From NCBI GenBank assembly GCA_017519975.1, contig JAFWRM010000053.1:27176-91175 (forward strand): DNA of 64,000 nucleotides, given 5' to 3'. The DNA is from Oscillospiraceae bacterium (GTDB taxonomy: Bacteria > Bacillota > Clostridia > Oscillospirales > Oscillospiraceae). Below, one piece after another: positions 1 through 64,000 of the stretch. How positions within the stretch are numbered: position 1 is the first letter of the stretch; each line of letters opens with the position of its first letter. Under the pieces are notes generated by a model. The model was not told where the DNA came from. It worked only from the letters and a program-made list of their open reading frames with translations, and made no database searches. The position numbers and the translations under genes were made by a program.

Positions 1-1
1 C

Positions 2-193
2 CACGGCATGCCGCCCGCCTGGCGGGTGGTTCTCACGCTGGTGATCAGCTTTCTGCTCAGCAGCGCGCTGGAGCAGATGCAGTACCACTTCTCCCTCGGC
101 GTGACGGAACTGGACGACATCGTGTGCAACACGGTCGGAGGTTTCGTTGCCTCCCTGCACACGCTGGCGTATGGGAAACGGGAAAAACGGTAA
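2..193 (+). CDS. VanZ-like membrane protein, C-terminal fragment (5' end lies outside the window)
   Basis: The reading frame is open to the window edge. The C-terminal ELDDIVCNTVGGFVASL resembles the conserved D-x3-N-x2-G-x3-G end of VanZ-like proteins. TAA at 191-193 is followed by a hairpin terminator. Confidence 0.5.
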   Translation, partial: HGMPPAWRVVLTLVISFLLSSALEQMQYHFSLGVTELDDIVCNTVGGFVASLHTLAYGKREKR

Positions 194-207
194 CCTGCGG
201 ATCCTGA

Positions 208-233
208 GGGAGCCCTTTTGGGCTCCCTGTTTT
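208..233 (+). terminator. Rho-independent terminator
   Basis: GGGAGCCC-TTTT-GGGCTCCC stem-loop followed by TGTTTT. Confidence 0.6.
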
Positions 234-293
234 CATATCCGGAAGCACATAAACATTTTCATTAATATTTTATCGTTTATCATTAAATAATAG

Positions 294-322
294 TTGACAA
301 GTGAAAATTGACATGATATATT
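294..322 (+). promoter_or_regulatory. Sigma-70-type promoter
   Basis: TTGACA (294-299), 17 nt, TATATT (317-322), with TG at 314-315 (extended -10). It sits in a locally AT-rich stretch 57 nt upstream of the ATG at 379. Confidence 0.6.
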
Positions 323-330
323 CTCATCTG

Positions 331-353
331 GAATTAACGATTATCGTTAATTC
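331..353. promoter_or_regulatory. Perfect palindromic operator candidate
   Basis: GAATTAACGAT-T-ATCGTTAATTC has perfect 11-bp arms. It lies between the -10 box and the RBS of the DUF2975/HTH pair. Confidence 0.55.
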
Positions 354-378
354 ATCACACGTAAGGAGAAATCGTATC

Positions 379-984
379 ATGGAAAACAGAAAACTATCAC
401 GCACCGCCGGCATTCTCGACCGCGTTCTGAAGATCCTGCAGGGCTTTGCCATTGCCGGCGTGATCGTATCCGTCATCTTCATCCCCCTGACCCTGATCCT
501 CGGGGAGAAGATCATCGCCGACGCTTCCCATCTGAAGCTGGGCGCCGTCACCCTGAAACTGGCGGGCGACATGTCCGCCTGGCTGGATTACCCCCGCATC
601 AAAGCAAGCATCGTCGTCAGTCTCATCTGCATGGCTGTCGCGGCGGCCGCCGTCTGGTACTGCCTCAGAGTGCTGCGTTCCGTCCTCCGCCCCATGATAG
701 AAGGCTCCCCATTCACCGCCGGCATCTCCACAAAGATCCGGAAACTGGCCTGGACCGTGCTGATCGGCGGCGGCCTCGTGGAGATCGGATCCTCCGTTTC
801 GTCCGTTCTGGAGACCCGCGCCTATCAGCTGGACCGCCTGCTGAACATGGACAGGATTTCCTCCGTCAGCTTCAACTGGATGATCCACCTCTGGTTTGTC
901 GCCGCCGCGCTCATTCTCTTCTTCCTCTCCTGGATCTTCCGGTACGGCGAAGAGCTGCAGCGCGAAGCGGATGAGACGCTGTGA
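379..984 (+). CDS. DUF2975-like integral membrane protein
   Basis: The ATG at 379 is preceded by AAGGAGA (363-369). The protein has several hydrophobic helices, and pairing with a downstream 75-aa HTH gene is the typical DUF2975 arrangement. The GTG at 301 in the track overlaps the promoter and operator, so it was not used. Confidence 0.65.
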   Translation: MENRKLSRTAGILDRVLKILQGFAIAGVIVSVIFIPLTLILGEKIIADASHLKLGAVTLKLAGDMSAWLDYPRIKASIVVSLICMAVAAAAVWYCLRVLRSVLRPMIEGSPFTAGISTKIRKLAWTVLIGGGLVEIGSSVSSVLETRAYQLDRLLNMDRISSVSFNWMIHLWFVAAALILFFLSWIFRYGEELQREADETL

Positions 985-994
985 GGGGGCGGCC

Positions 995-1222
995 ATGGGA
1001 GCGATCATCCTGCGGCTCGACCGCGTCATGGCCGACCGGAAGATCAGCCTGAAGGATCTGTCGGACAAGGTTGGCGTCTCCAACGTCAATCTGTCCAAGA
1101 TGAAGACGGGGAAGATCAGCGCCATCCGCTTTTCCACGCTGAAAGCCATATGCGAAGCGCTGAACTGCCAGCCGGGAGATATCCTGGAGTACGATCCCAC
1201 CGTCCCCGACGAGGAGGACTGA
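995..1222 (+). CDS. Cro/C1 (XRE)-type helix-turn-helix regulator, YozG-like
   Basis: 75 aa starting at the ATG at 995, 11 nt after the DUF2975 stop. LKDLSDKVGVSNVNLSKMKTGKISAIRFSTLKAICEALNCQPGDIL is a classic short XRE HTH. Confidence 0.8.
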   Translation: MGAIILRLDRVMADRKISLKDLSDKVGVSNVNLSKMKTGKISAIRFSTLKAICEALNCQPGDILEYDPTVPDEED

Positions 1223-1391
1223 CGGGATCTCCAAAGGCTTTGAATACAGGATACGCAATCAAAGAAGCCGGAGAGGCCATGGACGCCGCTCCGGCTTCTT
1301 TCCGCATCACGCGGGCCGCTCCGTCACGCACGAAATCGTTGCGCGCCGTCCGGCCGCCTGTTATAATAAGATGTTAAAGGAAGTGAACGGC

Positions 1392-2126
1392 ATGGCAAGA
1401 TTTTTCGTGTCCGCCTCCAACATTTTCGGAGGCGTGGCTTACCTCAGCAGCAGCGATACCGAACATCTGCGCTCCCTGCGCATCCGGAACGGAGAGGTCT
1501 TCACCGTGTGCGACGGCAACGGGAACGACTACAACTGTGTTCTGAACCGGATGGACCACGACAGCGCGGAGGCGACGATCCTGAGCCGGACCCCCTCCGT
1601 GGGAGAACCCGCCGTGCACGTTACTCTGTTCATGGCGTACGCCAAGGGCGATAAGAACGACCACGTGGTACAGAAAGCCGTGGAACTCGGCGCCGGTGCC
1701 ATCGTCCTTTTCCCCTGCCGGCGGTGCGTGGCCCGTCCGGAGGGAAACGCTCTGATCAAGCGGGTCCTGCGTCTGTCCCGCATTGCGGAAGAGGCGGCCA
1801 AACAGTGCGGGCGCGGCCGGATCCCGACCGTGACGGCGCTGGACTCCTTTGAAGAGGCCGTCGCCCGGGCCGCGGAAGCGGACGTGCCGCTGCTGTGCTA
1901 TGAAAACGAGACCGACACCGGTCTGAAGCAGATCCTGGATACCCGCGCGGGAGCCGGCACCATTTCGGTGATGTGCGGACCCGAGGGCGGGTTCGACGCC
2001 GCGGAGGCTGAACTGGCCGTGGCGCGCGGTTTGCGCAGTGTGACTCTGGGAAAGCGCATCCTGCGGTGCGAAACGGCGCCGCTGGCGGCCCTGACGGCCA
2101 TCATGTTCCAGACCGGGGAACTGTGA
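1392..2126 (+). CDS. rsmE: 16S rRNA (uracil1498-N3)-methyltransferase
   Basis: MARFFV N-terminus, and C-terminal SPOUT knot motifs CGPEGGF and LGKRILRCETAPLAAL. Length is about 245 aa. Confidence 0.85.
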   Translation: MARFFVSASNIFGGVAYLSSSDTEHLRSLRIRNGEVFTVCDGNGNDYNCVLNRMDHDSAEATILSRTPSVGEPAVHVTLFMAYAKGDKNDHVVQKAVELGAGAIVLFPCRRCVARPEGNALIKRVLRLSRIAEEAAKQCGRGRIPTVTALDSFEEAVARAAEADVPLLCYENETDTGLKQILDTRAGAGTISVMCGPEGGFDAAEAELAVARGLRSVTLGKRILRCETAPLAALTAIMFQTGEL

Positions 2127-2174
2127 TCCCCCGCCCCTCCGTGGGCAGACCTATGAAAGAAAAGAGGAGACCCT

Positions 2175-4409
2175 ATGCTCGATCGCATGATCCGCAAAGA
2201 CGACCGCCCTGTGATGATCCGGGACGGCGCGCCCGTTCCCGCCCCCGCGGCCGACGCCGCCGGACGGGAAAAGACCATGGCTTACCGCATCCTTCGCGCC
2301 CACCACACCGACCGCGGCGACGGACTGATGCACATCGCCTTCGACGCGATGGTCAGTCACGACATCACCTATGTGGGCATCATTCAGACGGCCCGGGCTT
2401 CCGGAATGACGGAGTTCCCCCTGCCCTACGCCCTGACCAACTGCCACAACAGCCTGTGCGCCGTGGGCGGCACCATCAATCAGGACGACCACGCCTTCGG
2501 CCTTTCCGCCGCACGGAAGTACGGCGGCATCTTCGTCCCGCCCAATCAGGCGGTGATCCACCAGTACGCGCGCGAAAAGCTGGCCGGCTGCGGAAAGATG
2601 ATCCTCGGCAGCGACAGCCACACCCGGTACGGATGCTACGGCACCCTGGGCGTGGGCGAGGGCGGAGGCGAGCTGGCCAAGCAGCTGCTGAAGAACACCT
2701 GGGACATCGAGCCTCCCGAGGTCGTGCTGGTCTGGCTGACCGGCGAGGTCCCCCACGGGATCGGCCCCCACGACGTGGCCATCGCCCTGGTGGGCGCCAC
2801 CTTCCCCGGCGGCTGGGTGAAGAACCGGGTGCTGGAATTCGCCGGCCCCGGCCTTGCGAAGCTGAGCATGGATTTCCGCATCGGCGTGGACGTCATGACT
2901 ACGGAGACCAGCTGCCTGACCTCCATCTGGCAGACCGACGCCGTGACGGAGAAATGGTACCGCACGATCCGGCGCCCGGAGGATCACCGGGAGCTGAAGC
3001 CCGAGGAAGGCGCCTGCTACGACCGGATGATCACCATCGACCTGAGCGCCATGGAGAGCATGATCGCGCTGCCCTTCCACCCCAGCAACGCCTATACGAT
3101 CCACGAGCTTCAGGCCGATCCCGAGCGCATCCTGCGCGAGACGGCCGAGGCCTGCAACGCCTCCCTGGGCGGCCAGGTCACGATGGACCTGACCCATGTG
3201 ATCGACGGTCAGGGGCGCGTGACGTGCGACCAGGGCGTCATCGTGGGCTGCGCCGGCGGCATGTACGAAAACCTGCGGGAGGCTGCCGCCATCCTGAAGG
3301 GCGGGTCGATCGGGGACGGCTTCTTCGAGATGTCCGCCTATCCCTCCTCCGCCCCCATCAGCCGGGCCATCCTGCGCGACGGCACGGCGGAAACGCTGAT
3401 GGACGCCGGCGTGCTGATGAAGTCCGCCTTCTGCGGCCCCTGTTTCGGCGCCGGGGACACCCCCGCCCACAACAGCCTGTCCATCCGGCACGCCACCCGG
3501 AACTTTGCCAACCGTGAGGGCAGCAAGCCCGCCAACGGCCAGATCGCGGCCGTCGCCCTGATGGACGCGCGCAGCATCGCCGCCACCGCGAAGAACGGCG
3601 GCGTGCTGACCGCCGCCACGGATATCCCCTATGAGGTCGAGCCGAAGGAATACGAATACGACGACGGCATCTACGAAAAGCGCTGCTACAACGGCTGGGG
3701 CCATCCCATGCCCGACGAGCCGCTGCGCCTCGGTCCCAACATCACCGACTGGCCGAAGATGCCGGAGATGAAGCGGGACATGCTGGTGCGCCTTACGGCG
3801 GTCATCCACGACCCCGTGACCACCACGGACGAGCTGATCCCCAGCGGAGAGACCTCCTCCTACCGCTCCAACCCCATCGCCCTGAGCGAATTCGCGCTGT
3901 CCCGCCGCGTGCCGGAATACGTCGGCCGCTGCAAGCAGGTGCGTGACCGCACCGGGGACGTGCCGGAGGCCCTGAAACGGGTGCTGGCGGCGCTGGGCCG
4001 GAACGAAGAGGATCTGTCCGTCGGCTCCTGCGTGTTTTCACGCAAGCCGGGCGACGGCTCCGCCCGGGAGCAGGCGGCCAGCTGCCAGAAGGTGCTGGGC
4101 GGCTTTGCCAACATCTGCTTCGAATACGCCACCAAGCGCTACCGCTCCAACTGCATCAACTGGGGCATCGTGCCCTTCACGCTGCCGGAAGGCGCGGACT
4201 TCGATCTGCAGCCCGGCGACTGGGTGTACGTCCCGGACGTCCGCGGCGGCATTCTGGAGGGGCGGGAGGAATTCCCGGCCAGAGCCGTGCGCGCCGACGG
4301 GAGCGTGAGCGACATCACCCTTGTATGCCACGGCCTGAGCCGTGAGGAGCGGATCATACTGACCCGCGGCTGTCTGATCAACTACTACGCCGCCGGCGGC
4401 CGGGCGTAA
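2175..4409 (+). CDS. Aconitase-family hydratase (probable aconitate hydratase)
   Basis: AAGAGGAG RBS. GSDSHT and CGPCFG Fe-S ligand motifs with a C-terminal swivel-like domain. It lies directly upstream of isocitrate dehydrogenase. Confidence 0.75.
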   Translation: MLDRMIRKDDRPVMIRDGAPVPAPAADAAGREKTMAYRILRAHHTDRGDGLMHIAFDAMVSHDITYVGIIQTARASGMTEFPLPYALTNCHNSLCAVGGTINQDDHAFGLSAARKYGGIFVPPNQAVIHQYAREKLAGCGKMILGSDSHTRYGCYGTLGVGEGGGELAKQLLKNTWDIEPPEVVLVWLTGEVPHGIGPHDVAIALVGATFPGGWVKNRVLEFAGPGLAKLSMDFRIGVDVMTTETSCLTSIWQTDAVTEKWYRTIRRPEDHRELKPEEGACYDRMITIDLSAMESMIALPFHPSNAYTIHELQADPERILRETAEACNASLGGQVTMDLTHVIDGQGRVTCDQGVIVGCAGGMYENLREAAAILKGGSIGDGFFEMSAYPSSAPISRAILRDGTAETLMDAGVLMKSAFCGPCFGAGDTPAHNSLSIRHATRNFANREGSKPANGQIAAVALMDARSIAATAKNGGVLTAATDIPYEVEPKEYEYDDGIYEKRCYNGWGHPMPDEPLRLGPNITDWPKMPEMKRDMLVRLTAVIHDPVTTTDELIPSGETSSYRSNPIALSEFALSRRVPEYVGRCKQVRDRTGDVPEALKRVLAALGRNEEDLSVGSCVFSRKPGDGSAREQAASCQKVLGGFANICFEYATKRYRSNCINWGIVPFTLPEGADFDLQPGDWVYVPDVRGGILEGREEFPARAVRADGSVSDITLVCHGLSREERIILTRGCLINYYAAGGRA

Positions 4410-4433
4410 TACGGAAACAGCAGGAGAATGACC

Positions 4434-5645
4434 ATGGAAAAGATCCGAATGACCACCCCGCTGGTGGAGATGGACGGGGACGAGATGACCCGCGTGCTGT
4501 GGGCCATGATCAAGGAAAAGCTGATCGAACCCTTCGTGGACCTGAAGACGGAATACTACGACCTGGGGCTGCTGCACCGGAACGAGACCGGCGACGCCGT
4601 GACCGTGGAGGCCGCCGAGGCGACGAAAAAATACGGGGTCGCCGTCAAATGCGCCACCATCACGCCCAACCGCCAGCGCATGGAGGAATATCCCGAACTG
4701 ACGGAAATGTGGAAATCCCCCAACGGGACCATCCGCGCCATTCTGGACGGAACGGTGTTCCGCGCCCCCATTCTGATCCCGGCCATCCGGCCGGTGGTGA
4801 GGAACTGGAAAGCGCCCATCACCATTGCCCGCCACGCCTACGGCGACGTGTACCGCTGCGTGGAGATGAAGACGGAGGGGCCCGGCGAGGCTTTTCTCAC
4901 CTTCCGCGGCGACGACGGCACGGAACAGACGCTGTCGGTGCAGCGCGTGGAGGGCGGCGCCGTGTGGCAGGGCAGCCACAACAAGGACGCCAGCATCCGC
5001 AGCTTTGCCCGTAGCTGCTTCCAGTACGCGGCAGACACGCGGCAGGACCTGTGGTTCTCCACCAAGGATACCATCAGCAAGGTGTACGACGGCCGGTTCA
5101 AGGAGATCTTCGAGGAGGAGTTCGAGAACTGGCGCGCCCGCTTCGAGGAACTGGGCATCACCTACTTCTATACCCTGATCGACGACGCGGTAGCCCGCGT
5201 CATCCGGAGCCCGGGCGGTTTCATCTGGGCCTGCAAGAATTACGACGGCGACGTGATGAGCGACATGGTCAGCACCGCCTTCGGCAGCCTTGCCATGATG
5301 ACCAGCGTGCTGGTGTCTCCGGACGGCAACTATGAATACGAGGCCGCCCATGGGACCGTGACCCGCCACTACTACCGCTGGCTGAAGGGGGAGGAAACTT
5401 CCACCAACCCCATCGCCACCATTTTCGCCTGGTCCGGCGCCCTGCGCAAGCGCGGGGAAAAGGACGGGCTCTCCGACCTGTGCGCCTTCGGCGACCGGCT
5501 GGAGCAGGCGTGCCTGGACGTGCTGAATTCCGGCTGCATGACCAAGGACCTGGTCGGCCTGGCGGAGCCGGGCGTCGAGGTGCACGCCGTGAACAGCGCG
5601 GAGTTCCTGGACCGGATCGCCGCCCGCCTGCAGGAGCTTCTCTGA
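4434..5645 (+). CDS. icd: NADP-dependent isocitrate dehydrogenase (homodimeric IDH1-like type)
   Basis: About 400 aa with PLVEMDGDEMTRVLW near the N-terminus, typical of the eukaryote-like NADP-IDH family. AGGAGA lies 6 nt before the ATG at 4434; the ATG at 4428 abuts the RBS. Confidence 0.85.
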   Translation: MEKIRMTTPLVEMDGDEMTRVLWAMIKEKLIEPFVDLKTEYYDLGLLHRNETGDAVTVEAAEATKKYGVAVKCATITPNRQRMEEYPELTEMWKSPNGTIRAILDGTVFRAPILIPAIRPVVRNWKAPITIARHAYGDVYRCVEMKTEGPGEAFLTFRGDDGTEQTLSVQRVEGGAVWQGSHNKDASIRSFARSCFQYAADTRQDLWFSTKDTISKVYDGRFKEIFEEEFENWRARFEELGITYFYTLIDDAVARVIRSPGGFIWACKNYDGDVMSDMVSTAFGSLAMMTSVLVSPDGNYEYEAAHGTVTRHYYRWLKGEETSTNPIATIFAWSGALRKRGEKDGLSDLCAFGDRLEQACLDVLNSGCMTKDLVGLAEPGVEVHAVNSAEFLDRIAARLQELL

Positions 5646-5649
5646 CAGG

Positions 5650-6564
5650 GTGTATTACCACAGCTTCAATGAGGAGATGCGTGCCCGCTTCGGCCGCAGG
5701 ATGTACAAGGTCGCCCTGGACGGCGGCTTCACCTGCCCGACCCGGGACGGCACCCTGGGCACCCGGGGCTGCGTCTTCTGTTCCGGCCGCGGATCCGGAG
5801 ACTTCACCTTCGCCGGTGAGGACCTGGTCCGCCAGCTGGAGTACGGCGCCGCTCTCATCGCCCACAAAAACCGGGGCGGCGGGATCATTGCCTATTTTCA
5901 GAGCTTTACCGGGACCTACGCCCCCGCGGAAGAGCTGCGGCGGCGGTACGGGCCCGTATTCCGCCATCCGCTGACGGACGTCCTGTCCATAGCCACGCGG
6001 CCGGACTGCCTGCCGGACGAGACGGTGGCCCTGCTGGCGGAGATGAACCGGGAAAAGCCCGTGTGGGTGGAGCTGGGGCTGCAGACCATCCATCCGGCCT
6101 CCGCGGCGTACATCCGCCGCGGGTACGATCTGCCGGCGTACGACGACGCCGTGCGCCGTCTGAAAGCGGCGGGGCTGGAGGTGATCGCGCACACGATCCT
6201 CGGCCTGCCCGGAGAGACGCCGGAAGACATGGCGGCCACCGCGCAATACGTGGGAAGCAGCGGAGCCGACGGCGTGAAGCTGCAGCTGCTGCACGTGCTG
6301 AAGGGCACGGATCTGGCGGAGGACTACGCCGCCGGGCGTTTCGAAGCCATGACTCCGGAGGCGTATTTCAACGCGGTGAGCCTGTGCCTGGAGCATCTGC
6401 CTCCGCGCGTGACGATCCACCGCATGACGGGGGACGGCGCGAAGGCCGACCTGATCGCGCCCCTGTGGAGCGCGGACAAGAAGCGCGTATGGAACGCCCT
6501 GCAGACGCACCTGCGCCTGCACGACGTGCGTCAGGGCTCCGCCCTGACCGGATCTGAGAACTGA
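5650..6564 (+). CDS. TIGR01212-family radical SAM protein
   Basis: N-terminal FGRRMYKVALDGGFTCPTRDGTLGTRGCVFCS is characteristic of the YhcC/TIGR01212 family. GTG start. Confidence 0.75.
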   Translation: MYYHSFNEEMRARFGRRMYKVALDGGFTCPTRDGTLGTRGCVFCSGRGSGDFTFAGEDLVRQLEYGAALIAHKNRGGGIIAYFQSFTGTYAPAEELRRRYGPVFRHPLTDVLSIATRPDCLPDETVALLAEMNREKPVWVELGLQTIHPASAAYIRRGYDLPAYDDAVRRLKAAGLEVIAHTILGLPGETPEDMAATAQYVGSSGADGVKLQLLHVLKGTDLAEDYAAGRFEAMTPEAYFNAVSLCLEHLPPRVTIHRMTGDGAKADLIAPLWSADKKRVWNALQTHLRLHDVRQGSALTGSEN

Positions 6565-6601
6565 ACGTCGTCACACGACCACATCAAGGAGATGATTCTC
6601 C

Positions 6602-7954
6602 ATGGTTTTTTCCGAGCTGAAAAACCCCGTCTTCTACCGGAAGACGCTGCATATCATGGTGCCTGTCATGCTGCAGTCCCTCATCAGCGTGGGCGTCAAT
6701 TTCCTGGACAACATCATGATCGGGCGGCTGGGCCAGACCGCCATCTCCGGCGTCTCCCTGTCCACCCAGTTCTTCACCATCTTCCTGTTCATCTTCATGG
6801 GCATCGGAAGCGGGGCCAACGTGATCGCCAGCCAGTACTGGGGCGCGAAACGGTACGACTCCATGAAGGTGATCGCCGCCACCGTGCTGCGCATCGCCGT
6901 GGTCGTCAGCGCGGCGTTCCTGGCCGTCACCGTGGCCTTTCCCCGCGCCATCCTGCGCATCTACACGGACAATGAGGGCATCATCGACGCCGGCTTCGGC
7001 TATCTGCGGCTGCTGGGCTGCACCTTCCTGTTCAACGGTCTGTGCACGACGGTGACCACGCTGCTGCGCAGCACGGGGCACGTGAAGGTGCCGCTGATCA
7101 GCTCCATCGTCGCCTTTTTCCTGAACCTGTTCTTCAACTGGGTGTTCATTTTCGGCAAGTTCGGCGCCCCGGCCCTGGGGGTCATCGGCGCCGCCGTGGG
7201 CACCGTCATCGCCCGCACCTTCGAGTTTCTGTTCATCTGCGGCTATTTCGTGCTGTTCGAGAAGAACTTCGGCTTCCGCCTGAAGCACGCGTTCCTGCGC
7301 GACCGGGCCCTGGCCCGGCAGTACGTGCGCTTCAGCCTGCCCGTGATGATCTCCGATACGCTGCTGGGCGTCGGGCTCAGCCTGACCGGAGTGATCGTGG
7401 GCCACATGAGCGAGGAGTTCATCACCGCCCATTCCATCGTCAATTCCGGCAATCACCTGATCACGGTGACCAACACCGCCATGGCGGCGGCGTCCGGCGT
7501 CATCATCGGGAACACCATCGGCGAAGGGAACAAGGAACGGGCCTACCGGGAGGGCGTGGCCTACATCGTGATCGCCGTGGCGCTCGGCGCCGTGTACTCG
7601 CTGATCATCTTCGCGCTGAAGGGGCCGTACCTGACCCTGTACACCGTATCCGACGAAGCCCGCGCCGTGTGCATGGAGCTGTTCCGGTATCTGATCTGGT
7701 TTTCCCCGCTGGAGATGCTGGCCTACTGCGTGAGCAAGGGCGTGCTGCGGGGCAGCGGCGACACCCGCTTCCTGATGGTGGCGGACATCATACTTCTCTG
7801 GGCGTTCAGCCTGCCGCTGGGCTATCTGGCGGCGCACGTGTGGAAGCTGGCCCCCTTCTGGGTCTACTTCTTCCTGAAACTGGAATACGCCGGAAAGGGC
7901 CTGCTGTGCACGGTCCGTTTCCTGAGCAAAAAAGGCATCAAGGTCGTGGGATGA
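6602..7954 (+). CDS. MATE-family efflux transporter
   Basis: 450 aa with about 12 hydrophobic helices. The N-terminal ILHIMVPVMLQSLISVGVNFLDNIMIGRLG is typical of MATE/NorM proteins. Confidence 0.85.
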   Translation: MVFSELKNPVFYRKTLHIMVPVMLQSLISVGVNFLDNIMIGRLGQTAISGVSLSTQFFTIFLFIFMGIGSGANVIASQYWGAKRYDSMKVIAATVLRIAVVVSAAFLAVTVAFPRAILRIYTDNEGIIDAGFGYLRLLGCTFLFNGLCTTVTTLLRSTGHVKVPLISSIVAFFLNLFFNWVFIFGKFGAPALGVIGAAVGTVIARTFEFLFICGYFVLFEKNFGFRLKHAFLRDRALARQYVRFSLPVMISDTLLGVGLSLTGVIVGHMSEEFITAHSIVNSGNHLITVTNTAMAAASGVIIGNTIGEGNKERAYREGVAYIVIAVALGAVYSLIIFALKGPYLTLYTVSDEARAVCMELFRYLIWFSPLEMLAYCVSKGVLRGSGDTRFLMVADIILLWAFSLPLGYLAAHVWKLAPFWVYFFLKLEYAGKGLLCTVRFLSKKGIKVVG

Positions 7955-7985
7955 CCCGCGGCCGCGAGAAACGGAGGTTTGAATC

Positions 7986-8684
7986 ATGGCACTTTTTGAA
8001 AAGAAGACCTGCGACATCTGCGGAAACAAGCTGGGGCTGTCCGGCCGGCTGAAGGCCGCCGACGGCACGGTGTGCAAGGCCTGCGCCGCCCGACTTTCCC
8101 CCTGGACGGGGGATCAGAAGGGCGCCACCCTGCACGAGCTGCGCCGGCAGCTGGTGCTCCGGGAGGCCAACCGCCAGCTGGTGGCGGATTTTGACACGTC
8201 CCGCAGCTACGGCGACACGGAGCGGATCTGCATGGACGCCGGAAGACGCCAGTTCATGATCGTCCGCACGGACAACGTAACGCTGGAGAACCCAGACGTC
8301 ATCCCCTACGACAAGGTCGTCGACTGCTCCTGCACCGTGGAGGAGGATCGGGTGGAGGACCTGCAGAAGGACGAGAAGGGAAAATCCGTCAGCTTCGATC
8401 CTCCTCAGTATCACTATCTGTTCGACTTCATCGTCACGATCCGGGTCCGTGATTTTCCCTTCGACACGCTCACCTTCCGCCTGAACAAAGACAGCGTGGG
8501 GATCCACGGCGGCGCCGACGGCATCCCCGCGGCCGAGCGGGACGCCTGCGCCGATTACCGCCGGTACGTGCACGCGGCGGAGGAGATCGACGGGATCCTG
8601 ACCTTCCGCCCCGGCGCCGGGGGGCAGACCCCGCCGACGGCCGGCGCCCCGGACGGCCCCGCCGGATCCGGACTGCCGGAATAA
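7986..8684 (+). CDS. DUF4428-like zinc-ribbon protein
   Basis: N-terminal CDICGNK...DGTVCKACAARL zinc-ribbon, followed by a beta-rich domain and a Pro/Gly-rich tail. Confidence 0.55.
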   Translation: MALFEKKTCDICGNKLGLSGRLKAADGTVCKACAARLSPWTGDQKGATLHELRRQLVLREANRQLVADFDTSRSYGDTERICMDAGRRQFMIVRTDNVTLENPDVIPYDKVVDCSCTVEEDRVEDLQKDEKGKSVSFDPPQYHYLFDFIVTIRVRDFPFDTLTFRLNKDSVGIHGGADGIPAAERDACADYRRYVHAAEEIDGILTFRPGAGGQTPPTAGAPDGPAGSGLPE

Positions 8685-8711
8685 AACAAAACGACAAAGG
8701 AGACCGTATCC

Positions 8712-10211
8712 ATGACCGTACAGGAAGCCCTGGAGCAGTTCCGCTCCACCGTTAAAAACGCGCACGCCCTGCAGCACGCCATGGGCGTTCTGAGCTATGA
8801 CGCCATGACCGTTGCCCCCGCGGATTCCGCCGAGGGGCGCGGCGAGACCCTTTCCTACCTCTCCGGCCTGTTCTACGAGCAGATGACGGGCCCGGCCCTG
8901 AAGGAGGCCGCCGCCGTTCTGCGTGAGAACAAGGAGCAGCTCACGCCCCTGCAGCGGCGGGAGATCGAGATGTTCGACCGCGACAACGAATATCTCTCCG
9001 CCATCCCGGCGGAGGAATACGTCGCCTACACCGCCCTGCTCAACGAGGCCGACGCCGTATGGCACAAGGCCAAGGCGGAGAGCGATTACGCCTCCTTCTG
9101 CCCCCTGGTGCAGAAGATCTTCGACGCCAACCGCCGCTTTGCCGGCTATTACCGGCCGGAGCTGGATCCCTACGACGTACAGCTGGATCAGTACGAAAAG
9201 GGCCTGACCAAAGAGCGGACGGATGCCTTCTTCTCCGCCCTGCGCGAGAAGATCGTGCCCCTGCTTCACCGTGTGATGGAGCGGCCCCAGGTGGACGACA
9301 GCTTCGTGAAGGGCTTCTTCCCCATCGAAAAGCAGCGGGAATTTTCCGACTGGCTCATGCAGGTGGAGACCATCGACCGGAACCGGTGCTCCATCGGCGA
9401 GACGGAGCACCCCTTTACCACGGGCTTCAACAAGAAGGACGTGCGCATCACCACCCACTACCACACGGACGAGGTGCTGGATTCCATGTTCTCCGTGATC
9501 CACGAGGGCGGCCACGCGCTGTACGAGCTGCACTCCGGGGACGAGCTGGAGGGCACGCTGCTGTCCGGCGGCTGCTCCATGAGCATCCACGAGAGCCAGT
9601 CCCGCCTGTTCGAGAACCTGATCGCCAGGAGCCGTCCGTTCATGAAGGTCCTGCTGCCGAAGCTGCGGGAGCTGTTCCCCGAGCAGATGGCCGGCGTGAC
9701 GGAGGAGATGCTGTACCGCGCCGTGAACCGCGCCGAGCCGTCCCTGATCCGCACCGAAGCCGACGAGCTGACCTACTCCCTGCACGTAATGATCCGCTAT
9801 GAGATCGAAAAGGCCCTGTTCGCGGGAGAGATCACCGCGGAGGATCTGCCCCGGGTCTGGAACGAAAAATACAAGGAGTATCTGGGCGTGGACGTGCCGG
9901 ACGACCGCCGCGGCGTGCTTCAGGACAGCCACTGGTCCGGCGGCAACGTGGGCTACTTCCCCTCCTACGCTCTGGGTTCCGCCTACGGCGTGCAGATCCT
10001 GGAGACCATGAAGCGGGACGTGGACGTGGACGCCTGCGTCGGCGCCGGGGATCTGGCTCCCATCGCCGCCTGGCTGGAGGAGCACCTGTGGAAGTACGGC
10101 CAGACGATGGATCCGCTGGAGCTGCTGGAGAAATGCTGCGGCGCTCCCTTCGATCCGGCGTACTACACCGACTATCTGGAGAAGAAATATTCCGAGATCT
10201 ACGGACTGTAA
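8712..10211 (+). CDS. Carboxypeptidase, M32 (Taq-type) family
   Basis: 499 aa with the HEGGHALYE zinc motif and downstream IHESQSRLFEN and DSHWS segments typical of M32. Confidence 0.85.
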   Translation: MTVQEALEQFRSTVKNAHALQHAMGVLSYDAMTVAPADSAEGRGETLSYLSGLFYEQMTGPALKEAAAVLRENKEQLTPLQRREIEMFDRDNEYLSAIPAEEYVAYTALLNEADAVWHKAKAESDYASFCPLVQKIFDANRRFAGYYRPELDPYDVQLDQYEKGLTKERTDAFFSALREKIVPLLHRVMERPQVDDSFVKGFFPIEKQREFSDWLMQVETIDRNRCSIGETEHPFTTGFNKKDVRITTHYHTDEVLDSMFSVIHEGGHALYELHSGDELEGTLLSGGCSMSIHESQSRLFENLIARSRPFMKVLLPKLRELFPEQMAGVTEEMLYRAVNRAEPSLIRTEADELTYSLHVMIRYEIEKALFAGEITAEDLPRVWNEKYKEYLGVDVPDDRRGVLQDSHWSGGNVGYFPSYALGSAYGVQILETMKRDVDVDACVGAGDLAPIAAWLEEHLWKYGQTMDPLELLEKCCGAPFDPAYYTDYLEKKYSEIYGL

Positions 10212-10290
10212 ATTACGAAACGCCGGAGAAGGCCGGCGGCCCCTTTCCGGCGCGACCCGCGCCGCCGACGCAGAGATAAGGAGGTATCCC

Positions 10291-12744
10291 ATGTATCAAT
10301 TCAGCCCATCCACCGAGCGCATCCAGCACATGCGGGAGCTGATCCGCGACCGTGTGATCCGCAACGACGCGGAGCGCATGCGCATCGTCACCGAATCGTA
10401 CCGTCAGAACGAGCGCATGCCGCCGCTGATCAAGCGCAGCCTTGCTTTCAAGGATCTGTGCGAGCAGATGACCGTGTTCATCAAGGACTTCGAGCTGATC
10501 GTCGGCGGAAAAGGCCCTCACTTCTTCTCCGCCCCCGTGTACCCCGAATGGGGCGCGGGCGTTCCCTGGCTGCTGGAGCCCGTAGCCAGCGGTGAGTGGA
10601 CCATCGGCGAGGACGGCCTGTACCACAACCCCGACGGGGAGGAGATCAAGCACTCCGTCAGCCCCGAGGACGTGGAGACCATCCGGGAGTGCTGGGAGTT
10701 CTGGAAGACCCGCACCACCGGCGCCATGGCCGACGCCTGGCAGCCCGATCACCACGCGGAGCTGATGCGCCTGAACGTGTCCAGCTACGCCGAGGGCGGC
10801 ATGCCCATCGTCGCCCTGCCCGCCGGCCACCTGATCGCCGGCTATCCCAAGATCATCAACAAGGGCTACGCCGCGATCCGGAAGCAGGCGCAGGACTGGC
10901 TGGACGAGCACTACGGCTTCACCATGGGTGAGGACCTGGAGAAGTACCTGTTCTACAAGGCCGCCGTCATCACCTGCGACGGGTGCATCACCCTGGTGAA
11001 GCGCTACGCCCGCTGCGCCGCCGAGAAGGCTGCCTCCTGCACCGACCCGGCCCGGAAGGCGGAGCTGGAAATGATGGCCGACGGACTGGAATGGATCTCC
11101 GAGAATCCGGCCCGCACCTTCTGGGAGGCCTGCCAGGCCACTATGATGTATCAGGTGTGCCTGCAGATCGAGTGCCTGTTCCCCTCCCCCGCGCTGGGTC
11201 GCTTCGACCAGTACACCTGGCCCTTCCTGAAGAAGGATCTGGAGGAAGGCCGCATCACCATGGAGTACGCGCAGGAGATCACCGACGCGTTCTTCCTGAA
11301 GGCCAACTGCTACTACGGCGCCGGCCCGGCCCGTCTGGTCAGCACCACGGGCATCGGCAACACCTACCAGCACACCACCCTGGGCGGCGTCGACCCGGAG
11401 ACCGGCGAGGACGCCACCAACCCCGTCACCTACATGGTGCTGGAGACCGTGGGCCGTCTGAAGCTGCACGATCCCACCATCTCCCTGCGGTTCAACAAGA
11501 ACAGCCCGGACAAGCTCTGGGACTGCGCGCTGGCCACCAGCAAGCTGGTGGGCGGCCTGCCGCTGTATCAGAACGACGAGGTGATCATCCCCGCCCTGAT
11601 GCAGGAGCTGGATTTCGAGCTGCGTGACGCCCGGGATTACGGCATCATCGGCTGTCAGGAGATCGTGGGCTGCGGCACCGACTATCCGGCCCCGAACGGC
11701 ATGCTGCCGCCGCACGCCAGCGTATGGTGGGGCAGCATCTTCAACATGGCCATCAACAACGGCATCAATCCCTTCAACGGGGAGCAGGCCAGCGTGACCA
11801 CCGACTACCTCTACAACATGACCAGCATCGAGCAGGTGCGGGATGCCGTGGAGAAGATGGGCCGCCATATCATGGGCATGTTCATCTCCACCAATAACTA
11901 CGCCGAGTACGTTTCCTCCTTCACCTGCCCGCAGCCCATTCTTTCCATCTCCATCGAGGGCTGCATGGAGAAGGGCAAGGACGTGGTCAACGGCGGCGCC
12001 AAGTACAATTCCTACGGCGGCACGGCCACCGGCCTTGCCACCCTGGCCGACTCGCTGACCACCATCAAGTACATGTGCTTCGACAATCACTTCCTGACCA
12101 CCCGGGAACTGTACGACGCCTGGATCGCCAACTGGGAGGGCTACGAGCCCCTGCGCCAGCGTCTGCTGAACGAGGTGCCCCATTACGGCAACGCCGACCC
12201 CTACGCGGACATGGAGCTGAAATGGTGCGTGGATCTGTACTACCGCATCTGTCAGGAGTTCCACTCCACCCGCAGCAAGGTGTACAAGTGCGGCCTGTAC
12301 GGCGCCTCCGACCACGTGCAGCAGGGCCACATCACCTTCGCCACCCCGGACGGCCGGAAGACGGGCGAGCCCATCGCGGACGCCATGTCCCCCGCCCAGA
12401 GCCGGGATAAGAACGGCCCCACCGCCGTGTTCCAGTCCACGCTGGTGTTCGATCATCACCACTACCTGGGCGGCATCGCGCTGAACATGCGCATGCATCC
12501 CTCCGTCCTGTCCAACCAGGAGGGCATCGACAAGCTGCGCGACATGACGAAGTCCTACTTTGAGGACGGCGGCATGGAGGTGCAGTACAACGTGGTGGAC
12601 ACCGTCACCCTGCGCGAGGCGCAGGAGGAGCCCGAGAAGTACCGCGATCTGGTCGTCCGCATCGCCGGCTACTCCGCCTACTTCATCGAGCTGGGCACCG
12701 ACCTGCAGAACGACATCATCTCCCGAAACGAGAACCGGTTCTGA
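10291..12744 (+). CDS. Glycyl radical enzyme (PFL2/dehydratase-like family), substrate unknown (GRE1)
   Basis: 817 aa. C-terminal glycyl-radical motif VVRIAGYSAYF. Cys loop IIGCQEIVG (Cys455 codon at 11653-11655). GH motif (AGHLIAGY) and GRFDQY motif. AAGGAGG RBS. Confidence 0.9.
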   Translation: MYQFSPSTERIQHMRELIRDRVIRNDAERMRIVTESYRQNERMPPLIKRSLAFKDLCEQMTVFIKDFELIVGGKGPHFFSAPVYPEWGAGVPWLLEPVASGEWTIGEDGLYHNPDGEEIKHSVSPEDVETIRECWEFWKTRTTGAMADAWQPDHHAELMRLNVSSYAEGGMPIVALPAGHLIAGYPKIINKGYAAIRKQAQDWLDEHYGFTMGEDLEKYLFYKAAVITCDGCITLVKRYARCAAEKAASCTDPARKAELEMMADGLEWISENPARTFWEACQATMMYQVCLQIECLFPSPALGRFDQYTWPFLKKDLEEGRITMEYAQEITDAFFLKANCYYGAGPARLVSTTGIGNTYQHTTLGGVDPETGEDATNPVTYMVLETVGRLKLHDPTISLRFNKNSPDKLWDCALATSKLVGGLPLYQNDEVIIPALMQELDFELRDARDYGIIGCQEIVGCGTDYPAPNGMLPPHASVWWGSIFNMAINNGINPFNGEQASVTTDYLYNMTSIEQVRDAVEKMGRHIMGMFISTNNYAEYVSSFTCPQPILSISIEGCMEKGKDVVNGGAKYNSYGGTATGLATLADSLTTIKYMCFDNHFLTTRELYDAWIANWEGYEPLRQRLLNEVPHYGNADPYADMELKWCVDLYYRICQEFHSTRSKVYKCGLYGASDHVQQGHITFATPDGRKTGEPIADAMSPAQSRDKNGPTAVFQSTLVFDHHHYLGGIALNMRMHPSVLSNQEGIDKLRDMTKSYFEDGGMEVQYNVVDTVTLREAQEEPEKYRDLVVRIAGYSAYFIELGTDLQNDIISRNENRF

Positions 12745-12767
12745 TCTTCCCATCGGCCGCAGACAGC

Positions 12768-12810
12768 AGACGCCCCCTTTCCCTCAGCGGGAAAGGGGGC
12801 GTCTTTCTTT
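12768..12810. terminator. Bidirectional rho-independent terminator between convergent genes
   Basis: AGACGCCCCCTTTCCC-TCAGC-GGGAAAGGGGGCGTCT is a perfect 16-bp stem followed by TTCTTT. Confidence 0.75.
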
Positions 12811-12816
12811 CATTTC

Positions 12817-14043
12817 TCACACGTCCGCCCAGGCGCAGCGGAAGCCGATGTCCGGGTAGATGAACGCCCGCGTTTCGCGGAGATACAGCTCCCAGACGCC
12901 GCCTCCCTCACCGTCGAACCAGCTGCCGCCGCGGGCGGCGACGCGCTCGGCGTAATTGCGCAGGAAGAACACGCTGCCGTCAGTGTATCCGCCGGGGATC
13001 GGCGCCGCGCCCAGGAGGTGGAGCACCTGCGGTACCGTCACGCCGTCGGCCGGCGCCAGATCGCTGAAACGGGCAAACCCGTAGGCGCGGTGGGACGTAT
13101 CCTTTTCATCGCCGGTGTAGTTGAAGTTCACCATCTCGGTATTCAGCCGATAACCGCCACGCATCATGACGTCCTCCGGGGAGTCCGTCCCCGGGGAGAC
13201 GGCGTCGTACTTCAGCGTGCCGGGCGTCCCAGGCGCCGCGAGGCTCCCGTCCTCCAGCACCGCCCGCCAGCAGGGGCTGTCCGGCCCCTCGTCCACGTTC
13301 ATCGCGCTGTCGTTATCCGGGATGATCTGGATCTCGCCGTCCACAGTCCGGATGCCGGAGACCCAGTCCCACACGTTGCCCACCAGATCCGATACGCCCC
13401 AGGGGCCGCCGTCGTGGTTCCAGTTGTCCGGCCCCGTGCCGGTGAGCGTGCGCATCGAGTCTTCAAACCCCCGCCCGCGGGGCTGCTCGGCCAGCACACC
13501 CCTGTCCCAGGGCCTCTTCGAATTGCAGCCGAAGGTCACGTTTCCCCGGGGCACGGTACCGTTTCGGACGCTCCAGTGGGCCAGCGCGCACCACTCGGCG
13601 TTGGTCAGCAGATGCCAGCCCCTCCCCTTTGCGGCGCAGGCGGCCCGCGCTTCGTCTATGCTCAGCGTATGGGCCGGATCCCGCCCGGGCAGGCTGTAGG
13701 CCCTGCCGTATTCGATGACGTTCGGGTATTTGCTGATCCATATCTCGTCCAGTACCCGGCCGCCGACGATGAAGGCGGAGCAGGGCTCCTGCGGCGCGCC
13801 GTCCACCACGTCCGACCAAAGGAACATCGGGACGCGGGCCATGACGGAGGGGCGCCCCAGATCGTCGAACAGCAGCGTATTCTTTCCTCCGGAGGCGGCT
13901 TCCAGCGCGAACCGGGCGCCTTCATAGCGCGCACGCGCCTCCACCGGGTCTTCCTCCGGCAGGATCACCGGTTCCGGCTCGCCGACCTTTTTCAGCACGG
14001 GAAATCCGATATCGTCCTTGACTCCGGTCTTTACGATCTCCAT
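12817..14043 (-). CDS. Formylglycine-generating-enzyme (SUMF1/FGE-sulfatase) fold protein
   Basis: GWHLLTNAEWCALAHW, GNVWDWVSG and RGGSW motifs of the FGE-sulfatase domain. The ATG at 14043 is preceded by GGAAGGGAG. No obvious signal peptide. Confidence 0.7.
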   Translation of the reverse strand: MEIVKTGVKDDIGFPVLKKVGEPEPVILPEEDPVEARARYEGARFALEAASGGKNTLLFDDLGRPSVMARVPMFLWSDVVDGAPQEPCSAFIVGGRVLDEIWISKYPNVIEYGRAYSLPGRDPAHTLSIDEARAACAAKGRGWHLLTNAEWCALAHWSVRNGTVPRGNVTFGCNSKRPWDRGVLAEQPRGRGFEDSMRTLTGTGPDNWNHDGGPWGVSDLVGNVWDWVSGIRTVDGEIQIIPDNDSAMNVDEGPDSPCWRAVLEDGSLAAPGTPGTLKYDAVSPGTDSPEDVMMRGGYRLNTEMVNFNYTGDEKDTSHRAYGFARFSDLAPADGVTVPQVLHLLGAAPIPGGYTDGSVFFLRNYAERVAARGGSWFDGEGGGVWELYLRETRAFIYPDIGFRCAWADV

Positions 14044-14230
14044 TGCGTCAGCTCCCTTCCGAATAATCGTTTCTGCCTGCATTATACTCCTTACTCCCAG
14101 CGGACTCAACTTTTTCGGCGGTATCCCTCATCTATCTCCGATTCTCTCTTCTCAGGAGGTGCACAGCAAGTGAAATGTCCCGGCCGAAATCCTTTTCTGG
14201 GTTTCTGCCGGGACATTTATGTGTTGTCTG

Positions 14231-16180
14231 TCAGTGTCTTCCGATATTCCGCGCGGCAGTCCAGCCCTCGCTGGTAGCCGCAATGATGTTTCTGGGGGAA
14301 CGGCAGTCTCCAATCATATAGAACTCGCCTTCAAATCCTGACAGTGCTTCCGTTTTTTCCCATCTGGGCTTCATGCCCAGAGCAACGGTTACGGTATCCG
14401 CCTTAAGGAACAGCTCTCCCTCCGGCGTCTCACAGCGTACTCCGTCCGCCGTGATCTCCACGGCTTTGGTCTCATACCGGACAGCCATACCCATCTCCGC
14501 CAGTTTTGCCGAATAGATCTCGCTTACCGGCATTTCAGGACTCATCTCTATGACTTCCACCCCGATATCGAGCATCTTCAGATAGATCCCCAGTTCCAGT
14601 CCGGTCAGGCCGGCGCCCAGGATCACAGTGCTTTTTCCCGCACACGCAGGGTTGGCAAATACGTCAGCAGCCATACGCACGTTCTGTCCGTTGATGCCCG
14701 GAATCGGCGGCCGCGCGGGATCAGCACCCAAGGCCGCGATCACGGCCTGCGGAGATTCTCTGCGGAGCATCTCCGGTGTTACTTCCGTATTCATCCGCAC
14801 TTCGACGCCGAGCTTCTCCAGCATATACTTCTGACGCTCGATATACTCGTCGATCCTTTTCTTGAACGGTACGTTCTTCTCGCATCGGATGACACCGCCC
14901 AGACTGTCAGTCTTTTCGCACAGGACGACCTGATGGCCCTCTTCCGCCGCCGTAATGGCAGCCTGCATGCCGGCGATTCCTCCTCCGGCCACCAGCACCC
15001 GCTTATGCTCTTTCACCGGTCCTGAACTCCCGATCTCGTAATCCTTCCCGGATTCCGGATTGATCGCACAGTACAGGTGACCGTTGAGATAGTCCTGTCT
15101 CACACATTCAAAACAGCGCAGGCAGCGGCGGACTTCCTTAGTCCTCCCTGTCCGGAGTTTGATGGCCATATCCGGTTCACAGATGAGTCCCCGTGCCAAT
15201 TCGACTACATCCGCCTGACCTGTCGCAATGATCTCTTCCAGATGATCGGGATCCGACAGTGCCCCGACCGTAGCCACCGGGGTTCTCACATGTTTTTTTA
15301 TCTCCGCGGCGTATTTAACGTTGCAGCCGTCCTCCGAGAAGATCCCGGGATGTGTGTGGTGCATGAGATTCGGTGCGAAGATGTTGCCTACGGAGACGTG
15401 GATCAGATCGGCATGTCCTTCCAGCTGACGGGCGATATCGATGCCATCCGCAATGGTGAATCCACCTTCGATGATCTCCGTTCCGCTCATGCGGACTTCC
15501 ACCGGGAAGCCCTTTCCGCATCTCTTATGGATCTCATCGATCACGGCCACCGTGAAGCGGGCGCGGTTCTCCAGCGAACCTCCCCACCGGTCGGTGCGCT
15601 TGTTTGTGAACGGAGACAGGAACTGATGCAGCAGCCATCCATGCCCCGCATGGACCGTGACCATTCCGAAACCTCTCTGTTTTGCATAAAGCGCCGCTTC
15701 TGCAAAAGCGTCGATGGTCCGGTAGATCTCTTCCTCCGTCATTCCTTTGCAGCGGATTCCATGGTTGAAGACGCAGACACCGTCACTGGGTCCCAGCAGT
15801 TCCTCGTCCTCGGAGCTCTGGGAACTGGCCATACCGGGTTTCTGAAGCTCGATGGTGGCTACCGCGCCGTTTCGCGTGATGGCGTCGGCCAGTTTGGCCA
15901 GAGGGCGCCGATTGTCCAGATGATCTGTCAGATGGATGACCTCATAATCGTCATTGGGAATCCCCACGTCGTCCACATAGCACTCACCGATGTTGACGGA
16001 GGCGGCGCCTCCCTTGGCCTTACGTTCGAAGTACGCGATATAGTCGTCCGTCGGCACTCTCTGCGGTGTCAGATCGTACAGCCCTGTAGGCGCTGAGAAG
16101 ATCCTGTTTCTGAACAGGGTATTACCGATGCGGATCGGCTGAAACAGATTCGGATATCCTTTGATCTCGTTCATCTTCAT
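14231..16180 (-). CDS. Enoate-reductase/2,4-dienoyl-CoA-reductase-like flavoenzyme (OYE domain + 4Fe-4S + FAD/NAD domain)
   Basis: OYE signature HAGHGWLLHQFLSPFTNKRTDRWGGSLENRARF. Cys cluster CLRCFECV...C. Rossmann motif VLVAGGGIAGMQAA. 649 aa. Confidence 0.8.
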   Translation of the reverse strand: MKMNEIKGYPNLFQPIRIGNTLFRNRIFSAPTGLYDLTPQRVPTDDYIAYFERKAKGGAASVNIGECYVDDVGIPNDDYEVIHLTDHLDNRRPLAKLADAITRNGAVATIELQKPGMASSQSSEDEELLGPSDGVCVFNHGIRCKGMTEEEIYRTIDAFAEAALYAKQRGFGMVTVHAGHGWLLHQFLSPFTNKRTDRWGGSLENRARFTVAVIDEIHKRCGKGFPVEVRMSGTEIIEGGFTIADGIDIARQLEGHADLIHVSVGNIFAPNLMHHTHPGIFSEDGCNVKYAAEIKKHVRTPVATVGALSDPDHLEEIIATGQADVVELARGLICEPDMAIKLRTGRTKEVRRCLRCFECVRQDYLNGHLYCAINPESGKDYEIGSSGPVKEHKRVLVAGGGIAGMQAAITAAEEGHQVVLCEKTDSLGGVIRCEKNVPFKKRIDEYIERQKYMLEKLGVEVRMNTEVTPEMLRRESPQAVIAALGADPARPPIPGINGQNVRMAADVFANPACAGKSTVILGAGLTGLELGIYLKMLDIGVEVIEMSPEMPVSEIYSAKLAEMGMAVRYETKAVEITADGVRCETPEGELFLKADTVTVALGMKPRWEKTEALSGFEGEFYMIGDCRSPRNIIAATSEGWTAARNIGRH

Positions 16181-16191
16181 TTGCCTCCTTC

Positions 16192-17151
16192 TCAGAGACC
16201 GTTGATCTCACGGACGTTATGGCAGGACACAAAGTGCCCGGGAGTCACTTCCTCATAGGTCGGCTGTTTGCACCGGCAGATATCTGTCGCGTAGGGACAC
16301 CTCTTGACAAAACGGCACTCCTCCGCCGGGTCGATGGGAGAAGACAGCTCACCCTGAAGCTGCACCCGTTTCTGTTCATGATGGATATTGGGTACGGGAA
16401 TAGCGGAGAGAAGCCCCTTGGTATAGGGATGCAGCGGCCGTGCGAACAGTTCCTTGGCGGGGCATTTCTCGACCATGACTCCGATATACATGACCATGAT
16501 ATCCGTGGAGATGTGCTTCACAACAGACAGATCGTGAGTGACAAAAATATAGGTTAGTTTCCGCTTGTCCTGCAGATCCTGCAGGAGGTTCAGTATCTGT
16601 GCCTGAATGGACACATCGAGAGCAGAGACCGGCTCGTCGCACACGATGAATTCCGGATCCAGTGCGAGAGCGCGCCCGATACCGATACGCTGTCGGCGGC
16701 CGCCGTCCAGTTCATGAGGATAGGAATAAGCATAACGGCGGGACAGGCCGACCAGATCCATGATCTCCAGTACGCGCTCCTCCAGTTCCTTCTTCCCATA
16801 CATACCGAATGTTTTCAGCGGGTCGGCGATCAGGTCAGATACGCAGAACCGGGGATTCAGGGAGGAAAAAGGATCCTGGAAGATGATCTGCATCTTCTTG
16901 CGCAATTCACGGTTTTCATGCTTGCTGATATCTGTGATGTCCCTGCCCTCAAAAAAGATCTTGCCGGAAGTCGGTTCGATGAGTTTGAGAACCGTGCGTC
17001 CCAGTGTGGATTTCCCGCAGCCGGACTCGCCGACCACACCAAGGGTCTGGCCTTCCTGAATGGTAAAACTCACGTCATCCACCGCATGCAGCGTACCGGC
17101 GGGTACGTCAAAAAACTTCTTGAGATGTTCAACACGAAGGATCTCAGACAT
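16192..17151 (-). CDS. ABC transporter ATP-binding protein (OppF/DppF-like)
   Basis: Walker [10 protein letters not shown] with a C-terminal oligopeptide-transporter extension. The ATG at 17151 is preceded by GGAGGTG and overlaps the upstream gene by 8 nt. Confidence 0.85.
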
Positions 17152-18118
17152 TCTCGGCACCTCCGTTCAGATTCGAGCAGCGTACGAAATGGCCTGGCTC
17201 AACCTCGAGGTATTCCGGTTCACTCTCTGCGCACCTGTCACACTTCCTGGTGCAGCGCTCGCAGAAATTGCACCCTTTGGGCAGATTGGCCGGATCCGGC
17301 ATGAGGCCGGGTATCGGTGTCAGTCTGTCCACGTCCTTGTCCAGGGACGGGATCGATCCGAACAGGCCAATGGTGTACGGATGCATCGGGTTGTCGAAAA
17401 TGTGGGCAAGCGTTCCGTATTCCACAATCTGGCCTGCATACATGATCGCTACATCGTCGCAGGTCTCCGCTACGATGCCCAGATCGTGGGTGATCAGGAG
17501 CATGGAGGTATTCAGTCTGACCTTCAGGTCATTCATCATCTCCAGTACCTGTGCCTGGATGGTCACGTCCAGCGCAGTGGTAGGCTCATCAGCGATCAGC
17601 AGCTTCGGCTGGCAGGCAAGCGCCATGGCGATGACCACGCGCTGCTTCATTCCGCCGGAAAACTGGTGAGGATATTCCGTACTCCTTTCGGCGCGGATGC
17701 CGACCAGTTCCAGCATTTCAATGCTTTTTGCGGAGGCTTCCGACTTGGAGCATCCGCTGTGCAGGGCAATGACTTCCGCAATCTGGTCGCCGACACGGAT
17801 AACGGGATTCAGCGCCGTCATGGGATCCTGAAAGATCATCGAGATCTTATTTCCACGGATCTTTCGGATTTCGCTGTCTTTGGCCTTCAGTAAGTCTTTT
17901 CCCTCAAAATAGATCTCTCCGCCGGCGATCACGCCGGGCGGATTCGGAACAAGCCCGAGGATTCCCAGGGCCGTTGTTGTCTTTCCGGCCCCTGTCTCGC
18001 CCACAAGGCCGAGGGTCTTTCCTTCATCGATTTTCAGATTGATGCCATTGACAGCCTCTACCACGCTCTTGCGGGTCTTGTACTGGATCGTAAGATCACG
18101 GATTTCAAGCAGACTCAT
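17144..18118 (-). CDS. ABC transporter ATP-binding protein (OppD/DppD-like)
   Basis: Walker [10 protein letters not shown], signature FSGGMKQR, Walker [13 protein letters not shown]. Confidence 0.85.
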
Positions 18119-18127
18119 GTGATCACC

Positions 18128-19030
18128 TCAATCCTTCAGTCTCGGATCGAGCGCATCACGAAGCGCGTCGCCGAGGATGTTGAAGCCGAACAGCGTCAGG
18201 CCGATGAACAGTGCGGGGAAAATAACGATGGGAGGGAAATCTCGAAGGAATTCTCTTCCTGCGGACAGAATGGAACCCCATTCGGGCGTCGGTGCCTGAA
18301 CACCGAGTCCGATGAAGCTCAGGCCGGAGATGGCCATGATATTGCCGCCGATATCCAGGGTCGCGCTGACTATCAGAGGGGCGATGGTATTGGGCAGTAC
18401 GTGTTTGAAAATAGTGCGTGCGTTGGTCGAACCGGTAGCCTGTGCCGCCTCGATGTACTCATTGTCCTTGATCGTCAGGACTGTGGAACGCATGACACGG
18501 GCACTGTACGGGATCCCAGAAATGGCGATGGCAAGGGCGGTCTTCATGGGTCCTGTCCCGAGAGCCGACGATACGGCAATGGCCATCAGCAGTGCAGGGA
18601 TTGCCATGAGGATGTCCAGGATCCGTGTGATGACATTGTCGATCCGGCCGCCGAAGAAACCTGCGATGGCGCCTACCGTGATGCCTACGGCACTGGAAAT
18701 GATGATCGCTACCAGTGAGACCAGCAGAGAGATCCGGCCACCGTACAGCATACGGGACCAGAGATCACGTCCGAAATTGTCAGTACCCAGAGGATGTTCC
18801 CAGCATGGGTTGATGAATCTGTCGGGAAAGCTCTGCGCATCATAGGGATAATCTGTGAAGACCGGGGCGAAGATGACCAGGATCAGCAGTATAGCTATGA
18901 TTATCATTCCCAGCATGCCGAGCTTATTGCGCACCAGGCGGGAAAGGATATCCGCCGTGCGGGTGTTTTTCTTGCTCAGGGCAACCAGGTCGTTGGCGAG
19001 CTCTTCCTTCTGTTTCTTGGTCCGAAACAT
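18128..19030 (-). CDS. ABC transporter permease (OppC/DppC-like)
   Basis: 300 aa with 6 helices and the EAA-like loop IEAAQATGSTNARTIFKHVLPN. Confidence 0.85.
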   Translation of the reverse strand: MFRTKKQKEELANDLVALSKKNTRTADILSRLVRNKLGMLGMIIIAILLILVIFAPVFTDYPYDAQSFPDRFINPCWEHPLGTDNFGRDLWSRMLYGGRISLLVSLVAIIISSAVGITVGAIAGFFGGRIDNVITRILDILMAIPALLMAIAVSSALGTGPMKTALAIAISGIPYSARVMRSTVLTIKDNEYIEAAQATGSTNARTIFKHVLPNTIAPLIVSATLDIGGNIMAISGLSFIGLGVQAPTPEWGSILSAGREFLRDFPPIVIFPALFIGLTLFGFNILGDALRDALDPRLKD

Positions 19031-20008
19031 TTAAGCCGCCTCCTTTGCCGCTTGTACTGATTTCTTCTTTTTCTTTCCGGAAGAGAACTGGGCTTTGATA
19101 CGCGGGTCGACCACGGCGTAGAGAATATCCACTACGATACTCATCATGCATACGATGAAAGCCGTCAGGATGACCGACCCGTTGATGATCGGATAATCCC
19201 TGTTGGAGATGCCGCCGTACAGGTAGGTGCCGAGTCCGGGGATTGAGAAGATCAGTTCAACGATCAGCGCACCTCCCATAAGCATGGCAAGCCAGCTTCC
19301 CGTCACGGTGATGACAGGGATCATGGTGTTCTTCATGGCATGTTTCCAGATGATGACGCTCTCCCGCAGTCCTTTCGCCCGGGCCGTACGGATATAATCC
19401 TGCCGGATCGTCTCCAGCATGGAGGTCCTTGTCATACGTGTCAGAAGAGCGATGCCGCCAAGAGCATTGACGAAAACAGGCAGGATATAGGACTTCCATT
19501 CATCCAGTCCGGACAGCGGAAGCCATCGCAGTTTGACGCCGAAAACGACCAGCAGCACCGGAGCGATCACGAATGATGGAATCGCGGAGCAGATCAACGC
19601 GAAAGACGTAAAACCGTAGTCCAGAGCGCTGTACTGTTTGATGGCGGCGATTATTCCGCAGGGAATGCCGATGAGGATCGTCACGATAATGCTCAGGAAC
19701 GCAATGCTGAAAGTGGTCCCCATACGGGTTGTCAGTTCCGTGATGACAGGAATGTTCGTCATATAGGACTTGCCGAAGTCAAATCTCGTGACAACATTCC
19801 ATATATAGCTTCCGAGTTGGGCAAGGTATCCCTTGTCCAGTCCCAGCTCCGCCGCTTTTTTTGCATATTTCTCAGGGGTGTACCCATTACCAAGAATGGT
19901 CTGCACCGGATCGCCGGGCGTAAGATATGTGATCGTGAAAACGATGATCAGAACGCCCAGGAGAACAGGTATTGCCCAGAGGATCCTCTTGATGATATAT
20001 TTTGCCAA
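19031..20008 (-). CDS. ABC transporter permease (OppB/DppB-like)
   Basis: N-terminal MAKYIIKRILWAIPVLLGV and the DYIRTARAKGL motif. It abuts the next permease gene with no gap. Confidence 0.85.
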   Translation of the reverse strand: MAKYIIKRILWAIPVLLGVLIIVFTITYLTPGDPVQTILGNGYTPEKYAKKAAELGLDKGYLAQLGSYIWNVVTRFDFGKSYMTNIPVITELTTRMGTTFSIAFLSIIVTILIGIPCGIIAAIKQYSALDYGFTSFALICSAIPSFVIAPVLLVVFGVKLRWLPLSGLDEWKSYILPVFVNALGGIALLTRMTRTSMLETIRQDYIRTARAKGLRESVIIWKHAMKNTMIPVITVTGSWLAMLMGGALIVELIFSIPGLGTYLYGGISNRDYPIINGSVILTAFIVCMMSIVVDILYAVVDPRIKAQFSSGKKKKKSVQAAKEAA

Positions 20009-20042
20009 GATAATGCCCCCTATCGGATTATCGGGTAATACA

Positions 20043-20075
20043 GCGGGAAGTCACACAGATGGTGTGGCTTCCCGC
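20043..20075 (-). promoter_or_regulatory. Intercistronic stem-loop between the binding-protein and permease genes
   Basis: 14-bp stem (GCGGGAAGTCACAC / GTGTGGCTTCCCGC, one G-U pair) with a 5-nt loop and no U-tract on the transcribed strand. Position is typical of mRNA-stabilising or attenuating hairpins after SBP genes. Confidence 0.45.
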
Positions 20076-20113
20076 ACTCTTTTGATCTAATTGTACGGCA
20101 ACTCGGTCAGCAC

Positions 20114-21730
20114 TCAGTTCCAGGCAGAGGCGTAGCTCATGTTTGCCAGATTCCAGTATTCACTGTTCATGACAGCACGCTCCATCTGAGCCTTTCCGAA
20201 CACATCGGTACGATACCCGACCTGGAAGGTCATCTCGGAGTAGGGAATGGCGAGGAACTCGTCATAGGTATACTGCTGCAGTTCCTGAGATTTCGCGATG
20301 CGCGTTTGAAGGTCGGTGCTTGCAGCGACTTCAAGATACAGATTGTCGTAATACTCGTCATCGATGAACGTCCAGTTCGATCCGTTCGGATTCGCCGCCC
20401 AGTCAAGGCCGCGGACATACTGGCCATCCTGGGAGCCGAAGTTATCATAATAGAAGCCGCATTCCACGCCGGAGCCGGGGGTATTCCAGTCGTTGATGGT
20501 GGCAGCGATATCCTTCAGGTCAAACGTAAACTTGACATACATCTGGTTGCAGTAGTACTCGAAAGCTTCGCAGCACTTACTGAAGTAGGGGCTCTCCATG
20601 GTAACCGTGTGGATCTCCAGAGGCTTCTCCTCGGAATAGCCGGCAGCAGTCATCAACTGCTTCGCTTTCTCCAGATCATACTTGTATGTGCCTACGTTCT
20701 TATACTCGGGCGAGTCGCTGGGAACGCTGGACGTCGCCTGCTTCCACGTCACTCCGAGGACGACCTGACCGAACTCATCCCAGGGAATGCCGACGGCAAA
20801 GGCCTCACGGATGTTCTTGTCATACCAGCAGTCGTTCTCCAGGAAGCCCATCTGGAAGAAATGATTGACGCCGGCCGAACCGGTGAGGACATCGTAGCCC
20901 TTTCCCCCGTCCTTCTGGAAACGTTCATATTCGGAAGCAGAGAACTGGCACATGGCGATATTGCCGGCTTCCAGATCCATTTCCATAGTGGAGGTGTCCT
21001 TATAGTATTTCAGTACCCACTCACGGATGGTCACAGGATCCTTGTCCTTGTTCCAGTAATCGTCGCGCGCCGTAAACGTTGCATGGTCGTCGATCTTATA
21101 GTCGCTGACGACATACGGGCCGGTGCCGACAGGCTTCTGCCAATCCAGAGAATCCCAGCCCACAGACTCTGCCCAGGACTTGTCGTACAGATAGATGATA
21201 TAGGAGGAGAAGAACGCAGAGTAGAAGGTGGAGAATTTCATCTTCAGGGTCAGCTCATCTACGATCTCGCACTCGTCGTACAGAATATTGAACTCCCAGA
21301 TATATGCGGAACTTCTGTCAACATGGCTGGAGTAGCTGAACAGCACGTCTTCCGCCGTGGCCTTGTCGCCATTGGAGAAATAGACGTTGTCCTTCAGTTT
21401 CATGACAAGCGTGGTATCGTCCTCAAAATGCCAGTCCTCCAGGATTTCGGACTTGACTTCCTTTGTTACAGGATCCACTTTGAAAACTTCGTCAAATACA
21501 AGGCTGCAGGCGCCGTCATTCTCTGCGGGCGTCGTGCCGGTGATAAAGTTGGGCATGATAGAGCAGCCGATAGTCACGGAGTCATACTTATAGCCGCTGC
21601 CCTCTTTGCCGGGAACAGCCGCCTTGCTGATCTCGGCGTCGTCGCTTTTCTTGCTGCCGCAGGCGCCCAGGGCAAGAACCATAAGGACGACGAGAAGCAG
21701 ACAAACCAGGGTACGCAGTTTTTTCATCAT
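20114..21730 (-). CDS. ABC transporter substrate-binding lipoprotein, family 5 (peptide/nickel/opine type)
   Basis: Signal peptide ending in the lipobox LALGAC. About 540 aa. AAGAGG lies 5 nt before the ATG at 21730 (the track's 21751 start is also possible). Confidence 0.85.
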   Translation of the reverse strand: MMKKLRTLVCLLLVVLMVLALGACGSKKSDDAEISKAAVPGKEGSGYKYDSVTIGCSIMPNFITGTTPAENDGACSLVFDEVFKVDPVTKEVKSEILEDWHFEDDTTLVMKLKDNVYFSNGDKATAEDVLFSYSSHVDRSSAYIWEFNILYDECEIVDELTLKMKFSTFYSAFFSSYIIYLYDKSWAESVGWDSLDWQKPVGTGPYVVSDYKIDDHATFTARDDYWNKDKDPVTIREWVLKYYKDTSTMEMDLEAGNIAMCQFSASEYERFQKDGGKGYDVLTGSAGVNHFFQMGFLENDCWYDKNIREAFAVGIPWDEFGQVVLGVTWKQATSSVPSDSPEYKNVGTYKYDLEKAKQLMTAAGYSEEKPLEIHTVTMESPYFSKCCEAFEYYCNQMYVKFTFDLKDIAATINDWNTPGSGVECGFYYDNFGSQDGQYVRGLDWAANPNGSNWTFIDDEYYDNLYLEVAASTDLQTRIAKSQELQQYTYDEFLAIPYSEMTFQVGYRTDVFGKAQMERAVMNSEYWNLANMSYASAWN

Positions 21731-21844
21731 TCTACCTCTTTCCTTTTTCATTTGATTTCACTTTCTACACGGCTGTCTCTGCAGCCGATGCGTTCTTACG
21801 CATCTCGTTTTTCGGGAGAATATCTTTTGTTTTCACCCATCTCA

Positions 21845-21873
21845 ATTATATAGTAGCCCGCTTTTTGTGTGAA
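21845..21873 (-). promoter_or_regulatory. Promoter of the ABC-transporter/reductase operon
   Basis: On the minus strand: TTCACA (21873-21868), 17 nt, TATAAT (21850-21845). Confidence 0.5.
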
Positions 21874-21992
21874 ATTGCATTTTTGTTCCAATTGGTGCAA
21901 AAACATTACTGTTGTGCGGCAGAATTTAGAGCTTATGCAAGAGAAAGCCGTCTTTTCCGACCTTCCTGTTTCCGTGTACCAGCTGCTTTTCC

Positions 21993-22020
21993 TTGACAAA
22001 CCCAGCCCGTCACATATACT
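21993..22020 (+). promoter_or_regulatory. Promoter of the LysR gene
   Basis: TTGACA (21993-21998), 16 nt, TATACT (22015-22020). Confidence 0.5.
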
Positions 22021-22096
22021 AAAAAGTGTACATTACCGATGGCCCGCAAAGAGCCGATACTGCGGGTCTGGTTTGCTGCCGGAAGGGAGTTTTTGG

Positions 22097-23008
22097 ATGA
22101 ATGACGCTCAGATCAAATGTTTTCTGGCCGCAGCCAGATACGAGAATTTCACCAAAGCCGCTGAGTCTCTGTTCCTGTCTCAGCCGGTCGTCGGCAGGCA
22201 TATATCCAACCTGGAAGAGGAGCTGGGTTTTTCTCTTTTCACCCGCGAAAGGAAGTCCGTGAAGCTGACGGAAAACGGGCGGCTTTTCGCAGAGTTTCTG
22301 CAGGACTGCACAGATCAGTATTCTGCCCTGATGGATCGAATCCAGAACAATCTTCGTACAGAGTCCATGCATCTGATCCTCGGCACCGTGGAAGGGCAGA
22401 ACATCGGAGATACCTACGCCGCCGCATTCCGGTATCAGGTGGACAACATGCCACATTTCATTCTGTCCATCAAATATTTTCTGAACGCCGAAATCATCGA
22501 TGCGGTACTCAACGGAACCGTGGACGCCATCATCATTGATGAAGAAAGCATCAGCCGTTTCAAGGACATGCTGGATTATCAGGTCATAAATTCTCTTCAT
22601 ACCAATCTCATCGTACCGATTACCCATCCCGCGGCGGAAAAGCGCACGATCTCCATTGAGGATTTTCAGGATGACCGTTTTATCCTGCTCAGCAGAAAAG
22701 ACAGCGAAATTACCATGGAGATTCAGAAATCTCATCTGGAGATCATGGGCATACACAATTTCATCGAGGCACCGGATATTTCCACGCTGTCGGCGTGGGT
22801 CTCCGCAGGCATAGGCATCACGACCGTTCCGGAAAATCATCGTATCTGCTCGTCCCCGGACGTGCTCTGCCTCGATCTTCCAGAGATCAGATATGTATAC
22901 AACGATGTGATCGCCTGGAGCAAAAACAACCGCAACCCTGCGATCGAAACTTTCTGCAATGTCCTCAAAGTCTCCGGATATGGCCGGGAGAAGAAAGAAT
23001 ATGGATAA
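22097..23008 (+). CDS. LysR-family transcriptional regulator
   Basis: ATG at 22097 after GGAAGGGAG. HTH FTKAAESLFLSQPVVGRHISNLEEELGFSLF. About 300 aa. The upstream part of the 379-aa track ORF was rejected. Confidence 0.85.
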   Translation: MNDAQIKCFLAAARYENFTKAAESLFLSQPVVGRHISNLEEELGFSLFTRERKSVKLTENGRLFAEFLQDCTDQYSALMDRIQNNLRTESMHLILGTVEGQNIGDTYAAAFRYQVDNMPHFILSIKYFLNAEIIDAVLNGTVDAIIIDEESISRFKDMLDYQVINSLHTNLIVPITHPAAEKRTISIEDFQDDRFILLSRKDSEITMEIQKSHLEIMGIHNFIEAPDISTLSAWVSAGIGITTVPENHRICSSPDVLCLDLPEIRYVYNDVIAWSKNNRNPAIETFCNVLKVSGYGREKKEYG

Positions 23009-23495
23009 ACTGATCGCTGTCGTCGTCCTGATTCTGGTTACCGTAATCCTGGCCGCGGGAGAGACCTATTTCAGGCTGGAGCGTTTCCGCGCGAAGGCTG
23101 GCATCCTTCTGGAATCCATCGATCTCGAGCCCTGGTTTTCCCATGTCCGATCCGTGTTTTCCGTACTTCCTGATGATTCTCAGGCCGAATATCTCGCCCT
23201 GTTGCGGGACTATGCCGGAACGTTTTCCGGCGCGGACCGAAGACGTGTCGCTCTGGCCAATCAGCTGCAGGCTCTGGCCAAGAAGAAACTGGCGGACCAT
23301 CTGGACAACGGCATCGCCGTAGCGGCGGCGAAGCTGGCCACGGGCGCCTGGCTGACGGAAGCACAGGCAGCCGGCATGTACAATGAGGAAGTAAGGAAAC
23401 TCAACCGCTCTCTGAGCCGGACCCTGTCAGGTGCCATCGGACGCCTGTTCCGTTTTCGCCCCATGGAGGAACTCAGAGATCTCTCCCTTCTTTGA
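23001..23495 (+). CDS. LemA-like membrane-anchored protein
   Basis: One N-terminal TM helix and a C-terminal MYNEEVRKLNRSLSRTLSGAIGRLFRF resembling the LemA YN..V..YN....FP tail. It overlaps the LysR stop by 8 nt. Confidence 0.45.
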   Translation: MDKLIAVVVLILVTVILAAGETYFRLERFRAKAGILLESIDLEPWFSHVRSVFSVLPDDSQAEYLALLRDYAGTFSGADRRRVALANQLQALAKKKLADHLDNGIAVAAAKLATGAWLTEAQAAGMYNEEVRKLNRSLSRTLSGAIGRLFRFRPMEELRDLSLL

Positions 23496-23506
23496 GATCA
23501 GCACGG

Positions 23507-23560
23507 AAAAAGACCCATCGTCCTGCGCTTTCTGGCGCTTGGATCGATGGGTCTTCTTGG
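23507..23560. terminator. Bidirectional hairpin between convergent genes
   Basis: AGACCCATCG (23511-23520) pairs with CGATGGGTCT (23545-23554). It is flanked by an A-run upstream and a T-rich tract downstream. Confidence 0.5.
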
Positions 23561-23573
23561 TTTCTTCGGCGCT

Positions 23574-24260
23574 TCATACCTCGGGAGGCATCGCATATCC
23601 AGAAATCAGACGCCATTCGTTGAGTGCGGGAGAATAGATGCATCCTACGGTCTCCAGGTGCTCATAACTCTGCAGCATGATGATCTTGGAAAACCCCTGA
23701 GGGATATCCGAACGGAAGGGAGACGTGGAATCCAACTGACACAGATAAATCCCGTCTTTTACCCGAATGTACTTTGCTGGGATCGTTCTCTGCCGGTCCG
23801 TACGGGGAGACCAGATGCAGGTGCAGGTGCCGTCTTCGTTATACGTATTTTCCAGATACCGCTCGTTCCCGAAATACCACCTGACATGCGTGCCGGTCAT
23901 ATCCTCGGTATATCCGGGCCTGTGCCCCTTCTGCTGCATGCCGCTGATCTCACAGAAGGAATACCGGGTCCCTTTCAGGTCACTGAGGACCGCAAATCCG
24001 TTTTCCAGATCAAGTACCGCTGTCGTGATAAACTCGCCGAAGAAAACGATGTGTGTGCGGTCATCCAGTTTCAGAGCCTCATACTGGGAGAGGCACTCTC
24101 CGTTGTTATCCGTACAGCTCACAAACTCCCGGTCCTGAAAATCCAGGATAAATGTATCAGCCCCTTCTTTCAGTTCAAACCTCTTCCCGCTCAACTCGTA
24201 ATCCTTGGGATAGCAGTACTGAGTAAACCCGTAATGGGCTCCTGTATTCGTCTTGTTCAT
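23574..24260 (-). CDS. MoaF-like / PAD-like calycin-fold protein (paralogue B), function unknown
   Basis: Two beta-rich halves. The N-terminal YELSGKRFEL...FILDF and C-terminal MTGTHVRWYFGN...YLENTY resemble MoaF N/C domains and the phenolic-acid-decarboxylase lipocalin fold. This is a tentative call from memory of the family. AAGGAGG overlaps the upstream stop. Confidence 0.5.
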   Translation of the reverse strand: MNKTNTGAHYGFTQYCYPKDYELSGKRFELKEGADTFILDFQDREFVSCTDNNGECLSQYEALKLDDRTHIVFFGEFITTAVLDLENGFAVLSDLKGTRYSFCEISGMQQKGHRPGYTEDMTGTHVRWYFGNERYLENTYNEDGTCTCIWSPRTDRQRTIPAKYIRVKDGIYLCQLDSTSPFRSDIPQGFSKIIMLQSYEHLETVGCIYSPALNEWRLISGYAMPPEV

Positions 24261-24272
24261 CGTCATCCCTCC

Positions 24273-25121
24273 TTACACGGTAAACGGATTCCGGGCATTC
24301 AGGAACGCCTCAGGAAGTTCGACGGGAGAGCCGAATGCCGCCAGCGGAACAAAGATGTGCCGGTATCCCGCCTCTCCCGACCTCTGTACATCTCCCACGC
24401 CCCGTCCGACCTGCATCATGCGGTCGTAATTCTGAAGGAGCGTCAGATTGTCACAGCGGAAATGTTGGAGATCGCCCAGCATTCTCTCTTCCGTTTCCTC
24501 GGTGAGGGAAAACAGGAACATGTTTTCCTTGATCTTAATATATTTCGCGTGTTCGTCCGTGGAAGGCAGCATCTCGTTCGTCTCGTCAAAATCCTCGGCT
24601 GCCGCCCCTTCATCCTCCCAGGTGATCCGATACCAGTCGCTCTCGAGATAAGCGTGGCGCGTGAACAGCTGCGGCGACCACCGCCACTGCACCGTCGTAC
24701 CCAGATGTTCAGCGGAGAAGGTGTGCCGTTTGTAGGGAAGCTTGTATCCAAGCATCCGGATAGCGCCGAAAGTGAAGACTCGTTCCATGATATGCGGATT
24801 CACAGGATGCACACCTTTCCTGCATATCAGCTGGGTCACCAGTCTCTGCTCAAAATCCAGCACATATGTGTGGTTTTCGAGGTCGCTGACATCAAAACTC
24901 AGGAAAAAAGTCGTATCGTCGGCTTTGAAACACATATAGGGGGCCTGTTTCGCGCTCTCTCCCTTAATGTGCCAGCTGCACTTTTCCTCATCGATAGTCA
25001 GAATGTAGTCAAGTCCGCTGTCCATGACCAGATACAGTTCCCTCCCTGCCAGTTCATAACTGTTCGCCCTGGCAAAATGGGAAATACTATAATCCTCTCT
25101 CGGATATTCCATCAGGTTCAT
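24273..25121 (-). CDS. MoaF-like / PAD-like calycin-fold protein (paralogue A), function unknown
   Basis: Same two-domain pattern (YELAGRELYLVMDSG...YILTIDE; LGTTVQWRWSP...AYLESDWYRITW). A TATAAT box on the minus strand at 25185-25180 suggests its own promoter. Confidence 0.5.
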   Translation of the reverse strand: MNLMEYPREDYSISHFARANSYELAGRELYLVMDSGLDYILTIDEEKCSWHIKGESAKQAPYMCFKADDTTFFLSFDVSDLENHTYVLDFEQRLVTQLICRKGVHPVNPHIMERVFTFGAIRMLGYKLPYKRHTFSAEHLGTTVQWRWSPQLFTRHAYLESDWYRITWEDEGAAAEDFDETNEMLPSTDEHAKYIKIKENMFLFSLTEETEERMLGDLQHFRCDNLTLLQNYDRMMQVGRGVGDVQRSGEAGYRHIFVPLAAFGSPVELPEAFLNARNPFTV

Positions 25122-25364
25122 CTTAACACCCCGTCCGTCTGCTATGATTTGATACCGCAGTTCTCAGCATTCTTCTCTGATTATAGTCTCACTCTCTTCA
25201 CCGGAAAAGAACCGTTTCTGTTCCGTTTGGTGCAGATAAGCTATCCTAAAACACAATAATCCAGGCCTGGTAGTAATGGTCTGTGCCCTCTGCACACAGT
25301 CACGTTCATCGTCTTTCTGCTCCTCATACTTCCGCAAATGCGGCAGATTTCAGGCAGTGCCGTA

Positions 25365-26351
25365 TTACATGCCTCCGTGTTTCCCGCGTTTCTCCGACGC
25401 TCTGGATATGAGCGCGTACATTTTCTCCTCTATCTCGGCATCTCCTGTCTGTCCCAGCAGAAAGCCGAGAAAACAATAGCTCTTTCCGTATTTTCCGTAC
25501 TGCTCCATACATCTGTCCACTTCCGCGGTGATCTCAGCAATTGTGGCATCCGGTGCTCCCGGCCTTCCCTGAGTATCGTATCCGCCGGTCACCCCGATTC
25601 GGTCCGCGTACTGCTCCAGAATGGCACAGATGTCATTTGTCGGCTGAGCAGACTGCCAGGCGGCGGAGCCTTCCTCGATCAGATCGGGGATGATATCCTG
25701 GCAGTATCCGCACATATGTATCTGCGGGATCATGCCGTAGGCCGCAGCGGCTTCGTTCATGCGCTTATGCTGAGGTTTTATCAGCGTCCGATATGTTTCG
25801 GGCGATACGAAAAGCCCTCTCTCCGTCGCCACATCGTCATAGTGCACGAAACTGTCTGGCCTGAAGTAATCGTGTACACGCTCGATCAGTCTGATCTTAT
25901 AGTCCGTAATTGCGCTCATCAGCGCCGCACAGGCCTCCGGTTCTTCATAAAACGCGCACAGGGCATTTTCAAAGCCCATCAGATGCGTTACACGCAGAAA
26001 CTGCGAGTTCCACGAATGGTATTCCAGTACCCTGTCCCTTTTCTCTATGCCGGCCAGCTCTGTTCTTGCGTACTCCTCCCAGTTGACGGCGTCAAGATCC
26101 GGAAACACCACGAAGTCCTCCCATGCAGTAACATCCTCAAGCACTATGGGATGCGCTACAGGAACCCCCTGGCCTGCCGCCGAGTGCGTAGCGATCCATT
26201 TCACGCCAAAACCATCCACTCCCCCTCCGGCAGGACCGTTCTCAAAAGTCTCATGATCATTCCCGCACATATACACATCCTCAAACATGCTAGGAATCCA
26301 CTGTGTTTCTTCGTGATTCAGAAACGCAAGATAGTTCTCCTTGACATCCAT
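25365..26351 (-). CDS. URO-D-family (MtaA/CmuA-like) zinc methyltransferase, paralogue 1
   Basis: 328 aa. URO-D-like TIM-barrel pattern with the H-x-C-G zinc motif (QIHMCGYC). GGAGG RBS. Flanked by 244-nt and 220-nt non-coding gaps. Confidence 0.75.
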   Translation of the reverse strand: MDVKENYLAFLNHEETQWIPSMFEDVYMCGNDHETFENGPAGGGVDGFGVKWIATHSAAGQGVPVAHPIVLEDVTAWEDFVVFPDLDAVNWEEYARTELAGIEKRDRVLEYHSWNSQFLRVTHLMGFENALCAFYEEPEACAALMSAITDYKIRLIERVHDYFRPDSFVHYDDVATERGLFVSPETYRTLIKPQHKRMNEAAAAYGMIPQIHMCGYCQDIIPDLIEEGSAAWQSAQPTNDICAILEQYADRIGVTGGYDTQGRPGAPDATIAEITAEVDRCMEQYGKYGKSYCFLGFLLGQTGDAEIEEKMYALISRASEKRGKHGGM

Positions 26352-26510
26352 TTCTTCCCGACCTCCGTTAAAACAGTCGCGTCCGTCTTCAGCTATAAAA
26401 CTGAACTGCTTTTATTATGCAGGATCAGCCGAGCCGTGGGAAATGCTAAATCTGTACCGAATGGTGCATCAACACTTTCTGCGGTCGCCCCTGTTTTCTC
26501 CAAAATGCCG

Positions 26511-26550
26511 AAATGACCCGGTGAGATCTGCGATCTCACCGGGTCATTTT
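26511..26550 (-). terminator. Terminator of the permease/MBL/methyltransferase operon
   Basis: AAATGACCCGGTGAGATC-TGC-GATCTCACCGGGTCATTT is a perfect 18-bp stem, 21 nt after the stop at 26571. Confidence 0.7.
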
Positions 26551-26570
26551 CAAAATTCAGGATTGTTTTT

Positions 26571-27575
26571 TCAGGGCAGCACCCTGTACTCCGGTTTCGT
26601 GAAGAAATCCTCTCTCGCGGCCAGCGCCTTGTCCACGGCAGCCCGCAGGCCGGGAACGGTGCTGTTGCCCAGCGGGAACACCGCGCCGCCGCGGCAGATC
26701 CGATCGATGCGCTCCGCCGTCAGGCGGTCGATCTCTTCCTGCGTCACGCCGCGCGCCTGCACTTCCGGCGTATCCATGCACCCGAAGAAGGTCATGCGGT
26801 CTCCGTACTTATGCACGATGGACGGAATGTCGTTCATCCCCTGGCAGGAGGACCAGTGCTCGAGGCCGATGGCGATCATCTCCGGCAGAAGCGGCTCCAC
26901 CTTTCCGCAGGAGTGGACCTGAATGTGGATCCCCTTCTCCTTGCCGTGGCGGATGATGCGCCCCATGGGCTCCGCCAGCAGTTCTTTCCAGGTGTCTACG
27001 GACATGAAGGTGCTCTTCTGCGTGCCCCAGTCGTCGTGCAGGTCGATCAGATCGATGGGATAGGCCTCGGCCAGCCGGTCGATCAGTTCGATCTTGTGGT
27101 CCGCCACACGGTTGAAGAAGGCGGCGCAGGCTTCCGGCTCCATGAGCAGAGCGCACAGGGCGTCTTCCGTGGACATGAGGGACAGCAGACGCTCGAACGG
27201 CCCCTGCATGATGGTCACCTGATTCAGCTTATCCGGGTCGTAGGTGGGGGCGTTCAGTTCCTTCTCCGCCTCCGCCTTGAAATCGTACTTCGACAGATCC
27301 GGGAACTTCACCACGGTCTCCCACTCGGTGATGTCGTCCATCAGCGGCGGATAGGACGGGTCCACCATGGGCGCGCCGCTGGACTCCTCATATTTCCAAT
27401 GAACGCCGAACCAGTCCACCCCGTCGCTGCCGAAAGGTCTGCCGGGAATGGCCGGGGCTCTCTCGGCCAGGATGTAGGTGGCCAGCATGTTCGTGTCCTT
27501 GATCAGATTTACGATGCGCTCGGGCACCCGGTGCTCCAGAGCCGTCAGCGCGTTTTCCCTTGGTGTCATCGCCAT
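26571..27575 (-). CDS. URO-D-family (MtaA/CmuA-like) zinc methyltransferase, paralogue 2
   Basis: 334 aa with H-x-C-G (IQVHSCGKV). The N-terminal ENALTALEHRVPERI is similar to paralogues 1 and 3. Confidence 0.75.
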   Translation of the reverse strand: MAMTPRENALTALEHRVPERIVNLIKDTNMLATYILAERAPAIPGRPFGSDGVDWFGVHWKYEESSGAPMVDPSYPPLMDDITEWETVVKFPDLSKYDFKAEAEKELNAPTYDPDKLNQVTIMQGPFERLLSLMSTEDALCALLMEPEACAAFFNRVADHKIELIDRLAEAYPIDLIDLHDDWGTQKSTFMSVDTWKELLAEPMGRIIRHGKEKGIHIQVHSCGKVEPLLPEMIAIGLEHWSSCQGMNDIPSIVHKYGDRMTFFGCMDTPEVQARGVTQEEIDRLTAERIDRICRGGAVFPLGNSTVPGLRAAVDKALAAREDFFTKPEYRVLP

Positions 27576-27674
27576 TGTTTATCTCCTATTCCTCTCCGGA
27601 AGCCCGAAGAAAGCCAAAATGATCCCGGGGAGCGGCAGCGGAGCCGTGCTCCGCCGCCGGTCCCCAGGGAAAGA

Positions 27675-28466
27675 TCAGCGGATCTTATAGCTGCGGTACA
27701 TGATCGCCGCGTCGCCGTGAACGGCGCGCATGCAGTATTTTTCCCCGTCCGGAAGGCCGGACTCCACTTCGCTGCAGTCCGCCGTGCCGTCCAGGATCTC
27801 ATCGGCGCAGTCCGCGCAGTCCTGCAGGAAGGACCGAGGCATGACGCACTGGTCGTGCCCGCTGCAGAAGCCCTTCACGCCCTCCAGCGCCGTGAGCTTG
27901 TGCATGCTCCGGGCGTAGCACTCGACGGACACCGTCTGCGGTACCACCAGAAGCACATCCATGGCCTTGAGCATGCAGTCCCCGCTGAACAGCAGGCCGT
28001 TGACCCTGTCGTACAGGGTGACGTCTCCGGGCGTGTGGCCCGGCGTCTCGATCACTTCCAGCTTTCTGCCGCCCAGATCGAACACGTCTCCCTCCCGGAT
28101 GAATCTCCTCTCCGTGGGCTTTTCCTCCATCCGTTTCCGGATCGCGGCCAGTTCCTCCGGCGAGGCGACCATCCCGGTCATTTCCATGGCGATGTCCGCG
28201 CAGGGCGCCGCCGCCTCATGCATGTACACGCAGTCGAAGGCGTAGTTTCCGCCGGAGTGATCTCCGTGGCCGTGGGTGTTCACCACCCGGTAGGGAAGCT
28301 TCGTCAACTCCTCCACCTCGGCGCGCAGATCGCCGATCCCGAGGCCGGTGTCGATGAGCAGAGCGGACTCCGTGCCCTCCACCAGCCAGATGCAGCATTC
28401 AAAATCGATGCCCTTGATCAGCGTCACGCCTTCCGCGACCTTCGTCGCGGTACGTTTTTCAGCCAT
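27675..28466 (-). CDS. MBL-fold metallo-hydrolase (paralogue 2)
   Basis: NTHGHGDHSGGN (HxHxDH) and ETPGHTPGD motifs. 263 aa. Confidence 0.85.
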   Translation of the reverse strand: MAEKRTATKVAEGVTLIKGIDFECCIWLVEGTESALLIDTGLGIGDLRAEVEELTKLPYRVVNTHGHGDHSGGNYAFDCVYMHEAAAPCADIAMEMTGMVASPEELAAIRKRMEEKPTERRFIREGDVFDLGGRKLEVIETPGHTPGDVTLYDRVNGLLFSGDCMLKAMDVLLVVPQTVSVECYARSMHKLTALEGVKGFCSGHDQCVMPRSFLQDCADCADEILDGTADCSEVESGLPDGEKYCMRAVHGDAAIMYRSYKIR

Positions 28467-28477
28467 AACTATTCTCC

Positions 28478-29302
28478 TTATTTACGGTCGAAGATGACCT
28501 CGTCCTGATAGAGGATGGCCGTGGGCACGTTCTCTCCGTCCAGCTTCCAGCAGACCACCGGGGGCTGACCGGGAGGCGACGGCATTTCCGGATGGTACGG
28601 CTTTGCCGTTCCGTCGATGATGGACTCCGCCATGCGGATCAGTTCCGTCAGATATTCCTTGCCCAGAACACAGGCGTCGTGTCCGCCCAGGAACCCGTCG
28701 TAGGCGTCACCCAGCTTTTCCACCTTCCGGAGGGAGCGCAGGTAGCACTCCATGGAAACGGTGGAGAAGGTGACCCAGGGTAGGCTCCGAAGCATCCAGA
28801 TGTTGTGGGCGTTGCTGCCGATCATGTCCCCGCCGAACAGCACGCGGTGCGTACGGTCCAGCAGACAGATGCACCCGGGGGTGTGGCCCGGGGTCTCGAC
28901 GACCTCCAGCGTGACCCCGCCGAGGTCGAACACGTCGCCCTCATGGACTGGGATCCGCTTCGTATCGTACCGCGGCAGATCCTCGTATTCCACTTCCCTG
29001 GGGCAGGGCGTGGACTCCGTCTCATCCTGATCGGGATAGCAGGCGGGATGCATGTATACCTCGGGGAACTGGAAGTTGCCCGCGGAATGGTCGAAATGGC
29101 AGTGCGTGTTGATGGCGACGATCGGCTTGCCCGGCGCGAGTTTTTCCACCGCCCGATGCAGGTCTCCGGTGCCCATGCCGTTATCGATCAAGGCCACCTT
29201 CCGCTCGCCTTCCACCACGTAGATGCAGCATTCCTCGGAAAAGCCGTACAGTACCCAGATGCCGGGCATGATCTGCTTGCTTTGATATTCCTTCTGTTTC
29301 AC
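28478..29302 (-). CDS. MBL-fold metallo-hydrolase (paralogue 1)
   Basis: NTHCHFDHSAGN (HxHxDH) and ETPGHTPGC motifs. 274 aa, 11 nt from the next MBL gene. Confidence 0.85.
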   Translation of the reverse strand: MKQKEYQSKQIMPGIWVLYGFSEECCIYVVEGERKVALIDNGMGTGDLHRAVEKLAPGKPIVAINTHCHFDHSAGNFQFPEVYMHPACYPDQDETESTPCPREVEYEDLPRYDTKRIPVHEGDVFDLGGVTLEVVETPGHTPGCICLLDRTHRVLFGGDMIGSNAHNIWMLRSLPWVTFSTVSMECYLRSLRKVEKLGDAYDGFLGGHDACVLGKEYLTELIRMAESIIDGTAKPYHPEMPSPPGQPPVVCWKLDGENVPTAILYQDEVIFDRK

Positions 29303-29345
29303 GCGATACTCCTTCCCAGCGGACGCCGGTGCGCGCCGGCAGTCA

Positions 29346-30752
29346 TCAGAACCAGTTCATCGTCAGGTAGCCGATCACCGTAAAGATCACGATGCCCATG
29401 ACGATCTGGGGCGCGGCTTCCTTCAGGATCTCCTTGCTGTCGATCCAGCCGTCGGGCTCCTTGGCGTACAGCAGAGTCAGCAGCGGAGAGCAGGCGGGCA
29501 GCAGCATGCCGTAGGCAGCCGCCTTCATCATGATCGCCTGCAGGCCGAGGTGGTTCACGCCGATCGTGTGAGCGATGGTCATGGTCAGCACGCAGAACAC
29601 GAGGGACGTGATGGCGCTGTCCAGCAGGTTGGTGACAACGACGGCCAGGACGACCAGCAGCAGGACCGCAACGAACGGGCTGACACTGCCGAGGATGGGG
29701 GAGAACAGACCGACGAGCCAGTCGGACACGCCGTACTCCGGAGCGCTCATGGAGCCGCAGATGACCTGGATGGCGGCCAGCATGAGGATCAGCTGCCAGG
29801 ACAGGCCGCTCTTTTCGATCTCAGCGAAAGGCATGAACGGAGTGCCGTTCTTCTTATGGATAAGCAGGGCGACGATGACGGTCAGGAAGCCGAAGCCGAT
29901 GAGGCCCCACTGGCCTTCCAGCACGTTGCGCACGCCGCTGCCCTGAGGCAGGAACGCGGGGATGAAAACGAGAAGCACGAAGCACAGCAGCAGGATGCCG
30001 GCGATCTTCTGATCGACGGTGAAGGGGACCTTCTCCGCCGGCGCCTTGTATTCACGCAGCTTTTCCACGTCGGGCCGGAACACGAACCGGACCAGCAGAA
30101 CGTTGCATACCAGGAACACGGCCAGCATGATCAGGGAGGCGCCGGTGTAGGTCAGCGGCTTCCAGACGACGCTGGGATCCATGGCGGTGATCATTCCCAC
30201 GGCGGGAATGACGCCCGTGGACAGGTGAGAGCTCATCATGCCGACGGTGGCGGCGGAGCAGATGGCGATCAGAATGACCTTCGGGGTCTTGTCGCCCTTG
30301 TCATAGCCGCAGCTCTCGAAGATGCCGTAGGCCAGATCCCAGATGACCAGAACGACGGCCATGCCGGGCAGCACCAGGCTCAGGACCGCGGCCACGACCA
30401 TCAGCAGCGTGATGATGACCCAGGGCTTGCCGTTGGCAAATTTGGTGTTGACCATCTTCATGGCGATGGCCTTGGTGAATCCCGTGCTCATCATGATGCC
30501 GCAGATCATCAGCAGCGGCAGCAGCATGACGACGATGTAGCTTCCCAGGCCCTGCATGAAGGAAGCGGCGATGCCGTTTCCGCTGATGAAGCCCATGGCG
30601 ATGAAGCCGATCAGAGTGGGGATCACCATGTCGATGGTGCACCAGCCCCATACGCAGGACACCAGCAGCGCCAGGTTCTGCAGACCCTTGCGGGTCAGAG
30701 GACCGTCGGCCGCCAGAGGCAGATTCGAAATGATCAGATACAGGATGATCAT
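29346..30752 (-). CDS. Ion-transporter-superfamily permease (DASS/ArsB-NhaD/CitMHS-like anion carrier)
   Basis: 468 aa, more than 10 hydrophobic helices, internal two-fold pattern. No RBS precedes the ATG at 30752. The frame continues upstream through a TAG to an RBS-ATG at 30800 (see the next feature). Confidence 0.75.
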   Translation of the reverse strand: MIILYLIISNLPLAADGPLTRKGLQNLALLVSCVWGWCTIDMVIPTLIGFIAMGFISGNGIAASFMQGLGSYIVVMLLPLLMICGIMMSTGFTKAIAMKMVNTKFANGKPWVIITLLMVVAAVLSLVLPGMAVVLVIWDLAYGIFESCGYDKGDKTPKVILIAICSAATVGMMSSHLSTGVIPAVGMITAMDPSVVWKPLTYTGASLIMLAVFLVCNVLLVRFVFRPDVEKLREYKAPAEKVPFTVDQKIAGILLLCFVLLVFIPAFLPQGSGVRNVLEGQWGLIGFGFLTVIVALLIHKKNGTPFMPFAEIEKSGLSWQLILMLAAIQVICGSMSAPEYGVSDWLVGLFSPILGSVSPFVAVLLLVVLAVVVTNLLDSAITSLVFCVLTMTIAHTIGVNHLGLQAIMMKAAAYGMLLPACSPLLTLLYAKEPDGWIDSKEILKEAAPQIVMGIVIFTVIGYLTMNWF

Positions 30753-30773
30753 GATCAGGAAGCTGCCGTAAAA

Positions 30774-30812
30774 CTATGTGTTCTTACCGAGTTTTCGCAT
30801 GTTGTTCCTCCT
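30774..30812 (-). other. RBS + ATG + 7 codons + in-frame TAG immediately upstream of the permease ORF (recoding site, nonsense lesion or 8-codon leader uORF)
   Basis: Minus strand: AGGAGG (30812-30807), AACAAC, then ATG CGA AAA CTC GGT AAG AAC ACA TAG (TAG at 30776-30774), then TTT TAC GGC AGC TTC CTG ATC ATG (30752). All of it is in one frame. Confidence 0.6.
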
Positions 30813-30910
30813 AACGTGTTTCCTTTTCTCTCTTCTTGCGCGCCAGGAAGGCGCGCCCGGGTCCCCTCCTCCGACCGCCGCCGAAAGAGGCTCCTACAGG
30901 TAGTAATGTT

Positions 30911-30925
30911 ACAATAGCGCATTGT
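30911..30925. promoter_or_regulatory. 15-bp dyad in the divergent LysR/permease control region
   Basis: ACAAT-AGCGC-ATTGT overlaps the TTGACA/TTGACT -35-like hexamers of the minus-strand operon. It is a candidate LysR-type operator. Confidence 0.3.
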
Positions 30926-31064
30926 TCAAAGTCAATGTCAGAGCCCCGGCGCGGCTACCAATTATCCGTTTTGATTAACCAAAGTAAAACTTGATACCCT
31001 TGCGATGCCTATGATAAAATGAGAGCGGAACAATCGGAAACCCCACCGGAAGAGGAGTGATCCC

Positions 31065-31988
31065 GTGCTGTCCTTCGAGTATATCCGTTACTTTCTGGAA
31101 GCGTGCGACTGCGGCAGCATCCAGGCAGCTTCGAAAAAGCTGTTTCTCTCCGCCCAGGGGCTCGGTGCGGGGATCCAGCGCCTGGAAAACTCGCTTGGCC
31201 TGAAGCTGCTCGTGCGTTCCAAGTCCGGCGTGACGCCGACGCAGTTCGGGAAGGAGTTCTATCTGTACGCTTCCCGTCTGGCGGAGGACATGGATCAGCT
31301 GGAGCAGTTCTGCCAGGAATACCGGAAGAGCCAGGCGTCGGACACGCTGATCGGCGTGGTGGGAGACAACAAGTTCGCCAGTTCGATCACGCTGTGCGCC
31401 GAACTGTACAGCCGTGACCATCCGGATCGGCCGACGAACGTTTCCGCCATCTCCTTTGAAAGCTCCGAATCCCTGCAGGAAGCCCTCCGCGCGGGCGAAC
31501 TCGACGCCGCCTGGGTCTTTCACCGCGAGGAGCAGCCGGGGTTCATCTACCGTCGGATCGACGAATACAGCCCGCTGGTACTGATCTGCAGCGCAGACTG
31601 CAGCCTTGCGGGCCGAAGCTCGGTCTCCCTTCAGGATCTGGGCGCGCTGCGGTTCATACAGGCCGGGCGGGCGGATTCCATCACGGAGCTCGTCAGCCGG
31701 CTGTTCACGGAGGCCGGCGTACGTCAGGACATCTTCATGTATTCCACGGAAAACATCATGATCGGCAAGCTGATCGACGACGGCATCGCCGCCATCCTTC
31801 TCCGTGACTGCTACGCCCCGGCCGTTGTCAAGCACTGTACCCGCTGCGCCGTCGTCCCGCTGGAGCCGGAGGTACTCGTGGCAAGCTCCCTGATATCCAG
31901 AGCACCGCGGTCCCGCCATTCGGTCCAGAGCAAGTTTTTCGACTACATGGCCGACTACCTCCACCAGCATCTTTTCACCTACCGCTGA
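31065..31988 (+). CDS. LysR-family transcriptional regulator
   Basis: GTG start after GGAAGAGGAG. HTH GSIQAASKKLFLSAQGLGAGIQRLENSLGLKLL. 307 aa. Divergent from the permease operon and upstream of the GRE genes. Confidence 0.85.
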   Translation: MLSFEYIRYFLEACDCGSIQAASKKLFLSAQGLGAGIQRLENSLGLKLLVRSKSGVTPTQFGKEFYLYASRLAEDMDQLEQFCQEYRKSQASDTLIGVVGDNKFASSITLCAELYSRDHPDRPTNVSAISFESSESLQEALRAGELDAAWVFHREEQPGFIYRRIDEYSPLVLICSADCSLAGRSSVSLQDLGALRFIQAGRADSITELVSRLFTEAGVRQDIFMYSTENIMIGKLIDDGIAAILLRDCYAPAVVKHCTRCAVVPLEPEVLVASSLISRAPRSRHSVQSKFFDYMADYLHQHLFTYR

Positions 31989-32009
31989 ATCCCCATCCCC
32001 GCGAACCTG

Positions 32010-32040
32010 CCGCCGCCCGGAAGCCCGGGCGGCGGTTTTC
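32010..32040 (+). terminator. Rho-independent terminator after LysR
   Basis: CCGCCGCCCGG-AAGC-CCGGGCGGCGG followed by TTTTC. Confidence 0.7.
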
Positions 32041-32170
32041 TACCAACAACAAAAAGTTTTCTCTCCCACAACAAATATATGCTTTGTCATCGCCCCGTTT
32101 TCGTTTAGTATTGTTGATATAAAATGGTAGCACTGCATCGCGGCGCGTTTTCAGGAAGGAGTGAGCTGCC

Positions 32171-34594
32171 ATGTATGAACTGAAGCCCGTCACCGACCGG
32201 GTAAAGAAAATGCGGGAGAAGTACCGCACCACCAAGCCAGAGATCTGTACCGCCCGATACCGGCTGGTGACGGAATTCTATATGAACAATCCGCACCTGA
32301 CGGGCATCCTCAAGCGCGCGAAAAATCTGCAGAACATCTGTGAGAACATCCCCGTGAACATCTATGAGGATGAGGTGATCGTCGGAGAGCAGGGATTCAA
32401 GTACCGTTCCTGCGCTCTGTACCCGGAGACGGGCTTTGCCTGGATCAAATCCGAGATCGACACCCTGCCCACCCGGTATGTGGATCCCTACGACATTTCG
32501 GAAGAAAACAAGCGGTACATCCTGGACACCTATGATTTCTGGCTGACCCACACCCACGGGGCTCAGGCGGACGCCTATGTGCCGGACTTCCTGTACGCCC
32601 ACGAGGGCAACGGGGTGACGACGTTCCGTTCCAGGGGCGGGCACGCCGCTCCCGTCGGGCATTTCTGCGCCAACCACAACAAGGCCATCCACAAGGGCTT
32701 CGGCGCCATCAAGGCCGAAGCGGACCGGAAGGTGAAGGAGCTGGAGGCTCAGGGAATTCCGGGAACGACGATCGACAACTATAATTTCTACCGCGCCGTT
32801 TCCATCGTCTGCTCCGCCGTCATCACCCTGACGAAACGCTACGCGGCGGAAGCCCGCCGCCAGTGGGAGGCCTGCGCCGACCCCGGCCGCCGGAAAGAGC
32901 TGGCCATGATGGTCGATACGCTGGAGCGCGTGATCGAAAATCCGTGCGAGACCTTCTACGACGGCCTGCAGTGCCTGTTCATGTATCAGACCGTACTGGC
33001 GCTGGACGGCAACCTGCACGGGCTCTCCTTCGGGCGTGTGGATCAGTACCTGATCGACCTTTACGAGGCGGACGTCGCCGCCGGCCGCATCACACCGGAA
33101 TACGCCCAGGAGCTGCTGGACCTGTTCTACCTCAAGGTCGCGGAAATGAACAAGGTCGTGGGCCTGCTGCCCACGGAATCCGGCCCGGGCTACACCAGCG
33201 GACAGCTGATGACTTTGGGCGGGACGGACCGTGACGGGAACGACGCCACCAACGCCGTGACCTACATGATGCTGCAGACCGCCGGTCGTCTGGTCCTCCA
33301 CGATCCCCCGCAGGCGCTGCGGATCCACCCCGGCACCCCCGCGGAACTCTGGGAGGCGGCCATCCAGACCACGAAGATCTCCGGCGGCGTTCCCACCTTC
33401 GAAAACGACGCGGTGATCGTCCCCGCCCTGATGAAGCGCGGCCTGTCGGCCGAAAGCGCCCGCAACTACTGCCTGATCGGCTGCGTGGAGCCTGCCGGCT
33501 GCGGCGACGAATGGCCCGCCTGCGGAGGCCCCGGCGCAGAGAGCTACTTCAACCTGGCCAACGCCCTGTACCTGGCGATCAACGACGGCTTCAACCCCAT
33601 GCCCAGCCGCGGAGGCCCTCCGCGGAAGGAACGCGTCGGTCTTCCCACCGGGTACCTGAAGGACATGCCGGACATGGCCCACGTTTACGACGCCTTCCGC
33701 CGGCAGGTGGAGTTCTTTGTGAATCTTCACTGCGCCTGCGCCAACTCCTATGAGTACACGACCCGCGAGGCGATGCCGCTTCCCGTGGTATCGGCCACCA
33801 TCGACGGCTGCATGGAAAAGGGGCTGGACGTCATGTACGGCGGAGCGAAGTACAACTCCACCGGCATCGCCGGCATCGCGCTGGGCAACGCCGCGGACTC
33901 TCTGCAGATGATCGAGCATCTGGTGTTCGACCGGAAGATCTGTACCGCCGAGGAGCTGCAGGACGCCCTGGCGAAGAACTGGGAGGGGTATGAAGCGCTG
34001 CACGAATACGTGAAGACGAAGGCTCCCCATTACGGCAACAACGATCCGGAGGCGGACAAGTACGTCACACCCATCACGGAGATGTTCGCGAAGGCCGTTA
34101 CCTCCCATACGGGGCCGCGCGGCAACCGCTTTGCGCCCGGCATGTATCCGGTGACGACGAACATTCTGTTCGGCAAGCAGACGCCCGCTACTCCGGACGG
34201 CCGCTTCCGCGGCGAGCCTCTGGCGGACGGGATCTCCCCCGTGCAGGGGCAGGACAGGCACGGCCCCACTGCGCTGCTGTCTTCGATCCTTCACTTCAGC
34301 AACCAGAGCGACTATTCCAACGGCACCCTGCTGAACATGAAATTCGATCCCAACTCCGTGAAGACGGAGCAGGACATCGGCAAGCTGGCCACTCTGATGA
34401 AGACCTATTTCGCCAACGGCGGCATGGAGATGCAGATCAACGTGGTGGATACCCGGACCATGCGGCGGGCGCAGGAACATCCAGAGGAATACCGGGACCT
34501 GGTGGTGCGCATCGCGGGCTTTTCCGCCTACTTCGTGGAGCTGGCTCCCGAGGGCCAGCACGATCTCATCAGCCGCACGGAACTGAATCTCTGA
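32171..34594 (+). CDS. Glycyl radical enzyme with canonical eliminase/dehydratase-type motifs, substrate unknown (GRE2)
   Basis: 807 aa. GH motif (VGHFCANH, His164), GRVDQY, Cys loop LIGCVEPAG (Cys438 codon 33482-33484, Glu440) and glycyl motif VVRIAGFSAYF. GGAAGGAG RBS. Confidence 0.9.
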   Translation: MYELKPVTDRVKKMREKYRTTKPEICTARYRLVTEFYMNNPHLTGILKRAKNLQNICENIPVNIYEDEVIVGEQGFKYRSCALYPETGFAWIKSEIDTLPTRYVDPYDISEENKRYILDTYDFWLTHTHGAQADAYVPDFLYAHEGNGVTTFRSRGGHAAPVGHFCANHNKAIHKGFGAIKAEADRKVKELEAQGIPGTTIDNYNFYRAVSIVCSAVITLTKRYAAEARRQWEACADPGRRKELAMMVDTLERVIENPCETFYDGLQCLFMYQTVLALDGNLHGLSFGRVDQYLIDLYEADVAAGRITPEYAQELLDLFYLKVAEMNKVVGLLPTESGPGYTSGQLMTLGGTDRDGNDATNAVTYMMLQTAGRLVLHDPPQALRIHPGTPAELWEAAIQTTKISGGVPTFENDAVIVPALMKRGLSAESARNYCLIGCVEPAGCGDEWPACGGPGAESYFNLANALYLAINDGFNPMPSRGGPPRKERVGLPTGYLKDMPDMAHVYDAFRRQVEFFVNLHCACANSYEYTTREAMPLPVVSATIDGCMEKGLDVMYGGAKYNSTGIAGIALGNAADSLQMIEHLVFDRKICTAEELQDALAKNWEGYEALHEYVKTKAPHYGNNDPEADKYVTPITEMFAKAVTSHTGPRGNRFAPGMYPVTTNILFGKQTPATPDGRFRGEPLADGISPVQGQDRHGPTALLSSILHFSNQSDYSNGTLLNMKFDPNSVKTEQDIGKLATLMKTYFANGGMEMQINVVDTRTMRRAQEHPEEYRDLVVRIAGFSAYFVELAPEGQHDLISRTELNL

Positions 34595-34655
34595 TCCTTC
34601 CGGGGATCGATACCATACAGGCAACCATAAAACTACGAACAAACAGACAAGGAGC

Positions 34656-37082
34656 GTGGACCCATTGACGGACAGACTGAAGCGGATGTACAGTCAGATC
34701 AAAACCAATTACCAGCACATCGGCATCGAAAAATTCAAAATCATCACCAGGACCGAAGCGGAGTGCGCCGGCTATCCGGCCATCCTTCGCCGCGGCCAGA
34801 CCCTGAAGAACGTGCTGGAACAGTTCCCCATCTTCATCGGGGAGGACGAACTATTCGTCGGCAACCCGGCCAGCAAGCCCTGGGGTCTGGAGATCGAAGC
34901 CGGCCTGGGCAAATGGAGCCGGGAAGAGTGCGAATACCTCCGGGAGGACGGGTTCGATTTCAGTGAAGAGGACCAGGAGGAGATGCTGCGCATCAACGAG
35001 CAGTTCCATCCCTTCGGCATGTATCAGGGAGCGAATCTGATCATCGCGGAGAACGACCGCCTGGACGTGTTTGCCCGCAGCGGCATGATGCTGGCCCCCT
35101 GGAAGAAGGACAAGACTCTGGGCAACCGCGTGGGCGGCGGCGCCGCCTGCTCCGGTCTGGGCAACGGCCCCGGCTGGAACCTGCTGTGCATCGATTACGG
35201 ACTGGCACTGAACAAGGGCCTGGACGCCATGATCGCGGAATGCGATGAGGAGATCCAGAACAACCGCTATTTCGACAAGCGTTCCTTTGAGCGCGGCATC
35301 ACCCTGCAGGCCATGAAGCTGTCGCTTCAGGGACTGGTCAATTACGCAAAGCGCTTTTCCGTCCTCGCCGCGGAGATGGCCGAAGCGGAGTCCGATCCCC
35401 GCCGGAAAAAGGAGCTTGAGGAGATCTCCGCGATCTGCGCCAACGTGCCGGCGAAGCCCGCCCGCACCTTCCGTGAGGCCATGCAGTGCTTCTGGTTCAT
35501 GTTCATGATGGTGAACCCGGCGCCCACTCCCACCATCGGGCGCTTCGACCAGTACATGTACCCCTTCTACAAGGCGGACATCGAAGCCGGCCGCATCACG
35601 GACGACGAGGTGCTGGAACTGCTGGGCATGCTGCGCATCCGCTGCATGGAGATGAACCAGCAGTCCGGCCGCGAAATCCGCAAGAGGACCTCCGGCGGCG
35701 CCCGTTGGATGAACATGACCATCGGCGGCGTCAAGCCCGACGGCAGCGACGCCTGCAACGAGCTGACCCGTCTGATCCTTCAGGCGGTGCGCGACGTCCG
35801 CGCCCCGCATCACACCGTCACGCTGCGCGTGAGCGATTCCACCCCGGACGACGTGATGCTTCTCGCTCTGACCTGCCAGGCGGAGGGCTGCTCCATGCCC
35901 GCCTTCGTCGGCGACAAGTCCTACATTGATTACTTCACCCAGGTGCACAACCCGGACGACGGTCTCCCGATCGAGGTCGCCCGCGATTACTGCATGACCG
36001 GCTGCATCGACGGCAACGTACAGTACCGCACGCGCACGATGGGCATCACCATGTTCGTCTGCCCGCTGATGCTGGACATCTTCATGAACAACGGCTGGGA
36101 TAAGAACATTGAGGAGCAGGTGGGCCATCCCATCACCGGGGATCTGACGAAGTATGAGACCTTCGACCAGTTCATGGCGGACTTCCTGTCCGAATACCGT
36201 TATTTCGTGGAGACCGCGGCCGAAAAGCTGAACATCGAGAGCGCCGTTTTCAAGGAGCTGCTTCCCGATCCCTTCCGCGCCGCCTTCATGGCCAACGGCA
36301 TCAAGTCCGGTCTGGACTGCTACGCGCAGGAGTATCCGTTCGAAAGCAACCAGCTGCTCAATCCTGTGGGCATGGTGAACCTGGCCCAGTGCCTGTACGC
36401 GATCAAAAAGCTCTGCTTTGAGGAAAAGGTGTGCACGCTGCCCGAGATGAAGAAGGCCATGGACGCCAACTGGGAAGGCTATGAGGACCTGCACCGCCGC
36501 TGCCTGGAGCTGCCTCACTACGGCAACGGCAACGAGGACGCCGACGACATGGTGCGTCAGTGCTACCGCTGGTGGGTGGACATCGCCAACCAGACGCCGT
36601 CCTCTCTGGGCGGGCATTTCCGCTGCTCCGCCATCTCCGTTACCAGTCATCAGCCCGGCGGCGCTCTGTGCGGCGCGATGCCGGACGGCCGTTACAAAGG
36701 CGACATTCTGGCCGACGCCTGCGCTTCCCCCATGGCCGGCTGTGACCACGAGGGTCCGCTGGCGGTGTTTACCTCCGCCATGAAGATCCCGCAGGATGAG
36801 TTCCAGGCCATGTTGCTGAACATGAAGTTCTCCCCCAGCGCTCTTGCCACCGACCGCGACAAGATGAAGCTGGCCAGCGTCATCAAGGCGTACTTCGCCA
36901 ACGGCGGCAAGCACGTTCAGTTCATCGTGGAGGATCAGGAGACACTGAAAGACGCCAAGGAGCATCCGGAGAACCACAGCGATCTGATGGTGCGTGTGGC
37001 CGGATACAGCACGTATTTCGTACAGCTGACGCCCGGCCTGCAGGACGAGGTCATCGCCCGCACGGAGAACACCCATATCTGA
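34656..37082 (+). CDS. Divergent glycyl radical enzyme lacking Cys-x-Glu and Gly-His motifs, substrate unknown (GRE3)
   Basis: 808 aa. Glycyl motif MVRVAGYSTYF and GRFDQY are present. The Cys loop is MTGCIDGN (Cys450 codon 36003-36005, Asp452). The GH segment is replaced by GNGPGWNLLCIDYG. The GTG at 34656 is 1 nt after AAGGAG, so the in-frame TTG at 34665 is an alternative start. Confidence 0.9.
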   Translation: MDPLTDRLKRMYSQIKTNYQHIGIEKFKIITRTEAECAGYPAILRRGQTLKNVLEQFPIFIGEDELFVGNPASKPWGLEIEAGLGKWSREECEYLREDGFDFSEEDQEEMLRINEQFHPFGMYQGANLIIAENDRLDVFARSGMMLAPWKKDKTLGNRVGGGAACSGLGNGPGWNLLCIDYGLALNKGLDAMIAECDEEIQNNRYFDKRSFERGITLQAMKLSLQGLVNYAKRFSVLAAEMAEAESDPRRKKELEEISAICANVPAKPARTFREAMQCFWFMFMMVNPAPTPTIGRFDQYMYPFYKADIEAGRITDDEVLELLGMLRIRCMEMNQQSGREIRKRTSGGARWMNMTIGGVKPDGSDACNELTRLILQAVRDVRAPHHTVTLRVSDSTPDDVMLLALTCQAEGCSMPAFVGDKSYIDYFTQVHNPDDGLPIEVARDYCMTGCIDGNVQYRTRTMGITMFVCPLMLDIFMNNGWDKNIEEQVGHPITGDLTKYETFDQFMADFLSEYRYFVETAAEKLNIESAVFKELLPDPFRAAFMANGIKSGLDCYAQEYPFESNQLLNPVGMVNLAQCLYAIKKLCFEEKVCTLPEMKKAMDANWEGYEDLHRRCLELPHYGNGNEDADDMVRQCYRWWVDIANQTPSSLGGHFRCSAISVTSHQPGGALCGAMPDGRYKGDILADACASPMAGCDHEGPLAVFTSAMKIPQDEFQAMLLNMKFSPSALATDRDKMKLASVIKAYFANGGKHVQFIVEDQETLKDAKEHPENHSDLMVRVAGYSTYFVQLTPGLQDEVIARTENTHI

Positions 37083-37107
37083 TCATCCCCAAAGGAGTTG
37101 ATTTGTC

Positions 37108-38046
37108 TTGACCGACCGATACATGGAGCTGACGGCGCCGATCTTCAACGTGCAGACGTACTCCATCCACGACGGCCCCGGCATCCGCGTGACAGTTTTT
37201 GAAAAGGGCTGTCCGCTGCGGTGCCGGTGGTGCGCCAATCCGGAATCCAATCTGGCGCGCCCTCAGCTGATGACCTACGCCGCAAAATGTACGGCGTGCG
37301 GCCGCTGCGTAGCCGTATGTCCGCAGAAGGCCGTTTCCATCGGAGAGCTGCACGACAAGCCCTGTGCCCTCACGGATCGGGCTCTGTGCGTGGAGTGCGG
37401 CGCCTGCGTGGACGTCTGTCCCTGCGAAGCCCGCGAGATCGTCGGACAGGAAAAGACCGTACGCGAGGTATTGGACCAGGTTCTCAGGGACAAGCTGTTC
37501 ATCGACGCCTCCGGGGGCGGCATGACCGTCAGCGGAGGAGAATGCCTCGCCCATCCCGACTTTACCGAGGCCCTGCTGTACGCCGCGAAGGAGCATGGGC
37601 TCCATACGGCCATCGAATCCTCTTCCTTCGCCCCGGAACCCATTTTCGACCAGGTGCTGCGCTATGTGGATCTGGCTCTGCTGGACATCAAGCACATGGA
37701 CTCCAATACCCATCGGGAACTCACGGGAGTGCCGAACGAGCAGATCCTCAGCAACATCCGGCACGCGGTGCGGGATCTGAAGAAGGAGGTCACCGTCCGT
37801 GTCCCCACGATTCCCGGATACAATGATTCCGAGGAAAACATCCGGGCGACGGCCCGATTCGTGAAGGAGGAGCTGGGGCCCGGGGTCGGCGTACATCTGC
37901 TTCCCTACCATCGCCTCGGGGAATCGAAGAACGAAAGCCTCGGCAAGGCCATGGATCTTTCCGTGACCGTCCCGTCCGACGAGCACATGCAGGAGCTGAA
38001 GGCGCTTGTGGAATCCTACGGCCTTTACTGCCAGATCGGCGGCTGA
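37108..38046 (+). CDS. Glycyl-radical enzyme activating enzyme (radical SAM, two extra ferredoxin-type clusters)
   Basis: CPLRCRWCANPES (CX3CX2C) plus CTACGRCVAVCP and CVECGACVDVCP. TTG start 10 nt after AAAGGAG, 25 nt after GRE3. Confidence 0.9.
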   Translation: MTDRYMELTAPIFNVQTYSIHDGPGIRVTVFEKGCPLRCRWCANPESNLARPQLMTYAAKCTACGRCVAVCPQKAVSIGELHDKPCALTDRALCVECGACVDVCPCEAREIVGQEKTVREVLDQVLRDKLFIDASGGGMTVSGGECLAHPDFTEALLYAAKEHGLHTAIESSSFAPEPIFDQVLRYVDLALLDIKHMDSNTHRELTGVPNEQILSNIRHAVRDLKKEVTVRVPTIPGYNDSEENIRATARFVKEELGPGVGVHLLPYHRLGESKNESLGKAMDLSVTVPSDEHMQELKALVESYGLYCQIGG

Positions 38047-38083
38047 ACGGCAAGCATCCGCATATTACATTTTTCTCCCATAA

Positions 38084-38141
38084 ACGGCGGAGGCCGGTGC
38101 GCGACAGAAAACGTTCGCGTACCGGCCTCCGCCGTTTTTTC
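38084..38141 (+). terminator. Strong rho-independent terminator of the GRE operon
   Basis: ACGGCGGAGGCCGGT (38084-38098) pairs with ACCGGCCTCCGCCGT (38121-38135) and is followed by TTTTTT. A second small hairpin (CCGTCCC-GGAA-GGGGACGG) serves the convergent sdaA. Confidence 0.8.
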
Positions 38142-38184
38142 CCCGCCGTCCCGGAAGGGGACGGGCTTCCCTTATCCTCAGTTC

Positions 38185-39417
38185 TCAGAAGATCCTGTCA
38201 AAATTGTCCGGTCCGAGCTGCTCGTAAACGGAATGGATCTGAGCCAGTCCGCCGTGGGCGGTCTCCCGGTATTTTTCATCCATGTCGATCCCCGTCTCGT
38301 ACATCGTCGCGATGACCTCGTCCAGCGAGATCCGCCGGGTATCGGACAGGAAACGGGAGATATTGACCGCGTTGACGACACGCATGGCTCCGATGGCGTT
38401 CCTTTCGATGCACGGGATCTGAACCAGTCCCCTGACCGGGTCACAGGTCAGGCCAAGCTGGTGTTCCATCGCGATCTCCGCGGCGTACTCGATCTCCGCC
38501 AGAGAGAGGCCGTACAGCTGTGCCAGCCCGGCGGCAGCCATGGAGCAGGCGCTGCCGATCTCCGCCTGACAACCGCATTCCGCGCCGGATACGCTGGCGT
38601 TCGTCCGTATGATGTTCCCGATCAGCCCCGCGATCGCCAAAGCGTCAACGATCTCTTCATCGGAAAAGCCCCGGTCATGCTTCATGTAATAGAAAACGGC
38701 AGGGATGATCCCGCAGCTGCCGCAGGTGGGCGCCGTGACCACGATCTGTTCGTCCGCGTTCTCTTCGCTGACGGCAAAGGCGTAGGCCGCCAGCTTCCGG
38801 TCGAACGTGACGTCCGACGGCTCGTTATGGCAGCGCATGGTGTACAGGTGCTTTGCCTTCCGCTCCAGATTCAGGCCCCCGGGCAGGATCCCTTCCGCCG
38901 CCAGTCCCCTGTGCACCGCCTCCTGCATGGCGTTCCATACGGTGAGAAGATACTCCCGGATATCCGGCTGTTCCTTCGAATAGACATATTCCAGGAGAGT
39001 CATGCCGGACTGCCGGCAGGCTTCCCTGAACTGATGAAAGCTTCTTTCGGCATACACATCGGCGTCGTCGGGGGAGGTCTCTCCCTCGATGCGGATGGAG
39101 CCCCCGCCTACGCTCATGATCCGCAGAGCGCCGATCTCGGCCCCGGCCCGTCTGGCGCGGAACCACATGGTGTTCGGATGAGGCAGGTCCTTTTCCTTTT
39201 TGTCCGATACGATCTTCGCCGAAGGAATGACCGTACGGATCGCCTTTCCGGTGCCGTGCCCCTCTCCGGTAAACGCGAGGGAGCCGTACAGTGTGACCTC
39301 GTATTCGTCCGCCTCCGGATAACGCGACGCAAACAGACGCGCCGCGTTGTAAGGGCCGACGGTATGGGAACTGGACGGCCCGTTTCCTATCTTGTATACG
39401 CTTCTTATGCTTCTCAA
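38185..39417 (-). CDS. sdaA: L-serine ammonia-lyase, Fe-S dependent, single-chain (beta-alpha fused)
   Basis: YKIGNGPSSSHTVGP N-terminal motif and CGCQAEIGSAC cluster-region motif. TTG at 39417 lies 9 nt after GGAGG. The longer track ORF (to 39582) runs through the tRNA gene and was rejected. Confidence 0.8.
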   Translation of the reverse strand: MRSIRSVYKIGNGPSSSHTVGPYNAARLFASRYPEADEYEVTLYGSLAFTGEGHGTGKAIRTVIPSAKIVSDKKEKDLPHPNTMWFRARRAGAEIGALRIMSVGGGSIRIEGETSPDDADVYAERSFHQFREACRQSGMTLLEYVYSKEQPDIREYLLTVWNAMQEAVHRGLAAEGILPGGLNLERKAKHLYTMRCHNEPSDVTFDRKLAAYAFAVSEENADEQIVVTAPTCGSCGIIPAVFYYMKHDRGFSDEEIVDALAIAGLIGNIIRTNASVSGAECGCQAEIGSACSMAAAGLAQLYGLSLAEIEYAAEIAMEHQLGLTCDPVRGLVQIPCIERNAIGAMRVVNAVNISRFLSDTRRISLDEVIATMYETGIDMDEKYRETAHGGLAQIHSVYEQLGPDNFDRIF

Positions 39418-39529
39418 AGATCGACACCTCCACAGCAGCCGGCTCCCGTTCCCGCCCGTCCACCGGGCAGCGGGATAAGAAAAAGGGCTGTGCACCGCGG
39501 ATCGGAGATCCACTGTGCAACAGCCCCTT

Positions 39530-39606
39530 TGGTACGCCCGATGCGATTCGAACGCACGACCTTCAGAGTCGGAGTCTGACACTCTATCCAGCTGAGCTAC
39601 GGGCGC
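39530..39606 (-). tRNA. tRNA-Arg (anticodon CCG), CCA encoded
   Basis: The minus strand reads GCGCCCGTAGCTCAGCTGGATAGAGTGTCAGACTCCGACTCTGAAGGTCGTGCGTTCGAATCGCATCGGGCGTACCA. It folds into a cloverleaf by hand: 7-bp acceptor (G1-U72), D arm, anticodon stem TCAGA/TCTGA with loop CTCCGAC, and T arm GTGCG-TTCGAAT-CGCAT. Confidence 0.85.
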
Positions 39607-39674
39607 ATACCTTTTTGCCGCCCGATTATTATATCAAATCGGCTCCGCCGTGTAAAGAGCAAAATCCGTACTTT

Positions 39675-40289
39675 TCAGCGGGGGATGGCCGACTCCAGCG
39701 CTCTGCGCCCCAGCTCCTCGGCCTTTTCTTCCGGAATGAAGAACACGATGGCCGCCAGAATGATGGAGACGCGCTCCTCCGGAGCCGTTTTGATCATTAC
39801 GTCCTGATCCGTAACGGAAAACATCTCCGTCCGCACCTTCTCCGCCGAGGCCTTGATATGGCCGATAACGCCGCCCATCTCATTGACGGCGGCGGCAAAC
39901 TGCTTCAGTCCCTCTCCCAGTCCGAGGCGGATCGCGTCGTAGTCGCCGGTCAGCTCCAGGCTGCCGGATACCACCTTCGCGTCGTCGTGCAGTTTCACCT
40001 GGGTATAGACCACGCCGGGCACTTTCTGCTCATGGAGCTGCTTGTGCTCATGTTCGTGGTCGTGACCGCAGCCGCAGTCATCGCCGTGCTCGTGATGATG
40101 GTGATGGTCGTGATGGTGTTCATCGCAGCCGCCGGTTCCGTCATGCTCATGATGATGGTGATGGTGCTCATGGCAGCCGCAGTGTTCCCCGTGTTCATGT
40201 TCGTGATGGTGGCCGTGCGTATGCTCATGCTCGTGATTCCCGCAGCCGCAGGGCTCCGGCCGCTGTTCCAGGATCTCTTCCTCACTCAT
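39675..40289 (-). CDS. His/Cys-rich metal-binding protein with CobW_C-like C-terminal domain (detached C-terminal half of a COG0523 protein)
   Basis: About 70 N-terminal residues are made of H/E runs punctuated by CGCG/CGC/GGC/CGCG. These are followed by about 120 aa resembling the CobW C-terminal domain. The ATG at 40289 overlaps the upstream TGA (ATGA), and GGAAGGGAG lies 10 nt upstream. Confidence 0.6.
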   Translation of the reverse strand: MSEEEILEQRPEPCGCGNHEHEHTHGHHHEHEHGEHCGCHEHHHHHHEHDGTGGCDEHHHDHHHHHEHGDDCGCGHDHEHEHKQLHEQKVPGVVYTQVKLHDDAKVVSGSLELTGDYDAIRLGLGEGLKQFAAAVNEMGGVIGHIKASAEKVRTEMFSVTDQDVMIKTAPEERVSIILAAIVFFIPEEKAEELGRRALESAIPR

Positions 40290-40885
40290 TCTCCCAGCAC
40301 TCCCTTCCACACGGTCTCTTCCACCGGCTTCAGGCCGGAAATGTGATAGATGTTCGCTTTCGGCTCGAAGGAAAGAATGTCCTTATCCACGGCCTGCACG
40401 GTGGCTTCCTCCACCAGATCGATCTTGTTGACCAGCACGGCGTCCGATCCCTGGATCTGCCCCATGAGCAGATTCTCCATGGGGATGCGCAGCCGGCGCC
40501 AGCGGGACGCGTCTACCAGAACGCCGATGCGGGATTCGATCCCCAGGGCGATCTGAAGGTTCTCCTGGATGCGGATCGGGTAGGCCAGGCCCGTCGTCTC
40601 CACGATCAGCCATTCGGGGTCGTATTCCTTGCGTATCCGGCCGGCCGCGGTCACCATCTCTCCGGACACACTGCAGCAGGCGCAGCCGGCGAACAGGTTG
40701 TCCACCTGGAAGCCTCCGCCCCGCAGGAACGCGTCGTCGATGCCCACCTCACCGATCTCGTTTTCAAGGATCATCACCTTGATCTCCTTGTCCGACCTGC
40801 TGTTTTCCACGATGTAGCGGGCCAGCTGCATCAGACAGGTCGTCTTTCCCGATCCGAGGAATCCTCCGAAGATCAGTACTTTCAT
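40286..40885 (-). CDS. COG0523 (CobW/ZigA/YjiA-type) G3E GTPase domain, stand-alone
   Basis: Walker A GGFLGSGKTT, canonical metal motif GCACC, and the NKIDL specificity motif. It is 199 aa and ends where fused family members continue into a His-rich linker. Confidence 0.8.
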   Translation of the reverse strand: MKVLIFGGFLGSGKTTCLMQLARYIVENSRSDKEIKVMILENEIGEVGIDDAFLRGGGFQVDNLFAGCACCSVSGEMVTAAGRIRKEYDPEWLIVETTGLAYPIRIQENLQIALGIESRIGVLVDASRWRRLRIPMENLLMGQIQGSDAVLVNKIDLVEEATVQAVDKDILSFEPKANIYHISGLKPVEETVWKGVLGE

Positions 40886-40966
40886 GTCACGCTCGCTTCC
40901 TTTCCACAGGGTATTACAATCCGCGCAGGCCCGACGGCGCGGGCCTGCGCGGCACAATGACGCTTC

Positions 40967-41986
40967 TTATTTGTAGAAGGTATGGGAGATCTCGTCGAAG
41001 GTCTCGCTCAGCACCTTGTTCTTGTGGGCGCTGACCGTATCCTTGGGACCGGTTCCCATGAAGCTGCCCATCCAGCAGAAATCGCCGTTGGGAGCCAGCA
41101 TGTTCACGGTGTCGTATACGGACTGGCGGATCTCTTCATCCGTGCAGTCGGCGCTCAGCAGGCGCCCGTCGGCGTGCCAGCCGCCCATGATCGTCAGCTT
41201 GCCGGCGTAGTCCGCCTTGATCTTCTTCAGGTCGTTCATGGGCTGGGCGGGATCCCACGCCGTCACGCCGAAATCGACCATGTCGGGAATGACCGCTTCA
41301 CAGTGGCCGCAGTTGTGGAACGTGATGGGCAGTCCGCGCTCGATGCCGAACTTGGCCTGACGCTTGTAGCAGGGCACCAGGAACTCCCGGTACATGTCCG
41401 GAGAAATGAACATGTTGAGGGCGGAAGCCGTATCGTCCATCATGGTGAACACGTCCGGCTTCACGTAGTCGATGATCTTCTCGGCGACGGTGCAGTAGAA
41501 CGTGCAGATGTAGTCCAGCAGAGCCTCGACCTCTTCCGGCTCTTCATAGAACATCATCAGGCCGTCCTCAAATCCCATGAAGGCCATCAGGTTCTGGAAA
41601 AAGCCGAAATGCAGGTTAAAGGCGATGGCCGTCTCCTCACGGTTGACGCCGCAGTGATCCAGGCTCTTCTTTGCCATGGCTTTCCAGTCGATGCCTTCCA
41701 GGGAGGGCGCCTTGATGACGTCACGCCACTTGGTGATGTCCGGCAGGATGTAGTCCCACGTCTTGGGGATCAGCGCGCCCGCCGTCTCCGGGCTGGAGAT
41801 GTATTCCACGCCCCAGTGATCCTTTCCTCCGCCGCGCCAGCGGTGATCGGCCAGGATCTCCGGTTCCAGGATGCAGTTGGGAGGATTCGAGGGATCCCCA
41901 GGCAGGATGCCGAAGGTATACTTCGGGATGTATTCCGGGATCTGATGATGCAGAGTCCGGAGATAGTTTTCTTTCTGATTGAGCAT
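40967..41986 (-). CDS. URO-D-family (MtaA/CmuA-like) zinc methyltransferase, paralogue 3
   Basis: 339 aa with H-x-C-G (ITFHNCGHC). N-terminal ENYLRTLHHQIPEYIP is similar to paralogues 1 and 2. Confidence 0.8.
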   Translation of the reverse strand: MLNQKENYLRTLHHQIPEYIPKYTFGILPGDPSNPPNCILEPEILADHRWRGGGKDHWGVEYISSPETAGALIPKTWDYILPDITKWRDVIKAPSLEGIDWKAMAKKSLDHCGVNREETAIAFNLHFGFFQNLMAFMGFEDGLMMFYEEPEEVEALLDYICTFYCTVAEKIIDYVKPDVFTMMDDTASALNMFISPDMYREFLVPCYKRQAKFGIERGLPITFHNCGHCEAVIPDMVDFGVTAWDPAQPMNDLKKIKADYAGKLTIMGGWHADGRLLSADCTDEEIRQSVYDTVNMLAPNGDFCWMGSFMGTGPKDTVSAHKNKVLSETFDEISHTFYK

Positions 41987-42058
41987 AATTCCTCTCCATT
42001 CCGCGGCACAGTACCGGGATCCCCGCCCTGCCGCCAGTTTCTTTGTCTTTCCAGTATA

Positions 42059-42241
42059 TCACAGGCTCTGTGTTTCTTCCAAGGGTTTTTTCACTTTTTC
42101 GATCAGGCTGCATACGGACGCGAATTCACAGGCGGGATACAGACAGTCGGTGCTCCATCCGCCGCTCTCCCATTCACAGCACAGCACGCGGCTCCCGTCC
42201 AGCTTGCGGCAGTAACCCGTGACGATGAGTTCGTCCTTCAT
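42059..42241 (-). CDS. 60-aa cysteine-rich protein, unknown function
   Basis: MKDELIVTGYCRKLDGSRVLCCEWESGGWSTDCLYPACEFASVCSLIEKV... contains 6 Cys. Its ATG overlaps the DUF2284 stop as ATGA. Only the last 60 codons of the 136-aa track ORF were kept. Confidence 0.45.
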   Translation of the reverse strand: MKDELIVTGYCRKLDGSRVLCCEWESGGWSTDCLYPACEFASVCSLIEKVKKPLEETQSL

Positions 42242-42777
42242 TCCAGCAGGAAGCAGCCCGTGTAGCAGATCGTATCCTTCCCGTGGTTGTAGGGCACGCC
42301 GTTGGCGGTGCACACCTCGCTCACCACAAGGCCGCAGGCTTCCATGGAGCTGACGAGTTCGTCCGGAAAACGGCAGGGGGCGTCCGGGTAGGTGCAGGTC
42401 TTGCAGCGGGTGCAGGTCCCGGTGCCCATGCCCATCATATCCGGATACATCTCCCGCATGAGCTTCCACATCTTCGAATAATTTTCGCTCTGTTTTTCGG
42501 CCGTCTCCTGGATGGTCTCAAAATCGAAGCTGTCCTCCATCTGGCCCACCGTCTGCACCAGGATGCCGGCGGTATAATTTTTGACTTTGTCCCGCATTTC
42601 CTCCAGCGATCCGCATCCCGGCGGGCAGGCCCAGGATTTTCCGTACATGCCGCAGGTATTGGCTGCGCACATGTCCCTCACCTCAGGCAGAAATCTCAGG
42701 GTAGATACGTCCAGCTTCCCCCAGGAGTTGAATCCGCATTCCTTCGCGATCTCAAACAGTTTTTCGTAGTCAAGCAT
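42238..42777 (-). CDS. DUF2284-like predicted metal/Fe-S-binding protein
   Basis: 179 aa with Cys motifs CAANTCGMYGKSWACPPGCG and GTCTRCKTCTYPDAPCRFP, characteristic of DUF2284. Confidence 0.7.
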   Translation of the reverse strand: MLDYEKLFEIAKECGFNSWGKLDVSTLRFLPEVRDMCAANTCGMYGKSWACPPGCGSLEEMRDKVKNYTAGILVQTVGQMEDSFDFETIQETAEKQSENYSKMWKLMREMYPDMMGMGTGTCTRCKTCTYPDAPCRFPDELVSSMEACGLVVSEVCTANGVPYNHGKDTICYTGCFLLE

Positions 42778-42860
42778 AACAGAACCTCCTTCGGCATTTA
42801 CGCCGCGTTTTATTGTTTCCCTTTTTCCTCTTCATCCTCTTTTCTCATCCGCGCACGGTT

Positions 42861-44405
42861 TCAGTTCTCCCATTCCTCTTCCGGGATGAACATCATCTGC
42901 TCAATGAACTCGTCGTTGAACGTCCGGCTCGTGGAGAGCTCGATGTAGGTGCATCGGGCGCACAGATCCACCACCCTGCGGCGGTCCTTCTCCGACCACA
43001 CCGCCAGGGCCGCGCCTTCGCCGGCCGTATTGCCCATGGTCCTGGCGACCGGCAGGAATTCCTTCGGAAACAGGCCCATCCGCGCGGCGCTGGTCTTGTC
43101 CATGTAGCTTCCGAACCCTCCGCACAGCAGAAAACTCTTCACCTCGGTGACGTTGGCTTCCTTCATCATGGTGCGTATGCCGGCGGCGATGGCGGACTTG
43201 GCCAGCTGCAGCTTGCGCACGTCGTCCGCGGTCACGCACACGCCGGTCGACCGGTCGGCATAGAACACATTCTTTCCGTCCACCGTTCCCATGTATTCCG
43301 TAACGGGGCCCTCCAGTTCATCGGCGCCCAGAAGGCGGCCGCCTTCATCCACGACCCCGTTTTTCAGCATGGCGGCCAGTACGTCCAACAGGCCGGAACC
43401 GCAGATGCCGGTGCTGGGCACATCCCCGATCACATCGATCTCCAGCCTGCCGTCGGTCCAGCGGGCGTGGTTGATGGCGCCGGGCACCGCGGCCATGCCG
43501 TAAGTGATCTCCGCCCCTTCGAAGGCGGGCCCCGCCGCGGTGGCGCACACATACCATTCGTCCCCGTCCTTCAGGCCCATTTCGCCGTTGGTGCCGATGT
43601 CCAGATACACCACCGGCCCGGCTTCCTCGTCCAGATTGCAGGCCATCATTCCGATGGTGATGTCACCGCCCACATAGGAGTGCACGCAGGGGGCCATGAA
43701 GCACATGGTTCCCGGCGCTACGGGCATATCGTCGCCGGCCGGGATCTCCTCCCCGAACAGGCTCACAGGGGTGAAGGGCACCACGCCCATCCCCACGGGG
43801 GAATACCCTGCGAACAGATGCTGCATGATGGTGTTGCCCGCGACGGAAAGATATGTGATCTGTTCCTGCTTTACGCCGGATTTGCGCATGTTTTCACGGA
43901 TCAGATCCGCCAGCTGACCGCGGATCGCGGCCGTCAGCTTTTCATGGCCGTGGGCGGCGCAGTACTGGATGCGGCTGATCACGTCGGCCCCGAACGGGCG
44001 CTGGGCGTTGACGCCGCTGGACGTGGCCACCCTTTTTCCGGTAGGCAGATCCGTCAGATGGGCGACCACCGTGGTGGTGCCGATGTCCACGGCGATGCCG
44101 TAGGGGCCCGTCGTTCCTTCCGCGGAATCACCGGCGCCGTGCCCCTCCTCCGCGATCTTCATCTCGTTCATCTCATCGGGGAGATAAATGTCCGTATCTC
44201 CTTCCAGAAGCGTCGTACAGGCTTTCACCTTTTCCCCGTCGGGGGCAAGCTGCACCAGACATTTGCCGCACTTGCCCTGCCCGCCGCACGGCGCGTCCAG
44301 GAACTCTCCCGCCGCCGTTACGCAGTGCAGCAGGGTATCTCCCACTTTTCCGCTGGTTTCTTTCAGCAGAACGCCGTCGCGAAACAGCCTTACCTTTGCG
44401 TCCAT
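42861..44405 (-). CDS. RACo-type reductive activator of corrinoid proteins (2Fe-2S ferredoxin + ASKHA ATPase; AcsV-like)
   Basis: N-terminal CGGQGKCGKCLV...C plant-type ferredoxin motif, then the ASKHA phosphate motif GIAVDIGTTTVV. 514 aa. Confidence 0.8.
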   Translation of the reverse strand: MDAKVRLFRDGVLLKETSGKVGDTLLHCVTAAGEFLDAPCGGQGKCGKCLVQLAPDGEKVKACTTLLEGDTDIYLPDEMNEMKIAEEGHGAGDSAEGTTGPYGIAVDIGTTTVVAHLTDLPTGKRVATSSGVNAQRPFGADVISRIQYCAAHGHEKLTAAIRGQLADLIRENMRKSGVKQEQITYLSVAGNTIMQHLFAGYSPVGMGVVPFTPVSLFGEEIPAGDDMPVAPGTMCFMAPCVHSYVGGDITIGMMACNLDEEAGPVVYLDIGTNGEMGLKDGDEWYVCATAAGPAFEGAEITYGMAAVPGAINHARWTDGRLEIDVIGDVPSTGICGSGLLDVLAAMLKNGVVDEGGRLLGADELEGPVTEYMGTVDGKNVFYADRSTGVCVTADDVRKLQLAKSAIAAGIRTMMKEANVTEVKSFLLCGGFGSYMDKTSAARMGLFPKEFLPVARTMGNTAGEGAALAVWSEKDRRRVVDLCARCTYIELSTSRTFNDEFIEQMMFIPEEEWEN

Positions 44406-44415
44406 AGCTTCCTCC

Positions 44416-45840
44416 TTATTTCCGGTCCTCCGGTTCTCCGAACAGCGCCCAGGTGGTGCTGTCCGTGATCTTCACATTCAGAAAACGTCCGACGGGCAGT
44501 TCGCCCGGTATCCTCACCAGCCGGCCGCCGTCCGTGCGGGCGGTGGTCTCGGGGAGGCCCGCTCTGCTCAGCCCCGTCCCGTCCGTCAGCACTCTCAGAA
44601 CACGTCCAACGTATTCCCGGTGCTTTTCCGCGGAGATGCGGTTCTGCGTTTCCAGCAGACGGTCAAACCGCGCCTGCTTCTGCTCCCTCGTAAACGGGTC
44701 GTCCATTCCGGCGGCCGGAGTCCCCGGGCGCGGAGAATAGATGAACGTGAAAAGGGCGTCGAAACGCACCTGCTCCAGCAGGCTCAGCGTATCTTCGAAT
44801 TCCTCCTCCGTCTCCCCCGGGAATCCCACGATGATGTCGCTGGTGAGCACCAGGTCGGGCATCAGGTTCCTGGCCAGCGAGACCCGGTCCAGATAATCCT
44901 GTCTCGTATATCCCCGGTTCATGGCCTTCAGGACCCGGTCGTTCCCCGCCTGGAACGGAAGATGGATCACCCGGGCTACCTTTTCGCATTCCGCCATCGC
45001 GCGAAACAGCTTTTCCGAGGCGTCCTTGGGATGGCTGGTCATGAATCGGATGACGAAATCCCCGGGCAGATCGTTGATCCTGCGCAGCAGATCGGCAAAA
45101 TCCACGGGCTCATCCAGATCCCTGCCGTAGGAATTCACGTTCTGCCCCAGCAGCGTAATGTCCCTGCGTCCGTCAGCAATGATCTGCCGGGCTTCCTCCA
45201 GGACCTCCTCCGGCCGGCGGCTGCGCTCCCGTCCCCTCACGTAGGGTACGATGCAGTAGGTGCAGAAATTATTGCAGCCGTGCATGATGGAGAGCCACGC
45301 CTTTACGCCGTCCTTCCGGCGCACCGGCAGCCCTTCCGCTATGGAACCGGGCTCGTCGGGGACCTCAAACACGCGTTTTCCTCCAGACAACCGGCGTTCC
45401 AGCAGTTCCGGAAAGCGCCACATCACCTGCGGTCCGAACACAAGGTCCACATAGGGATAGGAACGTCGGATGCGCTCCGCCATGCCCGGCGCCTGCGCCA
45501 TGCATCCGCAGACCGCGATCATCTGATCCCGGTTGGCCTTCTTCGTATGGCTCAGGGCTCCGACGTTGCCCAGGACGCGCATTTCCGCGTGTTCCCGGAC
45601 GGCGCAGGTATTCACTACCACCACGTCCGCCTCGGCCTCGTTGTCCGTGAAGCCGAACCCCATCTCCGCCAGCATGCCCCGGAGCCGTTCGCTGTCCGCC
45701 TCGTTCTGCTGACATCCGTAGGTATCCACCAGAGCCAGGGGAACATGGGGCAGAGCCGCAAACCTCTCCCGCAGGCTGCGGCAGATCATCTTCTGCCGCT
45801 GGATCTCCTCCGCCGGTATCTCCGTTCTCTGACTGCTCAT
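44416..45840 (-). CDS. miaB: tRNA-2-methylthio-N6-dimethylallyladenosine synthase
   Basis: UPF0004 domain TYGCQQNEADSE, radical SAM HGCNNFCTYCIVPYVRG, and a C-terminal TRAM domain. The ATG at 45840 follows GGAAGGG. Confidence 0.8.
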   Translation of the reverse strand: MSSQRTEIPAEEIQRQKMICRSLRERFAALPHVPLALVDTYGCQQNEADSERLRGMLAEMGFGFTDNEAEADVVVVNTCAVREHAEMRVLGNVGALSHTKKANRDQMIAVCGCMAQAPGMAERIRRSYPYVDLVFGPQVMWRFPELLERRLSGGKRVFEVPDEPGSIAEGLPVRRKDGVKAWLSIMHGCNNFCTYCIVPYVRGRERSRRPEEVLEEARQIIADGRRDITLLGQNVNSYGRDLDEPVDFADLLRRINDLPGDFVIRFMTSHPKDASEKLFRAMAECEKVARVIHLPFQAGNDRVLKAMNRGYTRQDYLDRVSLARNLMPDLVLTSDIIVGFPGETEEEFEDTLSLLEQVRFDALFTFIYSPRPGTPAAGMDDPFTREQKQARFDRLLETQNRISAEKHREYVGRVLRVLTDGTGLSRAGLPETTARTDGGRLVRIPGELPVGRFLNVKITDSTTWALFGEPEDRK

Positions 45841-45983
45841 ACGCACCCTTCCTGCCGCTGAAACGATATGCATAACGCCGTTGGGATTTTAACATTTTCA
45901 TATGGAACTTTCAACCGGATTCGTGTATAATGTCCGGAGTAATGCAAGAGAGCATCCGTGTGACCGTCTGAAAGGATCTCGCT

Positions 45984-47048
45984 ATGAAAAATCTTGTGAT
46001 CGACCGGCGCGTCATCCGCAACAACATACGCGCCGTGAAGGAAAAGGCCGACGGATCCACCATCTACGCGGACCTTTCCGCCAACGCCTACGGGATGGGT
46101 CTTCTCGAGATGGCCCGCCTGCTGAAGGACGAAGGCATCTGCGACTATATCATCTCCGACGTCCGGGACGCCCGCCAGCTGCGCTCCAACGGGTTTGAAA
46201 AGGAGCGGCTGATGATGCTCCGCTCCACCGCCGATCCGGAGGAGCTGGACGCTCTTCTGGAGCTGGGCGTCATCTGCACGGTCGGTTCCTACGACTCCGC
46301 CGTGGCGCTGAACGGCATCGCCGACAGCCGCGGAGTCATCGCCGACGTCCAGATCAAGATCGACACCGGGCTGGGCCGCTACGGCTTTGATCCGGCCCAG
46401 CTGGACCGGGTGGCCGCCGTCTATAAGTACATGCCCAATCTCCGGATCATCGGCACCTTTACCACCTTCTCCTGTTCCTGGCGCAGCAAGAGGCAGACCA
46501 TGGCCCAGCTGAAGCTGTTCGAAGACGTTCTGGACCGGCTGGAGGCCATGGGCTTCGACGTGGGCATCGCCCACTGCTGCGACAGCGCCGCGCTGTTCCG
46601 CTATGATTTCGGCCGCATGGACGCCGTCCTGATGGATCTCGCGCTGTCCGGCCGGATCCCCGGAAAGGCCATTCCCTCCCTGGCCCGGGTGGGCTACATC
46701 GAGGCCGGGCTGGAAGAGGTCGGATGGTACAGCAAGGGGCACCACATCGGCGCCGAACACGGCATCAACATCCACAAGCCCACCAAGATCGCCGTCCTCT
46801 CCGTCGGGTACTACCACGGCTTCGGCGTTGACCGGCACAAGTCGGAGCGCAGCTTCATCGACCGCATCCGCAGCCGCAGCATCGGGCGTTACGTCCGCGT
46901 GAACAACAAGCGGGCGAAAGTACTCGGGAACATCGGCATGCAGCATACTCTGATCGATGTGACGGACATCGACTGCACCGTGGGCGACGTTGCCTACATG
47001 GACGTCGACCCGGTGAACGTCAAGGGACTTCCCAGAAACTATCAATAG
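45984..47048 (+). CDS. Alanine-racemase-fold protein lacking the PLP-binding lysine
   Basis: It aligns to the Alr N-terminal motif (VVKANAYGHG) as ADLSANAYGMG, with Ser32 (codon 46077-46079) in place of Lys. The GY..G segment (SVGYYHGFG) is retained. TAG stop. Confidence 0.7.
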   Translation: MKNLVIDRRVIRNNIRAVKEKADGSTIYADLSANAYGMGLLEMARLLKDEGICDYIISDVRDARQLRSNGFEKERLMMLRSTADPEELDALLELGVICTVGSYDSAVALNGIADSRGVIADVQIKIDTGLGRYGFDPAQLDRVAAVYKYMPNLRIIGTFTTFSCSWRSKRQTMAQLKLFEDVLDRLEAMGFDVGIAHCCDSAALFRYDFGRMDAVLMDLALSGRIPGKAIPSLARVGYIEAGLEEVGWYSKGHHIGAEHGINIHKPTKIAVLSVGYYHGFGVDRHKSERSFIDRIRSRSIGRYVRVNNKRAKVLGNIGMQHTLIDVTDIDCTVGDVAYMDVDPVNVKGLPRNYQ

Positions 47049-47108
47049 CATCAACATGCGGGTCCTCCCCCGCCGGAGGGCCCGCCAAACTGTTACCGGA
47101 GGCTTTTT

Positions 47109-49046
47109 ATGCCAAACATCATTCAGCTCGACCGCCACACTTCGGATCTGATCGCCGCCGGTGAGGTGGTGGAACGTCCCGCCAGCGTGGTCAAGGAACT
47201 GGTGGAAAACGCCATGGACGCCGGGGCCACTCAGATCACGGTGGAGATCCGTTCCGGCGGCATGGCCTACATCCGCGTCACCGACAATGGCTCCGGCATT
47301 CTTCCCGACGACGTGGAAACGGCTTTTCTCCGTCACGCCACCAGCAAGCTGCGCGACGCGAAGGGGCTGGAAGCCATCTCCACGCTCGGCTTCCGCGGAG
47401 AAGCTCTGGCCGCGATCTCCGCCGTCTCACGAATGGAGGTCATCACCTGCTGCACCGACGACGGCGAAGGCCGCCGGGTGCTGAACGAAGGCGGCCGCAT
47501 TCTTTCCAACGAACCCTTCGGCTGCCCCAAGGGCACAACCATGATCGTGCGGGATCTGTTTTTCAACACGCCCGCCCGCCTCAAGTTCATGAAGACCGAC
47601 CGTGCGGAGGGCTCCGCCGTTACGGGAACGGTGATCCGCGCGGCGCTTTCCGCCCCCTCCGTTTCCGTCAAATACGTTAAGGACGGTTCCACGGAATTCC
47701 ACACGCCCGGTGACGGCCGTCTGGAATCCTGCATCTATGCCCTGTTCGGAAGAGATTTCTTCAACGGGCTCCTGCCCGTTCAGCTGGACGACGGGACCGT
47801 CTCCGTCTCCGGCTACATCTCCCGGCCTTCCCATGTGAAAGGCAACCGCAGCAGTCAGTTCTTTTTCGTCAACGGGCGCATCGTACATTCCCGGACGCTG
47901 CAGGCGGTCCTTGAGCAGGCTTACCGCAACAATCTGTTTACCGGACGCTTCCCGGCCTGCGTGCTTTTCATTCGTCTGGGGTACGGCTCCGTCGACGTAA
48001 ACGTCCATCCCACCAAGCGCGAAGTCCGGTTTTCCAATGAAAAAGCGGTGAACGACGCCGTCTATTACGCTGCCCTCGGAGCGCTGGAACAGACAAGACC
48101 GATCGACCGTCCTTCAAGGGAAGACAGCGCCCCGGCCTCGTCGGCCGCCGCACCTTCCTCCGGGACGCCCCCCTCCCTGACCGCCGTTCCCATGGCGAAA
48201 TCCGGGGCAGCATCCGCGGTCTCCCGTCCCGGCGGCTCCGGCAAAGCCGGCGGCTTTGCTTCCATGAGCAGCGACGAATACCGGAAGCGGATCGGTTCCT
48301 CCGGAGGCTTCCGCAGCGTCGCGGCGGATCGGCCGCGCGCCTCGGAGCTGCCCCTGAAGGAACCTCCCGCCCCGGTAAGGAAGGAGTCTTTTCCTCCGTT
48401 GGAAGCCTCGGAACAGACGGGTCTTGACCTCCCGGATCCGGCGCCGGCCGTGCCTCAGGCTTCCCGTCCCGCCGCTCCGTCCTCTCAGGGCTACCGTGTG
48501 ATCGGAGAAGCCCTGCAGACGTATATTCTGGTGGAACAGGGAGACAGCCTGTGGCTCATTGACAAGCACGCCGCTCACGAGCGCATGCAGTTTGACCGTC
48601 TGAAGGCCCAGGATCGGGAGACCATGGCGCAGCCGCTGCTCCTCCCCGTGATATGCTCCTTCTCGCCGGAGGATACGGAACTTCTGCTGGAGCACGAAAC
48701 GGAACTGGATGAGCTCGGCTTTACCGTGGAAACGTTCGGCCGCGGCCGGCTGGCCGTCCGCCGTCTGCCCTCTCATGTCAGCCAGGACGACGCGGAGACC
48801 GTGCTCAACGAGCTCTGCGCCGTATTCCGCCGGGGCGGCCCGCCGGAGGACAGCCGCACCGACCGCATTCTGGCCACCATGGCCTGCAAATCCGCCGTGA
48901 AGGCCGGCAGCGTCTCCGATCCCGAGGAGCTGGCTCTGATCGCGGATCGTGTGATGTCCGGGGAGATCCGTTATTGCCCGCACGGCCGTCCCGTGGCGGT
49001 GGAAATGAGCCGGGCATCCCTGGATAAAAGCTTCAGAAGAACCTGA
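47109..49046 (+). CDS. mutL: DNA mismatch repair protein MutL
   Basis: N-terminal IAAGEVVERPASVVKELVENAMDAGAT GHKL ATPase motifs, a Pro/Ser-rich linker and a C-terminal dimerisation domain. Confidence 0.9.
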   Translation: MPNIIQLDRHTSDLIAAGEVVERPASVVKELVENAMDAGATQITVEIRSGGMAYIRVTDNGSGILPDDVETAFLRHATSKLRDAKGLEAISTLGFRGEALAAISAVSRMEVITCCTDDGEGRRVLNEGGRILSNEPFGCPKGTTMIVRDLFFNTPARLKFMKTDRAEGSAVTGTVIRAALSAPSVSVKYVKDGSTEFHTPGDGRLESCIYALFGRDFFNGLLPVQLDDGTVSVSGYISRPSHVKGNRSSQFFFVNGRIVHSRTLQAVLEQAYRNNLFTGRFPACVLFIRLGYGSVDVNVHPTKREVRFSNEKAVNDAVYYAALGALEQTRPIDRPSREDSAPASSAAAPSSGTPPSLTAVPMAKSGAASAVSRPGGSGKAGGFASMSSDEYRKRIGSSGGFRSVAADRPRASELPLKEPPAPVRKESFPPLEASEQTGLDLPDPAPAVPQASRPAAPSSQGYRVIGEALQTYILVEQGDSLWLIDKHAAHERMQFDRLKAQDRETMAQPLLLPVICSFSPEDTELLLEHETELDELGFTVETFGRGRLAVRRLPSHVSQDDAETVLNELCAVFRRGGPPEDSRTDRILATMACKSAVKAGSVSDPEELALIADRVMSGEIRYCPHGRPVAVEMSRASLDKSFRRT

Positions 49047-49090
49047 CTGCCGTCAGGCGTGGCCGCTTCGGGCGGCCGGAACGGAGGAAC

Positions 49091-50056
49091 ATGCCCCCAC
49101 TCGTTCTCGTTATCACCGGTCCCACCGCCACGGGCAAGACGGCGGTGGGCGTACGCGTCGCGCAGGAGGTGGGCGGAGAAGTCGTCTCCGCCGACTCCAT
49201 GCAGATCTATCGGCTGATGCGCATCGGCACCGCCCGGCCGACGCCCACGGAGACCTGCGGCGTTCCCCATCATATGATCGGGTGCGTTTCGCCTTTCGAG
49301 CCGTACTCCGCCGCCCGCTATGTGGCGGAGGCCTCCGCCTGCTGCGACGATATCCTCAGCCGCGGAAAAGTGCCTGTGATCGTGGGCGGCACCGGTCTGT
49401 ACATCGACGCGCTCCTGGCCGGCCGGGAATTTGCCCGGGAGGGCTCCCCCGATCTGCGGGACCGTCTGTCCCGGGAATACGACAGCGTCGGAGGGGAGGC
49501 CATGCTGGCGCGGCTGGCCGAGGTGGATCCGGAGACGGCCTCACGCCTGCACGCCAACGACAGGAAACGCATCGTCCGCGCTCTGGAGGTGCACGCGCTG
49601 ACCGGCGTCACCCTCTCCGAGCACGACCGCACCAGCCAACGGATCCCTCCGCGGTATGAGTCGCTGCGCTTCGCCCTCACCTTCGCCCGGCGTCAGGATC
49701 TGTACGACCGCATCGACCGCCGGGTGGACAGGATGATGGCGGAAGGTCTTGCCGACGAGGTCCGCTTCCTTCTCTCACAGGGGCTGACCGCTTCCCATAC
49801 CGCGATGCAGGCCATCGGATACAAGGAACTTGTCCGCGCGCTCGCCGGTGAGATCTCCGGCGAGCAGGCAGCGGAAGACATCAAGCGGGAATCCCGGCGC
49901 TATGCCAAACGGCAGCTCAGCTGGCTGCGGCGGGACGCCGCCCTTCACTGGATCGTCTGGGACGGGCAGCCGGATCCGGACGCAGCAGCCCGGCAGATTG
50001 CCGGTCTGTACCATCACTTTGGAAAGGAGCCGCCATGCAAAGAAGCAACGCGCTGA
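49091..50056 (+). CDS. miaA: tRNA dimethylallyltransferase
   Basis: P-loop ITGPTATGKT, SADSMQIYR and VGGTGLY motifs. Confidence 0.9.
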   Translation: MPPLVLVITGPTATGKTAVGVRVAQEVGGEVVSADSMQIYRLMRIGTARPTPTETCGVPHHMIGCVSPFEPYSAARYVAEASACCDDILSRGKVPVIVGGTGLYIDALLAGREFAREGSPDLRDRLSREYDSVGGEAMLARLAEVDPETASRLHANDRKRIVRALEVHALTGVTLSEHDRTSQRIPPRYESLRFALTFARRQDLYDRIDRRVDRMMAEGLADEVRFLLSQGLTASHTAMQAIGYKELVRALAGEISGEQAAEDIKRESRRYAKRQLSWLRRDAALHWIVWDGQPDPDAAARQIAGLYHHFGKEPPCKEATR

Positions 50057-51198
50057 TCAGGGTCGTATTCTGTCTGTTTCTGGCGGCCATACTGGCCTAT
50101 TTCGGTTTTTACATCTACCGGACCTTCGTCCATCCTCTGAAAACCGTTCAGGCGGTCTCCGCCACGGTTTCCGACGCGGTTTCCGCCGACGGATACATCG
50201 TACGGGAGGAAAAGGTGCTGACCGCATCCGGGGTCGTCTCTCCCGTAGAGGACGGCAAGAAGATCGCCGCACACGGCGTTGTCGCCGTGTGCTATACGAA
50301 TGAGTCCGCTCTGGAGCAGGCGGATCGCATTCTGGCCCTTCAGGAGCGGATCGCCGCCCTTCAGACGGCCCTTGGCGAGACCGAAACGGCAAGCCCCGCC
50401 GCCGTGGTGGCGGACCTTTCCGCAGCCGTGGCGTCCCGCCGGTTCGACCGTCTGGATACGCTGGCCAGTCAGGCCCGCTATGTGCTGTTCGGAACCAGCA
50501 GTTCCGTGGAACAGGCGCAGCAGGAGCTGGAGGAAGCCCGCCGGGAACTGGAGACGCTCCAGTCCATGCAGAGCGGCTATTCTCTGGTGACCGCCGATTC
50601 TCCCGGGCTGTTTTCCAGCGTGGTGGACGGCTATGAGTCCGTCTCGCCTGCGGATCTGGACTCTCTCACTCCCGGCCGGCTGCTCCTCCTGTTCGACGGG
50701 ACGCGCGTCAGGAACGGGTTCGGCAAGCTCATCAGCGGGACCCGCTGGTATTACGCCTGCGTGATGGACTCCGCCCGGGCGGCGGAACTGGCGGAAGGGC
50801 GCAGCGTCACGCTGGAATTCACCGACGGCTACACAAAAACCGTTTCCATGCAGATCGTCAGCGTCAGCTCCGCGGATACGGACGGCAACTGCGCCGCCGT
50901 GTTCGTATGTGACACCGGCCTTGCGGACGTGAGCGCCGTGCGCAGAGCCTCCGCCAATGTGGTATTCTCGCGCAGCACCGGCATTCTGGTGCCGGACGAG
51001 GCCGTGTGCGACCCGGATTCCCGCCCGCACGTTTTCGTGCTTGCCGGGCTTCAGGCGCATGAGGTGGAAGTGGAGATCCTCGTCCGCGGGGAGGACGGCT
51101 TTACGCTGGTCAGCGCCCCGGAGGGCAGCATGCTCAGCGCCGGCGTCACCGTCATCACGACCACGGAGGGACTGAGCGACGGCAAGGTCGTGCGTTGA
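50035..51198 (+). CDS. HlyD/membrane-fusion-like protein with N-terminal TM anchor
   Basis: One TM helix, a coiled-coil segment (EQAQQELEEARRELETLQ) and beta-barrel-like repeats. GGAAAGGAG RBS. It overlaps the miaA end by 22 nt. Confidence 0.45.
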   Translation: MQRSNALIRVVFCLFLAAILAYFGFYIYRTFVHPLKTVQAVSATVSDAVSADGYIVREEKVLTASGVVSPVEDGKKIAAHGVVAVCYTNESALEQADRILALQERIAALQTALGETETASPAAVVADLSAAVASRRFDRLDTLASQARYVLFGTSSSVEQAQQELEEARRELETLQSMQSGYSLVTADSPGLFSSVVDGYESVSPADLDSLTPGRLLLLFDGTRVRNGFGKLISGTRWYYACVMDSARAAELAEGRSVTLEFTDGYTKTVSMQIVSVSSADTDGNCAAVFVCDTGLADVSAVRRASANVVFSRSTGILVPDEAVCDPDSRPHVFVLAGLQAHEVEVEILVRGEDGFTLVSAPEGSMLSAGVTVITTTEGLSDGKVVR

Positions 51199-51237
51199 GA
51201 TCCGACCGCCTTTTTTTCCGTTTTTCCTCACTTGATG

Positions 51238-51286
51238 TTGACAGTTGCCGAAAAAAATACGATAATGTAGAATGTATTGATATAAT
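51238..51286 (+). promoter_or_regulatory. Promoter region of the sepF-divIVA unit (two overlapping candidates)
   Basis: TTGACA (51238-51243), 17 nt, GATAAT (51261-51266). A second extended -10, TGATATAAT, ends at 51286. Confidence 0.5.
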
Positions 51287-51349
51287 ATCCGCCGTACCGC
51301 GGCGGGTCATCCCATAGATGAAAATTGAAATCTGCAGGAGGCATCTACC

Positions 51350-51817
51350 ATGGGTTTTTTAGATGAAATCAAAAAACTGGCGCGTCCGTACGATGACGAC
51401 GAAGAGGAATTTGACGATTTTTCCGCCAAGGCGCCCGAACAGATCCCGGTAACTCCAAAGACCCCGCGGCAGGCCAGAAGTTCCTACGGCGGTTTTGAGG
51501 AAAAGAGGGACAGCAACAAGGTCGTCAACATCCACGCGACCGCCGCTCTCAAGGTAGTCCTCGTCAAGCCCGAGAAATTCGAGAACGCGGCGGACATCGC
51601 CGACCATCTCCGCGAAAAGCGTACCGTGGTCCTCAATCTGGAAGAGACCAACAAGGATATCGCGCGCCGGCTGATTGATTTCCTCAGCGGCGTCGCCTAC
51701 GCTCAGGAAGGCAAGATCAAGAAGGTCGCCGTCAACACCTACATCATCACGCCCTATAACGTGGACCTGATGGGCGACCTGATCGACGAGCTGGAAAGCA
51801 ACGGGCTGTATTTCTAA
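51350..51817 (+). CDS. sepF: Cell division protein SepF
   Basis: 155 aa. The C-terminal core VVLVKPEKFENAADIADHLREKRTVVLNLE...ARRLIDFLSGVAYA is typical of SepF. Confidence 0.85.
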   Translation: MGFLDEIKKLARPYDDDEEEFDDFSAKAPEQIPVTPKTPRQARSSYGGFEEKRDSNKVVNIHATAALKVVLVKPEKFENAADIADHLREKRTVVLNLEETNKDIARRLIDFLSGVAYAQEGKIKKVAVNTYIITPYNVDLMGDLIDELESNGLYF

Positions 51818-51834
51818 AGAAAGGTTGATGCATT

Positions 51835-52608
51835 ATGCTTACCCCTCAGGAGATTTCCGAAAAAGAATTTGTAAAGGCGGTTTTCGGCGGTTATGACATG
51901 GCCGTCGTCGACGAATTTCTGGAGCAGCTGACCGGAGACTACAGTTCTCTTTATAAGGAAAACGCCATCCTGAAGAGCAAGATCAAGGTCCTTGTGGAGA
52001 AGGTAGAGGAATACCGTTCCACTGAGGACGCCATGCGCATGGCGCTGCTCACCGCTCAGAAGATGGGCGACAACATGGTGAAGGAAGCCAAGGAAAAAAG
52101 CGAGGCCATGATCTCGGAAGCTACCGCGGAGGCGGAGCAGCGTCTGGCCGACATTTCCCACCAGGTGAAGGAGGAGGAAGCCCGTCTCAAAGTAGCGAAG
52201 GAAGCCACCTCCGCCTACACGCGGGAAGCCGCGGCCCTGACGGAAAAGATCGGCAGCTTCCTGGCCGCGGTCCCCACGCTGGAAATGGAAAAACGCGCCC
52301 GCGCGCCGAAAGAGGAGCCCACCCCTGAAGAGAAGCGTGAGGAAGCCATCATGGACGCCGTTCATGATATTGACGGTGCCGTATCCAAGCTCACCGAGGA
52401 GGAGATCCCCGCGGAGCCGGCTGCGGAGCCGGCGGCAGAACCCGTTCCTGCCGAGGAGCCCGCTTCCGAGCCGGAGATTCCCGCGGAGCCCGAGCCGGCC
52501 GCTCCTCCGAAGCCCAGGTACGACGACGAGGGCGAATACACCATCCGTCCCAAGTTCGATTTCGACAATCTGCGGTTTGGAACCAACATGAACGGTGAGG
52601 ACGACTGA
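51835..52608 (+). CDS. divIVA: DivIVA-domain protein
   Basis: N-terminal LTPQEISEKEFVKAVFGGYDMAVVDEFLEQL and a coiled coil, with a Pro/Glu/Ala-rich tail. Confidence 0.8.
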   Translation: MLTPQEISEKEFVKAVFGGYDMAVVDEFLEQLTGDYSSLYKENAILKSKIKVLVEKVEEYRSTEDAMRMALLTAQKMGDNMVKEAKEKSEAMISEATAEAEQRLADISHQVKEEEARLKVAKEATSAYTREAAALTEKIGSFLAAVPTLEMEKRARAPKEEPTPEEKREEAIMDAVHDIDGAVSKLTEEEIPAEPAAEPAAEPVPAEEPASEPEIPAEPEPAAPPKPRYDDEGEYTIRPKFDFDNLRFGTNMNGEDD

Positions 52609-52633
52609 TCCATCACGAGACTGACACGTACGG

Positions 52634-52659
52634 AAAGCGCCGCTCCTGCGGCGCTTTTT
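52634..52659 (+). terminator. Rho-independent terminator after divIVA
   Basis: AAAGCGCCGC-TCCT-GCGGCGCTTT with a run of five T. Confidence 0.7.
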
Positions 52660-52694
52660 CGGGCAAAGAACCTACCAATGAAGGAGAAAGCCAC

Positions 52695-55502
52695 ATGGCC
52701 AAGGACTATAACGCAACGCTGAATCTGCCGAAAACGGACTTCCCCATGCGGGCCGGTCTTCCCAAGCGGGAGCCGGACATGCTGCAGAGCTGGTACGACA
52801 TGGATCTGTACCATGAGATCCTGAAGAAAAACGAGGGGCGGCCGTCCTTCATCCTGCACGACGGCCCTCCCTTCTCCAACGGTTACATCCACATGGGCAC
52901 CGCTCTGAACAAATGCCTGAAGGATTTCATCGTCCGCTATAAGAACATGAGCGGTTTCTGCGCACCCTACACGCCCGGCTGGGACAACCACGGGATGCCC
53001 ATCGAGAGCGCCATCATCAAGCAGCACAAGCTGGACCGTCACAAGATGACCGTTTCCGAATTCAGAAACGACTGCCAGGCCTTCGCTCAGGATTTCGTGG
53101 AAAAGCAGATGGCGCAGTTCAAGCGCATCGGCGTTCTCGGCGACTGGGACGCCCCCTATCTCACCATGGACCCTGCTCTGGAAGCGGAAGAGGTCCGCGT
53201 ATTCGGAAAGATGTATGAAAAGGGGTACATCTACAAGGGAATGAAGCCCGTCTACTGGTGTCCCTCCGACGAGACGGCCCTGGCGGAGGCGGAGATCGAG
53301 TACTCCGACGACCCCTGCACCACGGTTTACGTCAAATTTGCCGTAGCCGACGACAAAGGCCGTCTGGCTCCCATTACGGATCTGTCCCGGACCTATTTCG
53401 TCATCTGGACAACCACCACCTGGACGCTGCCCGGCAATCTGGCCATCTGCCTGAACCCGCGGCTGGAGTATGCGCTGATGAAGGTGCCTTCCGGCGAAAC
53501 GTATATCGTCGCGAAGGAACTGGCGGACAAGGTGGCCGAAGCCGCCGGCATCCCCTCCTATGAGATCCTTGCCGTCATGCCCGGCAGCGAATTTGAGATG
53601 ATGACGGCCCGTCACCCCTTCCTGGACAGGGAATCGGTCATCCTCAATGGCGAGCACGTCACTCTGGACGCCGGCACGGGCTGCGTACACACGGCCCCCG
53701 GCTTCGGCGCCGACGACTACGCCGTCTGTCAGAAATACGACCGGGAACGCGGCACCTCCATCGGCATCGTCGTTCCTGTGGACGACCGCGGCATCATGAC
53801 CGACGAGGTCTTCAGCGGGACCCACATCAGCAAGGCCAACGACGTGATGCTTCCGGCCCTGGAGGCCAGCGGCGCACTGCTGGCCCGGTCCGAGATCACC
53901 CATTCCTACCCTCACTGCTGGCGCTGCAAGAAGCCCATCATCTTCCGCGCCACGGAGCAGTGGTTCTGTTCCGTGGACGCCTTCAAGGAAGAGGCGGTCC
54001 GTGCCTGCGGCGATGTGACGTGGATCCCGTCCTGGGGCCACGACCGCATGGTGTCCATGATCCGGGAGCGCGCCGACTGGTGCATCTCCCGTCAGCGTCA
54101 CTGGGGGCTCCCGATCCCGGTCTTCTACTGTCCGGACTGCGGAAAACCGCTGTGCACGCCGGAGACCATCGAACAGGTGGCGCAGATCTTCGCCCGGGAG
54201 GGTTCCAACGCCTGGTTCGACCGGGACGCCGCGGAACTTCTTCCCGAGGGCTTCGTCTGCCCGCACTGCGGATGCAGCCATGGCTTCACCAAGGAGACGG
54301 ACACGCTGGACGGCTGGTTCGATTCCGGCTCCACCCACATCTCCTCCATGGAGCGCAACGCGCCCGGCTGCTGGCCCGCCGATCTTTACCTGGAAGGCGG
54401 CGACCAGTACCGCGGCTGGTTCCAGTCCAGTCTGCTCACGGCCGTTGCCATCCGCGGCAGCGCCCCTTACCGCGCCGTACTCACCCACGGCTGGACGGTG
54501 GACGGCGAAGGAAAGGCCATGCACAAGTCGCTGGGCAACAGCGTGGCTCCCGATGAGCTGATCCCCAAATACGGCGCCGATCTGCTCCGTCTGTGGGCGG
54601 CCTCCGCCGATTATCATCTGGACATGCGCTGCTCGGACGCCATTTTCAAGCAGCTGAGCGACAAGTATCTGAAAATCCGCAACACCGCCCGCTACATTCT
54701 GGGCAACCTGGCCGGATTCGATCCCGACCAGGCGGTTCCGTTCTCCGATATGGATCCGCTGGACCGGTGGGCGCTCACCCGTCTGAACGCTCTGACGGAA
54801 AAGTGCCTGGCCTCCTACGATTCCTACGAATTCTTTGCCGTGACCTATGCCATCCACAACTTCTGCGTTGTTGAGATGAGCAACCTGTACCTGGATATCA
54901 TCAAGGATCGGCTGTACTGTGAAAAGGCGGACAGTCTGAAACGGCGCAGCGCGCAGACGGCCATCTGGCACATCCTCGACACCATGGTGCGTCTTCTGGC
55001 CCCGATCCTGGCCTTTACCTCCAACGAGATCTGGCTGGCCATGCCTCACGCCGCGGGGGACGATCCGCGCCATGTGATGCTCAACGATATCCGCCGCCCC
55101 GACGGGCAGTGGACGCTGGACGCGGCGACTCTGGACGCCTTTGACCGCATGTTCCGCGTGCGCGCGGACGTCAATAAGGCGCTGGAACTGGCCCGGGCGG
55201 AAAAGCTGGTCGGCAAGCCGCTGGACGCTGAGATCACGCTTTTCGGCGGACCGGACGTCTGTGAAGATCTTGAACGGATGACGCCGGAAAAACTGGCGGA
55301 GTACTGCATCGTTTCGAAGGTGATCATCAAACCGGGCGACGGAGCCGGATACGCCGGCACGGAGTATCCGGGAGTCACCGTGAGCGTCGTTCCCAGCGAA
55401 GCTCCCAAATGCGTGCGCTGCTGGTGCCACGATGAACACGTTGGAGAAAATGCCGCCCATCCGGAGCTCTGCCCCCGCTGCGCGGCCGCCGTCACCGAAT
55501 AA
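52695..55502 (+). CDS. ileS: Isoleucine--tRNA ligase
   Basis: 935 aa with class-I HIGH-type motif (PPFSNGYIHMGT) and KMSKS-type motif (KAMHKSLGN). The C-terminal zinc-finger is CVRCW...CPRC. Confidence 0.95.
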   Translation: MAKDYNATLNLPKTDFPMRAGLPKREPDMLQSWYDMDLYHEILKKNEGRPSFILHDGPPFSNGYIHMGTALNKCLKDFIVRYKNMSGFCAPYTPGWDNHGMPIESAIIKQHKLDRHKMTVSEFRNDCQAFAQDFVEKQMAQFKRIGVLGDWDAPYLTMDPALEAEEVRVFGKMYEKGYIYKGMKPVYWCPSDETALAEAEIEYSDDPCTTVYVKFAVADDKGRLAPITDLSRTYFVIWTTTTWTLPGNLAICLNPRLEYALMKVPSGETYIVAKELADKVAEAAGIPSYEILAVMPGSEFEMMTARHPFLDRESVILNGEHVTLDAGTGCVHTAPGFGADDYAVCQKYDRERGTSIGIVVPVDDRGIMTDEVFSGTHISKANDVMLPALEASGALLARSEITHSYPHCWRCKKPIIFRATEQWFCSVDAFKEEAVRACGDVTWIPSWGHDRMVSMIRERADWCISRQRHWGLPIPVFYCPDCGKPLCTPETIEQVAQIFAREGSNAWFDRDAAELLPEGFVCPHCGCSHGFTKETDTLDGWFDSGSTHISSMERNAPGCWPADLYLEGGDQYRGWFQSSLLTAVAIRGSAPYRAVLTHGWTVDGEGKAMHKSLGNSVAPDELIPKYGADLLRLWAASADYHLDMRCSDAIFKQLSDKYLKIRNTARYILGNLAGFDPDQAVPFSDMDPLDRWALTRLNALTEKCLASYDSYEFFAVTYAIHNFCVVEMSNLYLDIIKDRLYCEKADSLKRRSAQTAIWHILDTMVRLLAPILAFTSNEIWLAMPHAAGDDPRHVMLNDIRRPDGQWTLDAATLDAFDRMFRVRADVNKALELARAEKLVGKPLDAEITLFGGPDVCEDLERMTPEKLAEYCIVSKVIIKPGDGAGYAGTEYPGVTVSVVPSEAPKCVRCWCHDEHVGENAAHPELCPRCAAAVTE

Positions 55503-55515
55503 GGAGGTTTCCGCT

Positions 55516-56247
55516 ATGATCTATTTCATCATCGCCTTTCTGATCATCCTGCTCGACCAGGGCGCCAAGTACTTCGTCACGCTGAAATACGGCATGGGCG
55601 GCAGCCTGGATCTGATCCCGGGCATCCTGCGCATCACCTATCACACGAATTCCGGCGGCGCGTTTTCCATGCTGGATAACTACACGCTGATCCTGACCAT
55701 CGTTTCCGCCGTCGTGGTCGTCGGAATCATCGTGCTGCTCATCGTCTCGAAATGGTCCGGATTCGGAAAGCTCAGCCTGGCTTTCATTCTGGGCGGCGCC
55801 GTAGGCAATCTGATCGACCGCGTGATCCTCAAATACGTTGTCGACATGTTCTATCCCCTGTTCGTTAATTTTGCCATTTTCAACGTGGCGGACATCTTCA
55901 TTACGATCGGAGCGGTCCTGTTCATTCTGTTCATTCTGTTCGGCAACAAGCACGCGGGGGAACAGAAGCTCACTCCGAAAGAGCGCAAGAAGGAACGGCT
56001 GAACAGGAAGTACGGCCCCGATGTGGATGAAAGCACCATCTCCATTCCCGCGGACGAGATCAAGGCCGCCGAGCAGCAGCTCCGGGAGACCGCGGACGAG
56101 ATCGAACCCGAAGGCGACGACGTCACCGTCGTCTACCGGAATCCCATGGTCACCGAAGCGGACATTGCAGCGGCTCAGAAGGATGCGGAAGAGAAAAAAG
56201 AATACTCTCTGGAAGACATCATGAGGGAATATGGACACGATTTTTGA
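55516..56247 (+). CDS. lspA: Lipoprotein signal peptidase II with charged C-terminal extension
   Basis: AAGGAGG RBS. The LDQGAKY, NSGGAFS, GGAVGNLIDR and FNVADIFI motifs lie in the first ~150 aa. These are followed by a K/E/D-rich tail of about 85 aa. Confidence 0.85.
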   Translation: MIYFIIAFLIILLDQGAKYFVTLKYGMGGSLDLIPGILRITYHTNSGGAFSMLDNYTLILTIVSAVVVVGIIVLLIVSKWSGFGKLSLAFILGGAVGNLIDRVILKYVVDMFYPLFVNFAIFNVADIFITIGAVLFILFILFGNKHAGEQKLTPKERKKERLNRKYGPDVDESTISIPADEIKAAEQQLRETADEIEPEGDDVTVVYRNPMVTEADIAAAQKDAEEKKEYSLEDIMREYGHDF

Positions 56248-57148
56248 GGTCCCCGCCGGCTTTGACGGCGAGCGCCTGGATCTTGTCCTCGGGCAGCAGA
56301 TGCCGGGGCTTTCCCGCAGTGCCGCCCAGAAACTGATGGAAAACGGCCTTGTCACCTGCGGTGGCAGGGCCGTTAAGAAAAATACACGGGTCATCGCGGG
56401 CGACGTCATCGCCGTCACCCTTCCCGAGCCGGAGCCTTCCGAGGCCCGGCCGGAGAACATCCCCTTGGACATCGTCTGGGAGGACGGCGACATCATCGTC
56501 GTCAACAAGCCGCGGGGCATGGTGGTTCATCCCGCCCCCGGTCACGCCGACGGGACTCTGGTCAACGCGCTGCTGTACCACTGCGGCTCCGACCTGTCCG
56601 GCATCGGCGGCGTGATCCGCCCCGGCATCGTGCACCGGATCGACAAGGACACCTCCGGTCTCCTGGTCGCCGCAAAGAATGACGCCGCCCATGCCTCTCT
56701 GTCGGCTCAGCTGGCGGACCGCAGTCTTTCCCGTATCTATCAGGCGGTCGTCTGCGGCCGTCTGCGGGACGACGAGGGCACCATCGACGCTCCCATCGGC
56801 CGCCACCCCACGGACCGCAAGCGCATGGCCGTTACCGACAGGAACAGCCGGCCGGCCGTCACCCATTACCGCGTTCTGACAAGATACAGCGGGTACACCT
56901 TTGTGGAGTGCCGGCTGGAGACCGGCCGCACCCATCAGATACGGGTACACATGGCTCACGTCGGTCATCCGCTGCTGGGAGACATGGTCTACGGGCATAA
57001 AAAACCGGAAAAGGGCCTGTCCGGGCAATGCCTGCACGCCTTTTTTCTCAAGCTGATCCACCCTTCCACGGGCAAGCCCATGTCGTTCACCGCCCCTCTC
57101 CCGGATTGGTTCACCGACGTTCTGGCACGCCTCGGTCCGGAAGAATAA
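56231..57148 (+). CDS. rluD: RluA-family 23S rRNA pseudouridine synthase (RluD-like)
   Basis: S4-like N-domain with catalytic HRIDKDTSGLLV and TGRTHQIRVH motifs. It overlaps the lspA end, as in the usual lspA-rluD pair. Confidence 0.85.
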   Translation: MDTIFEVPAGFDGERLDLVLGQQMPGLSRSAAQKLMENGLVTCGGRAVKKNTRVIAGDVIAVTLPEPEPSEARPENIPLDIVWEDGDIIVVNKPRGMVVHPAPGHADGTLVNALLYHCGSDLSGIGGVIRPGIVHRIDKDTSGLLVAAKNDAAHASLSAQLADRSLSRIYQAVVCGRLRDDEGTIDAPIGRHPTDRKRMAVTDRNSRPAVTHYRVLTRYSGYTFVECRLETGRTHQIRVHMAHVGHPLLGDMVYGHKKPEKGLSGQCLHAFFLKLIHPSTGKPMSFTAPLPDWFTDVLARLGPEE

Positions 57149-57176
57149 TGCTCTTGTTAAGGAGGCCCCACGCCCC

Positions 57177-57962
57177 ATGAAACCTCTTGCACGTGCTGCG
57201 ACAGCTCTGCTGGTGATGCTGACTCTGCTTGTCGCTCTGACCGTGCCGGCATTCGCCGCCGGTCTCCTCCCCGATCATCCTCCGATCTTCACCGTGCTGA
57301 CGTCCGACGCGCCCCGGGACATGGACGTTACCATTGAACTGCAGAAGAACGGCGAGATCATTCCCATAAAGCTGGAGCGCAACCGCCGTTTTTGGGAAAC
57401 TCATTATTTCCTGCGCCGGGAGGCAACCATCCGGATCACCGCCTGGTACGGAAATCCCTACGATCTGAAGGACGCTGTTCTGGTGTTCGAAGCCGGGGAC
57501 GAGATCAGACGTCTTCCCGTCACGGACGACATGCTCAGCAGCACCGGCCAGCAATCCGAAGACTACGTTTTTTACCGTTGGAAAAACAACTCGCTGACCG
57601 CCGGGCTTCCCCCTCTGCGTGCCCCTCTGCTGTTTCTTCTGTGGATCGCTGTCGCCCTCGCCGTCGAAAGCGTGGTGTTCCGTCTGTATGGTTACCGACG
57701 GGCCCGGAGCTGGCTGGCTTTCCTCATCCTCAATCTCATAACCCAGTCCATTCATCATATGATCATCGCCGGTCTGTTTCTGCGCGTAGAGCGGCTCCGT
57801 TTGTACATCATGTCCGCTCCTCTGGTATTCCTGATCGAGCTGCCTGCGTGCATCGCCCTTTTGAATGAACAGAAGCGGGAAAAAGCCATTTCCTTCGCTC
57901 TTACGGCAAACCTGGCAAGCCAGATCGTTCTGGCGCTGCTGATCGGCCACATGCCCGCCTGA
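57177..57962 (+). CDS. Hypothetical membrane protein (signal peptide + beta-rich ectodomain + 4 TM helices)
   Basis: Signal-like N-terminus ...VPAFAAG and a hydrophobic C-terminal half. No motif recognised. Confidence 0.5.
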   Translation: MKPLARAATALLVMLTLLVALTVPAFAAGLLPDHPPIFTVLTSDAPRDMDVTIELQKNGEIIPIKLERNRRFWETHYFLRREATIRITAWYGNPYDLKDAVLVFEAGDEIRRLPVTDDMLSSTGQQSEDYVFYRWKNNSLTAGLPPLRAPLLFLLWIAVALAVESVVFRLYGYRRARSWLAFLILNLITQSIHHMIIAGLFLRVERLRLYIMSAPLVFLIELPACIALLNEQKREKAISFALTANLASQIVLALLIGHMPA

Positions 57963-58095
57963 CGGGACGCCCGCGGGCTTGCGGCGGCGATGCATTGAAA
58001 TTGCCATTTCCTGCGCATGGTGTTATGATGGGCAGGAACGGTCCCCCGCTGCGTGATCGGCGGTACGGATCGGACCCCATTCAGGAGGTACTCTT

Positions 58096-58878
58096 ATGGT
58101 TTTTTGCGTGAACTGCGGCAGAGCCCTTGACGACGGAATGCGATTCTGCCCCCTCTGCGGGACAGCCGTTTCCTCCGCGGATCCGTCTGCGGAAACGCCG
58201 GCTCCCATCAGCGGAACAACGCCGTCTTATGATCCGGCCTCAGCTTCCGATTACCGCGTGATCCTGTTCAGCCGGGGCTCCTGCAGCGCCGCCAATGCCC
58301 GCGCGCTGCTGCGGGACATTCTGGGGTATACTGCCTCGGAAGCCCGGAACATTCTGGCCATGGTCCCCATGGAGATCGCCTGCAGCATGACCATGGCCCA
58401 GGCCATGTATCTGGCGCAGGCGCTGACCGAGTACGGCATGTCCGTCTCCGTATGCAACTCTCAGGGATACGTAAACGCACCGCAGCCGGCGGTCGCCTCC
58501 GTGTATGACCGGACAGGAAGCTTTCTGCCCGCCGCCGCCAGCGCGCTGGCCATGCTTTCCGCCGCGAACCGCGTGAGAGAATTCCGACGCTGGACGTCCG
58601 GTCTTCGTCCCAGCCTGTTCCGCCTTGCCTTCCGACCGGCTCCGCCTCCGAGAAGCGCCCGCCGCTACAGCAGCTTCGGCATCTTCCACCCGGCGCCCCG
58701 GCCGACGCCGAGACCCGTTTCGCCCCGGCCAGCCCCGCCCGCGCCGCGCGGAAACCCGCCGAGGCCCTCCGGTGCGCCTTTTGGCAGCGCGCCGCGCCGG
58801 CCCTCTCCGAACGGCATGAACGGACACAGGGGCGGAGGCCCCGGAAGGCCTGGCGGCCGCGGCAATCACCGTTTCTGA
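58096..58878 (+). CDS. Zinc-ribbon protein with L7/L12-C-like middle domain and Pro/Arg-rich tail
   Basis: N-terminal CVNCGRAL...CPLCGT. A middle domain (ASEARNILAMVPMEIACSMTMAQAMYLAQALTEYG). The C-terminal ~90 aa are P/R/A/G-rich. Confidence 0.5.
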   Translation: MVFCVNCGRALDDGMRFCPLCGTAVSSADPSAETPAPISGTTPSYDPASASDYRVILFSRGSCSAANARALLRDILGYTASEARNILAMVPMEIACSMTMAQAMYLAQALTEYGMSVSVCNSQGYVNAPQPAVASVYDRTGSFLPAAASALAMLSAANRVREFRRWTSGLRPSLFRLAFRPAPPPRSARRYSSFGIFHPAPRPTPRPVSPRPAPPAPRGNPPRPSGAPFGSAPRRPSPNGMNGHRGGGPGRPGGRGNHRF

Positions 58879-58906
58879 AAACCGAGAATCAACAATCTGA
58901 CAGGAA

Positions 58907-59794
58907 GTGATCATCACGAAAACAGGCAAACGAAGAATGGGTGACCGGAAGGACGGGCAGCTGATCCGTGAGCTGGATCCCATGCATTTTATTACGCCTC
59001 TTCTTTACCCCAACCGCTGCGATAACGAGGCCTACATCTCCCTGAAGGTGGATCTGGAGGCGATCAACGGCTACGTAGACCGCCTGAATGCGTCCGATCC
59101 CGATTTCCGGTACACGATGTTCCACATCATCGTGGCCGCCATCATCAAGGTCATCACTCTGCGTCCGAAGATGAACCGCTTCATCGCCAACAAGAATTTC
59201 TATCAACGCAACGAGGTGTCCGCCTCCTTCGTGGTCAAGAAGCAGTTCAACGATCAGGCCGAGGAAGGTCTGGCGTTCATCCACGGCAGGCCGGACAGCA
59301 CTCTTTTCACCATCCGGGATGATCTGAAAAAGCAGATCACCACGGTGAAGAAGGAGGGGGCCGTCGACGCGTCGTCCGACGCCATGGACATGTTCAACAA
59401 GATGCCGCGCTTCCTGTCCAAATTCATCGTGTGGGTCATCACTCGCCTGGACCGGCACGGCTGGGTCCCCCAGTCCCTCATTGACACGGATCCCTATTAC
59501 AGCTCCGTGGTCCTGTCGAATCTCGGCTCCATCAAACTGAAAAGCGGCTACCATCACCTGACGAACTGGGGCACCTGCTCCCTGTTCTGCATCGTCGGCG
59601 AAAAGAAGATCGCCCCCGTATTCTCTCCCGACGGCTCCTGCGTCATGAGAGAATCCCTGGATCTCGGTCTGACCGTCGACGAACGTCTGGCCGACGGATA
59701 TTACTATGCAAAATCCATCCGACTGCTCAGCTATCTTCTGCAGCATCCGGAGGAATTGGAAAAACCCATGAGTGAGGAAGTAGATTATGAGTGA
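58907..59794 (+). CDS. 2-oxoacid-dehydrogenase-E2-like acyltransferase catalytic domain protein (stand-alone)
   Basis: C-terminal LTVDERLADGYYY corresponds to the DHRxxDG active-site motif of E2/CAT-fold acyltransferases. GTG start (the ATG at 58937 is an alternative). Confidence 0.6.
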   Translation: MIITKTGKRRMGDRKDGQLIRELDPMHFITPLLYPNRCDNEAYISLKVDLEAINGYVDRLNASDPDFRYTMFHIIVAAIIKVITLRPKMNRFIANKNFYQRNEVSASFVVKKQFNDQAEEGLAFIHGRPDSTLFTIRDDLKKQITTVKKEGAVDASSDAMDMFNKMPRFLSKFIVWVITRLDRHGWVPQSLIDTDPYYSSVVLSNLGSIKLKSGYHHLTNWGTCSLFCIVGEKKIAPVFSPDGSCVMRESLDLGLTVDERLADGYYYAKSIRLLSYLLQHPEELEKPMSEEVDYE

Positions 59795-61538
59795 AACGAC
59801 CCCTGTAAAAGCCCCCTGGCTCGCGTTCCGAGGCGAGGTCCCCGCAACGCTGGAGTATCCCGACTGCAGCATGGCCCAGGCCGTGGAGCAGGCGGCTGAA
59901 CTGTATCCGGACAAAACGGCGTATGTGTTCATGGGAAAGAAGACCTCCTACCGTGCCATGGTGGAAGCCATCCACACCTGCGCCAGGGCGCTGAAGGCCA
60001 TAGGTGTGAGGTCCGGAGACCGCATCACCATCGCCATGCCCAACTGCCCCCAGGCTGTGAGCCTGTTTTACGCCACCAATCTGGTAGGCGCGGTGGCCAA
60101 TATGATCCATCCCCTGTCCAGTGAGAAGGAGATCGAGTTTTTCATTAAGGAGTCCGGTTCTCTGTACGCCGTGACGCTGGATCAGTTCTACGGAAAATTC
60201 GAGGCCATCCGTAAGAACGTGAATCTGGAAAACATCATCATCGCCTCCATCAAGGACGCGCTGTCCCGCCCCGTCAAGGCGGGCTACATGCTGACGGAGG
60301 GCCGGAAGCAGGAGAAGATCCCCAAGGACGCCCCTGTGATCCGCTGGCATGAGTTCATCCACCGCGGGATCAGCAACTACTGGAAATACAGAGACGATAA
60401 AAGAGGGGACGACGTTGCCGTCATCCTGTATTCCGGCGGCACGACGGGGACCACCAAGGGCATCCTGCTCACCAACCGCAATTTCAACGCTCTGGCAAAG
60501 CAGATCATCGCGACCAACCCCATGTTCCGGCCGGGAGACAAGATGCTGGCCGTCATGCCCATGTTCCACGGGTTCGGTCTCGGCGTCACCATCCATTCCA
60601 TGCTGGCCAGCGGCGGCTGCTGCATTCTCGTGCCGCGCTTTACACCGGCCAGCTACGCCAAGATGCTCGTCAAATACCGCTGCAATCTGATTGCCGGCGT
60701 ACCCACGCTGTATGAGGCTCTGCTGCGGCTGCCGAAGATGGAGAACGCCGACCTGAGCTGTCTCAAGGGCGTGTACTCCGGCGGTGACAGTCTTTCCGTC
60801 GAACTGAAAAAGCGGTTCGATCAGTTCCTGTTCGATCACCACGCCAGCATACAGGTTCGGGAAGGCTACGGTCTGACCGAATGCGTCACCGCCTCCTGCC
60901 TCACTCCGTATCATCAGTCCCGTGAGGGCAGCATCGGCATTCCCTTCCCGGATACGTACTATAAAATCGTGAAGCCCGGCACGCAGGAAGAGGTCCCGTA
61001 CGGAGAGGAAGGCGAGATCTGCCTGTCCGGCCCCACCGTGATGAAGGGTTATCTGGACCGTCCGCAGGAGACGGCGGACACCCTTCAGACTCACGCCGAC
61101 GGACTGACCTGGGTCCATACCGGCGATCTGGGCATCATGGACAGCGACGGATTCGTCTATTTCCGCCAGCGGATCAAGCGCATGATCATCACCAGCGGGT
61201 ACAACGTGTACCCCGGTCAGCTGGAGAACATCTTTGACGCCCATGAACTTGTGCAGATGAGCTGTGTGATCGGTGTGCCCGATCCGCTGAAGATGCAGAA
61301 AGTCAAGGCCTTCATCATGCTGAAGCCCGGCGTACCGGCAGACCAGAAGACGAAGGATACTCTTATGGCGTATGCCCGCAAGCACATCGCCCGCTACGCC
61401 ATGCCCTACGACATCGAGTTCCGTGAGGAACTGCCCAAGACGCTGGTCGGCAAGGTCGCTTATCGGATCCTGGAAGAGGAAGAGCTGGCAAAAACGGCCC
61501 CGGCGTCGGAAGAAGTTCCTGCGGAGCCGGCTGAGTAA
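59787..61538 (+). CDS. AMP-binding acyl-CoA ligase (long-chain fatty-acid-CoA-ligase-like)
   Basis: AMP motif ILYSGGTTGTTKGILL, plus the YGLTE and TGDLG motifs. It overlaps the upstream gene by 8 nt. Confidence 0.85.
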   Translation: MSETTPVKAPWLAFRGEVPATLEYPDCSMAQAVEQAAELYPDKTAYVFMGKKTSYRAMVEAIHTCARALKAIGVRSGDRITIAMPNCPQAVSLFYATNLVGAVANMIHPLSSEKEIEFFIKESGSLYAVTLDQFYGKFEAIRKNVNLENIIIASIKDALSRPVKAGYMLTEGRKQEKIPKDAPVIRWHEFIHRGISNYWKYRDDKRGDDVAVILYSGGTTGTTKGILLTNRNFNALAKQIIATNPMFRPGDKMLAVMPMFHGFGLGVTIHSMLASGGCCILVPRFTPASYAKMLVKYRCNLIAGVPTLYEALLRLPKMENADLSCLKGVYSGGDSLSVELKKRFDQFLFDHHASIQVREGYGLTECVTASCLTPYHQSREGSIGIPFPDTYYKIVKPGTQEEVPYGEEGEICLSGPTVMKGYLDRPQETADTLQTHADGLTWVHTGDLGIMDSDGFVYFRQRIKRMIITSGYNVYPGQLENIFDAHELVQMSCVIGVPDPLKMQKVKAFIMLKPGVPADQKTKDTLMAYARKHIARYAMPYDIEFREELPKTLVGKVAYRILEEEELAKTAPASEEVPAEPAE

Positions 61539-61549
61539 AATACAGCACA

Positions 61550-61581
61550 GGAGAGAGGCCCCGCGGAGCCTCTCTCCTTTT
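61550..61581 (+). terminator. Rho-independent terminator
   Basis: GGAGAGAGGC, 8-nt loop, GCCTCTCTCC, TTTT. Confidence 0.75.
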
Positions 61582-61653
61582 GCCGCCGGCGTCCCCCGAC
61601 CGCCGCATTTTGATCCCGTACGTCATTTTCAGAACAGAAAGGATGGTTTTCCC

Positions 61654-62685
61654 ATGGCCAAAGAGAAGCCCGATCTTTTTTCCTTTGTACAGTCAGCCGG
61701 TAAAGCCGCCTCAGACCTTTTCGACCGCACGAAGGAAGCCGCCCGGACGTTCGCTGAGGAGCATGATCTGAAGGAGATCGACGCTGAGGACGTCGCCGAG
61801 GCGGCGGACAAGGCCTGGAAAAAGGCAGGCAGAACGGTCTCATCCGTTTATGAGGGAGTAAAGACCGGCAGCGCTCAGATCAGCGAAAAAGTCGCTCAGG
61901 TACGATGGGAAGCGGACATGAAAAACCTGCGTCCCATTTTTGCGGAGGACATAGGCACTCCGGACTTTACCATGTCCAAACTGATCCGGCTGACTCAGAT
62001 GGATCGCAGGAGGGCCGCCAGTGAAGCCTGTCAGGGCTCCATCGGTTATGATTCCTCTCCGAAAGACGTCCGGGTAGTGAATCTGTATACGGACCATCTG
62101 GCGGAATCCGGTCTCTCCTTCTATCCCGACACAAACAGTGAGATCTACTACGTAGACCCTGCGGACCGTACCAACTACATCGCTCTGGATGAGTATTTCC
62201 CTTACATGAAAACTGCAAGGATCACGGAACTGCAGAAGCTGGCGCAGGCCCTCGGGGCAAAACACTTCCGCGTCACATATAAGGAGGAGAAGCGGACGCT
62301 GACCAGGCAGGGTGGTTCCGGCCGGCTGTCCATAACGGGACGGGGTTCCGCCTCCGCAGATCACGCGCGTCTGGACAGCGCCGCCGTGATCTCCGAGATC
62401 GCGGCGGAAATGACGCTTCCTGGCCACGAGCCTGTCCATCCCACCCTTGTCTACCTGAGAAAGGATCCGGCGATCCGCTCCCTGATCGAGCTCCGGCTGT
62501 CTCCGAACCCGATCACTCATCAGAAGCTGATCGTCCGCCTCAGCAGTTCCTCCGGAATTAAGGAGAGCGAAGCCGCGAAGATCGACGCTGCGCTCGGCGC
62601 CATGAAGTGCGCCGGAAACGCTTCCGTCGTGAGCGAGGCACAGAGTGAGTCCCGGCGTTATCTGGAATACGAGATCGATTTCTGA
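61654..62685 (+). CDS. Hypothetical protein (343 aa), no recognised domain
   Basis: ATG at 61654. The upstream part of the track ORF overlaps the ligase gene and its terminator, so it was rejected. Helical N-terminus and beta-rich C-terminus. Confidence 0.5.
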   Translation: MAKEKPDLFSFVQSAGKAASDLFDRTKEAARTFAEEHDLKEIDAEDVAEAADKAWKKAGRTVSSVYEGVKTGSAQISEKVAQVRWEADMKNLRPIFAEDIGTPDFTMSKLIRLTQMDRRRAASEACQGSIGYDSSPKDVRVVNLYTDHLAESGLSFYPDTNSEIYYVDPADRTNYIALDEYFPYMKTARITELQKLAQALGAKHFRVTYKEEKRTLTRQGGSGRLSITGRGSASADHARLDSAAVISEIAAEMTLPGHEPVHPTLVYLRKDPAIRSLIELRLSPNPITHQKLIVRLSSSSGIKESEAAKIDAALGAMKCAGNASVVSEAQSESRRYLEYEIDF

Positions 62686-62696
62686 CCGGCGCCATG

Positions 62697-62741
62697 AAAC
62701 GGGGGCGGAAAAGCTGAATGCTTTTCCGCCCCCGTTTCTTT
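62697..62741. terminator. Bidirectional terminator between convergent genes
   Basis: AAACGGGGGCGGAAAAGC-TGAAT-GCTTTTCCGCCCCCGTTT is a perfect 18-bp stem followed by CTTT. Confidence 0.75.
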
Positions 62742-62745
62742 CCGT

Positions 62746-63405
62746 TTACCGCGCTTTCACCGGGACGCTGATCTCCGGCGGCAGCAGATCCAGATCTTCC
62801 TCCTTATCGCCGTACACCACGGCGATATAATGGTCAAAGGCCGACAGTTCCATCTGCAGATGGGTCCTCTTGTTGGAGGGCGTCACCGGCGCCGTGTAGC
62901 TGACCGCCTTTTCTCCGTCGTATCGGACAAAGTTCGAAAGCACCCGGAGATTGGGCGAAAGCAATCCCGACCATGCCAGGATCGGTATGATGAGGTTTCC
63001 GAGCCCCGCAGATACGATGAATACCGGAACATCGTTCTCCTCACAGTATCGCAGCAGCTCCGCGGCCTCGGGCCGCAGCTCGAAATGCAGGTTCGTCAGT
63101 GCGTCCGTATAGGCCTCCGGCGGGATCGGATAACGCAGGAACTGCGCCATCTGCCCGTTCCACCACTTTCTTTCCAGGGCGGCGCGCTCCCCTTCCGCCG
63201 CCTGCTCCAGCGCAGGTGCGTACTCCCGGTAAAGCTCATCCCGAGCTTGGGAAAAAGAGGAGTCATACCCCACGGCCTTCGCCATGGCGTTCATGGTAAC
63301 GTCGCTGTCCGCTGTCGTGATCGTCCCGTCAAAATCGCAGACCACCACCACTTCCCGGTCTCCCGCGGCGTCCCTCGCCGCGACAAGCTGTTCCAGATAA
63401 TACAT
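62746..63405 (-). CDS. HAD-IB-type phosphatase/hydrolase
   Basis: Motif I VVCDFDGTIT, motif II FIVSAG, and a C-terminal GDKEED acidic motif. Confidence 0.65.
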   Translation of the reverse strand: MYYLEQLVAARDAAGDREVVVVCDFDGTITTADSDVTMNAMAKAVGYDSSFSQARDELYREYAPALEQAAEGERAALERKWWNGQMAQFLRYPIPPEAYTDALTNLHFELRPEAAELLRYCEENDVPVFIVSAGLGNLIIPILAWSGLLSPNLRVLSNFVRYDGEKAVSYTAPVTPSNKRTHLQMELSAFDHYIAVVYGDKEEDLDLLPPEISVPVKAR

Positions 63406-63421
63406 CGCTTCTCCTCCGTTT

Positions 63422-64000
63422 CTATCTCCTGAGTCCGTTTCTCTTTCCCCTGAAAAAGGGCCCGTCTCCTCGTTCTATGGCGCGCAGCCGCAGGGGCCGC
63501 CCGGGCAGCAGTGCCTCCAGTTCCCGCCTCGCCTGCCGTTCGTCCCCGAGGACAAGCAGACTCACCGTTCCCTCTTCCATCCTCGCGTCGATGACGGAAG
63601 TGCAGCGGAAAACGGCGTCGTCCAGCCGGGATCCGGCGGGCGTCTTCAGACGGCCCGTGGTCTCCAGCCTTCGGACCACGCTTCCGCACGGGCACCGGCC
63701 CGGTACGAACCGTCCCCTGTCCCCGGTGCGGTAGCGGAACAGCGGCAGCGCTTCAAGCCCGATGGACGTGAGCACCAGTTCCCCCCATGCGCCATCCGGC
63801 AGGCGCTCTCCCTCCTCGCCGACGATCTCAAAGATCAGATCGTTCTCGCGTACATGCATGCCCTCGTGTGCCTGGCATTCCATGGCCCCGCCCAGGCCGC
63901 TTTCCCGCAGACCGTAATGGGTAAAGATGCGCGTTCCCAGCGCCTCCTCGCAGGCAGCCCTGACGGTCGATGGGCATACGTCGCTGCTGACCAGAGCCCT
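63422..64000 (-). CDS. Phenylacetate-CoA-ligase (PaaK/F390-synthetase)-family adenylating enzyme, 3' part (5' end outside the window)
   Basis: The frame is open to the window edge: ...THYGLRESGLGGAMECQAHEGMHVRENDLIFEIV...YRTGDRG is typical of PaaK-like ligases. TAG stop at 63422-63424. Confidence 0.7.
   Translation of the reverse strand, partial: RALVSSDVCPSTVRAACEEALGTRIFTHYGLRESGLGGAMECQAHEGMHVRENDLIFEIVGEEGERLPDGAWGELVLTSIGLEALPLFRYRTGDRGRFVPGRCPCGSVVRRLETTGRLKTPAGSRLDDAVFRCTSVIDARMEEGTVSLLVLGDERQARRELEALLPGRPLRLRAIERGDGPFFRGKRNGLRR

Follow-up and report, generated by a model that had tools for sequence, protein, structure and literature searches.

The window, which is the whole stretch of 64,000 nt of DNA that was analysed, comes from a rumen bacterium. 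A gene for a LysR-type transcriptional regulator is followed on the plus strand by genes for two glycyl radical enzymes (GREs), named GRE2 and GRE3, and for one GRE-activating enzyme, and is faced on the minus strand by genes for an anion permease, two MBL-fold hydrolases and a URO-D-fold protein. The features of the locus are as follows.

26511-26549, minus strand: hairpin after the URO-D gene, perfect 18-bp stem with 3-nt loop, 22 nt past the URO-D stop codon
26571-27575, minus strand: URO-D-fold gene (UROD_b), 334 aa, Pfam URO-D (PF01208) 49.2 bits (cut-off 23.9)
27675-28466, minus strand: MBL_b, 263 aa, Lactamase_B 72.6 bits
28478-29302, minus strand: MBL_a, 274 aa, Lactamase_B 92.2 bits
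29346-30752, minus strand: CitMHS/DASS-type (ion-transporter-superfamily) anion permease, open frame of 468 aa, CitMHS 45.9 bits, DASS model 31 bits
30753-31064, no strand: divergent control region with dyads and promoter-like sites on both strands
30911-30925, control region: 15-bp dyad ACAATAGCGCATTGT
30920-30937, control region: overlapping dyad CATTG-N8-CAATG
31065-31988, plus strand: LysR-type transcriptional regulator, 307 aa, HTH_1 and LysR_substrate
32009-32036, plus strand: intrinsic terminator after the LysR gene, 12-bp GC stem and UUUU, −29.9 kcal/mol, z = −5.1
32084-32111, plus strand: promoter-like site of the GRE2-GRE3-activase operon, TTGTCA-16-TAGTAT in an AT-rich stretch
32171-34594, plus strand: GRE2, 807 aa, PFL-like PF02901 578 bits, Gly_radical PF01228 107 bits
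34665-37082 (from 34656 if the start is GTG), plus strand: GRE3, PF02901 479 bits, PF01228 103 bits
37108-38046, plus strand: radical SAM enzyme for GRE activation, 312 aa, TIGR02494 350 bits (cut-off 174)
38082-38137, plus strand: strong intrinsic terminator after the activase gene, 23-bp stem and U6, −49.4 kcal/mol, z = −8.8

The eight genes, the 15-bp dyad and all three terminator hairpins lie where an earlier note on this DNA had placed them, apart from two start codons that were corrected. GRE2, GRE3 and the activase gene form one terminator-bounded unit, which is divergent from a second terminator-bounded unit with gaps of 43, 11 and 99 nt between its genes. The perfect 18-bp hairpin said to close the latter is seen directly in the sequence; its fold reaches −33.3 kcal/mol (z = −7.65), and 0 of 200 shuffles were equally stable. 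The gap between GRE3 and the activase gene is 25 nt as claimed, whereas the 61 nt given for the gap between GRE2 and GRE3 hold only with GTG 34656 as start codon and become 70 nt with TTG 34665. The GTG sits 1 nt past an AGGAG at 34650-34654 and would result in a protein of 808 aa. TTG 34665 is the better-fitting start, because the resulting length of 805 aa agrees with the gene calls on identical contigs. The promoter-like site upstream of GRE2 is a consensus match alone, with 9 of 12 positions matching.

The second correction concerns the permease gene. The control region of 265 nt described before was counted from ATG 30800, but the open frame begins only at ATG 30752, and the region between the two genes thus measures 312 nt. 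ATG 30800, the ancestral start, is preceded by a perfect GGAGG ribosome-binding site, but a TAG (30774-30776) at codon 9 cuts its frame off; the permease has lost its native start. The dyads at 30911-30937 are only partly kept in the close relative L018, whose GRE2 and GRE3 are 97% identical and in which one half is mutated, and different dyads are present in other loci; due to this degeneration little weight is given to the 15-bp dyad. No Rfam riboswitch or leader was found in 22000-40000, and the LysR protein reached no NCBIfam equivalog cut-off.

Inspection of the Pfam gene lists confirmed that the activase is the only one in the 64-kb window, and that the window is devoid of genes for microcompartment shells, aldehyde or alcohol dehydrogenases, P5C reductase, sulfite reductase and GRE small subunits, as had been noted. 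The window has three URO-D paralogues, and within about 4 kb beyond the activase gene there are genes for RACo, CobW, DUF2284 and a protein rich in His. A gene for an OYE-type reductase flanks GRE1.

The system had been proposed to be uncharacterised, and this view was borne out: neither GRE reaches any NCBIfam equivalog cut-off, the nearest relatives of solved structure share 34-35% identity, and both enzymes fall outside the characterised groups (CutC, HypD, HpfG, HpsG, IAD, HPAD, PFL and PflD). Their close database relatives are all unnamed, and in the literature no paper was found that joins a GRE to MBL or URO-D genes.

GRE2 carries the glycine motif RIAGF and the Cys loop GCVE (C-V-E) and keeps His164, His281, Cys433, Glu435, Tyr640 and Gly763 of glycerol dehydratase (GD); the His164-equivalent His is also kept in GRE1. 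The protein is 35.3% identical to GD 1r8w, scores 500 bits with its best PDB match and 549 bits with its best specific NCBIfam model (HpfG, cut-off 1000), misses the PFL2-3 subfamily cut-off (597 vs 678) and is located in the C-V-E/His group of an NJ tree without support values. The exchange of GD Ser282 for Gly, Asp447 for Ala and Tyr339 for Gly implies a different, probably larger substrate. GRE2 relatives at approximately 60% identity are found in ordinary eliminase settings, e.g. aldehyde:ferredoxin oxidoreductase-activase-GRE-Fe-ADH. One relative lies near a URO-D gene in Sporobacter termitidis, a specialist on methoxylated aromatics. Of the GRE3 loci that were fetched, L018 alone has a GRE2 relative as well, and the others have none; three further contigs seem to carry relatives of both. 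GRE2 is of the C-x-E/His 1,2-eliminase (dehydratase) type and is an addition specific to this lineage.

By sequence, GRE3 shows all the hallmarks of an active GRE, with the Cys loop TGCIDGN and the glycine motif RVAGY. C-x-D was present in 118 of 118 readable Cys loops among the 120 nearest relatives, down to 46% identity, the remaining two being fragments with an unreadable loop. The clade comprises about 16 clusters at 50% identity, shares a conserved [RK]-W at 338-339 and is monophyletic next to the group of arylacetate decarboxylase (AAD) in the NJ tree, which has no support values. The C-x-E Cys loop is the mark of GRE 1,2-eliminases/isomerases (GD, PD, HpfG, HypD, CutC, IslA, HpsG, HplG and YbiW) (PMC13450708), and this motif is absent from GRE3 (C-I-D). 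Equivalents of GD His164, His281 and Tyr640 are also missing from the GRE3 alignment, the column aligned with His164 being occupied by Leu (local sequence N-L-L-C). In dehydratases, GD His164 protonates the leaving hydroxyl. The clade of GRE3 is set apart by its C-x-D Cys loop and by the missing dehydratase histidine.

The closest characterised identity of GRE3 is 33.8% to AAD 7e7l. Its best NCBIfam equivalog is choline TMA-lyase CutC (TIGR04394) with 425 bits against a cut-off of 1050; IAD reaches 409 (vs 1100) and HPAD 357 (vs 1150), and even the PFL2-3 subfamily cut-off is missed (432 vs 678). Its scores lean more than those of GRE2 towards the IAD, HPAD and AAD models. The raw PDB ranking is led by the CutC-type 9f3w (411 bits) before AAD (400 bits), which counts against an AAD-like reading. 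GRE3 could alternatively be a 1,2-eliminase (C-O, C-N or C-S lyase) with Asp for Glu, working in series with GRE2 on a polyhydroxy or hetero-substituted acid, for example in the stepwise dehydroxylation of quinate/shikimate that the hydrolases would free from esters of chlorogenic type, while the carbonyls would be removed by reductases encoded elsewhere. The replacement of Glu by Asp is a conservative swap of the catalytic base, and CutC and HpsG are among the top PDB/NCBIfam scores of GRE3. Nevertheless this alternative is considered unlikely, since GRE3 is without the three GD equivalents, groups with AAD and not with the C-V-E/His eliminases, and no publication was found that connects GREs with quinate. 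The two successive radical C-X cleavages of the earlier note gained no support, GRE3 lacking the eliminase signature and grouping with a decarboxylase.

GRE3, the activase, the MBL pair, the URO-D-fold gene and an importer travel together across phyla. Relatives of GRE3 (68-97% identity) are located beside an activase gene in Oscillospiraceae, Lachnospiraceae, Eubacterium and Coriobacteriaceae MAGs and in unassigned metagenome contigs. Hosts are thus known from Bacillota and from Coriobacteriaceae, where GRE3 is still 80% identical; further relatives occur in anaerobic Acidobacteriota MAGs. The activase gene adjoins GRE3 relatives in L005, L006, L008, L009, L014, L018, L026 and L028. Most relatives adjoin both MBL paralogues, and often a URO-D/MtaA-fold gene, a LysR gene and an anion importer. 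The MBL pair lies beside GRE3 relatives of 80-97% identity in L005, L006/L021, L008, L013, L018, L026/L027 and L034 and beside the 68% relative in L028, which amounts to 8 distinct loci besides the window (L006/L021 and L005/L008 each counted as two). URO-D genes flank GRE3 relatives in six loci (L007, L009, L013, L026, L028 and L034), and LysR genes adjoin them in L007, L010, L012, L013, L018, L026, L028 and L034, the divergent LysR layout being present in the window, L018, L026 and L028. Gene order is shuffled from divergent operons to the single operon GRE3-activase-URO-D-MBL-MBL-DppBCDF (ABC transporter), and where the MBL pair shares an operon with GRE3 the gaps are 12-30 nt. The importer is interchangeable between CitMHS, MatC-like and Dpp-type ABC systems; CitMHS or MatC-like permeases were found in the window, L010, L012, L026 and L034, and orthologues of the permease in L018 (97%), L034 (71%) and L026 (50%).

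Co-conservation of the two halves of the locus, on which the earlier proposal depended, was therefore found for GRE3: the leftward MBL and URO-D genes recur beside it in shuffled orders, but GRE2 accompanies GRE3 only in L018 among the fetched loci. The unit is rather GRE3 plus accessories than two GREs plus accessories; GRE3 is the conserved centre of the module, and GRE2 is not on a par with it.

The same neighbourhoods bear on the eliminase alternative. Clusters of two to four GREs recur (L034, L029, L030, L007, L009, L013 and L015), as multi-step chemistry predicts. Fe-S aldo-keto reductase genes adjoin GRE3 in L005, L008 and L015, which would be easier to reconcile with an eliminase that forms a carbonyl than with a decarboxylase, and the OYE-type reductase beside GRE1 points in the same direction. 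Hydrolase genes near GRE3 relatives are a further argument for it: tannase, carboxylesterase and lactonase genes surround a 52% relative, and in L016 and L017 of Acidobacteriota, where the MBL pair is missing, GRE3 is followed by a carboxylesterase gene. On the other hand, GRE2 is not conserved alongside GRE3, and no GRE3 locus was found to have microcompartment genes or the aldehyde-handling genes (aldehyde/alcohol dehydrogenase, AOR) of the kind that GRE2 relatives have.

The activase contains the motif CPLRCRWC (CX3CX2C) and two ferredoxin-like Cys clusters. MBL_a and MBL_b are paralogues (40.6% identity), and both keep a complete di-metal site: the HxHxDH, His, Asp and His ligands (H67, H69, D71, H72, H140, D159 and H208) are invariant in 16 of 16 MBL_a/MBL_b proteins. 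YcbL glyoxalase II 2xf4 is the best PDB match of both (E = 3e-12 for MBL_b), and specific models remain below cut-off (GloB 51/36 vs 200.8, B3 34/30 vs 240, AiiA 30 vs 375). The two orthologous groups, which share an extra conserved N-terminal E-C motif, are paired at every locus that has them. In the fetched loci, MBL genes above 43% identity occur only beside GRE3, and more distant MBLs are singletons. That the leftward genes are unrelated to the GREs, and adjacent by chance or shared regulation as for example a detoxifying hydrolase/permease set, could be argued from the match of the MBLs to generic models alone (glyoxalase II, beta-lactamase core) and from the incomplete module in L009, L010, L016 and L017. 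We consider this very improbable in view of the recurrence of both paralogues beside GRE3 in at least 8 loci, in varied order and strand and across phyla, and of close MBL orthologues not being found apart from GRE3 in the fetched loci.

UROD_b stays far below the MtaA/CmuA model TIGR01463 (40 bits, cut-off 235) and gave no PDB match by sequence. Its AF2 model (pLDDT 96.5) has MtaA 4ay7 as best Foldseek match (TM 0.67, 18% identity), compared to a TM of about 0.6 and 12-16% identity to URO-D. His221 and Cys223 are at the zinc site of MtaA, of which the third ligand, a Cys, is not conserved. Relatives of UROD_b (70-84% identity) are located directly upstream of GRE3 in L026, L007 and L009. Proteins of this fold could be methyltransferases of corrinoid-dependent O-demethylases in the catabolism of methoxylated aromatics, with the GREs processing the demethylated phenolic acids. 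The three URO-D paralogues of the window and the RACo, CobW, DUF2284 and His-rich protein genes near the activase would fit this, as would the fold nearest to MtaA, the GRE2 relative close to a URO-D gene in Sporobacter termitidis and the GRE3 relatives in anaerobic Acidobacteriota MAGs. The explanation is nonetheless quite improbable: a gene for a corrinoid-binding protein is present neither at any GRE3 locus nor in the window, the third zinc ligand and the MtaA/CmuA cut-off are both missed, the MBL-MBL-GRE3-activase operons of L005 and L008 are without URO-D, and the RACo cluster is kept with GRE3 only in the close relative L018.

With moderate confidence, the locus is instead read as a catabolic module under LysR control that acts on an organic anion taken up from outside, with GRE3, the activase, MBL_a/MBL_b, usually a URO-D/MtaA-fold protein and an importer as its core. 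LysR would sense the substrate or an intermediate and turn on both operons, and the permease, whose place is taken elsewhere by a Dpp-type ABC system or a permease like MatC, would import a carboxylate; the CitMHS or MatC-like permeases at several loci and the order permease-activase-GRE-permease-GRE in Geosporobacter fit such a substrate. The two MBLs may then free the acid by hydrolysing an ester, lactone, amide or thioester. The hydrolytic unmasking suggested before is plausible, and the carboxylesterase genes next to GRE3 in L016 and L017 and the tannase, carboxylesterase and lactonase genes around the 52% relative are in line with it. After a single activation by the radical SAM activase, the GRE3 Cys would abstract a hydrogen atom, Asp could serve as acid/base and the conserved Arg/Lys-Trp could hold the carboxylate, followed by cleavage of the molecule. 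For this cleavage, a decarboxylase-type C-C reaction as in AAD, the nearest characterised relative, is put forward tentatively; C-X elimination with Asp in place of Glu is doubtful, and a different reaction altogether is to be regarded as equally doubtful. GRE2, as a dehydratase-type eliminase sharing promoter and activase, probably takes a related or side substrate, and the URO-D-fold protein may contribute an accessory decarboxylation or methyl/alkyl transfer. Our best guess is hence an imported carboxylate that would be unmasked by the MBLs and cut by GRE3, with decarboxylation slightly favoured. Against it count the lack of the MBL pair in the well-covered L009 and L010 and in the 69-71% Acidobacteriota loci, the lack of URO-D in L005, L008 and L006, the poor conservation of the dyad in L018, the loss of the native start of the permease, the Fe-S aldo-keto reductases beside GRE3, the identity of only 34% between GRE3 and AAD, and the fact that the known GRE decarboxylases act on arylacetates and are not known to need hydrolase partners.

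The module is a good lead for enzyme discovery. Somewhat speculatively, the C-x-D enzymes might be a new functional class of GREs with a reaction type new to the superfamily, dependent on a dedicated metallo-hydrolase pair. The module would then supply the missing genes for an orphan conversion by which plant or host acids are turned over in quantity in rumen and gut. If true, examples could be the formation of 4-methylcatechol or other alkylphenols, or the dehydroxylation of cyclic polyol acids.

In comparison with known systems, GRE3 shares with AAD 7E7L and with HPAD, IAD and PAD the PFL-like barrel, the RVxG[YF] motif and the catalytic Cys, and with the GRE decarboxylases a dedicated radical SAM activase with two extra Fe-S clusters. 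Like AAD, its nearest characterised neighbour in the NJ tree, it has no small subunit; a gene for the Fe-S small subunit of HPAD type is absent from the window and the related loci. We know of no GRE decarboxylase locus with MBL or URO-D partners. In the Cys loop, AAD has C-V-L, and HPAD and IAD both have C-x-E (PMC13450708), in contrast to C-I-D in GRE3. CutC has the same overall fold as GRE3 but differs in C-V-E and Asp216, where GRE3 has C-I-D and, in the alignment, Leu. Of the sulfonate-binding Arg/Gln/Arg triad of C-S lyases (IslA, IseG and HpsG) only the Gln position (GD-164) could be located, and neither GRE2 nor GRE3 has Gln there. GRE2 shares the C-V-E loop and the His164/His281/Tyr640 equivalents with B12-independent glycerol dehydratase 1R8W, propanediol dehydratase and the DHPS dehydratase HpfG, although all cut-offs are missed by about half. 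The MBL pair resembles YcbL 2XF4/GloB at an E value of only about 1e-12 and differs from glyoxalase II-type enzymes in forming a conserved paralogue pair; fold and the full HxHxDH/His/Asp/His metal site are the same. While the module has no corrinoid protein as partner of an MtaA, UROD_b has in common with the methylcobalamin:CoM methyltransferase MtaA 4AY7 and uroporphyrinogen decarboxylase the URO-D (beta/alpha)8 fold, and it carries His-x-Cys at the zinc position of MtaA.

The eight genes of the LysR divergon and the families claimed for them in the earlier note were recovered in the six-frame ORF list and in scans with Pfam and NCBIfam models. Moreover, the Pfam gene lists agreed with the claims that the window holds a single activase (AE) of glycyl radical enzymes (GREs) and lacks the accessory genes that go with the known GRE pathways. 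The activase, a radical SAM enzyme, carries a CX3CX2C motif and two ferredoxin-like clusters. The gene order GRE2-GRE3-activase was found as described, but the gap between GRE2 and GRE3 is probably not 61 nt; it measures 70 nt from the more likely GRE3 start, TTG 34665, which lies 10 nt past AGGAG and gives the 805-aa protein called on identical contigs. Contigs identical over the window region were present in several ruminant gut metagenome assemblies, and the nearest named genome was a sheep rumen Oscillospiraceae MAG (L018), whose GRE2 and GRE3 are each 97% identical to those of the window. Both the module region and its flanks have a G+C content of about 0.6, and the genes around the module are ordinary chromosomal ones (among them those for aconitase, IleRS, MutL and DivIVA). 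Between the L-serine dehydratase gene and a His-rich/CobW cluster a tRNA gene was located, which is overlapped by a spurious ORF:

39530-39606, minus strand, tRNA-Arg (CCG)
38185-39582, spurious long ORF overlapping this tRNA gene

The three hairpins were confirmed, all of them far above shuffled sequence in stability, and so was the 15-bp dyad of the control region, where short dyads were located by a custom scan:

3′ of the activase gene, hairpin with 23-bp stem and U6, -49.4 kcal/mol, z = -8.8
26511-26549, 3′ of the URO-D gene, hairpin with perfect 18-bp stem, z = -7.7
3′ of the LysR gene, hairpin with 12-bp stem, z = -5.1
30911-30925, 15-bp dyad ACAATAGCGCATTGT

An Rfam E-value scan of positions 22000-40000 revealed no riboswitch or leader, the matches being one tRNA and two hairpins. 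The 265 nt given for the control region are counted from ATG 30800, which has a perfect ribosome-binding site (GGAGG), but in this strain the frame from there into the permease is stopped at codon 9 by a TAG (30774-30776, minus strand) and opens again at ATG 30752. L018 and the metagenome locus L034 carry AAG (Lys) at this codon, and the in-frame TAG recurs in L001-L003, metagenome contigs that are independent of one another; either a nonsense mutation has become fixed and translation re-initiates at Met17, or the codon might be read through. TAG closes only one of 51 genes in the window (alanine racemase, 45984-47048), the others ending in TGA (35/51) or TAA (15/51), and as a trinucleotide TAG shows no depletion. 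The rare TAG ends and the in-frame TAG of the permease raise the question whether this organism avoids TAG or has recoded it.

For the analysis of conservation, 185,579 species genomes were scanned with GRE3, followed by tblastn of the window proteins and inspection of Pfam-annotated contigs. GRE3 relatives of 80-97% identity were found in MAGs labelled Oscillospiraceae, Lachnospiraceae, Eubacterium, Clostridia, Bacillota and Coriobacteriaceae, and relatives of 68-72% identity in MAGs from Acidobacteriota and in metagenome contigs without assignment. The proposed co-conservation of the leftward operon with the GREs was seen for GRE3, at which the pair of metallo-beta-lactamase-fold hydrolases (MBL_a and MBL_b), a URO-D-fold gene and an importer recur, but not for GRE2. 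In most loci the activase lies 3′ of GRE3, and eight GRE3 loci include a LysR gene. The MBL pair adjoins GRE3 in L005, L006/L021, L008, L013, L018, L026/L027, L028 and L034; wherever MBL paralogues were found by GRE3 both were present, each in its own orthologous group. A URO-D-fold gene adjoins GRE3 in L007, L009, L013, L026, L028 and L034; since those of L013, L028 and L034 are just 27-31% identical to UROD_b, the URO-D-fold protein of the window operon, this association holds at the subfamily level and is not one of strict orthology. An importer is encoded throughout but its type varies among the loci, and gene order and strand vary widely:

CitMHS importer: window, L018, L026, L034
MatC-like importer: L010, L012, L034
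Dpp-type ABC importer: L028, L009
L026: MBL-MBL-permease-LysR facing URO-D-GRE3-AE
L028: LysR facing GRE3-AE-URO-D-MBL-MBL-ABC
L005 and L008: 1424-aa BcrAD/DUF2229 protein, then MBL-MBL-GRE3-AE
L034: four C-x-D GREs around permease-MBL-MBL-GRE3-URO-D

When metagenomes were scanned with the MBL alignment, one close locus emerged, L034, with its MBLs again beside GRE3, the other 79 loci holding distant, unrelated singleton MBLs (≤40% identity) of little informative value. The shuffled gene order, the spread across phyla and the exclusive pairing of the MBLs with GRE3 argue for functional coupling of GRE3 and its partners and not for inherited synteny. GRE3 loci without MBLs were L009 and L010, as well as the Acidobacteriota loci L016 and L017, in which a carboxylesterase gene lies directly 3′ of GRE3; in L015, also from Acidobacteriota, an Fe-S aldo-keto reductase is encoded 5′ of GRE3. 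In three loci, large genes for proteins resembling 2-hydroxyacyl-CoA dehydratases or their activases (BcrAD_BadFG/DUF2229 or HGD-D) head or face the GRE3 operon, a possible sign that the pathway also involves CoA esters or ketyl radicals:

L005, 2665-6936
L008, 4058-8332
L010, 6949-9461

MBL_a and MBL_b keep all seven metal ligands and matched generic models only, with the glyoxalase II YcbL as best PDB match (E about 1e-12). By sequence, UROD_b had no match in the PDB; its confident AlphaFold model (pLDDT 96.5) was closest to MtaA (TM 0.67, 18% identity), followed by uroporphyrinogen decarboxylases. His221 is fully conserved and Cys223 almost so, with no conserved third zinc ligand, and no GRE3 locus contains a corrinoid protein gene. 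A coenzyme M or thiol substrate, as the MtaA-like fold might suggest, was dropped for want of support. Two further gene groups with URO-D paralogues were observed in the window:

23574-26351, minus strand, two MoaF-like paralogues (228 and 282 aa) and UROD_a, just past the 18-bp hairpin
39675-44405, minus strand, His-rich protein (204 aa), CobW, third URO-D paralogue, 60-aa Cys-rich protein, DUF2284 protein, RACo-type corrinoid activator

UROD_a is 33% identical to UROD_b, and a separate promoter-like site precedes the MoaF-like/UROD_a genes, which do not accompany GRE3 in other loci. No corrinoid-binding protein gene was found in the window.

The view of the two-GRE tandem as a unit was not sustained; the system is centred on GRE3 and the MBL pair, and GRE2 is an add-on to this module. 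Among the fetched loci, GRE2 relatives co-occur with GRE3 only in L018, although three further contigs may carry both, judging by contigs of equal length. In L018 (5066-9950) an extra GRE2 paralogue (69% identical) lies between LysR and GRE2, so dehydratase-type GREs are gained and lost at this position. The GRE2 family is large at about 60% identity and occurs in classic eliminase contexts, such as aldehyde:ferredoxin oxidoreductase-AE-GRE-Fe-ADH in Eubacteriaceae ES3, or, in Sporobacter termitidis, a neighbourhood of LysR, AE, dehydrogenase and URO-D genes. The best PDB matches of GRE2 were glycerol dehydratase (GD; 500 bits, 35.3% identity), then 9rco ("glycyl radical protein"), CutC-type enzyme and propanediol dehydratase. 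GRE2 keeps His164, His281, Cys433, Glu435, Tyr640 and Gly763 of glycerol dehydratase, whereas Ser282, Asp447 and Tyr339 are replaced by small residues; this pattern marks it as an eliminase of the dehydratase type that acts on another substrate, probably a bulkier one. GRE1 (10291-12744; 817 aa, Cys loop G-C-Q-E) is 39.5% identical to GRE2 and has no activase of its own. Its neighbourhood (10291-23008) encodes an FGE-sulfatase-like protein, an OYE/2,4-dienoyl-reductase-like flavoprotein, a Dpp/Opp ABC transporter and a second LysR protein. As a 47% identical GRE1 relative directly adjoins the GRE3 module in Coriobacteriaceae L013, GRE1 may form one metabolic island with it and use the same activase. 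The GRE1-side Dpp genes were rejected as a link to the module, since their 41-61% identity to those of L028 and L009 is in the generic range for ATPases and permeases.

Neither GRE2 nor GRE3 fell into an already characterised isofunctional cluster: the NCBIfam equivalog cut-offs were all missed by about half, even the broad PFL2-3 subfamily cut-off was not reached, and in a collection of 5.8 billion proteins all close relatives bore generic labels or none. GRE3 matched best in the PDB to a CutC-type enzyme (411 bits), arylacetate decarboxylase (AAD) 7e7l (400 bits, 33.8% identity) and then glycerol dehydratase; compared with GRE2, its model scores are shifted towards IAD, HPAD and AAD. Its Cys loop reads T-G-C-I-D-G-N, and G-C-[ILVN]-D was present in 118/118 readable loops of its 120 nearest relatives, down to 46% identity, the remaining two being fragments. 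When 1.84 billion representatives at 50% identity were searched, a motif scan gave C-x-D in 11 of the first 16 listed. In a neighbour-joining tree (midpoint-rooted, without support values), 16 sequences with C-x-D and Leu at GD-164 form one clade, beyond which the Cys loops are heterogeneous; AAD sits in the group next to this clade, and a large C-x-E group apart from them comprises GRE1, GRE2, glycerol dehydratase and CutC. Neither equivalents of His164 and His281 nor Tyr640 occur in GRE3 and its clade, which have a conserved Arg/Lys-Trp at GD-338/339. More distant C-x-D enzymes are encoded next to carboxylate carriers alone (Geosporobacter, permease-AE-GRE-permease-GRE), together with hydrolases and a BKACE/cyclase set (L029), or surrounded by tannase, carboxylesterase, lactonase and sugar-acid genes (L031). 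Several GREs of this type were observed together in L034 (loops GCVDGY, GCLDIE, GCIDGN and GCVDGY), where no activase was found within the 16.8 kb fetched:

L034, 1405-15727, all on the same strand, four C-x-D GREs, two carboxylate permeases, MBL pair, URO-D gene

From the observed gene content, motifs, boundaries and co-occurrence we infer a model in which LysR would control two divergent, terminator-bounded operons, the importer would take up an organic anion, and the MBL pair would hydrolyse a masking bond, the carboxylesterase taking its place in some lineages. The radical step on the acid would then fall to GRE3, once activated by the radical SAM enzyme encoded beside it. Its tree position, the lost dehydratase residues, the carboxylate carriers and the lack of aldehyde-handling genes tentatively favour a decarboxylase-type C-C cleavage, a reading held at somewhat less than even confidence. 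Elimination with Asp as base, for which the conservative Glu-to-Asp change, the multi-GRE clusters and the nearby aldo-keto reductases speak, is a little less likely, and a reaction of some other kind equally so. A role of the GREs as sulfonate lyases was set aside owing to the absence of sulfite reductase. Candidate substrates of GRE3, which are no more than leads, include arylacetates, e.g. 3,4-dihydroxyphenylacetate (PMC8780962), the formation of 4-methylcatechol in the rumen (PMC8780962) being an ecological lead only; further candidates are phenolic acids in conjugated or esterified form, di- and tricarboxylates from plants, and quinate or shikimate.

The GRE3-MBL system is real, conserved and uncharacterised, within a known superfamily. 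GREs carry out chemically hard steps in anaerobic metabolism, several of which shape the health of the host, for instance those that yield trimethylamine, p-cresol, skatole and hydrogen sulfide. The literature searched, including the topics of phloroglucinol and of quinate, shikimate and chlorogenic acid, contained nothing describing a GRE system with metallo-beta-lactamase or uroporphyrinogen decarboxylase partners. With its distinct motif and unusual conserved partners the GRE3 module is a well-defined target; it could account for an orphan conversion of feed or host compounds in ruminants and, if its reaction is new, would widen the catalytic range of the superfamily. About twenty GRE functions are characterised and entire clades lack an assignment (PMC13450708), so the existence of such a system will not surprise specialists. 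One of these clades is here delimited by a signature (C-x-D, no dehydratase His, conserved Arg/Lys-Trp), and it gains a defined, conserved set of partner genes and an ecological address in rumen, hindgut, digesters and anoxic soils, which together form a basis for choosing constructs and candidate substrates. The C-x-D motif is not mentioned in the June 2026 review of the superfamily, according to which C-x-E is kept by all eliminases and isomerases (PMC13450708); in its C-x-D loop GRE3 differs from every known GRE of these two types.

Follow-up and report, generated by a model that had tools for sequence, protein, structure and literature searches.

In 2026, the recognized classes of glycyl radical enzymes (GREs) comprised ribonucleotide reduction, formate lyase, decarboxylase, X-succinate synthase, 1,2-eliminase, isomerase and aminoacyl radical enzymes. 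According to a recent review of the family, all eliminases and isomerases retain a CXE motif in their Cys loop, with the Glu hydrogen-bonded to the substrate, and a CXD variant is never mentioned (PMC13450708, June 2026). The same review lists Gln484 as catalytically essential in phenylacetate decarboxylase (PAD). A second landmark, the Gly-His (GH) motif on strand beta-1 of GD, PD and HypD, is confined to the diol and hydroxyproline dehydratases; in glycerol dehydratase (GD), its His164 protonates the leaving hydroxyl. Choline trimethylamine-lyase (CutC) reads GGGD at this position and IslA has Arg/Gln there. GRE active sites are built from strands beta 1, 2, 3, 6 and 8 and recruit residues from shifted strands, which renders sequence-based prediction unreliable (IslA paper, PMC8473560).

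The enzyme studied here, GRE3, is encoded on the forward strand at 34656..37082 of the window, i.e., the whole stretch of 64,000 nucleotides that was analyzed. Its open reading frame translates into 808 aa from GTG 34656. However, the true start is probably the in-frame TTG 34665, yielding 805 aa, since an AAGGAG box (34649-34654) is located 10 nt 5' of this TTG but 1 nt 5' of the GTG, and since orthologs start with MTDRL at the TTG codon. We count residues from GTG 34656; from TTG 34665, Cys450 and Asp452 become Cys447 and Asp449. GRE3 shows the marks of the superfamily: a barrel plus a glycine-radical domain (Pfam PFL-like PF02901, E 3.9e-143; Gly_radical PF01228, E 1.2e-29), the RVxG[YF]S loop, the catalytic Cys and a radical-SAM activase nearby. 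As stated in the first-pass annotation of this DNA, both the glycyl radical loop RVAGYSTYF (residues 780-788, 36993..37019, forward strand), with the radical Gly783, and the family-wide beta-2 motif GRFDQY (residues 295-300, 35538..35555, forward strand) are intact. An AlphaFold model (pLDDT 88.9, pTM 0.91) shows the predicted standard ten-stranded GRE barrel, and Foldseek gave TM values of 0.85-0.91 for all listed solved GREs; global scores of this kind do not separate GRE classes. Compared with six orthologs with usable dS, dN/dS was 0.04-0.17; GRE3 is under strong purifying selection. This selection, the invariant Gly and Cys loops, the adjoining activase and the confident GRE fold together support the view, already taken in the first-pass annotation, that GRE3 is a catalytically competent enzyme rather than a decayed copy.

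The Cys loop sets GRE3 apart from the 1,2-eliminases and isomerases. Positions 36000-36011 read ggc tgc atc gac and encode Gly449-Cys450-Ile451-Asp452, in exact agreement with the Cys-Ile-Asp annotated at codons 36003-36011. The loop continues with G453-N454 (36000..36017 in total, forward strand) and combines the thiyl-radical Cys with a clade-invariant Asp in place of the CXE Glu. In HMMER alignments, Cys450-Asp452 matches the Cys loops of CutC, glycerol dehydratase and arylacetate decarboxylase (AAD) gap-free, and Asp452 is thereby placed exactly, without indels, at the CXE Glu position of eliminases and isomerases. Asp is found at Cys+2 in all 120 best homologs of GRE3 and in the complete clade set (130/130), and C450 and D452 are both present in 44/44 members of the non-redundant clade set. 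Among 125 cluster representatives of other GREs, 58 carry Glu and four carry Asp at this position. Since more than half of these clusters (54%) have a residue other than Glu, a deviating motif is in itself nothing unusual. From position and invariance, we infer that Asp452 has a catalytic role. A different acid/base chemistry, as proposed in the first-pass annotation, is not established by this replacement. No exchange of Glu is more conservative than that to Asp, and a protein of the sister group, P0124, reads Cys-Ile-Glu, which suggests that Asp and Glu may be interchangeable at Cys+2 in the GRE3 lineage. Consequently, the same general-base role as that of Glu appears at least as likely as a different chemistry.

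The first-pass annotation had asked whether a C-[IV]-D clade exists. It does, in the slightly wider form Cys-[ILVN]-Asp, which is common to 130 of 130 members. These proteins share 34-97% identity, fall into 14 or more clusters at a 50% identity threshold, span many phyla and carry the invariant Cys loop signature G-C-[LIVN]-D-[GAV]-x-[ILV]-P-G. GRE3 bears all marks of the clade: the G-C-[LIVN]-D loop, a GGG...SGxGxGPG beta-1 insertion, R342, W351 and H385-H386. Carriers include rumen and gut Clostridia, Syntrophus, Desulfatiglans, Acidobacteriota and Spirochaetia. Cultured isolates with clade members are Geosporobacter ferrireducens IRF9, Cuneatibacter sp. NSJ-177 and Clostridium sp. chh4-2. 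In a neighbor-joining tree, the clade is monophyletic except for one nested exception; the exact clade was recovered in 9/30 bootstrap replicates and the clade with its sister trio in 16/30, and given these modest values its deep placement is soft. A sister relationship to AAD was considered and is not supported, as the tree places AAD-like representatives in the large outgroup. A Cys-Ile-Asp variant from a characterized subfamily would have spoken against the first-pass proposal. Yet neither the PDB, NCBIfam and source names nor the 2026 review revealed a characterized clade member, and full-text literature on CXD or aspartate Cys loops, on new GRE functions and on GREs with MBL or URO-D genes yielded no characterized CXD enzyme. 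Papers on limonenylsuccinate synthase, metal-dependent bile salt hydrolases and a Desulfitobacterium proteome had no bearing on CXD GREs. GRE3 is thus best explained as a member of a deep and widespread GRE subfamily for which these sources hold no characterized representative.

The GH motif is absent as well. The stretch of GRE3 aligned to it, the beta-1 segment R158-VGGGAACSGLGNGPGWNLLCIDYG-182 (R158-G182, 35127..35201, forward strand; HMMER alignments and clade conservation), reads GGG...SGLGxGPGW in place of Gly-His and contains no His, as annotated; residues 150-183 are likewise free of His, and GRE3 thus lacks the mark of the diol and hydroxyproline dehydratases. His164 of glycerol dehydratase aligns to Asn170 in GRE3; this residue is not conserved, and most of the clade has Leu instead. 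Conserved within the clade are instead G160-162, G167, G169 and P172. The segment has GGG in common with the GGGD of CutC, plus an insertion of 6-11 residues (six in GRE3 compared with CutC). The first-pass annotation put too much weight on the lack of GH. While the lack itself is real, GH is also missing from CutC, from IslA and from 25 of 58 other CXE representatives.

Other candidate active-site residues are found elsewhere in the barrel. In the beta-3 region R342-W351 (35679..35708, forward strand), R342 (100%), K/R350 (91%) and W351 (98%) are clade-specific and might serve in anion binding and packing; W351 aligns to the position of CutC Phe395. The clade-specific basic residues R342, K/R350 and R460, on strands assigned to the active site after PMC8473560, are candidate carboxylate binders. 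Furthermore, H385 (93%) and H386 (89%) of the clade replace a Gln-Pro that is near-universal in other GREs. His665 on beta-8 was considered as a clade-specific stand-in for the missing His and discarded, as His is common there in other GREs (56/125). The GRE3 model is least confident at 340-350 and 660-670, the segments that bear several of the candidate residues. One could envision that Asp452 is merely a structural or second-shell residue, that acid/base chemistry is provided by His385-His386, Thr291 or the conserved Arg/Lys, and that the chemistry may lie outside the known GRE classes. The exchange of Gln-Pro for the His pair and the clade-specific R342, K/R350 and W351 fit this idea, and so does the recruitment of residues from shifted strands in GRE active sites (PMC8473560). 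However, the strand of H385/H386 is not among the active-site strands beta 1, 2, 3, 6 and 8 listed in the same paper, and the simplest explanation for an Asp452 that never varies at the tip of the catalytic loop is direct participation. We therefore consider a second-shell Asp452 quite unlikely.

Comparison with known enzymes did not assign GRE3 to any of them. The closest PDB structures share 25-31% identity with GRE3, and none of the NCBIfam equivalog cut-offs is reached. CutC (PDB 5fau, 5a0u, 9f3w; TIGR04394) is the top whole-sequence PDB match (9f3w, 411.6 bits; TM 0.89-0.91) and resembles GRE3 in fold, glycyl loop, thiyl Cys, acidic Cys+2, beta-1 GGG and the aromatic residue at Phe395 (W351). 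However, identity is only 27-29%, the TIGR04394 score of 424.7 bits stays below the cut-off of 1050, and CutC Glu491, Asp216, Tyr208, Thr502 and Tyr506 correspond to Asp452, Ala163, Leu155, Arg460 and Ile464 in GRE3. Unlike in the case of CutC, no microcompartment genes occur among the GRE3 neighbors examined, and these neighbors suggest an anionic substrate, whereas that of CutC is cationic. The best structural matches are the B12-independent glycerol and 1,2-propanediol dehydratases (PDB 1r8w, 5i2g; Foldseek E 2e-56 to 2.5e-55, TM 0.89). They share an acidic residue after the Cys, and Ser282 of glycerol dehydratase aligns to Thr291, just before GRFDQY in GRE3. In contrast, His164 is lost (Asn170), Asp447 is replaced by Ile464 and Glu435 by Asp452, identity is 27-30%, and the 432 bits obtained with TIGR01774 (PFL2/glycerol dehydratase) stay under its cut-off of 678.2. 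The X-succinate synthases, typified by beta and gamma small subunits and a fumarate-binding Arg behind the Cys loop, are weaker matches (BSS 270 and MASS 267 bits, TM 0.85-0.87), and no small-subunit ORFs lie beside GRE3.

The highest identity to GRE3 (31%) and the best single-domain HMMER score among PDB sequences (395.6 bits) belong to AAD (PDB 7e7l). As this best single-domain match is a decarboxylase and not an eliminase, an eliminase-type reaction can be put forward only tentatively. The clade might thus consist of radical decarboxylases of (aryl)carboxylic acids that are mechanistically nearer to AAD and PAD than to eliminases, with Asp452 relaying protons to the thiolate or to the alpha-carbon rather than serving as base for a substrate hydroxyl. 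AAD and PAD share with GRE3 the missing small subunit, a Cys loop other than CXE and plausible carboxylate substrates. Departures from CXE are thus known already from decarboxylases: AAD reads Cys-Val-Leu, and PAD depends on Gln484, which is not acidic and which we take to be the Cys+2 position. Consequently, the first-pass statement that CXE marks characterized eliminases and decarboxylases holds for the former (PMC13450708) but not for all of the latter. Carboxylate carriers are common in clade loci, next to esterases, tannases, CoA-transferase III and HGD-type dehydratases reminiscent of aromatic-acid fermentation; phloroglucinol-pathway-like genes occur in one locus, and O-demethylase-type genes surround GRE3. 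A search of the window with a DxHxxG regular expression revealed no corrinoid protein for an O-demethylase pathway. Against the decarboxylase reading, the tree does not join the clade with the AAD-like representatives as sisters, the Gly loop of GRE3 ends in SxYF as in eliminases instead of the SxxW, with its terminal Trp, of AAD and AAD-like proteins, beta-1 GGG resembles the GGGD of CutC, and an invariant acidic Cys+2 is a hallmark of eliminases and isomerases. A small subunit gene is absent too, and the small Fe-S subunit of HPAD has no counterpart beside GRE3. HPAD (NF033715, 356.8 bits, cut-off 1150) and IAD (NF033718, 409.4 bits, cut-off 1100) score far below their thresholds, and GRE3 has Asp, not Glu, at Cys+2. 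Taken together, a decarboxylase function is possible, yet we hold it to be doubtful.

The gene for the activase follows at 37108..38046 on the forward strand, 25 nt 3' of GRE3. Its product contains the radical SAM motif CPLRCRWC and two ferredoxin-like motifs (Pfam Radical_SAM/Fer4) and reaches 350 bits with TIGR02494 (cut-off 174); an activase gene adjoins the GRE in 19/36 clade loci. On the other side, GRE2 (32171..34594, forward strand) is encoded in the same operon. It is a canonical paralog with both CXE and GH, and its annotated motifs G163-H164 and C438-V-E440 were found as described. No small ORF is present beside GRE3, the gaps being 25 nt toward the activase and 70 nt toward GRE2. 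The tandem arrangement with a canonical enzyme and the single activase for both might indicate that GRE3 is a decayed or regulatory paralog, or an obligate hetero-partner of GRE2, without catalysis of its own. However, both proteins are only 29% identical, the low dN/dS values and intact Gly and Cys loops speak for an active GRE3, most ortholog loci have their own activase and no GRE2, and the clade spans many phyla. GRE2 adjoins GRE3 orthologs in only 3/18 loci and, judged by this gene context, is a lineage-specific addition and not an obligate partner. Gene context and selection thus practically rule out a heteromer or pseudo-enzyme, to which we assign a negligible probability; GRE2 is best explained as an independent enzyme that uses the same activase and is no subunit partner of GRE3. 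Tandem GRE paralogs are present in many clade loci.

The remaining neighbors give hints toward the substrate. A LysR-type regulator (31065..31988, forward strand; Pfam) lies 5' of the operon, and a CitMHS/DASS-type anion transporter (29346..30752, reverse strand; Pfam, NCBIfam) is divergently transcribed; both recur beside GRE3 orthologs. They are accompanied by two adjacent metallo-beta-lactamase (MBL)-fold hydrolases (28478-29302 and 27675-28466, reverse strand; Pfam), both with intact HxHxDH, and by two URO-D-family proteins (26571-27575 and 25365-26351, reverse strand; Pfam, NCBIfam) that carry the HxCG zinc motif known from MtaA-type methyltransferases. The MBL pair is found beside GRE3 orthologs in 10/18 loci, in varied gene orders, a URO-D-like gene in 9/18 and either of them in 13/18. 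No MBL or URO-D gene is in view at the closely related ortholog loci L089, L094 and L102 or at P0032. Across 36 loci of the wider clade, we found MatC/CitMHS (11), TctA/TctC (5), TRAP (3), CoA-transferase III (5), carboxylesterase (5) and PGA_cap (9); neighborhoods of the deeper clade are heterogeneous, with carboxylate transporters and esterases being common. Among solved relatives, the protein MBLa had weak glyoxalase-II, ETHE1 and beta-lactamase matches, the URO-D-like and MoaF-like proteins had none, and NCBIfam gave only sub-threshold MtaA and MBL matches for the neighbors. An Rfam scan of the whole window detected a tRNA only, with no riboswitch or other RNA hint of a ligand, and promoter and terminator scans were uninformative.

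Our working proposal, which we judge to have an even chance of being correct, is that GRE3 is a working radical enzyme that converts an imported substrate with a carboxylate group, Asp452 taking the role of Glu. The activase would set the radical on Gly783. As the Cys-loop carboxylate, Asp452 would act as hydrogen-bond acceptor and general base/acid, like Glu in CutC, glycerol dehydratase and HypD, and would promote a radical bond cleavage of the 1,2-elimination type. The shorter Asp side chain, together with Gly/Ala for Pro at Cys+3, might alter the shape of the pocket so that a different and probably larger substrate fits. This would be an anionic small molecule with a carboxylate group. The CitMHS carrier would import it and the LysR regulator would sense it, and the two co-inherited MBL-fold hydrolases and the zinc URO-D-like protein would act on it before or after GRE3. 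One might go further and envision the clade as a new functional GRE class, with a reaction outside those recognized in 2026, on carboxylates freed by MBL-fold or other hydrolases. We consider this rather unlikely; speculatively, tandem paralogs might, for example, remove hydroxyl groups step by step from plant-derived hydroxy- or aromatic acids by radical chemistry, or cleave C-C bonds in them.

To our knowledge, each newly characterized GRE has so far stood for a distinct anaerobic chemistry of ecological or medical importance, for example the formation of TMA, H2S, p-cresol or skatole. In this light, GRE3 is a promising starting point for finding new anaerobic chemistry, although not a new kind of system. 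A large and phylogenetically broad clade is now defined by a diagnostic catalytic-loop signature, and GRE3 orthologs are tied to a compact, repeatedly reshuffled module of two MBL hydrolases, a zinc URO-D-like protein, an anion carrier and a LysR regulator, from which a targeted search for the substrate can start. Beyond this, the clade offers a natural test of whether the carboxylate side chain in the Cys loop can lose one methylene.

The GRE3 reading frame (34656-37082, plus strand) translates into 808 amino acids, and a Pfam search returned the domain pair of glycyl radical enzymes (GREs), PFL-like (E 3.9e-143) and Gly_radical (E 1.2e-29). The DNA at 36000-36011 (ggc tgc atc gac) encodes Cys450-Ile451-Asp452, as the first-pass annotation had read it. 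It was equally right that the glycyl motif RVAGYSTYF (radical Gly783) and GRFDQY are intact, that the stretch matching the Gly-His (GH) motif, RVGGGAACSGLGNGPGWNLLCIDYG, lacks His, and that the neighboring GRE2 carries G163-H164 and C438-V-E440. A Shine-Dalgarno-like AAGGAG (34649-34654) is 1 nt from the annotated GTG at 34656 and 10 nt from an in-frame TTG at 34665, at whose codon GRE3 orthologs begin with MTDRL. Consequently, the true start is probably this TTG rather than the GTG, giving 805 amino acids and Cys447/Asp449; throughout, we keep the 808-residue numbering of the first-pass annotation (GTG start). Very long minus-strand reading frames opposite GRE2 (32105-34642) and GRE3 (34851-37076) are artefacts that stem from a G+C content of 60% and do not represent genes; antisense frames of this type also produced spurious clusters in our neighborhood analysis.

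The C-[IV]-D clade whose existence the first-pass annotation had left to an alignment was found. In a search of 5.8 billion proteins, G-C-[ILVN]-D was present in 120/120 best matches (46-97% identity). In an exhaustive HMMER search covering 1.84 billion 50%-identity cluster representatives, the Asp motif was still present at 34-39% identity (P0044, P0121-P0123, P0125-P0130, P0134, P0135) and was replaced by other motifs below that range. We compared 44 non-redundant members of this Cys-x-Asp clade with 125 other GRE representatives: Asp452 occurs in all 44, while the same column elsewhere holds Glu (58), Ser (13), His (8) or Asp (4), among others. Clade-specific and highly conserved are also the beta-1 insertion positions G160-G162, G167, G169 and P172, as well as R327, R342, A349, K/R350, W351, W606 and D735. 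The same applies to H385-H386, where nearly all other GREs have Gln-Pro. One might speculate that Asp452 has no acid/base role in catalysis and that such clade-specific residues, H385/H386 for example, carry a new chemistry, which we consider quite improbable.

In a neighbor-joining tree, the Cys-x-Asp set came out as one group in which P0131 (C-I-P) is the only nested exception; the sister trio of this group contains a Cys-Ile-Glu protein (P0124). The representatives resembling characterised enzymes all fell within the other, 120-sequence group. Bootstrap support was modest: the exact split was recovered in 9/30 replicates and the split including the sister trio in 16/30. For the six orthologs with usable dS, pairwise dN/dS against GRE3 was 0.04-0.17. 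Given its invariance, the grouping in the tree and the low dN/dS, the motif is fixed and under selection in a deep lineage, neither decay nor error; that GRE3 is a decayed copy or an obligate heteromer is essentially excluded. In many genomes the clade is represented by several paralogues, which are often tandem copies (three each in Eubacterium sp. RGIG2447 and Geosporobacter ferrireducens). One metagenome contig (L099, 1-18415) carries four Cys-x-Asp GREs with a CitMHS carrier, a metallo-beta-lactamase (MBL) pair and a URO-D-like gene, which suggests a multi-step or multi-substrate pathway. In the sister group of the clade, P0137 lacks the Cys of the Cys loop (GALSIA) and has the Gly loop RLGGGSCYF, and P0136 has RIGGCSAYF; judged by these loops, both may be non-canonical radical enzymes.

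Among solved structures, HMMER placed choline trimethylamine-lyase (CutC, 9f3w) closest to GRE3 (411.6 bits overall, 354 for the catalytic domain); arylacetate decarboxylase (AAD, 7e7l) gave 395.6 bits and glycerol dehydratase (GD, 1r8w) 379.9 bits, each as a single aligned domain. The AlphaFold model (pLDDT 88.9, pTM 0.91) matched every solved GRE listed with a TM of 0.85-0.91, at just 23-31% identity. GRE3 lies under every NCBIfam equivalog cut-off and also misses the TIGR01774 subfamily (432 vs 678 bits), and its homologs bear generic source names. The C-I-D variant does not belong to a characterised subfamily as far as PDB, NCBIfam, source names, a superfamily review of June 2026 and full-text literature searches are concerned: no characterised Cys-x-Asp enzyme was found in any of them. 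According to this review, all 1,2-eliminases and isomerases keep Cys-x-Glu (CXE), Cys-x-Asp is nowhere mentioned, and Gln484 of phenylacetate decarboxylase (PAD) is listed as essential (PMC13450708). The AAD loop, aligned with GRE3 by HMMER, is Cys-Val-Leu. PAD Gln484 is presumably the Cys+2 residue. The premise of the first-pass annotation was thus too broad: CXE typifies eliminases, isomerases and the decarboxylases HPAD and IAD but not all characterised decarboxylases, since AAD and PAD depart from it. The GH motif is a feature of diol and hydroxyproline dehydratases; at its position, CutC reads GGGD (HMMER alignment) and IslA uses Arg189/Gln193 (PMC8473560). As 54% of the other GRE representatives lack Glu at Cys+2 and 25/58 of those with CXE lack GH, departures from the two motifs are common in uncharacterised GRE space. 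What is distinctive about the Asp clade is its size, depth and absolute consistency.

Our active-site map is sequence-based, combining HMMER alignments with the strand list of the IslA paper, in which GRE active sites are built from strands beta 1, 2, 3, 6, and 8 (PMC8473560). CutC Tyr208, Asp216, Phe395, Glu491 and Thr502 align with GRE3 Leu155, Ala163 (variable within the clade), Trp351, Asp452 and Arg460 (Arg in 31/44 members), CutC Tyr506 and GD Asp447 with Ile464, GD Ser282 with Thr291 (33/44) and GD His164 with Asn170, mostly Leu in relatives. Since the Cys450-Asp452 interval is free of indels in every alignment, Asp452 fills the Glu position, one methylene shorter. Cys+3 is Gly or Ala in the clade and usually Pro in other GREs. 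The conserved basic residues R342, K/R350 and R460, on or beside active-site strands, could bind anionic groups; model confidence is lowest at residues 340-350 and 660-670. His665 was rejected as a stand-in for the missing His, because it also occurs in 56/125 other GREs and is not clade-specific.

In the window, LysR (31065-31988), GRE2 (32171-34594), GRE3 and the activase (37108-38046) form a plus-strand operon. The divergent minus-strand genes encode a CitMHS/DASS anion carrier (Pfam and NCBIfam), two MBL-fold hydrolases, two URO-D-family proteins (25365-27575) whose HxCG zinc motif is that of MtaA-type methyltransferases and, as the last genes of the MBL/URO-D operon, two adjacent MoaF-like proteins (MoaF-N domain, 23574-25121), neither with an NCBIfam match and that at 24273-25121 without a PDB match. 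Among 18 ortholog loci (at least 68% identity, usable flanks), the MBL pair adjoins GRE3 in 10, a URO-D-like gene in 9 and either in 13, in at least five gene orders, such as GRE3-activase-UROD-MBL-MBL (L002), MBL-MBL-GRE3-activase (L006, L085) or UROD-GRE3-activase opposite LysR-CitMHS-MBL-MBL (L088); CitMHS/MatC carriers and LysR regulators are also found repeatedly. A GRE2-like gene adjoins in just 3/18 loci (window, L001, L091), and GRE2 is therefore a lineage-specific passenger sharing the activase. Neighbors at 36 loci of the wider clade comprise the activase (19), MatC/CitMHS carriers (11), PGA_cap (9), URO-D (7), carboxylesterases, family III CoA-transferases and TctA/TctC tricarboxylate transporters (5 each), PrpD and HGD-type dehydratases (4 each) and TRAP transporters (3). 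L004 carries three tannase genes and L003 Cyclase, BKACE and thiolase genes, which we take to resemble enzymes of anaerobic phloroglucinol degradation. What these neighborhoods share is the import of organic anions and the presence of hydrolases which could free such anions from esters, lactones or amides.

GRE2 has a Cys-rich insertion in its Cys loop (GCVEPAGCGDEWPAC), shared with P0211, and is likewise uncharacterised, as it reaches no NCBIfam equivalog cut-off (best 597 bits vs 678, TIGR01774). The window holds one more GRE besides GRE2 and GRE3: GRE1 (10291-12744, 817 amino acids) has a Cys-Gln-Glu loop (GCQEI) and GH at 179 and is below all equivalog cut-offs. In a 97%-identical relative (L001, Oscillospiraceae MAG GCA_017540565.1), a third GRE (5057-7486, 809 amino acids, 69% identical to GRE2) lies between LysR and GRE2, where the window has a 183-nt spacer (31988-32171). 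In a goat-ileum Eubacterium MAG (L085, 4052-8326), a 1424-amino-acid BcrAD_BadFG and DUF2229 protein, an ATPase resembling activators of 2-hydroxyacyl-CoA dehydratases, directly precedes MBL-MBL-GRE3-activase. On the minus strand of the window (25365-27575 and 40967-44405), three URO-D-family proteins bear the HxCG zinc motif. Methyl transfer that depends on a corrinoid is suggested by RACo (42861-44405), DUF2284, CobW and a His-rich protein (39675-40310), but a regex search of the window returned no corrinoid-binding protein. The sole Rfam match in the window, a tRNA gene (39533-39606, minus strand), overlaps the long frame 38185-39582 at its 5' end, and the serine-dehydratase-like gene there must therefore start further in.

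The most economical reading, to which we give an even chance, is that Asp452 takes the role of the CXE Glu. The activase would make the radical on Gly783, Cys450 would turn into a thiyl radical and take a hydrogen from the substrate, and Asp452 would accept a hydrogen bond and serve as base in a radical step of the 1,2-elimination type. The substrate would bear a carboxylate and be held in place by the conserved basic residues. The main rival, a decarboxylase with a logic related to AAD and PAD, draws on sequence similarity and the carboxylate gene context; however, the tree, the eliminase-like ending of the Gly loop and the invariant acidic residue at Cys+2 count against it, and we regard it as rather unlikely. 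The interpretation of the first-pass annotation, a functional GRE with different acid/base chemistry, is partly supported: purifying selection speaks for a functional enzyme, whereas Asp for Glu is a conservative change and the general-base role that Glu has is at least as likely.

Taken together, GRE3 appears to be a functional member of a well-defined variant subfamily, new and within a known kind of enzyme. No characterised representative of this subfamily was found, but it offers a conserved, experimentally tractable gene module. Its interest is moderate, since many uncharacterised GRE clades have non-CXE loops and the Asp/Glu change is conservative; if the clade does catalyse a new reaction class, interest would be high.
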